From NCBI GenBank assembly GCA_051362555.1, contig CM120645.1, forward strand, positions 21,204,001 through 21,268,000: a stretch of DNA of 64,000 nt, given 5' to 3'. Position numbers and translations under genes: made by a program. The notes below the pieces were generated by a model. That model had not been told where the DNA came from. It searched no databases and was given only the letters and a program-made list of their open reading frames with translations. Positions 1-64,000 of the stretch are shown piece after piece. Numbering within the stretch: position 1 is the stretch's first letter; each line of letters begins with the position of its first letter. Source of the DNA: Lingula anatina (lineage: Eukaryota > Animalia > Brachiopoda).

Positions 1-1131
1 ATGTATCTGTGATATCCCAATTCTTCTTCCCCAAGTATGGCATACCACTGTACGGACAACAGATTCATCCTTCCCTCTATGTGAGTTCTTGAAATTAAAT
101 ATTCGAAGTGTTTTAGCACGTGTTATATGTAGTTAGGATGTACCCACTTCCTTCACCTACAAAACTAAATAAATGAATAAATAAATAAGTGAACAAATTA
201 TGATAATAAGAATGATAAAAATGAATAAAAATGGGATAAAACCTGGCAATTTTTTCATCCCTGTCGACTTTTTTATATTTTGTCTCTGTTCAGTTTGTTG
301 GCTTTTGTAAATTTTTGCATTTCTTGTTCACTGCCTAAAATAAAAAAAAATTTGGTTTGGATCCACTTTTAATGCCTTAAAAATCTCCAAAATCATCCCT
401 TTTTTCATCGTTTTCCAGTTTGTCCAACACGGAGTCATCATGGTGACTGATGTGGAAATTTGGGAGGCCGAGGCTGACAGCACCAAGCTTCAGAAAGCCT
501 TCCGTAACCCCACCAAATTCCCACTGAGACAGGCATATTTTGGATTGGACTTTAGAGAGGTTGCAGGCATTGGTCCTTATTGGGTTAACATGCATATGGA
601 GAACGATAGAGTAAGTATTAGTTACTATGCATGTCAGTTATTCAGCCATGAGCTCTATCTGCAGGATCACAGAATCCCAAGATGTTTAATTCAGTTTTGA
701 TAACCACCCACACTCATCCATCCACTTGATCATATTTGTCGAGAACTATTTTGGATTTTGAAAAATGTTTCCATTTCAAAAAGTTTTGCATCTGTTTTTT
801 TTTTTTGGCATGAGAATTAAACAACATACTTTGGAAATATTTTGATGTTAATGTAGCAGAGATGAAATTTGTATCTTTGGATAAAGAATATAAATAAAAG
901 TATATTTATCACACCTGTAGGATGGGCGTGGTATTTACTACAAGGAGTATGGACTAGATAACAGCAGAGATGCAGATTTTCTGAAAGCGGCTTCTCTTCA
1001 GATGAAGGCTGCTCACAATTTGAGCTCCTTCAGTGGAGAATACATGTTTGTGGTCACCTGGAACAAGATGCAGCATAAGATTAACAAGTGGCAGGTGAGA
1101 AAGATGCCTCTGTTAACTCTGCCCCCCCCCT

Positions 1132-1220
<89 letters not shown>

Positions 1221-4200
1221 CTTCACCCATCTATCCATCCATCTGCCTATATACAAAATTTGTGATGATAATTCATACTCAGGTAAACTTTTGGAGATCC
1301 AGGCAGCAAATGCTTTGACTTTGTGTGCTGTTTCTGCTTGAGGCCAGTAGATTTGTCAACTTTAATGGCCAGCAGGCTAAAATGTTTTAGGGCACAGATT
1401 TTGTAAATGTCTTGAAAAAGCACATTCCAGGTAACTGTATTGGTACATATTGGTTTAGATTTTGTAAACGTTTTGAAAAAGTACATTCCAGGTAACTGTA
1501 TTGGTACATATTGGTTTAGATTTTGTAAACGTTTTGAAAAAGTACATTCCAGGTAACTGTATTGGCACATATTGGGTTAGATTTTGTAAATGTTCTGCAA
1601 AAGTACATTCCAGGTAACTGTAACTATTCATGCACATTTTGGTTTTCTTTTCAGGAAGTAACATTCCAAGCTATCATTGTGACAGACTACAAGAATACCT
1701 ATGTCCGTTATGTTTATGATGACAGGGGTATGAAATGGAACCTGACCCTGAACGCTGCTAACTCGGTGAGTTAATGGGAGAAATTGGCTGCTTTTAAAGC
1801 TAGCTACTGGTGAAAATTGAATTAAGATTAACAGGCTGTGTTTTGAAAAGATTTTTCACAACTTTTAATGGAATATTTCAGGATAGACTGTCACATTTAT
1901 TTAGAGGGGAGAAGATGTGATTACAATTTCTGCTGAATGCAGATCTTCTAATATTTATAAAACAGTATTTATTGCATGTTTTCTTTGGCGCTTGAGTTCA
2001 ATTTTGAAATCTAATTTTAAAAGACTTGTTTTTAATTAATGCTTTTTTTCTTTGTTGGAGGTTTGTACTTTTGAAGTGCTCTCTAGTTTAATTTTGAAAT
2101 TAAAATATAATAACCCATTTGCGTTAATCTTCAGCCTAACTTCCCTGGCCGAGTGGGTTACCTGGTCAACACCTGGTCGCCATTTGTTTGGAAGGCCGAG
2201 GAGTACCAATACTCCTATGCCAGTGTGGTGGACAAGGCCCACATGGAGAGAATTGACAATGAAGTTGGCACGAGGGCGGGAGTCTTTGACTATGCTCTCA
2301 GTGATAACCCAGACGACTTTGAGAATCCTGGAAAAGCTTGTTATGATTGGATCCAGGAGGACATACTGTATGACAGTATCAAAGGAAAGCTTGATCAAGG
2401 TGAGACTCAGTCACTGCCTCTAAGTTTTGTAACAGTTATTGTCAGTGTCATTTTGTTGTTTGTCGGTGTTTTAATTAAAGGTATTATCTAAAGTGCATTG
2501 AGATTTTTATGAATATGTAATGAAAAAATTATTATTATTATTATGGTTTAAAAGTTTGATTTGAAACAGTGCAACTTTGGAAAGCAAATTAAGTTCCTCA
2601 CTTTCAAGTTTTGACTTGAACAAAATTGTGCTTAATTGTTTTCTGCTGGTATATCATGGCTGCCATTTCTTACAGAGGAGACTGGGAAGTGCCCGGCTTT
2701 CTTGGACCAACTGTCTTCCAGCTGGATAGAGTTCCGTAGCAACTGGATCGCCACGTGCTACATAAGACGCATGCCAATGGGATCAGGCGACGAGGCACGC
2801 TCTCCACGCTGTTGTTACGATTTCCTCGGATCCCGTGTGGATGATTGGTTCCTATTGGATGGCATGAACATCTTTAGAAGATTTAGTGCTACCAGTGCTC
2901 GTGGCAGGAAGGAGATAAAGGCATTCCAGAACTGTTGTTGGAATAGCTGGGTCCACTGCTTTGACTACATTGAAAGAAGACCAGTGTCCAGTTCCCTCTT
3001 CTTCTTTGCTGCCTCTATTGGTAGGTACCAGTATATTAGTATATATATAGTTTATTTTATATGTTTTTGTCCCTGTGTGCATGCATATGCATGTTGGTAC
3101 AGCCAGGTTCTTGGTAATTTTTTTTTTTTTTGCCAGTGAAAATTAGTCTTGGAATGAATTGGCCAGTGTTCATAAAGTTCTCATTTGAAGTTTCAAAACT
3201 TATTGTCACTTAGCATATCATTTAATGATGAAAAAAATTTAGCCTATATATAAATAAATTAATGGAACAATTATAGTAATAAACATTTTTTAAAAATTAT
3301 TACCATCAATATTTCATTATTATAATGCTGATGGTGATGCTGCTGCTTATTATTATTATTATTATTATTATTATTTCCTGTACAGCTCTGTCAGCTGGTG
3401 ACCCTCACATCACCACCCTGGATGGCCACCAATACTCCTTCAATGGCTGGGGAGAGTACACCCTGATCAGTGGCAACCACTTCACGCTGCAAGGCCGCAC
3501 GGCGCCCGCGTATACCACCACCCCACCGCCACGTGCCACTGTGTTCACGTCGTTTGCGGCACAGCAGGTGGTGCCTGGGAGCTCTAACAGTGATATTGTA
3601 GAGTTTAGGCTGAATGCTACTGGGAATGGTGTTGGTAAGTACTGGTGTTTATAGATCACTGATTTGGGCTCCGTGCAATATTTTCATAAACTTTCAGAAA
3701 ATTTTGGTTTTTGCTCCAATGATTAAACCATTTTATATGTCTATATGCTCTTGTTGCTGTGCAATTATATAAGGAGAGAGTATTGCAAAGACTGGATTTG
3801 GACTTGCCGTGAAATATTGACTAGAAACAAAACATTTTATAAATAAATTGTGCCTTAATGCTTCTTAGCCCAGACATATTCAGTCTAAGCCACTTTTTGA
3901 TGATAAAAACATAGCTAATGCCAAGATGACACTCTGTTTCTGGCTGTGTTTTAAAAACAAAGAAATTAATATGTGTTATTTTTATATATTTTCGTAACTA
4001 CTTAACAATAATTCTTGAAACAATTTTCCCATAGATGTCCTCGTGAACAAGATACTCCAAAATGGCTCCTTCAGTGGAAATGGACAGGCCTTTAACAAAG
4101 TGGTCATCTCAGAGTTGAATGGACGCTACACTATGGTGTTCTCAACGGAGATAGAGATCAAAGTGGAGGCGTCCCTGAACATGACCTCCGTCTCCGTCGT

Positions 4201-7200
4201 CTCACCTGCAGCATGGAACTCTACTCTGACGGGTATGTTTGATGTGAAAACTGAATTGTAAATTGGTCATTTCCCTGATAACTTACTGCACAGTTGAAAA
4301 TGTGTAAGTATGATTTATAACAACCTATGAGTTTTCATAGCGATTAATGTTTTTCATTGTGCATACTTCTGCTTTCAATTCTCAATGCAATATTTCAGAA
4401 ATTATGATAATTAAGGAAAACTTGCACAATTGAGAATGTTCCATTTTTTGGGGGGCAACTAACTCTTTCCAATACATGTTTTAAAAAATACATAATGCAT
4501 AATTTATACATTTGACACATGCCATATATTTTCCTGAAAACTGATACGTGTTATATAAGTACATATACTCTTTCAGGCCTGATGGGTAACTTCAATGGGG
4601 ATAAGAACGATGAATATGCTTATCCCAATGGTACAACAATCCACATCAACTCCACAGAGGAACAAGTATTCTACTGGGGCCAGCAATGTGAGTAAATAAT
4701 TTTTTTTTCAATTACAACCCGAAAAAAAACCTTTTTAGCCAACCAGTTTTGTGGAACATGATATTTCATGAGTCTACTGGTTCAATACAGTTGCTGAACT
4801 ATTTTCAGTTATTAACATTTTTGTAACTAATGGCATTTCTTATAGAAAAACAAGTTTATTCATTGTAAAATATTGTATATATTTTGAATCGATTTGTTTA
4901 ACATTAGAATTTATTTTCATTATTTCAGGGGCAATTGACCCAACACTGTCATTGTTCTCATATGATGATCTCAGCGCTTACAATGCTAGTGACTATGGCA
5001 ACTACACCTTTGTACCACTGTAAGTGATGTGAAAACTTTCAAGTTGAATATTTAAAGGGGACTTGAAATATATACCTAATTTTTAAGTGAAGTGATTGAT
5101 TGGTTTTTAGTTATTAAAGGTGATTTTTATAAGCTGAATGGTGATTTTCTCATTCATGATTATAAATTTCAGATTCTTCAACTTGGACACCATGTTCTCT
5201 GACAATGCCACTCGAGATTCAGCCATTGCAACTTGTGGTGGAATTAACAACTTGAACAGAGAGTGCGTCTTCGACATTGCCCTCACTGGAAATGAAGATG
5301 TTGGTGCTGCCACCTCTGCCTCACAGCAACAACTGGCAGCAGAGCAAGCTGCCCAGAGTTAGTTTTATACTTACTTTTAAACATTTTGCTTATATTTTGA
5401 TTTGTTCAATTTTCATTTTTCGGACATCCCAAGAACTTTCCTTTGTTGTTACTTATGCCAATTAAGTTGGTTATGATTTCCATGAATGTCAGTTGTTAGA
5501 ATCATATATTTATAAATCACTCCATTCCATTATTATATTTATTTTTACAATCTTTGCAGACAACTTCCCACCATCCTTCACCAGTAATAACACCATTCTT
5601 CAAGTGAGAGCAGGCGAGAATATGGCCGACGTTACCTTTGGTGCCTCAGACCCCAACAGTGGCGACACCGTCACCTTCAGTTTGGCCAGCCCCACACCAG
5701 AGGGTAATAATAATAATAATAATAATTATAATAATAATAATAATAATCATTGTTATTAGCAAAAATTATTTTATCAATTTGAGCTTGTTCTTCTTCCCAA
5801 TTCATTGTTAAATCTGGAATTGTTAACAGTTTCTGTAAGTTAAAGTGTACAAAAAACACATAAATCATAAAATACTTGATTTTATTTCTTTTTTATTTGT
5901 TTGTAAATTTATTTAACAGGTTGTTCCATCGATTCTGCCACTGGTGTGCTATCATGGAGCTCTGTACCTTCCAACCTCACTAGTAACGATACCGTCAAAG
6001 TCACCGCCAGCGATGGCAAGGCATCTTCTTCCGTCGTTGCCAAAGTGCATTTCTGTAGCTGTCAGGTGAGCGTCATGTTTGTATACATTGCAGTATGATT
6101 TTATAAAAGTAAAATTGGCATTTAAGCACTTTATATTTTTATGGATAGAATATTCCATAATGTGCAAAAAGTCAAGAGTTGCCATATCTTGATTTTGTTT
6201 GCGGGAAACATTCTCTTTTTGTACAGAAAAGTAGTCTTTCAAAAAATGATATGTGTAACTTATATATAAAAACAAAATGACATTGTTAACAAATAATTTC
6301 TATGTGAAACTGAAACATGTATTTAATGCCTTTGTCCCTTCTGTACACCCCCAAAATATAAATAAATGCAAATTCCTTTTTTTAAATCCAGAATGGTGGC
6401 ACATGCAAATACGATGTCATCACCTCTACAGATAACTTCGTCACCGTTCCCTGTCAGTGTCAGAGCGGCTACGAGGGTGCTCAGTGTCAGACAGACATAG
6501 ATGGGTGTGCAGACACCCCGTGTTTCACAGGTGTGGCATGTGAGGACAAACCAGCTCCTCAGACTGGCTTCACCTGTGGCACTTGTCCTCTGGGGCTTAT
6601 TGGGGATGGTACTGCCTGTGCTGGTAGGTTGTTTTTTTATTGGTGTAATATTTTTTAGTGATTATATATATATATATTATATAGATTATATATTATATTA
6701 TATATGTATATATATATTATATTATATACACAGATATTGATGAATTAAAATAAGATTGAGAGATGTTTCTGATCATTGTCATGACTACTATTATGCTATT
6801 GCTCAGGATCCTTTTTATATGGCATTTGTCTCATTTCTGTAACTTGTATTTTGAACTCATACAAATTTTATCATTTTGCTCTCCAGATGAAGATGAGTGT
6901 CAGAATGACCCATCACCCTGCTCTCAGAATTGCGCCAATTTGGCAGGAAGTTACCAGTGTTCTTGTAACACAGGGTACCTGCTTGGCCCAGACCTCACCA
7001 CCTGTATTGGTACGTATTGACGTCTGCCCCTTATCTGCCACATTTGATTGATCTGCTCAGGCAAATGATTTGGACTATTTAAAAATTGATTTTTATAAAG
7101 TTACTCTTTTGATTGAACAAGAAGGGTTGCAGTTAATTCCAGCAGTTGTTTTTGAATAATTTCCCATGTAAATATATATATTTCATCTTTGGACAACTAA

Positions 7201-7836
7201 ACTGCTTGATCTTATGCAGCTTGGTTTAAGTGGAAACTCGTTTTTGCTAATTTTCTGTCTTATTCTTTTCAGATGTTGATGAATGTAGTCGTGGCACCCA
7301 TGACTGTGACACCAACGCAGCCTGTAACAACACTGCTGGTTCATTTGTGTGTACATGTGCTACTGGGTATGCTGGAACTGGCAAGACAGGAGAGTGTCAG
7401 GGTATGAGAAATACATGTTATTTTGGAGATGAAAATCTTCTTGGTTTATCTTAAAATCTGGCTGTTGAGGTATTGTATTTAAATTAAAATGCCCTCTATA
7501 CCCCTTCCCTTATATGGAGTTACCACCATGTCACAAAAGCCCATGAAAAACATTTTTCTTAGAATTTGAAAACTGCTGTTATTGTGGGGAAATAGTTTCT
7601 GTTGAATTATTTTTTCAAAATGGATCAAATTAAAGTGCTTGAACTTCAAATATTTTGTATAATATGTCATTGTTTTTGAAATATTCTCAAATTTTCAGAC
7701 ATCAATGAGTGTTCCTCCAATCCCTGTGTGACAAACGCACAGTGTCAGAACTCTGCTGGAAGTTACTCATGTAGCTGTGCCCTTGGATACCAGTTGAACC
7801 CTCTCACCTCTGCCTGTGATGGTAGGTTATCTGGTC

Positions 7837-7879
<43 letters not shown>

Positions 7880-8366
7880 AAGTATCTGCACTGTAGGTCA
7901 AAACCTCTCTCTCCTCTTTCTCACTTGTTTCAAATTTTCTGTGTCAGAAATTATGATATTAATAAAAAATAATTACTTTAAAATCTTATAAAATAATTTT
8001 AAAACAGTAAAAATTCCTGCTGGATATGATTTTGAGTATGAATTATCAAATTAAAGAAAAATTATATCCTTCTGACTTTTTGCAGGAAGGGGGTGATAAC
8101 AGTAACAGCATATCCTAGGCTCATATCAACTCAAAATCCACATGATTCTCTTTAAATACAGCTTCTTTGAATTATCATTTTAATTGCACAGTGTTTTATC
8201 ACTTATCTACATGGTTTTTATGTTATTTGCAGAAATCAATGAATGTGATGGTGATAACAATTGTGAACAGTTATGTACCGATGGCATGGCAACTTATACA
8301 TGTAACTGTACCACAGGATACAGACTTAACCCTGCTGATTATGTCTCCTGTCTACGTAAATATTCC

Positions 8367-8422
<56 letters not shown>

Positions 8423-10722
8423 CAGCATATGAAAGTAGTCTAGCTGTTCTCATTATAATAACTATACACACATTTTAGAAACAAACTGTAGCCAAACTGA
8501 TATTGCCTTAAATTACCATTTACAAATGACTTTTTTGCCTTTTTTAAACATTTTGTAAAGAAAATTTATAAGGGTGTCACACATATATCATAAACTTTCA
8601 AAAACATACAAATTTTTGAACAAATGTTCGTAAACGCATTTGTAATGGTGGCAAATGTATGTTATTAACATGCAAAACCATGCTATGTATTTAAGATATT
8701 TGAAGCACAATATCACATTATGTTTATACATATTTCTATACATTATCTAGCTGAGCAGCAGTGTTCTAGCTCTGAGGCAACCACCTGTAGTAATGCTGGA
8801 GCAGTCAACCCCACCTGTGCAGTCATCAGTGGGGTGCCCACTTGTTCCTGCCCAGATAACTATGCCCTGGACAGTGACATGAAGTGCATTGGTCAGTTCA
8901 TTGTGTTTTATATAGGGAATTATATTTAAGATGGAAGAAGGAAGATTAAAATTATAATGTCTTTGCAAATAATAGTCAGTTACAATAACCAAACTTTGGC
9001 AATGCTATATGATAATTGTTTCCTTTTATATTTAGAAACATGAAGATAGAACTTTGAAATATGATAATTAATAAAAAACTGCATTATGATTACAAATTGA
9101 AAATTATTTAGAACTTTACTTTTAGATTACTTAAGAATGCAGGGGCGGATTTAGGCCGTCTTCTGGGTCTTCCGGAAGACGGTCAGATTTTCAAGTTTAC
9201 ATTGGCAGGTATTTAATTTTTTTCTGTCGGAAGACGGTCAAAAATGTAGGATGGATCGACAAAGATAATTTGGAAGACTGTCAGAAAATATTTCTGGATC
9301 CGCCCCTGGAATGCTCATCTCATAAAAAGGACTTTTGAGATGAGGCATGCATGTTTGCAGTAAATTGGTCTGATAAGAATATGTTAATACCATGTCTTTC
9401 CCAGTATTAGATAATCAATAAAAATTGAAATGTTTCAGATGTGAATGAGTGTCTGGGCTCCCATCAGTGTCTGCCAGCAGGTGTCGCCACCTGTACCAAT
9501 ATCGTCGGTGGATACAACTGCTCCTGCAGCTCAGGGTACAAACTGGACCTGAACCAGAGAACTTGTATTGGTATGGAATATTCCTTATTAATTGATTGAT
9601 TGAATAAGCTAGTGACTGATTGGTTGTATAAGTGATTGGTTGATTAATTGATTAGTTGATTGTTTGATTGGCTGGTTGCATGGTTGGTTGGGTTGGTTGA
9701 ATGGGTGGTTGGTTGGGTGGTTGATTGGTTGGTTTATTTATTAATTGATTGATTGCTTGGGTGGTTGAATTACTGATTGATTTGTGATTGATTTGTTGAC
9801 TGATTGATTAACTTTATTAGGTAAATTGGAGGAGATGACAATTCTTAAAAAGTTTTGTACAGATTTTTAAAAATAAGGTAATTTCCAATTTTAGATAAAC
9901 CAGTAGTGATAGAAATTAAGTAATAAATTATTGGGTACAATATCTTTGATTCAGTAATCTTTCTTCCCTATTTTAGATGTGGATGAGTGCACAGAGACCA
10001 CAGCAGGTGGCGCTGCCCTACATAACTGTGATCTTACAAAAGGCTCCTGCACCAACACCGATGGTGGTTATACATGTAGCTGCTCTGGTGGCTACAATCT
10101 GAATGCAGATGGGATCACTTGTGATGGTATGTGTGATTTTCACAGTGCATGCAGCTTATATTTCATCCCGATGATTTACAAATTATATTCCGCCCTTACT
10201 TGACTAGTTTGTGGCGGTTTCTAAGAATTTTTAATGATATCATGGATAATAATTCTCTTTTGCTGTATTTGGAGCATCTTGTTTTTGCAGAAGGTCTATA
10301 CTGTTAGTTGAATGTCAAAGTCATATAAGACTTAGTTGATTGCCATTCATTTATTATTTGCTTGGATGACAAAATTGTTGAGTCAACAGCAACTGGTGTA
10401 TTTTGCAATTAGCATTGATGCAACTGCTAAACGATCTACTTTTGCTTATAAAATGTATTAATATTTCATGTATATTTTAAGTATAGAATTTACATTAAAT
10501 ATACATATTTGGACGATGCAACATTTTTACAGACAAAGATGAGTGTGCCTCCGCAACAACCAATGATTGTGACAAGAACTATGCAACTTGTAACAACACT
10601 GTTGGCAGTTACAGTTGTGCCTGTAACACTGGCTACACTGGAGATGGCTTCATCTGTGCTGGTAAGTGGGAACATTCTAACTGACATAACTGTAAAAATT
10701 ATGTTTTCTTTAAAGATTGTTG

Positions 10723-10804
<82 letters not shown>

Positions 10805-13800
10805 CACATAGATGAAAAGTGATTCTGTAGACAAATGCACAAACACAAACATATTCACACAATATAAACTACATGTACATGTATATATATAACTCCTATT
10901 CTAGATGAGAATGAGTGTAGTCGTGCTGACCAGGGTGGATGCATCCAGGGCTGCACCAACAACATGGGAAGCTACTCTTGCTTCTGTGGAAATGGCTACG
11001 TCCTTAATGCTGATGGATATAGTTGTGATGGTGAGTTATTGTAATTCATGTTATTTGTTTCAGTTTCATCCCTCGCTCATTTTCTTTTCCATGTTTCATT
11101 ATGCTTATGCTAGTAAACTGTATCTAATTATTGTTAATATTCAATGTTTTTATTGACTTTAATTTTGGTGGCTTTTTTTCTGTAGTGATTCTAAAAAATT
11201 AATTCATTATAATTGTTATTCTTTATCATTACTTTTTCTTTTAGTTCACTTGTATTCTAAAAAGTGGATTTTTTCCCGTTTTTTTTACAACCACAGGAAG
11301 TCAGGCAATTAATTTCTTTTATCACAACAATTCCAAGATTTCCATTCTTTTTTTTTCAAATTAATGCAATTTATGTACAATTTATATGAAAATAATAGAT
11401 CTTGCACCATAGTGAAATGAAATTTTAAAAAAAAGCAATTCTCATACACATTTCCAGATTATGATGAGTGTGCTTTGGAAGCAGACCATGGATGTTATTC
11501 CAGTGTCTATTGTAATAACACTGTTGGTAGTTATATCTGTACCTGCCCCACAGACTTTGTGCTCAAAGCAGACGGCACCACTTGTGAACGTGAGTAGAAG
11601 TTTAAAGTTTGACATTTGATTAGTTAAAAACTGAAAAAATAAACTAGTGCATGACCTGTAGAAAAGTTTTTTTTTGTGTGTTTCATATTTTGTTTTCAAA
11701 AATTTCATATTAGTTTCATAAGTTTTCATAATTTTTTGTCATGATTTGATACAACCTTAAAGATGAACAGCAGTAACAGCAATTGTGAACAGACCATTTG
11801 TTCAGTTTGGCAATTTTCATGGTAATAATTTCAAAAGATTCCAAAGGACACTAAATTAAAGAACAGGTTGTGTGGAGTCCACTTTGGAGTCTCTTGTATT
11901 TTCACTTCCTATAGTGTTTATATTTCCTACAATTTCAATATTTTAATCCATATCTAGCTGCTAACCAGTGTGACAGTGGCCACGGCTGCTCTTACATGTG
12001 TGCTAAGATCAACAACACTGATGTCTGTCAATGTGCTAAAGGCTACAACCTGGCCAGTGATGGCAAGAACTGCACAGGTAAATGTACTGGTAGAATAGGA
12101 TAATAATTTACTATCACATTTAACCACAGTTTAAAATTAATTTTTTTATGTGATCTATTGATAAAGTGTACAATTTCTGTAAATAGTTTTGTCAGGTTAA
12201 AGGTTGGATCATAGTAGTGTAATAGTACTCATTATAAACAATTACTGCTGTTGGGTAAAATTGGTGTGTTTAGAAAGTGCTTTGACTGAGTTTGTTGTAG
12301 TGTCACTGATGGCATAAAGTATTTGTTGGGCCAAAGACTAGCTTAAAAAATTGGTCTAAACTTATGATTCAAATCAAAAATGGTCTTCTTTGACTGAAGA
12401 TTGATCAAAAGAAGTTTAATTATTAAATGAAATATTGCTCGCCTTTTTCTAACAAGAAAGACATAACTTACATTTCAGACCAACACTTTCAGTCTTAATT
12501 TAAATGGAATACTTTAAATTCACCTTCAGCTTGAAAATCAGACAATTGATTGCAGCATTCAGTCAAAACATTATCTGTTTGAGGTAATGCAATCAATCAT
12601 TTTACGTTGTTCACATCTTCTGGACATATATTTCAGATATTGACGAGTGCGCCTCCAGCAGTACCCACTCTTGTTTGACATCTGACAATGTCCGCTGCGT
12701 CAACGACCCAGGCACTTTCCACTGTGAGTGTATTGACTCCACTCAGTACCAACAGGTGGAGTCTAAGAAGTGTATTGGTAAGTATTCCCGTAAATGATAA
12801 TTGTTTAGTGTCAGTAATCTCATCAGATGATGTTGTGAGTGTGTGAAAGCTTAATATTTATTCATTTATTAATTAAGTTATTTTAACCACTCAGGTTTGA
12901 TCCTTTTCTGGATATGGTAATAATAATAATTGAATGTTAAAACTACAAATTATTGTCACGTTAAATGAGATATAAGGGACAATGAATTTTTTTCTAAGGA
13001 CTGAGTGAAAATGAAAAGGGAAAAAGTGTATTTGATATTTAGTGTAATAAAAGAGTTCCAGGTATTGATATTGTGTCCTTGTCAAGTTTCACAATTTACT
13101 TGACATTTTAGGCAGGTTTAATCTACCTATGCAGTCTTGAAAATATCAGTTTAGACAGAGGCATAAAATATGAATTATAATAAGAAAAATTGATAAAAAG
13201 AAAAATATGTGAGATTATAATTATATAAATAAATGAATGTTTTAACACTTACTTGTTACATATTGAAATATTACAGATATTGATGAGTGTTCAGCTATGA
13301 CAGCCACCTGTTCTGCTAACTCTGTCTGCGTCAACGAGGCTCCTGGTTATCGCTGTGACTGCGTTGCTGGGTACAGAATGGTGGCAGGGACTTGTGTTGG
13401 TAAGATAAAGAATAGAATTGTACATTTTTGTTGATTTTTTAAAAAAAATTATGTATTGGATTTTAATTTTGTGATAAACGAAACCATCTCTTTGCATTAC
13501 CTTGGAAAGGCTTTTTTTAACTGTGTGGAAATTACATGGGTATACATTTACATATGGGACTTAATTGATATATAGACAAAAGTGACAGTCAACATACTCA
13601 GTCTTCATACAAAAATGGCCCACTAACATTTTTCTTTTATTTTTCTTGCTTAGTATATTATTAACAATAGCAGTTTCTAAGTACCATTTTTATTTTGCAG
13701 ACATTGACGAGTGCGCGGAGGGCAGCCATGCCTGTCATGCTACCCTGGGTAGCTGCACCAACACGCAGGGCGCGTACACTTGCGCTTGTATTGCTGGATA

Positions 13801-16800
13801 CACTGGCGATGGCGTGAGCTGTGCCGACATTGATGAATGCACTTCGTCTGATTCTGGTGGCTGTGATGTCATTCGTGGGCGTGGTCAGTGTCACAATTAT
13901 CCAGGCACCTACAACTGCAGCTGCCGTACTGGATATCTCTTGGCAGATGATAGACATCTTTGCGATGGTAAGTGGCCTTGACCTTGTTGACAGACTTTTA
14001 GTGTTATGTCTGGAGATTGCCGCATTGTGTTAATATTGCACAAAAAATGAATGAATTGTATCAAATAGATGGCATTTAAGTTTACGATAATATTCACTTT
14101 CAATCAACACCAATGATATTATGGTATGTTGTCTCTTTAGTTTTATAAATGTGCAAATAGCACATAGATGTGTATTATCACTTTTAATAAAATAATATTG
14201 ATATAATAATTGTTTTAATGTCCTTATTTTTTTGTAAGCCATAATTGTAACACCCCACTTTAATTTGAAAATAGATGAAACATTATTGCTTTATTGATAA
14301 TAATTATTTTAAATATTATTATTATTATTATTAAATTTATTATCTCTTTATTTCAGACATCAATGAATGTGATGCCTCTAACCCACAACACGATTGTACC
14401 CAGCTGTGTGTCAACGTTGCTGGTACTTTCCGCTGCGACTGCCAGTCAGGATTTGTCCTGGCCGCAGACCAGAAGAACTGCACACGTAGGTCAAAATTAA
14501 CATTAAAAAACTCATAAAAATTGCTAAGGTCAGCTTTGAATTTGTTAGTTGTGAAGGAGGAAGAGTTCTGCTTTTTATCCAAAAAATAACTGTAAGCAGT
14601 AAATAAGCTGAAATACAGCATTGAAAAAGAAAAAAAAAACACATTATTATTTTGTTTGTCTGTAGGGTTTGCTATTTGATTAAAACTAATTATATTTAAA
14701 ATTCTTTTAACAGACATGACATGTTCAATATCTGTTTGAATTCTGATTGTTCATTTATTTTAATATATTAAAGCAATAATAACTCTTCGTTTCGGCCAAA
14801 AAATGAATTTTCCTGGAGTAAACAACAATTTTCCCATGCATACCAATGGTTAATGAATCCATTTTTACATTCAAAGTTAGTCCCTGGTTTTTTTCTAAAA
14901 AGTTTAGTTTTTTGTTAAAATCTCTTTAGAGATTTTAACAGAGTATAGACATCAATGGAGGTCACGTGGTCTAAAGACAAGTTCAAATATCAGAATAAAA
15001 GCTATAACTGCTGTTTTTATGGTAAAACAGAATATATTATATTTCTATGAGTTATTCACAAGGTTTTTATTGTGAAATATAGGTCTCATAAAAAGAGTTA
15101 TTATGCCTTTAAGCAAAATATTATTTGGATCTTAACCTGTGCAAGATTTAAGACACAAGGTACAATTATACGATGAACAAAAAGACACATTTTCATTTAA
15201 TTGTTTAAAAAAAATTATATTTGATTCCAGTGAAGACCACCTGCTCTGCTGGTCATGGCTGTAGTGATCTGTGTGCAGTGGTCAGTGGTGTTGACACCTG
15301 CTTGTGCCAGAATGATTTCTACAAACTGGACACTGATGGAAAGACTTGTATTGGTAAATATAATACAATGTTTACAATATAGTTCATTGTGGTAGCATAT
15401 TATACAAGAGCACGGAGTCTTGCAGTACCATCACTACAGATTTGCTGTCTTTTGACATGAATATATAAATAAACTTAAATCTTTTACTTAATTTTCTGTT
15501 TTAGATTATTGTTATATATTTTTATTGTCGTTACAGTACTAAATATTTCTTTACATGGAATAAAAATAGGTATTTACTAGGTAATTTGATTTTTTTATTA
15601 TTTCAGACAAGGATGAGTGTACAGAGAGCAACCCATGTATTGGCAGTAACATTCAATGCCTCAACTTGATCGGTGGCTATCAATGCTCATGTACAAATGG
15701 ATACAAACTCAGTGCAAGTGGAGTGGAATGCAAAGGTAGGAAATTAGAAAAAAAATCAAATAATGCTCTCAAATTTTCATATTGCATATCTATCAACTGC
15801 ATTTTTTACCTGTTGGGAATTAAAATTTCACAATGCTTGTTTTGAAATGTTCTGGTGCAATTTATCAATAGAAGTCTCTTATCTCAGTCATATGAGCTTT
15901 TGAACAAAAATAACATGGCGATATAACCTGTGTGACAAGTATATTTTAAATTCTGAACAGATCGTGATGGAGGATTCTCAGCCTGGGGCAACTGGTCTAC
16001 TTGTACAGTAACCTGTGCTGGTGGAACCCAATGGAGGAACCGTTCCTGTACAAACCCAACACAGGTTGGCAATGGCTTGCCTTGCTCTGGAAACGTCACA
16101 CAGACTCAGACTTGCAACACTGAGTACTGCCCATGTAAGTCTTATTTTTTTCTAACAGTGTCTTTTGTTTATAAATTGAAATTATTGTGTGACGAGAGTT
16201 TAAGGCCTGAAATACTGAATACAGTACATGTAAGCATATTTTTCTGAGTGGAAAAGAGATATGGGGCAATGATATTTAGGTTTGAAACAACTTTTTGTTG
16301 AGGCTTTTTCTTTCTGCATTTTCATTGTAATCTAATATTGGCTATATAATCAGTTTGAAAGATTGCATCTCCATTGCTTTTTTTTGGGCATTGTGACATT
16401 GATAAGGTGCTAGTTCATCCAATCTGAAAAACTTGCTATTGCATTTTGTTTCCAGTGAGTGAAACAGAGAACAACTATGGTGTCATTGTGTCTCTGGGCG
16501 GAGTCACAGTGGATCAGGTATGGCATGCTAGTATTTTCTACCCCAACATGATTTAAATAATTATATATCCCCTACCCTGAGTAGTATAAGAATTTTAAAG
16601 GCTTTGATGACAAACACACAATATAGGTTTATTGATTAATATATGACCAGCTGATAATAATTTGAAAAGTGGAATCAATCAGTAATGCTTCAGATAATTG
16701 TTTCAAGTTTGTTTTGGTATCCTAGTTAGGTGATTTATTGGTAAATATTGGTAATAATTTGAAGAATGGAATAAACCAGTAATGTTTCTGACAAATAGTT

Positions 16801-19800
16801 ATATATAATTTGAAAAGTGGAATCAATCAGTAATGCTTCAGATAATTGTTTCAAGTTTGTTTTGGTATCCTAGTTAGGTGATTTATTGGTAAATATTGGT
16901 AATAATTTGAAGAATGGAATAAACCAGTAATGTTTCTGACAATCAGTTGTGTTTCAAATATGTTTTGTTTTGATATCCTAGTGTACATAATTTAATCAAA
17001 TGCATTGTATGGGGTACACTATGAAATGCGATAACAGTAATTTACGTATGTCACATACAAACCATTTTCACAGGTGACAGCCATCAAGGACCATATTGTT
17101 AATGTCATTGTTGGAGCCCTGAATGACCACTGTAAACAACCATCCGAGTACAGTACCTGTTGCCCCAACAGTGGGTCTCTGTGAGTATAATTCATACGTG
17201 ACAGCTTAAAAAATTTCTTATATTCACCGAAGTGGACATATAATCTGATGATTGATGTGACACAAAGCTTTATATGTTACAATTACAATTTTGTACTTGC
17301 ATGGTTGTATTTTTTATTAAAATTAAATTGTTACTTTAAAGAAATCAGTTAACGTTCAATATGTGCATTTCATGATCTGACTAAATTATTCTGTACAATA
17401 CAATATATATAATATGTAATATCAGAAGTGATAAATTTATACAACCCATCTGACCTTGACATCAGCTTAATATGTCCAATGAAATATTTTCCAGTATCGT
17501 CAGTGACAATATCACCTTGACCTTCACCAACAACACCTATGTACAGATCGGAGGCGATTATCCTCGTGTCAATCCACTGGATTCCACGCTGACAGACCTT
17601 CTGATTGTGGCCAAATCACCAAAGGACAATGACCTTTGTGCTGCGGGCAACGCCTCAACGTCTGTAGTAGTCAGTGGAAGAAAGAAGAGAGCTGGTAAGT
17701 GGCGAATTGCTGGTGCTGCCATCTGTGAACTTAAACGCAGGTTGATTCAAACAGTTTAGAATTATTCATTGTACAGTTATAATATAAGGTACTGGCAACA
17801 TTACACTGATGGAATGGAATAAAAAATGTAGGTACGTGTAGAGCCTTGTTCACATAAAATATTCCTGGAGTTGAATAATTTATTTTTCATTCATATTTTC
17901 TTTAGGGTACTTATAGTAGGTCTGTTGCATGTATGCACATGCAGTCATGGTTATCTTTCTGTGACTCTGTTTATATTTAATCATTAGATTCAATTACAAT
18001 TATCACAATGATAAATTTCAAGTTTTACCCCACATTTTAGTTATATGCCATCTCTATGAATTTTGACCGAAGCCAGGATTCTTACAATATAAATTTAAGT
18101 AAAGGTGAATATTGGTTACAGCGATGTTGATATTCTATAATTTCTCTTTTCAGTGAACTTTGACCCATCCTCAGAGTTTGTTATTGACCAGTCCACCTTC
18201 CAGTCCATAGTGCTGAACAGCGCAGTGTATGTATATTTTAATTTCTGTGCCACAGCAGTCGACATAACATCAACATTAATGGTACTATAATAATGTTACT
18301 ATAATAAGTTTTTCTAATGAGATGAGAATCAAAGTACCAACTGTTGCTTTCAACGTGGGGTCTACTGCTTGCAGAAAACATTGTAGTGGGGTAATTTACT
18401 AGTTTACCAAAAGCGCACAAAGTACAAAATATGTAATAACCATTCACTTGCTTTATTTTCAACTTCTGGTGCATGCACACAATAGCAATAAAATTATTCG
18501 CAACATTTTAGGTCTTCTTCCATTGTCTCTGTGGTGGCATCAGCATACCCGTCTGCAAACATCACCTTAGGTGTGGTGACACCTGCGGACCAAACCACCA
18601 TGGCACCCGTAAGACATTTTATTCTATATATTTTAATTAATGAATGCATATAATTAATAATATATAAATTATATCAACCTTAGTCAAAGTCACTTATTGT
18701 ATTATGCAACATCCATCAATCAATCCTTTTAATATAAGTAAGCATATTATGTAGATATAAATACTTATTAAAATGAATAAGTTAATTAATTAATTAATTA
18801 ACAGTTAATTTATTATTTATATTTAAAGAATACCATAGTGTTGCATTCGATAATTATACTAGATAATGAAATTTGGTAACCATGCATGACTATAGATTCT
18901 TTTTGCATTTTGCAAATTAAATATAGGAGAAAAGAACTCATATTTATCCTCTCCAATATTACATCTACATTTGTTTCAAAATAAATGCTCACTGAGGAAT
19001 TCTTCATTCATTTTTTCATCTTCTGTTGCAGACGACAGCGGCATCAAACACCACCCAGGCTCTTCCTGTCTCCACTGCCACTGACATGACTTGGGCCATC
19101 ATCCTAGGCACAGTGTTGCCCATTATCGTGGTCATTGTTGTAGTGGCGGTTGTTGTTCTGGTCGTGCTGAAGTGAGTTATAGTTTTTGTTTTGCTTGTTA
19201 TATGTTTGCTTCACCTTATTCATGGCATGACCAAAGAGAAACAGTCTCAGATGTACATGTAGAGATATGTTTTGGTTTTTGTATTATTTCAAGCTTATTA
19301 TTTTCTAATTAATACTTGAAGCATATTTTCTTCAAAGGTTTTAATAATAATAATATATCCATTATGAAAACATTTGAAGGAAAAAGGAATTGTTCTTAAA
19401 TTAATAATAAGAATATTATATAACAATTATTTATATTTCAGGGGCAAAGGTAAAAAGGTCGAGCCACAAGACGGCTACAGTCCCAACAGTGGAACCGTAC
19501 GACCCATGTCCTATCACAGAGATCCTACAGGATTCACTCTGCAGTCAGGACCAGACTCTACATTTGTCGATCCAGAAGCTCAGAAAAATTCTCGCCCATC
19601 CTCTGAAGGAAGCACATCCAGGTCCATAGAAAACGAGCGCCCATTCTCCAATGGAGGTTCTCTCACACCTAGAAAGGCAGAGGAAGAGGAGCGTCCCGTT
19701 TCCAGAAACTCCAGTCGTAATGAGGTCACTGTAGGTCTCGGAGGATCTGCTGTTCAGTCTTCCTCGCGTCCACATACCCCTGAGCGCAACATGGTAACAC

Positions 19801-19868
19801 CTGTGATGCCAGTTGATGCTAATGACGTACCTGGACCTGCAGTGTACAACCTGCCTGCAGCCGAGTAA
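1..19868 (+). CDS. Mucin-4-like / fibrillin-like type I membrane protein (NIDO-AMOP-VWD-cadherin-like-~20 EGF-TSP1-juxtamembrane module-TM-Ser/Pro-rich tail); 5' end lies before the window
   Basis: Phase-consistent GT-AG exons: <1-80, 419-610, 921-1094, 1655-1765, 2135-2399 (NIDO: [16 protein letters not shown]); 2676-3020 (AMOP: CP..CY..RCCYD..CC..C..Y..RRP); 3386-3634, 4035-4232, 4577-4687, 4929-5019, 5173-5357 (VWD: [23 protein letters not shown]); 5560-5703, 5920-6065 (cadherin-like: [20 protein letters not shown]); 6392-6623, 6887-7009, 7273-7401, 7699-7821, 8233-8355, 8751-8891, 9439-9570, 9977-10126, 10533-10661, 10905-11030, 11458-11589, 11958-12077, 12637-12777, 13277-13399, 13701-13967, 14357-14485, 15231-15353, 15607-15735 (EGF/cbEGF, D-[IV]-[DN]-EC); 15961-16134 (TSP1: [17 protein letters not shown]); 16456-16517, 17074-17180, 17495-17694, 18154-18226, 18512-18608; 19032-19171 ([28 protein letters not shown]); 19442-19868 (tail, TAA). 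AATAAA near 21856. Confidence 0.9.
1396..1622 (+). repeat. 61-bp minisatellite, about 3.7 copies, intronic
   Basis: Unit AGATTTTGTAAA..GTACATTCCAGGTAACTGTATTGGTACATATTGGTTT starts at 1396, 1457, 1518 and 1579. Confidence 0.95.
9140..9308. mobile_element. MITE family A (CAGGGGCGGAT...ATCCGCCCCTG termini, 5-bp TSD; hAT-like)
   Basis: Perfect 11-bp TIR; TSD GAATG at 9135-9139 and 9309-9313; near-identical copy at 42955-43122 and a terminal fragment near 53087-53120. Confidence 0.85.
9590..9810. repeat. Degenerate (GATT/GGTT)n tetranucleotide tract
   Basis: Direct reading of the intron sequence. Confidence 0.85.
14768..15112. mobile_element. MITE family B flanked by TTAA (Kolobok-like)
   Basis: TTAA-AGCAATAATAACTC...GAGTTATTATGCCT-TTAA; reverse-complement copies at 37130-37474 and 29762-30240. 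TTAA target with AG..CT ends fits Kolobok better than piggyBac (inference). Confidence 0.75.
16657..16942 (+). repeat. Intronic tandem duplication, period about 148 bp, 2 copies
   Basis: ATAATTTGAAAAGTGGAATCAATCAG...GTTTCTGACAA repeated essentially exactly at 16657 and 16805. Confidence 0.95.
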
Positions 19869-20849
19869 AATTTCCTATGACGATGACTATATATATATAT
19901 ATATATTATATATACACACACACACATGCGAGTGTGAATTAACAAAGCAAGTGTGCGTTATGCTGTGATGTAGAGGAAACGGATATCTCATATATACATG
20001 TACATGTACACCCGTCACAGACTACACACTGTGTTGGGTCAGTGTCAGCCTGTAGGCAACACTGAGCCATCTTAATGTGCAGTCTGGAGACCTATTGTGA
20101 TCTTGTAATTGTAACCTATAACTGTGTGCTCTGTGTGTTGTGACATTTTAGTCTCTATATAATGTAGCTATCAGACTGCCAAGTATCTTAATAATGTATA
20201 TACATACATACATATCACACACATCTACACATGATATTTAGAACAACCAAGTGACCATGCAGACTTTACTGGTGTGAAATTGATGCCTTTTTGATCACCT
20301 TAATAATGTGCTTCCAGACTCTCGAGGGATTTTCAGCAAATCTGATTCCAGGATCTGTCACAGAGATTACAAAACTGTATCCAAATGTGTGGTTAACATA
20401 TATATCACTGGTTTGATAAAACCATCATATTGGAACTTAAAATTGGCCGTGAAGATGGCAAATTGAATGTAATCTGCCTCAAAGGTGATGCATGGTTCAA
20501 GTATATTTACTCTCTGTCCAAATTCCGTCCACCTGATCTTTACTTTTTGATATTGAGCTTTTTAGTATACAATGGCTGGCCACTTCGTATATGCATTTTG
20601 ATACTATCTTGTTTAATGCCAATTGTGGCGAATTTTGAGATATATAGATTACTGTTACTAGTTTTTATCTGTGAAATATAAGTCAAAAGCAGTAACCAAA
20701 GCTATATGTATTGCCAGTTGTATGAATATGTTGGGAATACACCAGACTGTGATTGTTCAAGAATTGAGTAATGATAATTCTTAGTTATGTATGCCATATC
20801 CATTTGTATAGCTTCCAACACCAATGTATTTACTTTTCATGTATGCTTA

Positions 20850-21064
20850 GACCCCATTTCCAGAGATTAGATCGATCTACTTTAGATCGACCTAACTCCC
20901 TGGGGGTTCACGCTAAATAGCTGTAAGCCAAGCAGACACGAAAGTTAATTACCCCCTTACAGCTTGTAGTAGGCGGGACAGACTTTTAGGCCGGATTATC
21001 TGACAGTAATCTAGTGAGACTCCCCGTGTGGATAGATCGATCTAAAAGCTCTGGGAATACAGCC
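20850..21064. mobile_element. MITE family C, Tourist/PIF-Harbinger-like (TTA/TAA TSD), in the likely 3' UTR of the mucin-like gene
   Basis: TTA flanks at 20847-20849 and 21065-21067; imperfect TIR with subterminal TAGATCGATCTA palindromes; copies at 42214-42427 (TAA flanks) and 56080-56305 (TTA flanks). Confidence 0.85.
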
Positions 21065-22591
21065 TTAGCGTGTCATTTTTGACAGCTTTCTTTTACTGCA
21101 CCATACATTTAGAATTTCATGCATAAACACAAAATGACATCAAAAAAATTTCTAAACCAAAAAAAAAAAAACTTGTTAACTGTGCAGTTTTACATTTTAG
21201 AAATGATTTACTTTTTACCAGCATTATTCTTATTTGTACGTTTACCTGTATTGTACGTTTATCTGTTGTTACTTAAATGTATATTTTAACCGGATTACAG
21301 TATTTTTCTTGTAAAATTATATTATGGGGAACATTCTAACCAAGCTTTTGGTACATAAAGTCAGTGGAAATTGTTCAGTTTGTTAAATGTACTTCCAACA
21401 CAAAGTTCCCCTTATTTGGATGACAAAGAGTGTGTTTCTAAGTTGTGGATTTTAGAGCAAAAAAATTCAAGTTCATGTCTCTTAAAGGCAGAAATATTAC
21501 TTTTCATAATTTATGTAAAACAATTAAACACCAAGAAAAATTTAGTACAAAATGGTTTTGGAACATAAGTTTATCTTATAAAAATTATTTCAAACAAAAA
21601 GGTGAATTTAGTCCTTTCTCAGGGGAGTTCCTTCTCATAGTTTTTCCGCGGTTATGGAAATGTTAAATCACAATTAAGTGCAGTATTTGCAAGCATTGCA
21701 ACATGGTTAAATAAGAAGTGTTATGTCACCTGCATGAAGTAATATTAATGAATTAAAGAAGTTTATGATTGTTAATATCTAAATGGAATTTATTCCTGTG
21801 ATAATATTATTTCATACCGCTAAAGAAATTATTCCCAGTGATTATAAATTTTTTCAATAAACTTGGAACTTGATATGGTGTCTTAGGTGTTTTCTTTCAT
21901 TGAGACTTGTGTCAGGCGAAGAATCAATATGAATAGTTTGTGTATTTTATATATTAGTATACTAGTACAGGTACATACGGGAAGCATATTTTAACTGGGG
22001 GGGTGGGGGGGGTGGGGGTGGGGGGCTTGGCCAATCATTTGAGGCTAATCATTCAAACAAAAAAGAAACGAGAAGTAGGCCCTACCGGTAAGGGACAAAA
22101 GGGCTGAGACTGGTACTTGGGTGTGGGTGTTTTTAACAATCGACTACCAGTCACATACATGTAGTTGCTCTTAATTTGCCATCAAAAGACAAAAATCTTT
22201 CAAATAATCACAAAACCGACTGACTTAATTTACCGCTACATTTTGTAAGTTAATACATAATTAAAACATTAAGGTAAAAAATGGATTTTCTCTTCACGTT
22301 TACAATGTGGCATGTTTGCATAAAAACCTGATGGTCTTTGTTACTGCATGTATGTAGATTGGCTATCTTTTCTTTTCCAACACAACCCTTATGTCTATTA
22401 AATAGGTTTCAAAATTGGTAGGACTGACCAATTGATACGAAGTATAGTGGCTAATATAATGTAATCGTTTTTGTCATTATGATTATTGCAAAATCCCAAA
22501 TACAATTCCTGGATAGGGATTCGTTGCGCCTTATCCTAAAATATGTTTAAATCAAAAATCGAATTTTCTGTACAGAAAGACGTTGAACTGT

Positions 22592-22722
22592 CAAGCCCGT
22601 AGCCAGGGGGTTCGGGGGGGGGGGGGGGTCGAAACAACAGCCATTTTTGTCAGGAAAAGGGACATTGTGGGTAAAATTTGATCTAAGTACAAAGAGGTTT
22701 CATTGTAAAAGGTCCACTGTTT

Positions 22723-22768
<46 letters not shown>

Positions 22769-22795
22769 CCTTTTGAAATTGCTGGCTACGGGTCC
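22592..22795. mobile_element. MITE family D (CA.GCCCGTAGCCA...TGGCTACGGG termini)
   Basis: TIR present; internal segment is the reverse complement of 47931-48035. Confidence 0.7.
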
Positions 22796-25735
22796 CGATG
22801 TATATCATTATGTAAATCAGGTGAGCATTTTGGTGAGAGGTGTTCACATGGGACTGAGGTCAGTAAATGATGGAGAAGAAAGAAGCCTACCATGTGCTAC
22901 GCTGCTACAATTTCCAAGGCCGAAAAATTTATACTAGAATGGCTGCATTCTGTTGTAAGTACTGTACAAGACAATGTAAGATAACGGTGTTTAATGTTGA
23001 CAGTATTTACCCAAAATGGCGCGTTTGTAAACCATGGAAACATGCAGGCGCGAACGCTACCTACCTGTATAACTTATGATGGATCTCGACAAAATACTTA
23101 TCCAAGCGCCTCTCCTCTGGGCTCTTCTGCGTCCGTTTCGTTGGTTCTGTGGTGTTATTTTAACTGCGTTTATGCCCCTGGAAGGCGGGGATTCATCGTA
23201 TTTATATGGAATTTGTAGGTTTCATACCATCTTGTACTTTTTCTCGGAAGAAGTTCGATCTATTTTTCATTCACAGACTTGCGGGTGCCTAGTAAGGCTT
23301 CCCTGTCAAAATTCAGTGATGCTTTAAATTGAAAACTTTCCTTTAAAAGCCCACCTTCAGCTTGAAGTTTAAATGGTCTATTTTTCGGTTATAATTTCAG
23401 AAGGAAAACTTTTGCCAATAAAGAAGCAGGGTATAAAGAAAGACTTATTCCAGCTGTCCGAAATGCGTCACCCCTTCTTGAAGGTAGGAACCTTCACTCG
23501 TACAAGGTAACTCCTTGCTGAAGACAACCTTTTATTATTTTAAGTAGCAAAAACACCCCGTTTCTTACAATAGCCTGTCAAAATCTAATTATCTACAAGA
23601 CTGCCGAGACAACGTAAGTAAATATTTGCAAGGTATAGTGTAACTCCATGTTCATGATTCCATGTACCGTCCGTTCTTTGATATTACAATCTTTAACGTC
23701 ATAAAATGTTTACCTAATCCTTACACTGCTTGGGTTCCAAAATATATGTAATCCGCCTTGGTGCGTTAGATTAAGTAATTGTTAATAAATATAAATATAT
23801 AATACCATGTACTGAAATGGGCTGCTGTAATGATTATATTTTGCTTTATCGAATCCTTAGTCTTCGCTTCATGAATTTCGTCGTTTTATTTGAATTTATT
23901 CGTTTGATTTCAGCGTTTCTTACAATGTACCTACGGTACCTTTTAGGTACCCTCTACCAGGGCGACTGATAGATTTTTACGGATATTCACAGATATGTCT
24001 CTAGCTAGATAGATTGTCATTTTAAGCTCCAAGTCACTTGGAGGAGACTGAATGTGACGTCCACCAAGGGCCTCAGATTCGTGTTCGTATGGACCGCAAC
24101 CATGGCAAAGTTGTCCCTTATGCCGAAGTTTGTCTTCTATTCAAGTTTGTTGCAAGGTTGACATGTAAAACGGGATAGTACGTTTGCTTGCATCAAAACG
24201 TGCAACAAAGGATGTATGGGGAAATCTGCAATAAGACACCCCTCTGTGCACTTATAAATGTAATTTTGTTCATTTTAAATTAAATTCGATCATAAGTTCT
24301 GATGAAGTTTATTTTTGGGTAGGGAAAAGTCGCAACTCCATAATGCAAAATTCACACAAAAACTTTGGCAAGATACGTATATTGTGTTCAACTAAAGAAG
24401 ATAACGAGATGTGAATCTACCATCATTTAGAAACGCTGTTACCTAAATTATAACACTTAAAAAGTACAGCATTGTAATACCAAAATCATGTGCCCACGTT
24501 CTTGCAGAATTGACCACGCGTCTTGAAACTATCTCCCTAGAAATGTGAATATGCTATTATTCTATTAGGTTTTGTAAGAGTTAACTTTGTGTTGGCATGT
24601 TGATTGGTAACCTCCATATAATTATATATTGGTGCTGGGAAGGAGTAGACTATAAGGTTTGTTTTTAAGAAAATGAAACGTAGTTGAGCTAGAGATTTTT
24701 TTCGAAAATTATATGTATTTGTTATTAAAATTGGAGAATATGTCTAACGTATATAACGAAAAAAAAAGCATTCCTGCTTGGGCTACCAAAATCTTCCCGA
24801 ACTCAATTTACGCGTTGTTCACAAAGTTTAGTCAGTGTCACAAATTTGGAAGACGGTTTATGTTCACCAAGAAAATATAGTGATTTATATTACTTTTTTG
24901 TTAATTTGAGGGTCTATGTAGGATTGTCATTTATAATAACTTTTTTACATTCAAATTTCTTTCCCAAATTGAAATGCATTACTTCAGCCGTCACAAAATT
25001 AATTCCTTTGTGTAGATATGTTTATCTATTTCAGTATAGTGTGAATCAATTTGATAGATAACTTATGTACTGGTACACCTATTCAAATATGAAAATCGAT
25101 ACTTTATCAAAAATGTATAAAAATGCTATGAAATTTTCGAGTGAAAAGTTTGACCAAAGCATTGCAGGTTAGCCCTCTAATTAAGGTGTTGCTTGTACCC
25201 AGTGCGTAGTCAAGAAGAAAAAAGGCCGAATTAGATGCCAGTCCTACACGCTCTGTCTCTTGATTCAGACTTGAACCAAGTTCATTTGCATTTTCTGAAT
25301 GTTTCAAGTTATTTCAGGTGAACTGATTTAGTTTTGCGTAAATGTAACATTTTCAACTCTATTTGTATATTATTCTTTAAAACGCTGTAACTAGGATAAA
25401 CTTGTAAATGCTCAAGCATACTTTGAAATAGATGATGTTACGGAAATATTTATTAACGTAGAACAAAAAATACAATTAGATGTAGTTAATTTTTTGTGAA
25501 AGCAAGTAGCCTAGTCTGTTATTGTTCCAATTCATTCAGATAAGAATAAATTCTTGTATGTTATACTGGTTTCAAAATGAGAAAATTTGTGTTTTAAAAG
25601 TCTTTTTTGTCTCTACTCAAACCCCTCATAACCCACTTTTTTACGTAGTGATCAGCACAATTTTCTTGGCTTTTTCAGATCGTAGATTCTTCTCGTAGTA
25701 CGTCAAATTGATTTTTTGTAAAAGGTAATTTGCTT

Positions 25736-25825
25736 AGACCCAGGAGCGCACGGAATCGAACCCGCGATCTTTGGACTCCGAGGCAAGCGCACTATCCACT
25801 GCACTAAATGTTCCCACCCACCCTC
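25736..25825 (-). mobile_element. tRNA-derived SINE head / degenerate tRNA-like sequence
   Basis: Minus strand has A-box-like TAGTGCAGTGG and B-box GGTTCGATTCC at tRNA spacing, but acceptor, D and anticodon stems do not pair; a second B-box remnant lies near 25915-25950. Confidence 0.55.
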
Positions 25826-26207
25826 CATCGGCGAACTTTCTTCTTATAGTAACGAGAGGGAAATTCGAAAATTCTCTCTTAAAATGTATCAAGTAATTTT
25901 CACTCACCCAACCCAGGAATCGAACCCCAAACCCAGATGACCACAGAGCCAATAAAAACACAGACATCTTGTATATATTTGGAAAGTTTTTTATTACAGC
26001 AGCACAAACTTTCATTTATGTATTCATTCAATTTTAAAGCATTTACCAGCTCAATTTCATTTTATGATTTTTTGAAACAAGTTTAAACTGTACGCTGTAA
26101 GGGGCAATTACTGATATCCGCATTAAGACTCATACAGCTATTGCTTAATCACATTTATATATGACAAAGTATTTCAGCAATGGCAAGGACATCTTTACAG
26201 TTTCGTT

Positions 26208-26247
<40 letters not shown>

Positions 26248-28194
26248 ACATTGGCGGAACTAGTGCCCCATATCCTCTCTTGCATGTTTAAAACATTCTG
26301 GATTCGCCAGTGTTTTCTTCCTTTATAACCATAAGATATTAAGAAACAAGCAGTGAATGGCTTTTTCAAAATTCCATGCGACGTAAGAGTGCGATAATTA
26401 TTATTTGGATTAAAAATGGGGAATGCGTTTATAACGTTTTGCTGAAATTGTCAATTGTGAAATAACTCACGTTTAGCCGGCAATTGACATAATCGACTGA
26501 ATAACAAACGTTACATTTAAACGAGGACAACAGATTAAAAAATCTTTCACAAAAATATTTTTCAAATATATAAAACATGAACAGTTATAAAATTTGGGTA
26601 AAAATAGAGGGACAGACCATTATATCACTTTTGCTCTCTACATTCACATTCAATGAAAAAAATCATTATCATAAAACATATTGTAGAGACTGCTGACCTA
26701 TACTTCAGGAGATTGATAACATAAACCTTACTGCTGTTTGCTAATTATTCGGAGTCGTGTTATAATCATCACGAACAAATTTAAACCAATAATAAGACGT
26801 AAAAGTTTACTTTTTAGATTAATTTGCAAACACTCGTATATTCACCATCATCAGCTTTTCGAATTCGTAAAATTTTCGCAAATTGAGACAAATTTGAATA
26901 TTCGCTTGTAGCACAAAATAGTTGATTGTGGTACGCGAAAGACAGCGCGAGACTTTTACTTTAACCACCAAGTAAATATGAGAGATTTCATTCTTGGAAA
27001 GGCTTTATAGGTTTTAAAAAATTCCTCAGATTTTTGACACTGTATAACTTAGTGATAAAGAGAAAATATCTGATATTTCAAGGACAATAACAGGAAACTT
27101 CAAAATCTGCGATTAAATATATATCATATATAAAATACACTGTGAATTTGACGTTAGGTACCAATTAAAAGCACCGAAATCCTTTTTAAACAGCATTTTG
27201 CGCCTTTAACAAGCTGAACTATAAGAATTTAGTAATGAATTCTTGCCAAGATGCATAAAAGGAAGTATATTAGTACACGTAGAAAAAGATACATGGTTTT
27301 TTACAATTACCAACAGCTAACTAAATATCAACACGTCAATGGCTAGGAATTAACACGGGACATTCCACAACATTTCTACTTCTCGACTACACTACAGGGT
27401 TTACTGCCTCTACTACTGCTACCAACGGAGTTCAAAATATGAGGCTCTTTTTTCATTTCACCGAACGTAAAGAGATGAAATTATGGAGGAAGCAAAAGAC
27501 TACGTGGGGAAATGCTGAGGAATATCCAAAACAAATTTTAAACATGCAGGCGTCAAAATACTTATCAAAAATGAATCACAAATAAATCACCATTAGATGT
27601 ATAACCTAAATTTCTTAAAATTACACTAAACCCGTTGAAATTCAAATATACGAATACTTGGTGTCTGTACCTCATCGTCTCTAATCCGTGTTTACTCAGA
27701 ACTGGAGGAGTAATATCTCTTTCTAGGGTGTAGGTTGGATCCAAGGAGGAAGGGAGGGGGGCAGGGTGAACCTAGAGAGTTTATCTTACATATCTTAATT
27801 TGACAGGTAAAGCACCATTTACAATAAATAAACAAAAAATTGCAATAAAATACGAAGAACCGGTTTGTGTTCAATATATTTTAAAATTAAGCAGAATAAA
27901 TAATGTTGCTCAGATCTTATCCACCCCAAAATAAAATGGCATCATCTAGGTCACGGGTTATCCAAACATGGTTCGCGTCATGTTTTCATCGGAGTAGTTT
28001 TTGCCAAGTATGTCAAACCATGCAGTCCTATACCGCCACCTCGAGGAAAAAGAAATGAACATTTCTTTTGGTATTGGAAACTTATCCAAGTAAATTTTTG
28101 GGCATGAAATCTCCGGACGATTATTCGTAATGTAGTGGTTTAATGTTTCATCACTTTTTCACGTGCATATGAAAAATTATCCTTCATGCATGCA

Positions 28195-28225
<31 letters not shown>

Positions 28226-28911
28226 CAACACACACACACCCGTGCGCGCACGCGCGCACACTTCTCCAGATACCTTATCTAACACCACTTCTGGCACAGA
28301 AAAACCAAATACTGGTACAGATATCTATATATTGATAATATATTCATAATCATTTATTCAAATTTACGACATTAGTGGTGATATACAGCGATTTCCACGT
28401 GGATAAAAGTGTCCATAAATTTCAAAAGACACCGCCAAATGTCAGCAAATTTATACACAATTAACAGCAGAATGTACTCAGGAAGCGAACATGATTGTGT
28501 GATCCACAAAAAGTTTCGTCTCTGCAGAAAAAAAAAAATCCGCCACGTCGTGTGTGTCCTGATGAAACGTGAAGTGGTCCTTGAAGTCACAGCTTGCATA
28601 AGGAATATAAGGAATGAAGGAGGAATAAAGAGAGGGTTCGAACGAACCACCTTCTTGGCCTAGAAAAGGTCTGCTGTCCAGTTTTAAAAAATTAATTGCA
28701 GCAGACCAATGAGGCATACGCTTGGTTTTCCTTCTACACAAAGTACTTTAACTTGTAGATTATCGAATTATCTTCTATTACTTATCGAAGCCGACTAACA
28801 ACATGGCAAATCAATGTTAAGAAACGTTGTTGTCAGTTCGTGTCAATCATTCGTGGCCATCTCAAAACGAACAGGAAGATTTTTGCTATTTTTTCCTCCA
28901 TCGACGAACAT

Positions 28912-29678
28912 TTACTTGAGCATTTCAGACAAATGCCCGTAACAACAATTTTCTAAGGATTGTCGAAACAATGGGTATGCCTTCTCAGATTTCCCGCTTA
29001 AAATGTCCAATAATTTCCCCACCATTTCTTCCTTTGTTGACATAGTTTTCACAGCTTCCCCTTCACGGTTTGTGAAAATACCTTCTTGTTCCAAGAAGTT
29101 CAATATGTCTTTCACCGATTCATTGCTGATTTTGTCCACCAGATGGCACCGATGCCTTTTGAGAAGACGAACATGGTCCCTTGTCATGGCCATTTTATCT
29201 GGAATCACGAAGCAGAGCGTTTCAGAAATTGAAAACACAAAATGGGAGTTACTTTCATGAAGTAATTAATTTTTTATCGCGGCAATTTTAATTTCTTCCG
29301 CAAAAATATCTAGGTGAATTGAATAGTGGCTAAAATGATTGTAAGTGATTCACTTGCCGATAATTTTTAAAATTCTTCATTCGTGTCTCCTTTTCAGCAT
29401 ACCTTTAAAGTTGACAGAATATTGCATGGATTCACTCCCCACTTAGATATATTTAATCACTCACTCATCTATACCAAATTCTTACTCTCCCTCCTTCCGT
29501 CTCTCTCTCTCTCCTTTCAAAGATCACACTTTCTATCTCACTCATTTTCTATTTATTTTATTTATTTTCTTTTAAATTTCTTTTTGTGTGTACAACCAAA
29601 ATCTATTGCCAGAATTAAAAAAAATATTCAAACTCTATGTATATCACGACGTAAATATAAATTTGGGTCTATTTACCT

Positions 29679-29754
<76 letters not shown>

Positions 29755-30254
29755 GATATATCTAAAGGGATAACAACATTTGAAGGGATAACATCTCTTC
29801 GTATGAGATCTATATTTCACAGTAAAAACATTGTAAACAACTCACAGAAATATAATATACATGTATTCTATTTAACCACAAAACGGCAGTAAAAGCAACT
29901 ATTCTGAAAACTGTGCTTGCCATCACTTCACGTGACCGCCACAGATGGCTATACTCTGTAATAATCTCTTCAGAGAAAAACAGATATTCTCAAAATAAAA
30001 CTGACTTTCAATAATCAACAAACAGCCTTAACTGTATTGGGACCTTACTGTTGTACAGGGTGTTCACAAATCTTCAGAGATTATTACAAAAAGCAAACTT
30101 TTAAGGAAAAAAAAAAAAAAAACAGGGACCAACTTTGAATGTAGAAATGGATTCATTAACCATTGGCAAGTATGGGTAAATTGTGTTTACCCTAGGAAAA
30201 TTCATTTTTTGGTCAAATTAAACAGTTGTTATTCCTTTAAGCAAGCATGCACTG

Positions 30255-30305
<51 letters not shown>

Positions 30306-31224
30306 CCTGGATCTTTTTCCCCTGTCGCCATCTCATCACCACTCCGACTTTCGTCAGTTTGTTCCTCTGACCCTGCACATGCACCCTCCTCCGACTCTGA
30401 GCTGGAGAGATCCTCCTTGACCTCTGATATTGGAGAAAATATTGTTCATGTGTCTGGACATTTATAGTACAGGTAAAAATAATTAGACAATGATCTGAAA
30501 TGGTGATAAATAATCTGATATACTATTTGTAATTTTGATACACTTATATATGTTATCATTCATAAATTTTCATAAGTTTTTTATTTGTAATATTCAACTG
30601 TAGTCTATATAGTGAGGACATACACTATTGGTGCAAAATGTCAACCTTTTGATTGCAATTTTCAAATAAATAATGATTATTTAAAAAACAGATATTCTCA
30701 AAATAAAACTGACTTTCAATAATCAACAAACAGACGTAACCCTATTGTTGTACATAAAATACATTAATACTGATATTGTATACATGTATATACTTGTCTG
30801 TAAAAATACCTTCCTTTGATTGTTATCAGAAGGAAACCCACCCCTTATTATTAAAACATAAAAATAATTGGAAAATATATAACACATATATCACAAGTAA
30901 AAAAAAAAGTCAAGTCTTACCATTTGTGCCATTGGCTTTGCCACTTTTTATATTTTTTATCCTCTGTTCTACCTTATCCAGGTGTCTATTTAATTTCTCG
31001 AGACCAACCTTTTTGAAAACCTTCCTGAGTTTGTTGTATTTTCCTTCAGATATTATCATTCTATTGTTAAGTTCATTTAGAAGATCTAATGTGTCCATAT
31101 TCTCTATTCTTCCGGCTCCAATTTTTCTGGTAAAGCAATGCTTTATCAGCTTTAACTGATCTTCAGTTATTTCATTCTTAAGCCGTATCGTTAATAAACT
31201 GTGGATTCCCGCGGCAGACGCCAT
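28912..31224 (-). CDS. Death-fold adaptor, N-terminal DED + acidic linker + C-terminal CARD, 235 aa
   Basis: Exons 31224-30921 (DED-like: ITEDQLKLIK..IGAGRIE..TLDLLNEL..IISEG..KLRKVFKKVGLEKL), 30423-30307 (EVKEDLSSSESEEGACAGSEEQTDESRSGDEMATGEKDP) and 29198-28912 (CARD: LLKRHRCHLV..LEQEGIFT..KLLDILSGKSEKAYPLFRQSL..HLSEML*). Both introns phase 1, GT-AG, 708 nt total; in-frame TGA upstream of the ATG and an acceptor at 31252-31253 implying a non-coding first exon. Confidence 0.85.
29762..30240. mobile_element. MITE family B copy (longer, diverged) in an intron of the DED-CARD gene
   Basis: Shares CTCTTCGTATGAGATCTATATTTCAC, GATGGCTATACTCTG and GGATTCATTAACCATTGG with 37130-37474; ends CCTTTAA. 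Confidence 0.7.
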
Positions 31225-32015
31225 CTCGTGTTGTCCACATCAAAGGTGCCACTGATTAATGTAAAAGAAAATGTCTGTTAGAACTGACCATACCCAATAC
31301 CAGATCCAGGTCTCTTTTGGGGAATATATCCAAGGCACAGTTGGCAGGTGCCCCGTATTGTCTTTGTCTGCCTTAGTTTTATTTTATTTTATTCATTTAT
31401 CTATTTATTTATTTATTTATTTATTTTTTTTTGACAAGTGAAGGAAGGCAAATTGTTATCAATGCAACCGCATCCTCCTGAGAGAAATTCTTGATCATCC
31501 AGTAGCCTTCTAACTAGCACAGCATTAGTTTTACAGGTTAACTGTCTCTGACACAGTAAGTTATTTATTAACATTTTAACTAGAAGAAATGTATGGGGTG
31601 TTCAGTTCACAAAAATAACCCCATAACTAGTAAATTTTTAAAAAAATTAATGGAGTTGTTTGCTTGTGCACTCGACTCATTTTATGGCATAACATGTATT
31701 TATATAACGTGTGTTCTCGAGAAATTTGAGTAATTAAAATTTATAGGCCTATGTGCCGCTCAACAGTGTAGCATTGGATCCACCTAAGATAAGAAATTTG
31801 GATACAAGCCTTCGGAATTTTAATTCTTATGTTAAAACATCGAGAGGATCAAATTTAGAGAGACTGTTTGGGAGAACTAAGAAGAATGACACGAATAATG
31901 GGAAAGGGTTCCGAAGTTGAATACTTCACCTAGAACGATGTAGTTAGTCAGTAGGCCTACCCATTTCATTACATATATCTGGCAGTTTGGGGGGGGGGGG
32001 GGGGGGGGAGCTGGG

Positions 32016-32096
32016 GAAGAATATGCACATAATTAATATGCGGCCCTTGCACCCTCTACCATGCAGGGCCGCATATTAATTATGTGCATTTTCTTC
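32016..32096. repeat. Near-perfect inverted repeat (about 35-bp arms, about 10-nt loop)
   Basis: GAAGAATATGCACATAATTAATATGCGGCCCT..AGGGCCGCATATTAATTATGTGCATTTTCTTC. Confidence 0.9.
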
Positions 32097-32894
32097 AGCG
32101 AATCGTTTTATGAATTATATTAGCCACAGACATACAGAGACATATAAAATTTAGGAATATCTAGTAAAAATCCATCTGTGACACTGGTGGTACAGATGAT
32201 CACTGGAGGGTAGGCTCCTGGGTATAGGACTTTCTGTATGTAGGCTACTGAGTGTTGAGGAAGCCTATATAATATCGGTCGCACAACTTTACCTTCACGA
32301 TTATAGATTACCTCAGCAGTACAAAAGCCCTAGGCTAAGGTCACGGCTGGGGACATCGAAGGGCTGTTGACAGGTGACCCAATTAAGGAGTCCTTTCTCG
32401 TCCTTCATGTAAAACTCATTTCATTTATTTATTACCTTGGTCTCTTGAGGACCATCAGTCTAGTACTGGTACAAATGTTACAACGACTATAGTTGCAACT
32501 CCCAGACCTACCAATGTCAATGGAAGGCTTAATCACAGTTGTTTCAATAAAATTAGAAATTAACTAGGCATTCTCCTTATTTCGTAGAAAACAGATTTGG
32601 TAGAACTAATAGTTTCGATTTCCGCCTCACTTAATTTTAAAAGATCTTAAGAAAGACCGGTTCGATTACAGCCTATCAAAGTGTTAAGTTGTGGCATTTG
32701 CCCTTTTCTAGTCAATGACAAAACCTTAGGTTGCTTCTCTGTGATAATTGGCACTCTGTCCGCTCTAAAATAATGACGTCCACGAGATACAACACCGGCA
32801 CGCTGTTGCCAGGAACTGCCTGCTAGTCGTCCATATTTGAGGAACTACACTGTATAGGTCACATGACCTATGACGCGTTGCTAAATATAGCCAT

Positions 32895-32904
32895 GGGATT
32901 TCCC
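32895..32904. promoter_or_regulatory. Consensus NF-kB site upstream of the DED-CARD gene
   Basis: GGGATTTCCC matches GGGRNNYYCC; motif match only. Confidence 0.45.
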
Positions 32905-34357
32905 TTTCACTGCTGTCCCAACTAACTGTAACCCCTACTTTTAATTAAAAAGTGGCGAATTTCAGTGGGGTCCTGACCCCCAGGTTCCTGAAAAATTATA
33001 TGACACCAATATTCCCCTCATGATATTAGAATTTTGACTAGCTAAATCATAGTTCTAAACCGTACTAAAGGGCACTGTTTGCTCTCCAAAACATCAAATC
33101 AATTAGGGGGCCTTCAGGGCCCCAAACTCCACACCAATGGGGAGATAATCGGCTCCGTCACGTAGTCATAAAATCGAGACCCAGTTTCCTATTAAATCGT
33201 TATTTTATTTATTCTTTATTTTTGCCTCAGGTTTTAAAAATCTTAAATATGGAATATTTATGCCTAATAATGTGAGAATTGTAATCAATTAAAATATTTA
33301 CTTTATTCCTGACTCGGACAAAAATGAATAAAAAGTGAAAATACAACAGAAAAGGCCTACTGGTAAAAATAAATAAATAAATATGATAAAAGATTAGATA
33401 ATTCTAATCAAATATAATCAATTAATGAGACTAGCAATGTCCCAGAGTCTATACAGTAAATTAAAAGAAGAAAAATGCAGTAAAACCCTTTAAAATTTGT
33501 GTTATTATTTTTATCAATGAAACATCAAAATATCACATTTGCAGATCTCTAAGTAAGTAGAACCACAGACTGATATGCACATACCAGTATATGAACTCAT
33601 TCTGACATATTCAAGATTTAAAGAAAGGGATGCATAAAACTGATACTCCATTATTCTTCTCTCATATCAATGGTTATATATTATACTTGTTAACTCAATT
33701 AATAATAATGAAAAAGCATCATCTATAGGATTCCAATTTAGTTGTACCGGTACTGGTAATATTTTCACGAGTGATTTATATATGCTTAAATCATGATATT
33801 ACATAAGTCATTAAGATATAAACAGTGACCTGTACATATCATTCATCTAAGTAAAGAATAAATCTATTTTATCATCCTATTTGGAGACCATGGAAAACCT
33901 GTTTCATAGTTGCAATAAAAATCATATCACAGAGAGGAACAAAAATAATGAGGTCATTCTGTAGGGCTATCTTTTCAAAGTTAATCATATAGTCATTTCA
34001 CTTAAGAAGAGGAATCAATTAAGTGTCTCATTATGTGTATAGATTCTGTACTGTACAGGACGGGATTGCTTGTTCATGATATGTTATACAAGGGGTAAAT
34101 CTAGAGGTCATTTCCAGATGTGTACAATTGGTGCAAAAGGTATTTTCGCCAGTTGTAATTAATTTTTGCCAAGGTTTGCCAAAGTATAATACTAATAATA
34201 AAAAAATAATAATGATATTGATGCTGAAGTCCTAATTTTTCAACTGTCCAAACAGACATAAATATTTGTCCACTTGTCAATGAATTGAAAATTCACTGTC
34301 CTAGTTTTATTGAAATAAACCATCCAGGGTGTTTACCAAGGGCCTGCATGGGCTCTC

Positions 34358-36004
34358 CTACTGTTTTGGCCAAAAATATACCAGCTTGGTTAACATGGAA
34401 GTTATGCATGGAACCTGTTTCTTTTTGCTCATTGCCTTGGAGGCTGCATTAGACTCAAACTCGTATGCCACTTTCCTGTTAACAATGGTCAACAAGCTTA
34501 GGATGTCCAACTGTTGACCGTAGTCTCCCAGGACCTGAATGAGTGCCTGCATGAACCAAGATCCATTCGTCGGGTTACGCCAAGAAAAAAATCCTGGGAA
34601 AAAATAAGTATTGTCCATAACCTTTCCCGAGAAAGAAGAATTTTTACCACTTATTTTTCCATTTCTTTTTCTTATATTTTAATTTCCTTTTTTTGTAAAT
34701 TATGTTTGTACTTAATTGTGGCAATTAAAGTTCATAACCATAAAGCGCTAGGCACAACAATGTACAGTCATTCAAATTTTCCTCAAATAAAAAATTCAAA
34801 ACTCAAGAATCTATCAACCATACCTACCTGGCACCACAGAGTAAGCAATGAGGAAGTCTGCCTCGGCAGGAATTTTGTGCACATGGTTTCTACCGTCTAG
34901 CTCATCCAGACCTGCTTCATCAGCAACCTCTACACCTCCGTCTAGTTTAGTGCCTCGACAAGCCTGCGAAATGAAATAGAGTGTATATATAAAAGAGAAG
35001 TCCAACACAATTGCACAACTTGAACATTTTAGGACCAAGAAAGTTCAAGTTATGTGAATTAAGATTGAAGTTAGGCAAGATTCAAATTAATTTTAGTTAA
35101 TACCAAAGAGAAAATCTATATTGCTTAAAACAAATGAAAATTTGAGTAATATAAAGTGAATGAGTTATGCAAATCATGTAATTATCTTACATTTAGAGGG
35201 GCACTTTTTTATGCACACTGTGCTTATCCAAAAAAGAAAGTTGCCAGGCTGAAAAATTTAGGGTACAGTCCAAAGTTGCACAGTAAATTAAATAAAGAGA
35301 TTTATTATGATTTTCTTTAATGTTGCAATACAATAAAGATCAATTACTGTATACGCTGAATACAATAAGTAACAAACATGTTTCAATAAAAAATACACAG
35401 TTTTGTACATTCATTTACACCTCCTAACTAAAAAAACTAGGCTTCTATTTTTCTACTTTTTGTGTACGCATGACATTTCGGGGTCATGTCGATACTCCCC
35501 TGCACCCATAATCCCCCTTAGTAAATTTTTTGTGTATTATGCATATCAAACGACCCCACACCAATAGATAGCCACATCGATACATCCACTATAAAACTGC
35601 GGATGGAGGCGCACCGTTACTCCCCCACGTACTCCAATACTCCCCCACATCTTTGCTTCCCCAAATCATTACTGAGGGGGAGTATTGGTGCGGGGAAGTA
35701 TAGAGATGTAACCGACATTTCCCCCTTGCTAGTGTATAAATGAAATATTGTTCTTTTTTCACTGCTATATAAAATCACTCAATGTATCTTAACCAAAGCA
35801 ACAAGAAATGCTGACTCAGTTTACCTGAATGAAAATGAGCTTTGGTTTCCCTGCTAATGTTGGACACTTGTCTCCCTTCAGAGGGGCTAGTAATATATCC
35901 AACTCCACTATACCATCAGTGCCATAAACAATTCCCTCGTCCCCATGTGACATAACTACCAAAGCCAGACAATCATTTTTGGAGTGATTACGGCGACCAA
36001 CTGA

Positions 36005-36048
<44 letters not shown>

Positions 36049-36936
36049 AAATAGTTCATTTTCCACAGCTAAGTTAAATAAAATAAATTAGAAAACAAGT
36101 TTAACTTTCCATGATAGAAATACTGGTAGAATTTAAGCAGTCTTGAAAGCAAATGTCAAAAAAATTCATGCTGATATGAGGCTTGCATGCATGTGAAAGT
36201 AAGCAGATAATTACTGAGTCGACAGGCTAAATGTTTAGATGCAATATGTAACCAGACAAATATTCCTTACTATTTCTTAAATAAATAATAATTATAAATA
36301 AAAGGAACTGCTGACTGCTACAGTATGAATTCATGAAAACATATAATCTTCTATAAGAATTAAAATAAAAGGCAGACGTACTTAATTCAACAGCGAAATG
36401 CTTTAGATTGAATAAAAACGGATTTTTATCATTACTTCTCACCTTCACGCATGGTTCTTAACATCTGCGAACATGTTAAGTTCTCATAAGGCTCTACAAC
36501 AAAACCCAGTGCCTCAAATCTGTTCTTAATCCCTTCTGCATCCTGCTTTGTACCTCGTCTCTCCTCCTTGTCAGTTGGTGGTTGAAAGACTTGATTGTTG
36601 ATGACGATGGCATAACCTCTTTTTTTATGAGTCATCTTGTACTTCATGTCATGGTCTCCTAGAACTAAAAAATAAATAAATAAATAAATAAATAAAAATA
36701 CATCAATTTCACCTTAATTTAATTGAAATTAATTTAATGGTTTAAATCCCAGATTACCCTACCCTCTACCAGGACCACAGATTGATTTTTCACTCGATAT
36801 TAACAGATATGTCTCTGGCTAATTCATGTGCACATAATTGATCTGTGGTCCTGGTTAACTTTAAAGATTACATGCAGGAATCCAACCCTTTGATTGCAAT
36901 CCATACCTAAATTTCACCTCATTAACTTTAATGAAA

Positions 36937-36995
<59 letters not shown>

Positions 36996-37598
36996 ACTGT
37001 GCTGCACATACAGATACAGATTGAGACAGTTCAGATACTGGCGTAACTTACCAATACAGCCAAACAGACACGTACATAGTTTAATTAAAAACGACTTTAA
37101 AAAAATTACTTGTCACATTTCATTTAACATTAAAGGGATAATAACTCTTCGTATGAGATCTATATTTCACAATAAATACATTGTGAGTAACTCATAGAAA
37201 TATCATATATTCTGTTTTACCACAAAAACAGCAGTTATAGCTTTTATTCTGATATCTGAGCTTGTCTTTAGACCACGTGACCTCCATTGATGGCTATACT
37301 CTGTTAAAATCTCTTAAGAGATTTTAACAAAAAACCAAACTTTTTAGAAAAAAACCAGGGACTAACTTTGAATGTAAAAATGGATTCATTAACCATTGGT
37401 AAGTATGGGAAAATTGTTGTTTACTCCAGGAAAATTCATTTTTTGGCCGAAACAAAGAGTTATTATCCCTTTAAGATCACTGAATTAAGAAGAATTACAT
37501 GCATCTCATTTTTTATAACCATGCAACATAATCAGCAATGACAATTTCTTTATATTTATAAAATGCCACAAACTCATTTCATCTTTTGTGTCCTCCAT
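34358..37598 (-). CDS. Effector caspase (caspase-3/7-like), paralogue A, about 264 aa, very short N-terminus
   Basis: Exons 37598-37574 (MEDTKDEM; weak GTTTGT donor, least certain), 36664-36443 ([16 protein letters not shown]), 36000-35825 ([13 protein letters not shown]), 34963-34828 ([12 protein letters not shown]), 34593-34358 ([21 protein letters not shown]). Catalytic His (SHG) and Cys (QACRG) intact. Confidence 0.9.
35480..35713. mobile_element. MITE with imperfect TIRs in a caspase A intron
   Basis: GGTCATGTCGATACTCCCC.. versus ..GGGGAAGTATAGAGATGTAACC, flanked by direct repeat GACATTTC (35472-35479, 35714-35721). Confidence 0.65.
37130..37474. mobile_element. MITE family B copy in the first coding intron of caspase A
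   Basis: TTAA-AGGGATAATAACTCTT...AAGAGTTATTATCCCT-TTAA, perfect TIR. Confidence 0.85.
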
Positions 37599-37878
37599 CT
37601 TGCAGATCTTGTATTCCGTATGAAGTGTACAAGTGGTCAGTCTGAAGAGCTGCAGGTAGAACTCCAGCTTTTATACATACTTAACATAATAACTGTGAAT
37701 CACTTCAGGTTTAAAATATACACCTGGAAATAACAGTGACTAATGGGGAATTGGAAACACCTCATAACTTTGAACAATGGCTCAATTACTTTTCTTTCTT
37801 CGCCACTTCAGACCCAGCTCAGTCCTAAGCATAATATCAAAGGAATATTGTTGAAAAGAAAAATAATGTGTCATCCAC

Positions 37879-38327
37879 TTTCACTTTCTCATCAGAAAAG
37901 AAGGTTGAATTGATTTCTTTTGAATTTGATATGACTCTACTGCATATTGTCACAAACTTTCACTTTCTCATTAGAAAAGAAAGTTCAATTCATTTGAATT
38001 GGAAGTGACTCGATATTGTCATACCTCAGGAACGTGTTTTAATTAACCTCAGGAAAATTGTATTTAAAATATGTTAACCAAATATACTATTTAACATAAT
38101 GAGATAATAAATTAATTAACATTTAATTGAGAAAATGAAAGTACAGCTATATATAATAATATGAATTTCAAAGCAAATATAAATACATGGTTGAATTCAC
38201 TCATACAAATGAATATACATGTAAAATTTTGTTGAGTTTGAATCGACTATCAATTGTAAGGAAATCCCAACTGAAATTCCTTGATCCAAAGCAGATATAT
38301 GTTCTTACATGAGTCCCAGGTTTCCCC
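37879..38327 (-). promoter_or_regulatory. Cluster of IRF-like and kB-like motifs upstream of caspase A
   Basis: GAAAGTGAAA on the minus strand at 37879-37888 and 37958-37967 (within a ~79-bp tandem duplication); GGGATTTCCT at 38259-38268 and GGGGAAACCT at 38318-38327 (minus strand). Motif matches only. Confidence 0.4.
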
Positions 38328-41023
38328 TGTACTAAAATGCTTGAAACAAATGCACAAGTGAAAGGCATAAAGATAAAGAAGATCTTTGGAAGAACAAAAT
38401 AAGTAAGATCTCAAGGAAAGATAAATCCTTTTTGTTCACCTGGTAGTTCTACCAATGAAATTGAACTACTTAACATTGTTCTGTAACGCTGATATTTTAT
38501 GTTTTCAAGGGTATTTGTTTAGTGTTTAAAATCAGCACACAGAGAGATGCATTATTGAATAATTAGATTCAGGTAAAGCCACATTTTTTGGTATCTGGAT
38601 GATAATATAGGCTTTGTAACAATATCCTTAAAAATCAAAATTTAATAAAACATTGAATCCAAGTGCAGAAGTAGGTAGAGCAATGATTCCCAAGTAGAAA
38701 AAAAAAAATTATCCCCAAGGAAAATTTGTTTTGGTGGGACTATCTTGTATAGATTACCTCAGATTAAAAAAAAAAACAAACAAAAAAACAAGAGCATTTG
38801 ATTCATTTGATTCTGATTTATTTGATACATTTTCACGTGTGGAATCACATTTTTTGAAAGGCTAATCTATGCTTAAATCATGATGTTACATACATGAAGA
38901 TTTACAGTAACCTTTGCACGTACATACCATTCATGAAGACACAGGTAGTAATCATTTCTCACTAACACTTATAACCTATTGTAGCCCTACACATAGACTG
39001 ACCCTTTTATTCCACCAAATGGACCACTTGTTGCAGTAACCTACTACAGTAGCCCCAAGTTTTCCAAGCTAATTTGGGGCAGCTTCTTCATCTTCAAATA
39101 AATTTCCATCCACAACTGCTTGTCAGTAATAAAGCATGTACACACGGAGGTTAAAAAATGAATATTTTGCCAGCAAGCATTGGACCTGAGGTTTAGGCAA
39201 TCAGTACTAAAAATATCTCAAATCAAAATCAACTGTCTCTTTTGTAAAACAAATTAAAATGTTTCCCCCCTTGGTGTGTTTATCCTTTTAAGGGCACTGC
39301 ATTTAACATATTACTTCTGTGATCAAATAAATCATATCACAGTGATGACATGAAGTCAAAGCTTTTCCCTGTATGACACACACGTACTACCCCAGTAGTT
39401 TCTGGATTGTATCACAATAATTTATGTAGTGACCCATTTTTAAACCAACTTAAAGACAAATACATAAAATAGTGTGGACTCATCAAAAGACTACAGTCAA
39501 ATCATATGCACTCTGGCAGAAGTCCACACAGTATACAAATTATAATTACAGTGACTAATTATATAATGCACTGACTCTTAAGGATTGTGGAATAGCTTTT
39601 CGTTAAAAGGTGTAACACAAATCAAAGGATCTCTTAAGTTATTATACTATCCCAGGTCTCATTCATCCATAAAACATAAAAAATGGTACACTGCTAATTT
39701 TGATGTGTCTCCTTGTTTGAAAAAGAGGTTGTTTATAATCTTCTGGTATTATGAAATTCAATATTGTACATTTTGCCAGTTACTCTACACAATAACATTA
39801 TGAAACAATAACAATAAGTAGACACACCTAAGCTGAAACACAAATCTACTGGTTTATGAAACAATTTCTTTTTAAAATATATTCTGTACCTTAAAGTCAC
39901 TGTAAAACTTGTAGATCTGTTGATTTTTTTTTGTGACACCAAAGAAATTAAGGAATGTTTTTTTTAGCCTGGTTACTGTAAAAATAAACTATAAACAAGT
40001 TAAGGACAAGAGCAGATCTGAAATGTATAAAATGTTGGATCGCCCCTTCACCTTGAGCACCTTAACCAAAGTGGTACATATGGAATAACCTTACAAGCCA
40101 CATCCAAGATTTTGCTACAGGGGTGGGAGTTGTGGGTGGGGGGTAGGGGGGGGGGGGGTGCTGTGCTTGGCAAGTATACAGTAGTTGAAGAGGACAATTT
40201 AACTAAAATATGCAGAGCACAGGGATAAAGAGTGCTTGACCATGCTTCTTTTCACTTGTAATACTGTTTTTGATGGTAAAATGAAACTATTTTAACATTT
40301 AAATATTGTTTTTTTTTTTGTTTTCATGGATGAGAAGGGGGTGCATGCTCACTGTGGACCCACCCCTGGGTCTGCTATTGCTAGGAAAAAGTAAATTCAT
40401 TGTGACAAAGTACAGTATTATATCACCAAAAATAATTGCACAAAGAGAAACAAAATAAAAGAATCAATACACTGTGGGGTAAATCTTTCTACTGAATGGC
40501 AAAAACTTAAGCAGATCTATTACTTTCCTTTCTCATATGAATGTGACTGAAACAGTCTTGCCTCTTTGAATCTGACAAAAATCTTCCATTGCATTGATTA
40601 TCACAACACATGAACAATGTGGAAATGATTACTGATAATATTAAGACCATAAATGAGCTTCTAAATCTTATCCACTGTACTTGCATATAAGGTTGTGATG
40701 GGACCACCCTGCCTTATCACTGATTGTTTAATATTGAATACTCTCCGAGAGCATATGAGATCATTTTATAAGGTTATTCTTTAAAAGTTTATCATACTGT
40801 CATGACATTTTTTAAAGAAGAGTCATCACCTGTATCTTTCACCAACTGAAATTTTTTGAAGGTTTAATAATAATAATAATGTTGAAATCCTGATTTTTCT
40901 TCCAACCCAAAATAACTTTCCAATTTTCCAAGCCAATTGTGCACCCTGAAAATGATTAAAAGATGTTGAAATACTGTCCTGTTAATATCCCATCCTGGGC
41001 ATTTACCAAGGGCCTGGGTGCTC

Positions 41024-41368
41024 TTAGTGTTTTGGCCTAAAATATACCAGCTTGGTTAACATGGAGGTTATACATGGAACCTGTTTCTTTTTGCTCATTG
41101 CCTTGGAGGCTGCATTGGACTCAAACTCGTATGCCACTTTCCTGTTAACAATGGTCATCAAGCTTAGGATGTCCAACTGTTGGCCGTAGTCTCCCAGGAC
41201 CTGAATGAGTGCCTGCATGAACCAAGATCCGTTCATGGAGTTACGCCAGGAAAAGAAGCCTGGAAAAACATTCAATTATGTCTATAACATTTGCCAAGAA
41301 GAAGGTTATCTTTTCATTGGTGTTGGTGTGTGTATGCTTATTTGTCAGTGGACATGTGTCAGGATAAA

Positions 41369-41407
<39 letters not shown>

Positions 41408-43310
41408 AAACGTTTTAAACTAAAATCGGGTCTCCTTCCAGGATATTTTAACATAAATTCTACTTTATAAGTTGTCTTTTTGCTTAGTGGAGTGTTCTCT
41501 AGTTTAATATATAATAAACATAACCAGTATATCATATCAGATTCTGTAGATTTTGTTTATTATTGTCAGTCACAAATCTTTGTACAATTATTGCTTCACC
41601 ATTTCTCTCCTTTTTCTCTTTTAACAGTGGGACACATAATGTTGTACAGGAAAGTTTTTTTGCACACAAATGTATATAAACATTTATTTTTTTTAAATAA
41701 ATTTTTTAATCTCAGGCATTTATCAACCATACCTACCTGGCACCACAGAGTAAGCAATGAGGAAGTCTGCCTCAGCAGGAATTCTGTGCACATGGGTCCT
41801 ACCGTCTGGTTCGTCTTCCCACATTTCTGCATCAGCGACCTCTACACCTCCGTCAAGTTTAGTGCCTCGACAAGCCTGCAAAATAAAACGGAGTGTGTAA
41901 ACGAAAGAGGAATCCTGCTAGTCCAAGGCAACTGCATAACTTGGGACATTTCGACATCAGGAAATTTGTTCAAGTTAGGCGAGATTCATATTAATGCAAC
42001 ACTGGCACTACAACAAATGTATTGTCCTTTTAAGTATTTATTCCAACTGATCTTACACAGAAAACAGTACTTTCTTCATGTTTGATCACTGGTGTATCTC
42101 TCCCTAATTAAGCGCAAAAGGCTTTTTATAGTATAGGGTCACATGTCCCATGCGCTAACACCAGCTATACATATTCATTATATCCATTTACCTACTATGG
42201 TTACTTATACTAAGACCCCATTCCCAGAGATTAGATCGATCTAAACTAGATAGACCTAACTCCCTGGGGGTTCATGCTACATAGCTGTCAGCCGAGCGGG
42301 CACGAAAGTAAATTACCCCCTTACAGCTTGTAGTAGGCGGGACGGACATTTAAGCCAGATTATCTGACAGTAATCTAGTGAGACTCTCCACAGGGATAGA
42401 TCGATCTAAATGTCTGGGAATACGCCCTAAGGTTCAATGTACTATTACATAATACAAACATGTGAATACCCTATTGCATTAATTTATACTAATACCAAAG
42501 GAAAAATCGTTCACATGATATTTGTTTGAGATGAATGGAAATTTGAACGATAAATAAAGTAATTCTTTTAGATTTGGAACAATACTTCTCTGATGCATAC
42601 TTATCAAAAAAAAAAAAAAAAAAAGTGGAATGAAATTTAAAGGCACAATCCAAAGTGCAAAGTAAATCAAAATAAAGAATATGATTTTTTTACCAATACA
42701 AGAAAGTATGTTGTTTAAAAAATGTCCAAGAAATTTAAATTATCAGAAAAATATATAACACAGTTGTGAACATTTATTTTTATCTCCAAACAACTTGGTC
42801 CATTTGCCTCTAATTTACAAACATTCTAATATTTGTGTATGCGCCACATCCTCCCTCAACATACTCAATTTACAAGAAATTTTCTTGTGTTTTCAATAGC
42901 TCCATAAATATAACCCATACTTTCTCAAAAACAACAAGCAACACTGACTCAACTCAGGGGCGGATTTAGGCCATCTTCTGGGTCTTCCGGAAGACGGTCA
43001 GATTTTTAAGTTTACATTGACGGGTATCTATTATTTTCTGTCGGAAGACGGTCAAAAATTGAGGACGAATTAACAAAGATTATTTGGAAGACTGTCAGAA
43101 AATATCTCTGGATCCGCCCCTGCAACTAACCTGAATGAAAATGAGCTTTGGTTTCCCTGCTAAAGTCAAGCATCTGTCACCCTTGAGAGGGGCAAGTAGC
43201 TGATCCACCTCTATAATGCCATCTGTGCCATACACTTTTCCCTCCTCACCATGTGACAAAATTACCAAAGCCACACAGTCATTTTGAGAGTGATTTCTGC
43301 GTCCAACTGA

Positions 43311-43350
<40 letters not shown>

Positions 43351-44751
43351 TACCATTTTCAAATATTCTATATTTTTTCATATTTTACTCTTTTCAAAAC
43401 ACTCTTTTCATATTTTTCCAAAGGAAAATAAACTGCAAACAACCTCATTCCAGAGATACAGAAAGCAATTCTGAAAGCATATATGTGGTAAAAACTTCCT
43501 GCAAGCTTGAGGCAAGACACTCAAGTTGGAGTTGAGGAAAGAATTATTTAAAAGTATGTATACAACCAAGGTTAAAGGGAAACTGAAATAAAGGTTAATC
43601 TTTCAAAAATTATTGTACAGTGTACTAAGTGCACCTTTCTTTTACTTGATAATGATTTCCTGCAGATACTCTGTTGATGTGATCATATATCAAGAGACTC
43701 ATGAAGGTAACATAAAAATTACATACTGAGAGACACCCTAATTGCTAATTATTAATCACTATCTAGAAAAAGATGCAAGGAACTGGCTGCTATGAAGTAC
43801 GAAAACATATAACTTTGTGTAAAAAGTTAAAAGTGCGCTTACTTCAACAGATATAGGGTAAATTGCACAAAAACAAGATTTCATTACTCCGTACCTTCGG
43901 CCATAGTCATTGACATCCTAGAACAAGTCACATTGTCATAGCGATTCACATCAAATCCCAGCGCACGAAGTCTGTTCTCAATCCCATTTGCATCCTGGTC
44001 CGTGCCGCGTCTCTCTGCCATACCTGTATGTGACGCAAAGTTGCGGTTGTTGAAAATGATGGCAAGGCCCCTATTTTCATAAGTCATGGGATATTCCATA
44101 TCGTGGTCTCCACTGGAACTAACTTGCTGTGGCCTGCCTGCCTCTGGAGCAACTCTGAGACTGTAAACATTGGAAAATCTCTATAGAACTGTATGTTTTC
44201 TATAGATGGAATATTAGGCAGAATTACTTATATCTTGTAATTTGATATACTTGATCAAAAATCCATTATAACTGTATATATTGTAACTATAAAGTGTCTA
44301 CAAAGTATAAATTTAGGAATGATCTGGGTGAATATTGTATCTATATCACTTGTATTATATTGCATCTTTTAAAGTACCAACATTGCATCTTTATAATAAC
44401 TTCCCAGAATCTGTATTGTGCACATAATGTATCTTTAAAATAACTATGTTGTATCATATGTAAACTACATAAAAATGTCTATATTATTGTTGAGTGATCA
44501 ATAAATACCCTCTTCTACTGAGTGGTGCATCAGTGATGTCCCCATGTCCTGAAATGGTTGAAAGAAAATATCATCTGTCTGACTCTGTCTTCTAGTGACT
44601 GAAGTTAACACCCAAATGACCCGGCTTTTTTATTATTATTATTATAATTTTTTGGGGGAGCAGGCCCTTTGATTGCAATACTTATAACGTCAATGACCAG
44701 TTAAACATTTATAAGTGAAACACAAAGGAAAGTACACACATGGAAGAACAG

Positions 44752-44788
<37 letters not shown>

Positions 44789-44827
44789 TATTATATGAAA
44801 ATGATTAAAACAATAAAACCTGATCAT

Positions 44828-44861
<34 letters not shown>

Positions 44862-45024
44862 ACACTCACACACACCCATGGGTGCGCTGCAAGTAGTGAC
44901 CTTCACTTTCTCTTTCAGATCTTTCACTAAATCCCATTCTTATTAAATATTTTCACAACTACTGTATGTCAAATAAAAAGAAAATATTTGTAAAGAGGTA
45001 CATACCATCCTCTGTGTCATCCAT
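41024..45024 (-). CDS. Effector caspase (caspase-3/7-like), paralogue B, 291 aa
   Basis: Exons 45024-45006 (MDDTED), 44548-44509 (GHGDITDAPLSRR), 44160-43895, 43306-43131 ([13 protein letters not shown]), 41875-41737 (ACRG), 41259-41024; phases consistent, 876 nt; propeptide site DITD/A. Confidence 0.92.
42214..42427. mobile_element. MITE family C copy
   Basis: TAA flanks at 42211-42213 and 42428-42430; collinear with 20850-21064. Confidence 0.85.
42955..43122. mobile_element. MITE family A copy
   Basis: TSD CAACT at 42950-42954 and 43123-43127; collinear with 9140-9308. Confidence 0.88.
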
Positions 45025-45351
45025 GGTATTGCTTTTCTTCCTGTGATCTATTCCTTATGATGTGTAGGTACAGGTAAATAAAGTCTGTCTCAATACCTGC
45101 AGATAAAACGCCAGCTTTTATACAAAAGATATCTAGAAAACTGCCCACGTATCTGTCATCCAGGTTTATTTTTCAGTGAACAAAGTTACTGAATTTATAA
45201 CTAGAATTATTTTTTTTGACTTCACAAAGATGTCTTCTGATTGTGTAAATAGAATGTTTACTTCCACCTCAAATAAGTGCCACATATAGATGAGTCATAT
45301 ACATATGGATAACTAGAAAATATATGAATCATTTATAATAAGAAATAACCT

Positions 45352-45361
45352 GGGGATTTCC
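45352..45361. promoter_or_regulatory. Consensus NF-kB site upstream of the caspase B ATG
   Basis: GGGGATTTCC; motif match only. Confidence 0.45.
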
Positions 45362-46379
45362 AGACCATTGTGATTCCACTCGACAGGCATTAGACTTCCC
45401 ATTTAGTGAAAAAAGTCAGAAAGGGGGCCATTTAAACCAATGATATTTTTAGCTCCAAAACAGTCAAAAATCCCCCAATACTTGGAAAAACCTCATCCCG
45501 ACTCAAACTAAAGGGAGAATGGGAATACCCAACACTGACTAAGGGCTCTGTGTTTGTTTTTCTTCTTTCACCACTTCCAGCACAAACTCAATGATATCCT
45601 TCATGTGATATCAGTGACATAACCTTCAAAGAGTATACTGCATGGACATTCACTTTCACGGTGTTTAGTCTTAGAGGAAGTGTTTTAATTTTCAGGAAGA
45701 ATTAAAATTTTGTAACACAAAGATATAACACTCATTGTGCACTATTAAACTGAAAAGTGGGTAACTGATAAGATATCTAATCATTCAAAGCAGTGTATGT
45801 GACCTGGATTTCAACAGAATTATCATCAATTACATACTTCCAATATATTCAACTAATCGTTGGGGTTGTTGTAATTTTTAACTCAAATTAATCAGTAAGT
45901 ATGAAAGTACGCATCATATTGTTGGTGTTACGTTGTGTAACCACAGTAAAAACAATGATTCATCGACAACCCATTAAAGAACAAAGAAACAGGTCAACGG
46001 AACGCTTTTGTTTACACGTAGATTACGTTAATACAGCTGTATTCGGCAAGTCTTGACATGCCCCTTTCATATTCAGATGTACTATAACTAATGAAAATGG
46101 AATTATATTTTTAATAGTAACCTCACATATTCCTTACCTGAACTAGTATCCCGAAATATTGCTACAGATTATTTATTGTTTAAAAGTTTAAAATGACTAG
46201 TACACACTGATAAATGTTTTCCGAAATCGAACTAGATTAAAGTTATCTGGCAATTAATGCCATGAAGTTGTATATACACCACTATTTACCTTGTGTGAAC
46301 TAAATTGAACTCTTCTGTGTTTTTGCATGAATTGACGTTTTTGCGTCCAGTAGTGTAATATACCACGACAGCCGAAGCG

Positions 46380-46560
46380 CTTTGGTGACTAACAAAAATA
46401 ATCGCGGATTTCCATTTTACCGGAAGTTAATCGTATCGGCGGAAGCACAGTATATCGGTCATGATATGAACAAGAAAAGCCCATTTCAATTGCTGGAAGG
46501 CAAAGTTTGTTGTCATTCACCACTTTACAGATACTTACAAAATCGCTGCGCGCATGCGTG
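46380..46560. promoter_or_regulatory. CpG-richer putative promoter (ETS-like and NRF1-like motifs), possibly for caspase B
   Basis: ACCGGAAGT at 46419-46427, GCGCATGCG at 46550-46558, and a minus-strand donor CAG|GTAAGG at 46136-46137 downstream of them. Confidence 0.4.
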
Positions 46561-47249
46561 AGAATTGCATTGTGGGAAAAAATAGAGCAAAACAAAAACA
46601 GCGAGTATACGAATAATGGGGAATAACCTCGACGATCACACACTCTGGTCCATGATTGTAAAATTAGCGGGAAATTACCTTTCTCGATACCTTCTATCAT
46701 TTCTGCAACTTGAAACACAGCAGGTAGTCATTATTTTGTGTTCAAGAGCCTTCGCGCCATGAGTTCACTCTCTTTCCCCCTCCCACAATGCAGTTCGAGT
46801 TTCCTGTCGACGTACAACTGTAAAGTGATGAATTGTCAGGATTATTCAGTCTTTATTTTTCAGAATGAGAGCTGTCAGCAAAATCTAATCCCAATAAAAA
46901 GGCAAAAAAAAAAAAAAAAAAAAAATTATGTAGGAATTAAAATGTTTCCGAAATCCCCTCTAGTATCGTAGAGACTGTGTCCACAGACCATCGTAATTTT
47001 CCCCAACGATCGAGGAAGGCCTAGATTTTTTTCAGCTGCTAGTCTAGATACAGTGTGCCTTTTATTGTTATTTTGTTATTGTACGTGTATGTATATGGAT
47101 GTCTGTAATTTTATTTCAATTGTTTATCTTTTTCTTATCTATTTTTTATTTCCTCACTATAAACCTTTTCTTTTTTCCTTATTTTTCAATGTAACCTTTC
47201 ATTCATTCATACAATCATTCATTCATGCATTCATTCATTCATTTTTTAA

Positions 47250-47291
<42 letters not shown>

Positions 47292-47930
47292 TTGTAAATG
47301 AACAGTACGTGATGCCCAAATATTTCACTTTCGCGACTTCTTAACTGACATGCGATAAGCCTAACGGCAGGCCTACTATACTGTAGTGTAGGCCTACGTG
47401 TAGGCCTACTGTACAGTAGGCCCTATAGCACAAAGTGGATTATTGAAAAACAAAAATAAAATAAAGAACGAAATATTCACTACAAGCATGATTTTATTCA
47501 AATCACATGACAATGGTGCAAATGTCTGACATAATGTCCTATTCAAAATGTTTCAAAATTACTGATAGGCCTACCCAGGGATAATTTCATAAATTCTGAT
47601 GTGCCGGCCAGTATAAAAGTAGGCCCTACAGTACGCGGTCCTCTGGTAGAAGGGAAGAATTTTCTTTGAAGGATGAGTAATTCGATATCAGAAGGAATAA
47701 ACTGTTTTTTACTTGACTGGTTGCAAATGGATCGACATGCTGTGTTCGGTTCTGAAAATACAATAATTGTGTAATTAAAGTAGGATTTATCGAAGTACAA
47801 TGTAGGTCCTACATGCAGGCCTATGTTTAGAGGTAGGGATTAACTTTAAACTAATCGATTTTTAGATTTCCACTCGTTATGTTACGTGCATTTTATTAGG
47901 GTCTACATTCTCTATTAAGACCAGGAGTTA

Positions 47931-48035
47931 CAGACCCGTAGCCAACAATTTCAAAAGGGGGGTTCTTATTCTGAAAAAGTGGACCTTTTACCATGAAACC
48001 TTTCGAACCCCCCGACCCCCCTGGCTAAGGGCCTG
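47931..48035. mobile_element. MITE family D copy, 5-bp TSD
   Basis: TSD AGTTA at 47926-47930 and 48036-48040; the paralogous intron near 59155-59165 lacks the insertion. Confidence 0.85.
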
Positions 48036-48231
48036 AGTTAGAACTGATTAAGTTTACATCCACATGTTGCAGCAACTGCTACACGTCAGCGACATGTACA
48101 TGAATCTAAAGCAGCTACAAGTATGTATACTAATTAAATGCTAGGAATAAATTGCGTTACAATTCTTTTTTCTGATTTTTGACCATAAAAATGAAGTATT
48201 ACTGGACATTAATTAACTCCTAAGTTACCTT

Positions 48232-48717
48232 TCAAGCTTTATTGTTGAGCAGGTCTTGAAGCTCAGCGAGCTCCTCCTCGGACATCCCATCCAACTCATT
48301 GTCCAGTTGGTTACTTTCAGCGTCCTCGGTGTCCGCAAAGATATCGTGATTGAGCCGTTCTGAAATAAGGAGATGTTTGGTTGAACTGGGAGTATATTTA
48401 TGTGAGTAAAATATATTTTTCTAATTTTACACACACATCGAAGCACACGAACATTACTCCAATGAAATTTAAGTGGAAAAGATGCAAATGTATGTTTTTT
48501 TTTTCTTTGCTAATTCAAGAGACCTCGGACTGTCTTGGATGGTCCCCTTATACAGTTTATATTAGCGTAAGTTACCAGTAGGCGGCGGATAAAGGGCTAG
48601 CTTTGTAACACACCAGGGAATTAATGAAAATACTGGGGCATCCGAGGAATGTGCTCCTGCTACCATTGAAGGTACAAATACTAATATTACTCCCCTCGCC
48701 CCCCCAAAAAAAGGTAA

Positions 48718-48752
<35 letters not shown>

Positions 48753-50599
48753 GAGGGGGGGCAGAACGAGAGAACACCCCCCCGCCCACACCGTACCCTT
48801 CATATAACAGTTTATTTGTCCTGGCCTACCCTTTACTAGTATATTTGCCGTGATTTTTTTTCTTTTTTTTTATTCCTCTTTAACAACTTTCAGCTCAAAG
48901 TGAATAAATAAACGATAAGGACATAAAACTTACCCCCTAAGAGGTTAACCTTAGTTTGAAAATTATCCAACTCCTCCTGGTCCACGTATCCATCCTCTAG
49001 AAAAAAAATTATTCAAGTTATTTAACAATAATTTTCAAATAATGTGTAAACAATTGTGAAATTGAAATAAACATTCCAGGCACAATTTTATGGGACATAA
49101 AACTAAAACTTGCAAACTTAACTTAAACTCCATGTGTCTTTTTCGTGTTTATAAGGATAATGATCACTTTTTGGACAGAGGTTCATGCAGGTAATTTTTT
49201 TAAAAAACGAGGCGACATATGTAAGAAATTTGAAAGGAAAACAAGAAAACCGATAAAAAATTAGTAAATCAACAAAGATGAAAGGAAGAAGGTGAGGTAA
49301 TGACGTAATGCTTTTAACTTGGGTAACTACTTTACCGTTGGTGTCGAGTTCCTCCATCGCTTCGGGATCCTTCACGTCGTGCAGTGATATCTTGCCGTCG
49401 CCATCCAAATCATTTAACATAAACTTGGAGTTGTTTTCCTGAAACGTACATGTTAAGAAAATCAAAACGCTAAAGAGACTGATATCAGTGGAGAAATACC
49501 GAAAGAACTGAATGAGAAATAATTTGATTTTCAATAATCTCAAGGTGACACTTTGTCCATAACATTTTCAAAAGCGATTTATTATAAATTGCGCGAGCGG
49601 AGACGAACGAATGGCGATTGATGCAATGCATTAGGTGAGCTTCACAGCCGATTGCGTGTTTTTCTCGTCGGGAGGGCCGGGGGTGGGTGGGGTGGGGCTG
49701 TTACGTGTTCCCAAGCTTTGGAGCTACTTGTACAATCCCCCCTTCCTTCCAGTATATGTATTACAAAGGACAAAACCAATCAATTTTCCATCCTTGTGCA
49801 CTACATATTACAGTGAATCTATCCGCATCTTCCATTTTCATTTGTTCGACAAGAAAAATAAATTTAAAGAAAATTCTTGTGTACCCGACAGTCGCAACCA
49901 TGTCTCCGCCTTTAGCAAAAATCGCCAGAGCAGTCATTTCTTATGGCAGGAAACGTTTTCCATTTCGGAATTATGGAGTTTTTTTAAGGGTAGCGGTTTG
50001 GAAAAGCAGTTTTATCCAACAAACGCCTGCAAGGGGTATACTAGTAAGTCTGAATAGATTAAATTCTCTTCTCCCCACTACCCCCCTCCCTTTACCCCGT
50101 CTCAATTCAAAACCAATCATAAATATCTGTGAGTACTTACGTCTCCGGCTACTGCGACCGCAGCTTTAATTGCCTTGTAAGTTTTGACAACTCTAACCAC
50201 CCTCCTCACTACTCTAACGGCCCTGGAAACATGCATACACTGTATATTGCAACCGTTGATATCGTTTGATTAACAAATAAATGTATCGAATAAAGAAACA
50301 AATTGATTATCTATCAATTTGTGACGAAAAATGAAAAAAGGTAGGTTTTAGCCAAAGTTGTTTATCTATTATAATTTGTAAATGATATGCTTAATAAATT
50401 CAGATTTTATGGCTAGCTGTAACAACAAAAGAAGTTATTTTTGTCTTGCACTCAAATAAATGCTTTGAGTTTTTTGTTTTATCGTATATTGAAATATGTT
50501 TTACCTTCTCCAGACTCTTCGAAGTCGCCAACTTTCTCCATCCTGTGGCATAAGGGCCACGAAAAATATCAGAGCAAAAAGACAAAATGCCAACTTCAT
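48232..50599 (-). CDS. Secreted precursor: signal peptide + cationic amphipathic (antimicrobial-like) peptide + acidic double EF-hand domain, paralogue 1, 156 aa
   Basis: Exons 50599-50505 (MKLAFCLFALIFFVALMPQDGES-WRLRRVWR), 50222-50141 (R-AVRVVRRVVRVVKTYKAIKAAVAVAGD), 49438-49336 (ENNSKFMLNDLDGDGKISLHDVKDPEAMEELDTN), 48996-48934 (EDGYVDQEELDNFQTKVNLLG), 48359-48232 (ERLNHDIFADTEDAESNQLDNELDGMSEEELAELQDLLNNKA*); phases 2,0,1,1; 471 nt. Probable 5' UTR exon ending at 51549 and 3' UTR exon from 47751 with AATAAA at 47493-47498. Confidence 0.85.
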
Positions 50600-51645
50600 G
50601 ATGATCTTCGATATCTGAAAAAGTATTGACTTAACATGTATTCTTCGAGTTTATATGATTTGAAGGATAAAATTACACACAAAATAATTTTTGCTGCAAT
50701 TCAAATGTACCCTCCCCCCAAAAAAAATCCAACTAGGCCATTGGTGCTGATTTAATTGAAAATCTTTAAAAAATCAGAATAAGGAGATTACAACATATAA
50801 AAAAAAAAACGATCAATGTCACTGAATAAGGCCTAAGCAGACATTTTTTCAATCTGTAATGAAAGACACCAGTCTTTCTGGTATAAGAAACACAAATTCT
50901 TCACCTTTTGAACTGTTTCCTATTTTTAAAACGGCATCTATTATATCATCTTTATATGCAGACACTGTGTGGGTCTTTGAGTGGTTTGATCACTGTGTCT
51001 GTCCGTGTTATTGCTGTCGCCATCCGAAACATCAGTCCCCGTAACTGCCAAACCATATTTTTGCTTTTCTTACATTGAGTGGCTTTGTTTGGTTAAAAGG
51101 GTTGCTCGCGAAAATCAGCATGATCGGATTGTACTTACAAACGTCACTGATTTTTAACGTGTAACCCATAAGTGCCAAACCGTATTTTTTTTCATTTTTC
51201 TTCAAATTTGCTGAGTGGCTTTGAAGTTTAATGAGGCATGTTCCTTCCGAAAATCAACACGTATGGTTTATGAAAGTAATGCAATTTTATGTTATGTTAT
51301 ATTATCTTATGTTATGCTATGTTGTGTTATTTATTTGTTTGTAAATAATATAACAATGTGATTTTCTGTTTCGTGTCCGTGTATTTGTCAGCTTTGCTGC
51401 CTAATCTTTTATTTCTTTTGGCAAATAGTTAATAGCCTTTTTAAAATCGTTCTAAGATACATTAAAATCAGGCGGAACAATAGGCCTACGGTACTGTTGA
51501 ATATATGCAGGATTGATTCTTTAAATAATGTTAAAGAAACGATCTTACCTTAGCAAATCAAGATGGCCTAGAGAGCGGTAAATCGTATTGGCAGATCCTA
51601 CAGTCGCAGAGAACCACAGTATGTGGAATGGTTTCCGTCCACCAA

Positions 51646-51777
51646 CTTTATACTGTAAAAGTCGTGACTTTCTCAAACTTATCTGATCAGGAGAGCAGTG
51701 CCACTCCACGATTCCTTTGTTATATTTCCAGAAAAATGGGACTTGCCTCTTTCACAGAAGCAGGTCAAACTGATAAG
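51646..51777 (-). promoter_or_regulatory. Putative core promoter of the peptide/EF-hand paralogue 1
   Basis: TATAAAG at 51646-51652 (minus) about 100 nt upstream of donor AAG|GTAAGA at 51547-51548; GATA motifs at 51678-51684 and 51771-51777; one-mismatch kB-like GGGACTTGCC at 51738-51747. Confidence 0.5.
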
Positions 51778-52413
51778 ACTATTGATTGCTGGGAATCATA
51801 AATTCTCTGAATAATACGGACAACTGAATTTCGAATAAACTGTGTAGAGCATTATCAAGGTCATATGGTAGACACGATGCGCCAGTGTTATTTTCCATTT
51901 TAGATTTATTTTGATGACCAGGCAATTGACGACTGGGGAAGTAGGAGGACATCAGAAAACGTGACTCCGTTGCGTTTTAATTTTTAACAGATGTTTATAG
52001 CAATGAGAATACAAATGTATTAGGTCTTTGTCGTCGAAATTCTGGTATCAGCGAAGTAATACAATTTGATATATCATAAATAATTGAGAGTGACACTGTT
52101 TAAAATTAACCAGTACAAAATAAGATTTTCATTAGTTATTCTTATTCTCTACTTTAAACTACTTCGCTACTGTCCAGCGAGAATTTTTACATGGAATCTA
52201 TGAATACTGAGTACTGGATGGCATTAATGACATCTTTTTTAAAAGTGTCATCATGAGTCATGAAATCCATGTGAGACTCGTAAGGGGTCGAACTTCTGTT
52301 CCGAAAACGGACACTGACCACAAGACCATCAAGTCAGTGTCTAGAAGCGGATGGGATTAAAAGAGGAGGTATAAGAGAAATGCAGGGGGTGGTATCCGCC
52401 TTAAAATTGACCC

Positions 52414-54000
52414 ATCTTATGTAAGAAAACTAATTTTTTACCCCAACAACCGAGATAAAATAAGTTTTAGTACAGTTAACAGTGAATATTATGTTACATA
52501 CATTTCATGCATAAATACAGTTATTTTATACCTGATCTATTTTGAAGATATCGGCGACACTGAGAAGATAAAAGATTACCGTGAATGCAATATTCCTAGA
52601 ATAAAAACAACTGTTACATTTGCATTTTGACTCACCTTGTGGGGAGTATTGTCAAGGTAATGGGGGAATCCGCTGCTCGACTTCGATGGGCCTTTAGTTC
52701 AGTTCAGTTTAGTTTAGTTTTGTTTTGTTACCCCCGCCAGGGAAATTTAGGTATTCATCTCCGTTTGTCACTTTTCTTCTTTTTTGTGGTCTTTTCTTTG
52801 TCACCAGCCTAACTGTAAAAGTTACGGATGAATTTAGATGAATGTTTCAGAATAGGTATTAAATGGGCTAGCGTAAAAGGAGCACGGGCATTTATAAGTA
52901 ATACACGAAAAGAATTTACTGTTAAATATAGACTCAATGGGTTGGAAAAATTGCTCTGTTTTGTCTTCGGGGTTAGTAGGCGAAATTTCCATTTGTGATC
53001 TCGAGCTGCGGATTTGTGATTTGTGAAGGACTGGTTCGGCGTCCAACCCCCCCCCCCCCCCCCCCCCCCCCCAATCTTCAATTGCCTGAAGACCCAGAAG
53101 ACGGCCTCAATCCGCCCCTGCATCTTATATAAGAGAACTATCTTTTACCCCAACAACCGAGACAAAAAGGTTTTAGTGACAGTTGACGGTGAATATTATA
53201 TAACATATATTTCATCCAAAAATGCGTTTATTTTATACCTGATCTATTTTGAAGACATCGGCGACACTGAGAAGATAAAAGATTACCGTGAATGCAATAT
53301 TTCTAGAATAAAAACAACTGTTACATTTGTATTTTGTCTCACCTTGTGAGGAGTATTGCCAAGGTCATAGGGAAATCCGCTGCTCGACTTCGATGCGCTT
53401 TCAGTTTAGTTTAGTTAAGTTACGTTACCCCCGCCCTTGGACATAATAACGGAATTTTGTCCATGCCCCGCCATGGAGTTTAGGTATTCACCTCCGTTAT
53501 TCCATTTTTTTCTTCTGTTTTTTTTTTATTTTGTTTGTCACCCGCTTAACTCTAAAAGTTAGGGATATATTTTTTTCAAAGTTTCAGGATAGGTTTTAAA
53601 TAGGCCAACTTAAAAGGAGCACAGGATTTTGAAAGTGATAAACGAAAACAATTTTACTGTTATATGTAGACTCACTGGGTTGAAATATAGCTTTGTTTCA
53701 GTGAATATAGTGTATAATAAATTTCATGCATAGATACGTTTATTTCATACCTGATCTACTTTGAAGACATCGGCGACACTGAGAAGATAAAAGATTACCG
53801 TGAATTCAATATTCTTAGAATAAAAACAACTTTTATATTTGTATTTTGTCTCACCTTGTGAGGGGCATTACCAAGGCCATGGGGGAATCCGCTGCTCGAC
53901 TTCGATGTGCTTTTAGTTTAGTTTGTTAGGTGGGTAGGCCTGTTATTGGCGAAATTCCCGTTTGCAATCTTTAGCTATGGATTTGTGATCGCGAACGAGT
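52414..54000. repeat. Three diverged tandem copies of a composite repeat unit (transposon-derived)
   Basis: GAAGA[TC]ATCGGCGACACTGAGAAGATAAAAGATTACCGTGAAT...GAATCCGCTGCTCGACTTCGATG occurs near 52543, 53251 and 53763, interleaved with a second module that recurs at about 63225-63480. Confidence 0.85.
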
Positions 54001-54613
54001 TAAACTTTGATTTTTATGGTACAAACAATTTTTATTAGAATGGAAAATTACTACTACGAGAAAAGGTGTCCCCAAAGATACCCCTGAAAGAGGGGTGGGG
54101 GGGGGGCACAGAAAATTGTGCGTCCTGGATTCGCTACTGATTTTAAATGTGTCTAGATGATGTTAAGAATCACTTTAAAAAGCCCAATTGCAAGTGCTTT
54201 AATCTTACATCACTGAAAGTGGGCCATATTTACCGTTTTGTACAAATCATCCTGTCCCTTTTGGAGCCTCAATTCAAAGCACGTGTTCAGCCAAGAAATA
54301 GTCTGCGCTATATTTCAGTTCAGTAAAAACATAGGAGAAAAAAAGATATTTGTAACGTAGTATTTTTTTTAGTGAATACTTCCGCATGTTCATGTAAACT
54401 AAGGTTAATATTATTCTCTATACTTGTCTCCTTAAAAATTCGATGAAAGGGATGTCAGGCTATTTGAAATGTGAGGTCGTTTTCGATGATATGTGTGAGA
54501 TGGAATCTTCCTAAGTGAAATCTTATCCCAAAACTAAGTCTCAAATTCCTATATACAGAGCGTTGATTTATCACTCATTCTTGTGTTAGTGGTACACATC
54601 GAAATCATTTATA

Positions 54614-54833
54614 CACACACTGGACAATAGAAGTGTCACCCCTACTGAACCAATACTTTGGGGGAGATAAATGACTGCTCCTGGCATCATTTTATTAATT
54701 TTCACAAAAAGACCAAAAATACAATTCCATGGTACAGCGGTTTTATACTCATTAGTCACATTATAAGTAGACCAGGCATTATAACTTTGATTACTCTGAT
54801 TCAAGGGGTGACACTTCTGTTGTCCAGTGTGTG
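54614..54833. mobile_element. Tc1/mariner-type MITE (TA TSD)
   Basis: TA-CACACACTGGACAATAGAAGTGTCACCCC...GGGGTGACACTTCTGTTGTCCAGTGTGTG-TA. Confidence 0.85.
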
Positions 54834-54936
54834 TAAGTTGCTTTATTGGCGTATAGTAAAATCACTTCAACAAAAGTTTGGCTCACTTCATCTTCAACGT
54901 CTGACCCCAACCCAGAACCGACCACAGAGAGAGATG

Positions 54937-54970
<34 letters not shown>

Positions 54971-56079
54971 GGAGGAGGGGGGGGGAGAAAAAAAGAGGGA
55001 GGGAAAGAAGAGAGAGAGAGATGAGGAGAGAGAGAGTGATAGAGTGAGCAGTCATCATAAACGAAAGATATAATGGTTTTCAATTCTTTAAGCAATGATA
55101 ATATCAAATTATTTAAGAAAAATAAACTGAAATTCATGATGAACTATCGGGATGTCGCTGCATGAAATGTAAGATTGGAAGGCATTCAAGGAGCTCAGAG
55201 CAAATGTTATGCATTGACAAAAATCGTTTAATCTCTTTTTATACATACACAATGTACGTTTCTGGTTAACAACATACCAGCATTTGTCTTCTAAGCGGCT
55301 TGTGGCCATCCGTGAAAGAAGCCCTAGTTAATTTGTTGTCATAAACTAAGAGTGAAAAGGGGAAAGTGCACGCACCGGGATGCCGTATTGAAAAGCAATA
55401 CAAAAGTTACTTGCAAAACATAGAACTTTTAAATTACTGTTGTGCAAAAGACTGAAGCGAAGTCGAATTTAAGAATATACCCATAGATGCCCTCTCTCCT
55501 TCAAACTCAGTTTTATTTGACGCCAAGTCGCCCGACTTTGGGCTTTCTCTGGTAATTGTCATTGTCGAATAATATGAAAACATAAAAGTATCTGTGTTAA
55601 ATTTTTATTCATTAAGAAATGTAAACATTTTTTTGCTTTGTTTCTGATATATGTGCAAAGTACGGTGACTTGTAGGCCAATGAAGCCGGGTGATTTGTAT
55701 ATCTATATCACATGTCACGTTAATAAATAAATACTATACATACGTTTTTATCAACCCATAAAAAGATAAAAATTAAGTCTGATCCATCATACCTTTTCCA
55801 GATACACAAAAAACGCATGAATCTCTCATTTATCAGATCATTTGACGTTATTTTATCGCTTCGGACATTGAAATTGCTGTAAGCCAGTTCTTTCTGAATT
55901 TAGAAATTAATTAGTTGATTTTTTTAAATTTTGGGTCATGCATTGTATAAAATGGATAAAAACAGTGAAATGACAGCAATGGGGTCAAAATAGAGTCAAA
56001 TTGATCGCTAACTGCATTTAGCCCAGTGTCAAGTTGTCATTCTTTTTGCCAGCTTTACTTTATACAGCCACTTCTCTTA

Positions 56080-56305
56080 GGGTGCTTTCCCAGAGATTTA
56101 GATCGATCTAAAGATTAAGATTTAGATCGACCTAACTCCCTGGGGGTTCACGCTAAGTTGCAGTCAGCCGAGCGGGCACCATAGTTAATTACCCCCTTAC
56201 AGCTTTTAGTAGGCGGGACAGACGCTTAAGCCGGCCAAGCTGACAGTAATCTTGTGAGACTTCCCACAGGGATAGATCGATCTAAAAATCTATGGAAATG
56301 GGGTG
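56080..56305. mobile_element. MITE family C copy
   Basis: TTA flanks at 56077-56079 and 56306-56308; collinear with 20850-21064. Confidence 0.82.
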
Positions 56306-56846
56306 TTATATCCACGCGTATACAAACAATCGTTTTTATGGCATTAACATCCGCGTTACTGGCACACACCAAAGTTCAAATTGCAGCCCCACTCCACGTC
56401 ACGCATATGAACTTGCGTTTCTATGATTAATTTCAATATTCACTTCTTTATCAACGGTCACTGATTCTCAATATATATATATGTCTATTGACCATTTAAA
56501 AATATTAAAAGTACGAGGGCGAAAGGTTTGTTTGTCCAAGTGGAACTTAAACTACAGTACATCAGTCTAGCAACTTAAAGTCACTGAAAAACTTATCACT
56601 AAATTTATCTGTTCTGACAAAAAACAAACAAACAAAAATGGACAAAATATAAAACCTTTGTTACTGTCGCTCTCAGCACCATCTCACATACTCCAATCCT
56701 TCTATTTTATTTTCTTCTGCAGTAGAAAATATGCAACTTTGCAGGAAGCGAGTATGAAGTCTATAGTCTCAGAAGTGATGCTCAAATATTTTTCGCTTTG
56801 GATTTTAACGGCTTCATACACGTAACTTAAATTGCCTACCAGTAGG

Positions 56847-57205
56847 CCTACACTGCAAAGTGGATAGTTAAAAAAGAAACAAAAGAAACAAGCAAAATAG
56901 TAGAGAGAAAAAAAGAGAACACCGATGGTAACCAATGCATCACACGTCGACTCCTTCGGCAATGTTTCAGCTCCGTCAACCCTTTCTTTTTCATTGATAG
57001 GGCTTCTGAACGTTGCCTGTTCCTCAAATAAAATTTTATCCCCACAAGAAGAAATCAAATTTTTATTCCTACGCTGCAAACTGGATAGTTATAAAAAAGA
57101 AATAAAAGAAACAAGCAAAAGAGTAGAGAGAAAAAAAGCTAAGTGAGAACACTGTACATAGTCATCCACTACATCACACGCCGACTCCTTCGGCAATGTT
57201 TCAGC
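56847..57205 (+). repeat. Direct duplication of about 130 bp
   Basis: CCTAC[AG]CTGCAAA.TGGATAGTTA...CGACTCCTTCGGCAATGTTTCAGC at about 56847-56971 and 57068-57205. Confidence 0.8.
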
Positions 57206-59345
57206 AATGTTAAACCAGTGGTATGCATTTCTTCTTTGCTGTTTTTATGTTTAAGCCTGTACTTCAAATAAAATGATTTGCTTCCTTAGTTTTTTAAATA
57301 TTGTTTTGAGTATTATCAAATAATAATACAGCATAAAGATTTACATTTAAACTGCTTGGCTTGTATTGTTTTTTTTTTTAATTTCAGTTATGCTGCTGGG
57401 AGAATATTTTTGTACAGAATTTGCTTTTAGAGAATCTAAAAAAATTAAAATAAAAGTTTAAACAAATAGAACATGACAAAGACATCTCTTGTTATGTAAA
57501 ATATGACTGAATTTTTTTCTCACTTTAATTGCTTTTTTATGATTCATTTCAGTTTAACAAGTGTGGCAAGAGGCAAAGTAAAGAAATTTCGTTCCAAGGT
57601 CTTTCACTGCCAGGTCAATCAATTGCCTCTACATCAAGTCTGATTGCACTGGAGACCCAACCTTCTGGGAATGTCACTCCGCCAATCACACGAGGCACAG
57701 GTTTCTGCTTTAAGAGTACCATACTATACTCAGCATTATGGGAATAGATGGGAGAGGATGAGGGGAACCGCATATTCAAAAAACTTAATCAGTATGTATT
57801 TGCAAGAAGTGCAACGGAGAGTATAAGACACCAGCACAATCTGGTAGACTGGTACTGTTGTGAGACAGACACTGCATCTTTTAGGGACATACATGTACAT
57901 CAATATGTATACGGCATGATATTGACATTGATCATATTTATCTTATGGCCTCAAAGTTTTTTTAAAGTGCCTGAATGGCATGATAAATATTGTCAGTAAG
58001 AAAATAAAAATATTTTATGTACAGCAGCTTGACATCTCTTGTATGTATTAACCAGAAGTTTTAACTGCCAAACTTGTGTGTGATTTGAGGGTGATTGGTC
58101 AGTTAAAAGAGAAGAGCATCACCCAGGTACAATGTAGATCCATGACAGAGTTTTTGGTTTAAAGTCGCATGTGTCGAGATTTTGACGTGTTTCCTCGGTT
58201 ATCCTGAGTTCCTGAGTGCTCTTGTTTTTTTCCAGCAAAATCAAATACTAATTAAAAGACAAATAGTTTTTAGTTTTAAAAAAGTTAAAAATATTCCGAT
58301 ATTAATTGTCAAATCTCCTCTGTTATCATAGAGACTGATCGAATCTGAAAATCGTAATTTTTGCCCTAAGCATGTGAACTTTTTTTACTGGGTATGATTT
58401 ATTATTAGTTGTACGAGCATACATGTTAATCAATGTCTTTCATTATTGTTTTTATCTTCTTTTTTCTCACTTATTTTCTATTTTCAACTCTTATTTCCTT
58501 AATCTTAACCTTTCCTTTCTTTCTTTCTTTTCAATCTAAACCTTTTCTTTCTTTCTTTCTAGGTCTCTTTTTTACTTTCTTTCATATCCACTGTCTTAAT
58601 TTTCCTTTCTTACTGTCTTTATAAATGAATGGTCGGCGATGCCCAAATATTTTTACTTTTGCTTTTTGGATATAACTTTATTATCCTACTTTTAGGCCTA
58701 TACTGCAAAGTGGATTGTTAGAAAAGAAAACAAACAAACAAAATTTCAACACTAGCATGATTTAATTCAAAACAAAGGGCAGTTAGGTAAACGGAAGACA
58801 TACAGTGATGGAAAATGTCGTATTCAAAATGATTAAAAAACTGATACTTTGAATTTTTACAAAAGTTCTCGTGTACCGGCCAGTAAAGGCAGTTCTCTTG
58901 TACACTTTCAGGATTTCCTTTAGAATGGGTAACACGATATCAAGAGGAATACTTTTCATTGATTGGTTGCAAATGGTTTCGCCCGTGTTTTGGCATGCTG
59001 TGTTTGGCCCTGAAAATAAATAAATTAACTGTGTAATTCAAGTAAGATGTACCGTAGGCCAAAGTTTAGATGTAACTTTAACCTAATTGTTTTTTTTTTA
59101 GATTTAGACTCGTTTAGTTACGTGCATTATTGGGGCCTACATTTTTATCAAATCCATGATTAGAACAGACTACGTTTTCTTCAACATCTTACAGAGCAAC
59201 TGCTATATACCAGCGACGCATACATGTATATACAGTAGCTACAATTATGCATATCAATTAATGCTAGGAATCAAAAGGGTTACATTTGATTTTTCTGATA
59301 AAGAAAGCGCGCTGTCTTGACATTAATTACGTCTATAATCACCTT

Positions 59346-62097
59346 TCAAGCTTTATTGTTGAGCAGATCTTGAAGCTCAGCGATCTCTTCCTCGGTCATT
59401 CCAGCCAACTCATTGTCCAGTTGGTCACTTTCAGCGTCCCCGTCGAAGAAATCCCGATTGAGCCGAGCTGAAATGGGAATCGTTGAAATGGAAGTATATT
59501 TATGTAAGTGAAGGCATATGTTTTCATATTTTACAAATCTAAGTCCACGAAAATCACTGTGATGAAATTAAAGTGAAGAAGATGTGTTTTTTTTTGCTAA
59601 ATCAAGGGAATTCGGCTTGTCTGGGATTGTTCCCGTTTTCTGAGCGTAGTGAGGTGGCGTAGAAAGGTCTAGGGTCTGTAACACATCAGGGAAATAATAG
59701 AAACAATGGCGCATCCGAGGTTCGTGGTCCACTAGCTTCAAAGGCACCTCTAATGTTTTTATAAGGAAATAAAAAGTGAATATGTTCTCCCTCTCATCTT
59801 GGATCAAGAAATTGCTCACTTATTATGTGAGAAGACCAACTGACTTTTATTAACATCTCTAAGCTCGATTGAAATTCTTTTACAAAATAGATTAATAAAT
59901 GAAAATAATAAATAGGAAAAACTCACCAGCTACGAGGTTAATCCTAGTTTGGAAATTATCCAACTCCTCCTGGTCCACGTATCCATCCTCTACAAAAAAT
60001 AAATTTCCAAATGATTTTTTACATCATTACCAGATAAAGTGTAAACAACTGTCGCATTGAAATTAATGAACCTTTTAGGTAAAATTTATGTGAGATGAAG
60101 CTGAATGATCATTTAAATTGATTCTCAGAGTTGTCAAATAATTGCAAAAACTTACACTACCAACCTGTCGAAAATCGGAGTTGAATTTTCTTAAACTTGT
60201 GTACTTCAAACATAACTTTAACCACGAACATCATTTACGTGTTAATGTAAATAATGATTCACTCTTGGGCAGAGGTTCATTTAGGTAGTTTTCAAAACCA
60301 AAGCAACGTATTTTGATACAAACGCAATAGATCTAAAAGGAAGACAAGATGGCAAATAGCAAAATAAATAAAGGAAAAAATAGGAAAGAGAGAAAAAAAG
60401 AGGTGAATAATGACGTTTTTTTTTTTGGATAACTACTTTACCGTTGGTGTCGAGTTCCTCCATCGCTTCGGGATCCTTCACGTCGTGCAGTGATATCTTG
60501 CCGTCGCCATCCAAATCATTCAACATAAACTTGTTTTCCTGAAACATACATTTTTACGAAAATTAGAACGCCAAAGAGGCTATTATCAATATATATATAC
60601 TATATATATATATATAATATATATACTTTGCCCATATCACTTTCTAAAGTGTACAAACGGTTTATTATAAATAGCTCCAGCGGAAACGTACAAATGGAGA
60701 TTGATGATTCATTGCATTAGGTGAGCTGCTCAGCAGATTGCGTTTTTATCTTCGGGAGGGGGTGGGTCTGTTACGTGTCCTCAAGCTTTGGAGCTACTAC
60801 CCCGCTTGCTTTCCAGGGCATGTATTACTAAACGAGACAAAACCAAGCAATTTCTCACCCCTGTGCCTTACATATTAAAACAAATTTATCATCGTGTTCT
60901 ACGTTGCTTTGCTCCACAAGAAAAACGAGAATAAAGGAAGCATTGTGTACCCAACACCCACTTCTAGCGCAGTCATTTTCATTGGAAGCAAACGGATTTT
61001 TAGACATTTTGTGAAGGAAAGGAGTTTGGAAGATTCAACCAAATATCTCCTGTTAAGACTTCCCCAAGAATCCCTACCCCCCGGCTTATTATAAAACCAT
61101 ACATGCTTATGAATACTTACATCCGCGTTTGCTTTGATCACCCCTTTGACCTCGTTGAAAACCTTGATGACTCTTTCTACCCTTTTCACCAACCTTTTTG
61201 TTCTGGAACATTCATGTATCTCAATTGTTGATATGTCTACATGGGGCAAATATACTACTCAAAAGAAATAAAGGAACACCCGCCATTTAAGATGCAAAAG
61301 TTTGAACCATGCATAGTGTTATATAGATTTAGCAATTCTAAGAAAAGTCATCATTCTGTGCTGGGTGACTATTTAACTTAAACCGTTTTGTAATTAAAAT
61401 AAACTTTGCACTCGTTAAAAGAAATAAGTATGATTACCTGTTGGGGTGAAAGGCGTAAAAATCGGATAAATTTATTCTCCCCCCCCCCAAATTCCTGGGG
61501 TTTAAACCCAGGTGAAAATTGGGACTTAAATGAATGAGTAGCATACTTTTGGCATTAGCATGATAAGATAAGAAGAAATGAACGTTTTAAGTCTTTTGTC
61601 TCATAATTACCTCCGCCAAGGAGGTTATGTTTTCCCCCCTGTTTGTCTGTCTGTCATCAACATAACTCAGAAAGTTATGGACCGATTTTGATGAAAATTT
61701 CGGGAACTGTCAGAAGTGGACTGAGGAACAGATGATTAGTTTTTGGTGGTGATCCAAATCAATAATCAATCAATAATCAAAAATATCGAAAATTTAGGGA
61801 TGAAACGGCATTGGATGGAGACTTGGCGGAGGTATGCGCTCTCTGAGTGCTTTTCTAGTTTGTAATGCTACGCCTTGTTTATTCAGATTTTGGTTGCTAG
61901 CTGTATCAAAATTAAATGTCAAGCAGTCTTCCTGTGCAAATGAATACTTTGTTTTTTTATTTTGTCATAAAATGTATCACGTTTTACCTTTCCCAGACTC
62001 TCCGAAGTCGGATTCGAATTCGCCATCCACCTTCTCCATCCTGTGGCAGCAGGACCACGAACAACATCATAGCCAAAAGACAAAATGCCAACTTCAT
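59346..62097 (-). CDS. Secreted precursor: signal peptide + cationic amphipathic peptide + acidic double EF-hand domain, paralogue 2, 157 aa
   Basis: Exons 62097-61988 (MKLAFCLLAMMLFVVLLPQDGEG-GWRIRIRLRRVWE), 61202-61121 (R-TKRLVKRVERVIKVFNEVKGVIKANAD), 60538-60442 (ENKFMLNDLDGDGKISLHDVKDPEAMEELDTN), 59989-59927 (EDGYVDQEELDNFQTRINLVA), 59467-59346 (ARLNRDFFDGDAESDQLDNELAGMTEEEIAELQDLLNNKA*); same intron positions and phases as paralogue 1; 474 nt; 3' UTR exon from 59009. Confidence 0.85.
61606..61860 (+). mobile_element. Non-autonomous Helentron/HINE-like element in an intron of paralogue 2
   Basis: Subterminal inverted repeats ACCTCCGCCAAG (61609-61620) and CTTGGCGGAGGT (61822-61833), GTCT microsatellite seed, 3' hairpin GCGCTCTCTGAGTGC and T-rich CTAGT end. 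Confidence 0.75.
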
Positions 62098-62931
62098 GGT
62101 GACTTGTGATATCTTAAAGAAAAGCATTTATTAAAAGCGCATTTAGAGGGTTTTAATGAGATAAAACTTCATGCAGAATAAATCTAGCTGCAATTCAGAT
62201 TAAAAAAAAAAGAATAGAGAAAAACAAAAACACAAAAACTTCCATCCAGTCCATTTGTCCTGGTTTTGATTGAAAATCCCTTAAAAATGAGGGCAAGGCG
62301 GACAACAACATAAGTACTTTCAAAACAGTCAATGTCACTGGGTAAACCCTTTTCATACCGGATGGAGCACCTATCTATTAGCGTATTTTTATTATACATT
62401 ATTTGTGCATAGAATTTCATGAATTTGTCACATTTTACCAGCTTTCAGGAGGTATATTTGCAGCTTTGGTATCGTTTATGGTCTTTATTCAAGAAACAAA
62501 ATAGTGCTGTGTCGTAAATGACCACTCCAGATTTCCGATATTTAAAAGTGTAGCCCATATTGTACATGGTATTTTATTCCTTTAATTCCACTCAAATTAC
62601 TAATTAGATTAAGCTATGGCGAACAAATACAGAACAATGAAATATTTGGAGAAAAGAAAGATCCGAAATATCTCAGAAGGGAAGAATTCTACTGATGAGA
62701 GTGATTTGGGTGCAACAGACCGAAGAAGAGGGTCACGTATTCGAAGTGCATGTGCTCATCGTGCACTTGTGACAGAGAGAGCAAGTGCTTATGATACAGT
62801 GGTTGAACATCAAGAATGGCAGCAACATTTTGCAACCAGATGGTGTGAGGTTTGTTAAATAAGACTTCAGAGGTCATGGCAAGGGTTCTTGAAGAGGTTG
62901 GTTAAGGGTGCGAGGCAGAGGAAGTGTACAA

Positions 62932-63088
62932 GGGGCCGTAGCGATAGTCCGAAGGTTCAATAGTCCGAAGGTTCATTGGTCCGAATGTTCACTATAGAAC
63001 CTTCGGACCAATGAACCCTTGATTAAAAAATCGATAAAAATGTTACCACTTTTCGGACCAATGAACCTTCGGACTATCGAGACGCCCC
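62932..63088. mobile_element. Foldback-type MITE built from 15-bp subrepeats
   Basis: CGATAGTCCGAAGGTTCA tandem units at the left end and TGAACCTTCGGACTATCG at the right end. Confidence 0.75.
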
Positions 63089-64000
63089 CGTAGAATATGC
63101 ATTAAAACAGTCGGTGAGCTACCGTAGAATACAAGCCTAATCTAATGACCCTTGTATGACAAAGAGCAACTGACTGCTGAAATGGAAACTTTTGTAGTAC
63201 AGGGACGAAACCAATACAGTGACGTTTGTTTGTCACCCGCCTAACTCAAAAAGTTGTGGATGGATTTTGATCAAATTTTCAGGATAGGTCTTACATGAAT
63301 TAATCTTAAAGGGGTACAGGTATTTCTAAAAGAGATATTCGAGTGCAATAACTCTGTAATAAATGGACAGAGCACTGGGTTGGAAAAATTGCTCGGTTTT
63401 GTTTTCAGGCCTCATAGGTGAAATTGCAGTTTGTGATCTCGAGCCGCGGTTTGTGATTGCGAACGCCGAAGTTACGAGTTGACCTGCGTTTTCATGGTGC
63501 GAACGCAAATGTCTACGTAAACAGCCACTTGACATCATAGATCAACAGCTACCGGGATACATGTATATACCATCTTTGTGAATGAATATCAGGTAAACAA
63601 CCAGTCACTAGTATTATCCCTCTAAGTTACTACTCTACGTATAGTAAAGGTCAGCTGAATGATGACATTAATTCTATATAAAATCTCACAAATCTTTGGT
63701 CACAAAGGAAAGGTGAACAGAATTCGCCCCTGACATATCTTTAAATATTATAATAAAAATAATTAAATTAAAATTACAATTTAATTGAAATTAATTTAAA
63801 AAAAATCGGTGACCCTTGTAGAGGGAATACACATGCAACCAGTTTGTTCAGTTCAAGGTGAACACTAGTTAGTATATGAATGGTGGATCTAAAATCATCA
63901 AATCTTTCCGTCACATCAGTAACACGGTGGTCTAGCTGAGATCTATAGAAAATATGCATCTGTCATAAAAATCTTTTGGCCACACTACCCAGGCATCTCT

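Follow-up and report, generated by a model that had tools for sequence, protein, structure and literature searches.

Tandem Lingula anatina genes pairing a cationic peptide with an acidic EF-hand tail: candidate antimicrobial-peptide precursors

Two intact paralogues on the minus strand of a 64,000-nucleotide stretch of Lingula anatina DNA (the window; gene 1 stop at 48232, gene 2 ATG at 62097) are best explained, with a probability of about 0.7 judged from sequence features, as precursors of a linear cationic antimicrobial peptide with the layout of styelins and clavanins and an EF-hand pair in the acidic propiece. Such a precursor would comprise a predicted signal, a cationic amphipathic host-defence peptide that is likely membrane-active, and an acidic EF-hand tail likely to neutralise the peptide until a protease cuts at the conserved Gly/Ala-Asp boundary. 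The sequence-only reading had proposed antimicrobial-peptide precursors; the layout, the boundary before Asp, the divergence of the peptide exon and the existence of a gene family fit that proposal, but the accompanying likeness to cecropins found no profile support.

Both genes consist of five coding exons, as had been read from the letters, with intron phases 2,0,1,1 and GT-AG at every intron. A search of nearby AG/GT positions gave a single open model of more than 140 aa per gene, confirming these structures within that limit, with products of 156 aa (gene 1) and 157 aa (gene 2). The gene 1 protein equals Lingula anatina RefSeq XP_023930851.1 ('uncharacterized') letter for letter; gene 2 finds only a truncated look-alike in RefSeq, whose peptide exons are absent there. 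RNA adds a non-coding first exon upstream of the five coding ones, making six in total.

51647..51652, minus strand: candidate TATA-like box upstream of the gene 1 non-coding first exon, the sole minus-strand TATAAA within 51550-51800 (role putative)
51549..51620, minus strand: gene 1 non-coding first exon, placed approximately at its 5' end; GT donor below 51549, fitting 3 reads of run X8
50505..50614, minus strand: gene 1 first coding exon, with 15 nt of 5' UTR, ATG at 50599, predicted signal peptide and start of the cationic peptide (its opening 9 residues); equals the RefSeq protein
50599-50531, minus strand: gene 1 predicted signal peptide, residues 1-23
50141..50222, minus strand: gene 1 exon 2, remainder of the cationic amphipathic peptide, with a Gly-Asp end at the phase-0 intron
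49336..49438, minus strand: gene 1 exon 3, EF loop 1 (residues 69-80, 49411-49376), then the beginning of EF loop 2
48934..48996, minus strand: gene 1 exon 4, remainder of EF loop 2 (residues 91-102), then helix
48232..48359, minus strand: gene 1 exon 5, coding portion, comprising an acidic terminal helix and the TGA stop codon
61988..62112, minus strand: gene 2 first coding exon, with 15 nt of 5' UTR, ATG at 62097, predicted signal peptide and start of the cationic peptide
61121..61202, minus strand: gene 2 exon 2, remainder of the cationic peptide, with length and phase as in gene 1 exon 2
60442..60538, minus strand: gene 2 exon 3, EF loop 1, then the beginning of loop 2
59927..59989, minus strand: gene 2 exon 4, from the gene model and comparison with gene 1
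59346..59467, minus strand: gene 2 exon 5, coding part, TGA stop included

A kappa-B-like site at 51738 was discarded as being at chance level (214 of 1000 shuffles).

Lingula RNA runs were taken by species label, and seven were compared with gene 1, covering 6-30% of each run. Spliced RNA from the correct strand was found, with gene 1 junctions in five of the seven. The exon 3-4 junction (48996/49336) is present in all five of these, the exon 4-5 junction (48359/48934) in X1, X2 and X3, and the exon 2-3 junction, in frame, in two reads of X2. Read support is low, at most 11 reads per junction in ~12 million records, and no gene 1 junction was seen in the portions of X4 and X7 examined. Hence exons 2-3, 3-4 and 4-5 are joined in RNA, but the coding exon 1-2 junction was not seen among the runs examined. 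In run X8, three reads splice a gene-2-type exon 1 to sequence fitting the gene 1 region at 51549; all six listed exon-1 differences match gene 2, and the letters at the junction are those preceding the gene 2 ATG.

Seven RefSeq loci of the family were found by searches of protein databases, all from Lingula and including a second subfamily with a two-Cys peptide. The tandem family proposed from the window is larger than two genes: it is a multigene family arranged in tandem clusters, and its size is a lower bound because it was counted in protein databases. A signal is predicted in all seven full-length sequences measured (hydrophobic core 2.8-3.3 in windows of 11 residues, with small side chains at -3/-1), and none of the seven has a later transmembrane-like stretch or an ER-retention tail. 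Cleavage is predicted before Trp in gene 1 and before Gly-Trp in gene 2. Peptide 1 would then have 35 aa, with 9 Arg and 3 Lys and no Asp, Glu or Cys; peptide 2 has 39 aa counted from Trp, or 40 including Gly, and a net charge of +11. These residue counts, and that of the gene 1 tail, agree with those given earlier. The helical moment exceeds that of same-residue shuffles (reached by 1 of 5000 for gene 1 and 55 of 5000 for gene 2), which upholds the proposed basic/hydrophobic helical periodicity of the window peptides. Both are Cys-free as claimed, but the family as a whole is not, and in the four two-Cys sequences amphipathicity is not above shuffles (89 to 266 of 2000). Two AlphaFold2 models, poor at mean pLDDT 54 and 42, place a predicted helix at about residues 24-57 and show no fold for the EF region. 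Prediction of a complex of peptide and tail (score 0.13, mark 0.34) gave evidence neither way.

The same physical features would serve a general cytolytic or deterrent peptide acting on eukaryotes such as fouling organisms, parasites or predators, with the same precursor logic and another target. We regard this as improbable, even with 60% hydrophobic residues in peptide 1 in its favour. What argues against it is a high Arg content (9/35 and 9/39) together with a mean hydrophobicity that stays low in the best window (0.14 and 0.09), a combination that usually favours anionic bacterial membranes; nor is any venom organ known in Lingula. Styelins, however, are described as haemolytic and cytotoxic too (PMC10608444, in the text available).

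Comparison of the paralogues shows divergence concentrated in the peptide exon. Exon 2 is identical at 45 of 82 nt (55%) and the EF exon (exon 3) at 99%, leaving aside a 6-nt gap; differences amount to 36 of 81 nt in the peptide exon versus 33 of 348 in the signal and tail taken together (Fisher p 3e-12). The peptide exon diverged with length, frame and net charge kept, and the hydrophobic/polar pattern persists at 20 of 27 positions (reached by 177 of 20000 shuffles) through 18 changes in 27 residues. Positive selection on this exon was considered and set aside, since dN (0.53) is not above dS (1.42). Gene conversion homogenising the tail would produce the same picture of divergence.

An R-x-R-R motif lies early in the peptide in all seven sequences, so the mature peptide may be shorter than proposed. 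The motif would also suit a precursor of hormone or neuropeptide type, or a secreted protein that binds calcium and loses a basic N-terminal sorting or pro-segment there, as would the low read counts and the top Atlas look-alike, 'allatotropins-like' at 0.78, a score often reached by shuffled proteins and exceeded by nothing in the Atlas searches. The residue following the motif is Val, Leu or Ile in every sequence, and convertases disfavour these after the site. There is moreover no repeated or conserved short peptide, and an amphipathic pattern retained through so many replacements is unexpected for a discarded spacer, leaving such a precursor only a slim chance.

The 98-aa tail of gene 1 contains 31 Asp/Glu and 6 Lys/Arg. 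Across the seven full-length sequences, net charge is +10 to +12 in the peptide and -21 to -25 in the tail. The boundary reads DEN in all seven and Gly-DEN in six (gene 2 being the exception), with no adjacent dibasic site, and in gene 1 a phase-0 intron falls exactly at the charge switch, with the Gly-Asp motif. As the tail holds twice the charge that neutralising the peptide needs, and nothing in the family is better conserved than its EF region (57-96%), its sequence suggests that the tail has a function of its own.

One such function would be that of a secreted matrix or biomineral protein working whole, its basic helix anchored to polyanions or phosphate and its EF tail dealing with calcium for a shell of apatite, for chaetae or for mucus. 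The strong conservation of the EF region suits this; every shell proteome compared in PMC13425148, that of Lingula among them, contains EF-hands, and calcium-binding proteins are proposed to take part in Lingula shell formation (PMC4595640). The family RefSeq accessions and locus ids searched are, however, absent from the PMC13425148 supplementary file listing Lingula shell proteins, the one file searched; a control id occurs there 18 times, and its authors caution that proteins of low abundance escape detection. Absence from one shell proteome weighs little. The exact phase-0 intron and Gly-Asp at the charge switch better suit a cleavage site, and we consider a matrix role, shell or otherwise, quite unlikely.

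The two EF-hand loops noted earlier are present, but the pair, taken then as ordinary, is compact. In all seven sequences the loops start 22 residues apart with 10 residues between them, short of the ~25 residues between loops in calmodulin-type spacing, and alignment to a solved EF-hand protein opens a 10-residue gap. The ligands of loop 2 are canonical; the last residue of loop 1 is Asp in the window genes, where Glu is canonical and is found in the relatives. By its spacing, the pair cannot fold as that of calmodulin or mytimycin does, and it is unusual for an animal protein among the structures searched, which returned only weak, generic EF-hand matches. Although 141 of 148 non-family matches have a loop spacing of 21-24, we make no claim of horizontal origin, because the scoring favours repeat proteins; the nine examined had unnamed or generic entries from mostly metagenome-type sources.

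With the gene 1 protein, Pfam EF-hand_1 scored above cut-off (best stretch 85-106), and up to E 1 only EF-type and unrelated weak families appeared. The four single signal/peptide exons gave no Pfam family at E up to 10. Pfam includes cecropin, styelin and clavanin models, and no antimicrobial family profile matched the gene 1 protein or the signal/peptide exons; short peptides are easily missed by profile searches. The cecropin likeness seen by eye hence has no profile support, in the protein or in single exons, and identity as a cecropin was rejected. Nematode cecropin P4's anionic C-terminal proregion, a feature shared with Lingula, is said in the title of a 2008 paper by Ueno to inhibit the mature peptide. 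That proregion has ~30 aa (PMC2834666, available text) against 89-98 aa in the Lingula tail. The family is undescribed in the literature searched; Gerdol et al. 2018 (Dev Comp Immunol 82:7-30), outside that literature, may list it.

The preferred reading as antimicrobial precursors draws its processing steps from ascidians. According to the accessible text of PMC7387483, the cut in styelins and clavanins falls before D and DD, and Ciona precursors run from signal through a cationic helix to an anionic helix. Lingula shares with styelins, clavanins and Ciona Ci-MAM/Ci-PAP the succession of signal, cationic amphipathic helix and anionic C-terminal proregion, and with ascidian peptides an acidic-residue boundary lacking a basic processing motif. 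The window genes have the sequence elements of the styelin/clavanin/Ci-MAM layout, namely a predicted signal, a Cys-free amphipathic helix and an Asp-starting anionic proregion; the Cys-free amphipathic helix is missing from the four two-Cys relatives. Profile and database searches gave no sequence match between the Lingula family and ascidian peptides, and that same text of PMC7387483 mentions no EF-hand in the latter. The window peptides have a predicted N-terminal Trp, preceded by Gly in gene 2, and brominated Trp occurs in styelin D and centrocins (PMC10608444, available text). By analogy with styelins, clavanins and Ciona peptides, the Lingula precursor would be cut before Asp; as in ascidian peptides, C-terminal amidation might follow where Gly precedes Asp (six of seven sequences, not gene 2), and killing would proceed through membrane disruption.

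Mussel mytimycin likewise has an EF-hand in an anionic C-terminal extension, of a role stated as unknown (PMC8004829, parts available). Its peptide contains 12 Cys, with a dibasic site after it, unlike the Lingula peptides with 0 or 2 Cys. Identity with mytimycin was rejected on the absent Cys-rich mature peptide and the differing loop spacing; as its EF loops start ~35 residues apart (by eye, supplement) rather than 22, the two tails are probably separate recruitments. Myticalins, in the available text of PMC5577615, have conserved ends and a variable middle. Shared with Lingula are an Arg-rich linear peptide (23-42 aa in myticalins; Arg >10% in the variable central peptide) between conserved signal and anionic extension and a first exon of 5' UTR only; some start with similar W-P-R or R-L-R-I-R-I motifs (Table 1). 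Myticalins nevertheless have a Lys-Arg cleavage site (0 of 7 in Lingula) and three exons with the peptide within exon 2, against six exons and a peptide split by a phase-2 intron, and identity was rejected on these two points. They are also without predicted secondary structure, and no EF-hand is shown there.

The weakest step of the proposed mechanism is that the compact EF pair might bind Ca2+ and fold the tail, which would let calcium adjust storage or release. Lanmodulin has 12-13 residues between hands and passes from disorder to order on metal binding (PMC10232371, in part), against 10 residues in Lingula; it has four EF hands, at least one of whose loops carries Pro at position 2, against two loops without Pro there. 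The family profile matched lanmodulin at E 0.46 only, and there is no reason to expect lanthanide selectivity of the Lingula tail. In a stronger and rather unlikely version, a brachiopod-specific antimicrobial family would use a lanmodulin-like EF pair that folds on calcium and switches the peptide between clamped and released, the same tail serving interchangeable peptides. These would be the Cys-free helix or the two-Cys loop. If this version is true, lophotrochozoans would have paired an EF-hand with a defence peptide a second time, independently, and the role of such tails could be settled in a simple system.

Since brachiopods go unmentioned in the first 300,000 characters of PMC13518417 and in the available text of PMC10608444, both reviews of marine-invertebrate peptides, the antimicrobial reading, if true, would open up a phylum to such work, its short natural peptides being suited to synthesis and direct assay. 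The linear peptide and its separable EF tail would make the role of the EF-hand easy to test. As the sequence-only reading had forecast, automated annotation hides this gene class: RefSeq offers an uncharacterized protein for gene 1 and a look-alike missing its peptide exons for gene 2, and Pfam recognises EF-hands only.

Gene 1 and gene 2 are both encoded on the minus strand, ~11 kb apart, in gap-free animal DNA of 35% GC. AG and GT positions were tested around every proposed exon end, leaving a single open model of >140 aa for each gene, and intron phases 2,0,1,1 are common to both.

50599-50505, 50222-50141, 49438-49336, 48996-48934, 48359-48232, minus strand: gene 1 coding exons (156 aa)
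62097-61988, 61202-61121, 60538-60442, 59989-59927, 59467-59346, minus strand: gene 2 coding exons (157 aa)

The gene 1 protein agrees at every residue with Lingula anatina RefSeq XP_023930851.1 ('uncharacterized protein LOC106172683'). This bears out the sequence-only reading, which had proposed two genes with five coding exons each. For gene 2, the sole database match returned was XP_013420536.1, a 112-aa model in which the last 93 residues show two differences from gene 2 while signal and peptide are absent. Its first 19 residues are read from gene 2 intron 2 (frame at 60855-61034, minus strand), and this N-terminus is likely an annotation error hiding the signal and peptide exons. No third gene copy was found in the 64-kb window.

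Lingula RNA-seq reads from seven of nine runs (X1-X9; 6-30% of each) were mapped onto the gene 1 region only. The exon 3-4 joint is crossed by reads in X1 (4), X2 (11), X3 (1), X8 (5) and X9 (1), and the exon 4-5 joint in X1 (4), X2 (6) and X3 (1); neither was seen in the mapped part of X4 and X7. Two X2 reads cross the exon 2-3 joint, with the expected four letters between and two synonymous changes. The proposed junctions are hence observed for joints 2-3, 3-4 and 4-5, while joint 1-2 was not seen in the mapped fractions of the seven runs. Throughout X1-X3, only plus-strand first mates contribute to coding-exon depth, the pattern of a minus-strand transcript in most stranded libraries. Both genes are real, expressed and intact, with low expression in the mapped runs. 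X8 contains, by its letters, gene-2-type transcripts: all six exon-1 differences listed match gene 2, but just two of four in exons 4-5, which suggests another allele. Three X8 reads join a gene-2-type exon 1 to a non-coding exon that fits position 51549 upward, upstream of which lies the following element.

51647-51652, minus strand: TATA-like box

A second copy of this non-coding exon was not found in the 64-kb window, so that gene 2's own probably lies beyond position 64000. In X2, all six reads at 49415 (exon 3) show gene 2's letter, and two reads continue into a gene-1-type exon 2 (50141-50222), a mix that may stem from sequence swapping by the two genes or from an allele. Short repeats outside the genes (47930-48030, 51040-51130, 51357-51403) attract many RNA reads from other transcripts.

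In-house scoring (not SignalP) gives residues 1-23 a signal-peptide composition, and found no membrane anchor or ER-retention signal thereafter. Peptide 1 (residues 24-58) has a net charge of +12 and peptide 2 of +11, with best 18-residue hydrophobic moments of 0.74 and 0.70, matched by 1/5000 and 55/5000 shuffles respectively; the strongly cationic, amphipathic character claimed from sequence is thus upheld. A low-confidence structure model places one helix across residues 23-57. The tail carries -25 (gene 1) or -22 (gene 2), rendering each whole precursor net negative, and the charge switch coincides with the phase-0 intron, exon 2 ending in Gly-Asp in gene 1 and in Ala-Asp in gene 2. Only EF-hand families score above the Pfam cut-off, as had been anticipated for automated annotation. 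The EF loops start 22 residues apart; loop 2 is canonical and loop 1 terminates in Asp. The 10 residues between loops compare with 12-13 in lanmodulin and about 25 in typical calcium sensors (PMC10232371).

Gene 1 and gene 2 most likely encode defence-peptide precursors. In the mechanism proposed, where every step beyond gene structure is inferred, a secreted precursor would lose its signal ahead of Trp or Gly-Trp, the acidic tail would mask the cationic peptide, and a protease would cut ahead of Asp, by parallel with the styelins and clavanins, for which cleavage before Asp is reported (PMC7387483). Gly before Asp would yield a C-terminal amide, and the freed helix would disrupt anionic membranes; a rival reading is a cytolysin directed at eukaryotes. 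Nematode cecropin P4's anionic C-terminal proregion is reportedly inhibitory. The calcium role of the EF pair is the least certain element. Calcium levels in the secretory pathway and in seawater suffice to load an ordinary EF-hand, so the pair, rather than being a switch, may do no more than fold the precursor or condense it. Alternatively, a secreted matrix protein could act whole, although a term search of one shell-proteome supplement (PMC13425148) did not return the family.

Divergence between the genes is concentrated in exon 2 (55% identity, versus 99% for exon 3 and 88-91% for the remaining exons), while introns retain 67-75% over aligned columns. The excess is significant against signal plus tail (p 3e-12), and still so when an intron-like rate of 70% is assumed (p 0.004), with the caveat that gapped alignment tends to raise intron identities. 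Synonymous sites are hit as much as non-synonymous ones (dS 1.42, dN 0.53), hence the pattern does not prove positive selection in exon 2, and tail-exon gene conversion explains it equally well. Length, frame, charge and hydrophobic pattern are kept despite 18 changes in 27 residues, which argues that the peptide is functional.

Searching 1.84 billion cluster representatives brought up one further full-length relative within the top 150 of 496 matches, and a profile search added three clusters. All family members found belong to Lingula, at the following loci besides the window pair.

LOC106180903 and 106180904: together on one 223-kb scaffold
LOC106179443, 444 and 445: together on one 422-kb scaffold
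LOC106181207: further family locus

The first pair probably represents the window genes on the alternative haplotype, given five differences between gene 1 and its counterpart and a genome heterozygosity of 1.6% (PMC4595640). The loci would thus amount to about five distinct genes, arranged in two clusters. The members form two well-separated subfamilies; mapping therefore extends the family beyond two genes, while the Cys-free character does not hold for the second subfamily, in which the peptide starts Trp-Pro-Arg-Ile and has a cysteine pair. Seven full-length sequences were measured (excluding isoforms P0153, P0157, P0181 and the truncated P0002). All seven show peptide charges of +10 to +12, tails of -21 to -25, loops 22 apart and a DEN boundary without adjoining dibasic site, with Gly before the boundary Asp in six. 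A conserved R-x-R-R site underlies another rival, in which the precursor is hormone-like or the basic part a pro-segment. In the second subfamily, too, the peptide varies most (53-69% versus 84-98% elsewhere); across subfamilies, conservation peaks in the EF region (57-61%) and the peptide fares no worse than signal or end. The searches returned no full-length relative beyond Lingula, although they have little power for short divergent proteins and the databases may contain few related genomes. Most other cluster-search matches, including P0004, P0034 and P0145, are mostly unnamed proteins of repeated compact EF-hand pairs. Loop spacing is 21-24 residues in 141 of 148 non-family EF-hand-pair matches, and one such repeat protein matches lanmodulin (E 7e-5).

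Every single element has precedent and the precursor logic is common: ascidian peptides and myticalins provide the layout, and mytimycin the EF-hand. Identity with myticalin, mytimycin, cecropin or lanmodulin was rejected on the defining tests of each, and the suggested cecropin likeness draws no support from family profiles. The literature searched gave no description of a linear helix, Asp boundary and compact EF pair combined. Gerdol et al. 2018, a study of Lingula immunity, reportedly proposed candidate Lingula peptides, and there is perhaps one chance in three that it already covers the family. Uncharacterised in the records found, the family can be tested at little cost and is relevant to the unsettled role of EF-hand propieces.

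The window also contains a minus-strand cluster of cell-death/immune-signalling exons (28915-44180).

28915-29265, minus strand: CARD
30913-31239, minus strand: DED, slightly below Pfam cut-off
34361-34678, 36435-36713, 43887-44180, minus strand: caspase domains
34314-36044 and 40984-43350: duplicated blocks in the caspase cluster

The duplicated blocks and three caspase domains indicate at least two predicted caspase genes in tandem, just downstream of the peptide genes. About 900-19870 (plus strand) is taken up by a large gene of many exons for an extracellular or membrane protein; these include EGF, calcium-binding EGF, thrombospondin-1 and, below cut-off, VWD-like exons, and we read it as mucin-like. 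Between gene 1 and gene 2, a 225-580 bp unit occurs in three tandem copies (52413-53931, 80-88% identity), each with short conserved blocks terminating in GT on the minus strand that by eye resemble small exons. This unit partially recurs upstream of gene 2 (63225-63458).
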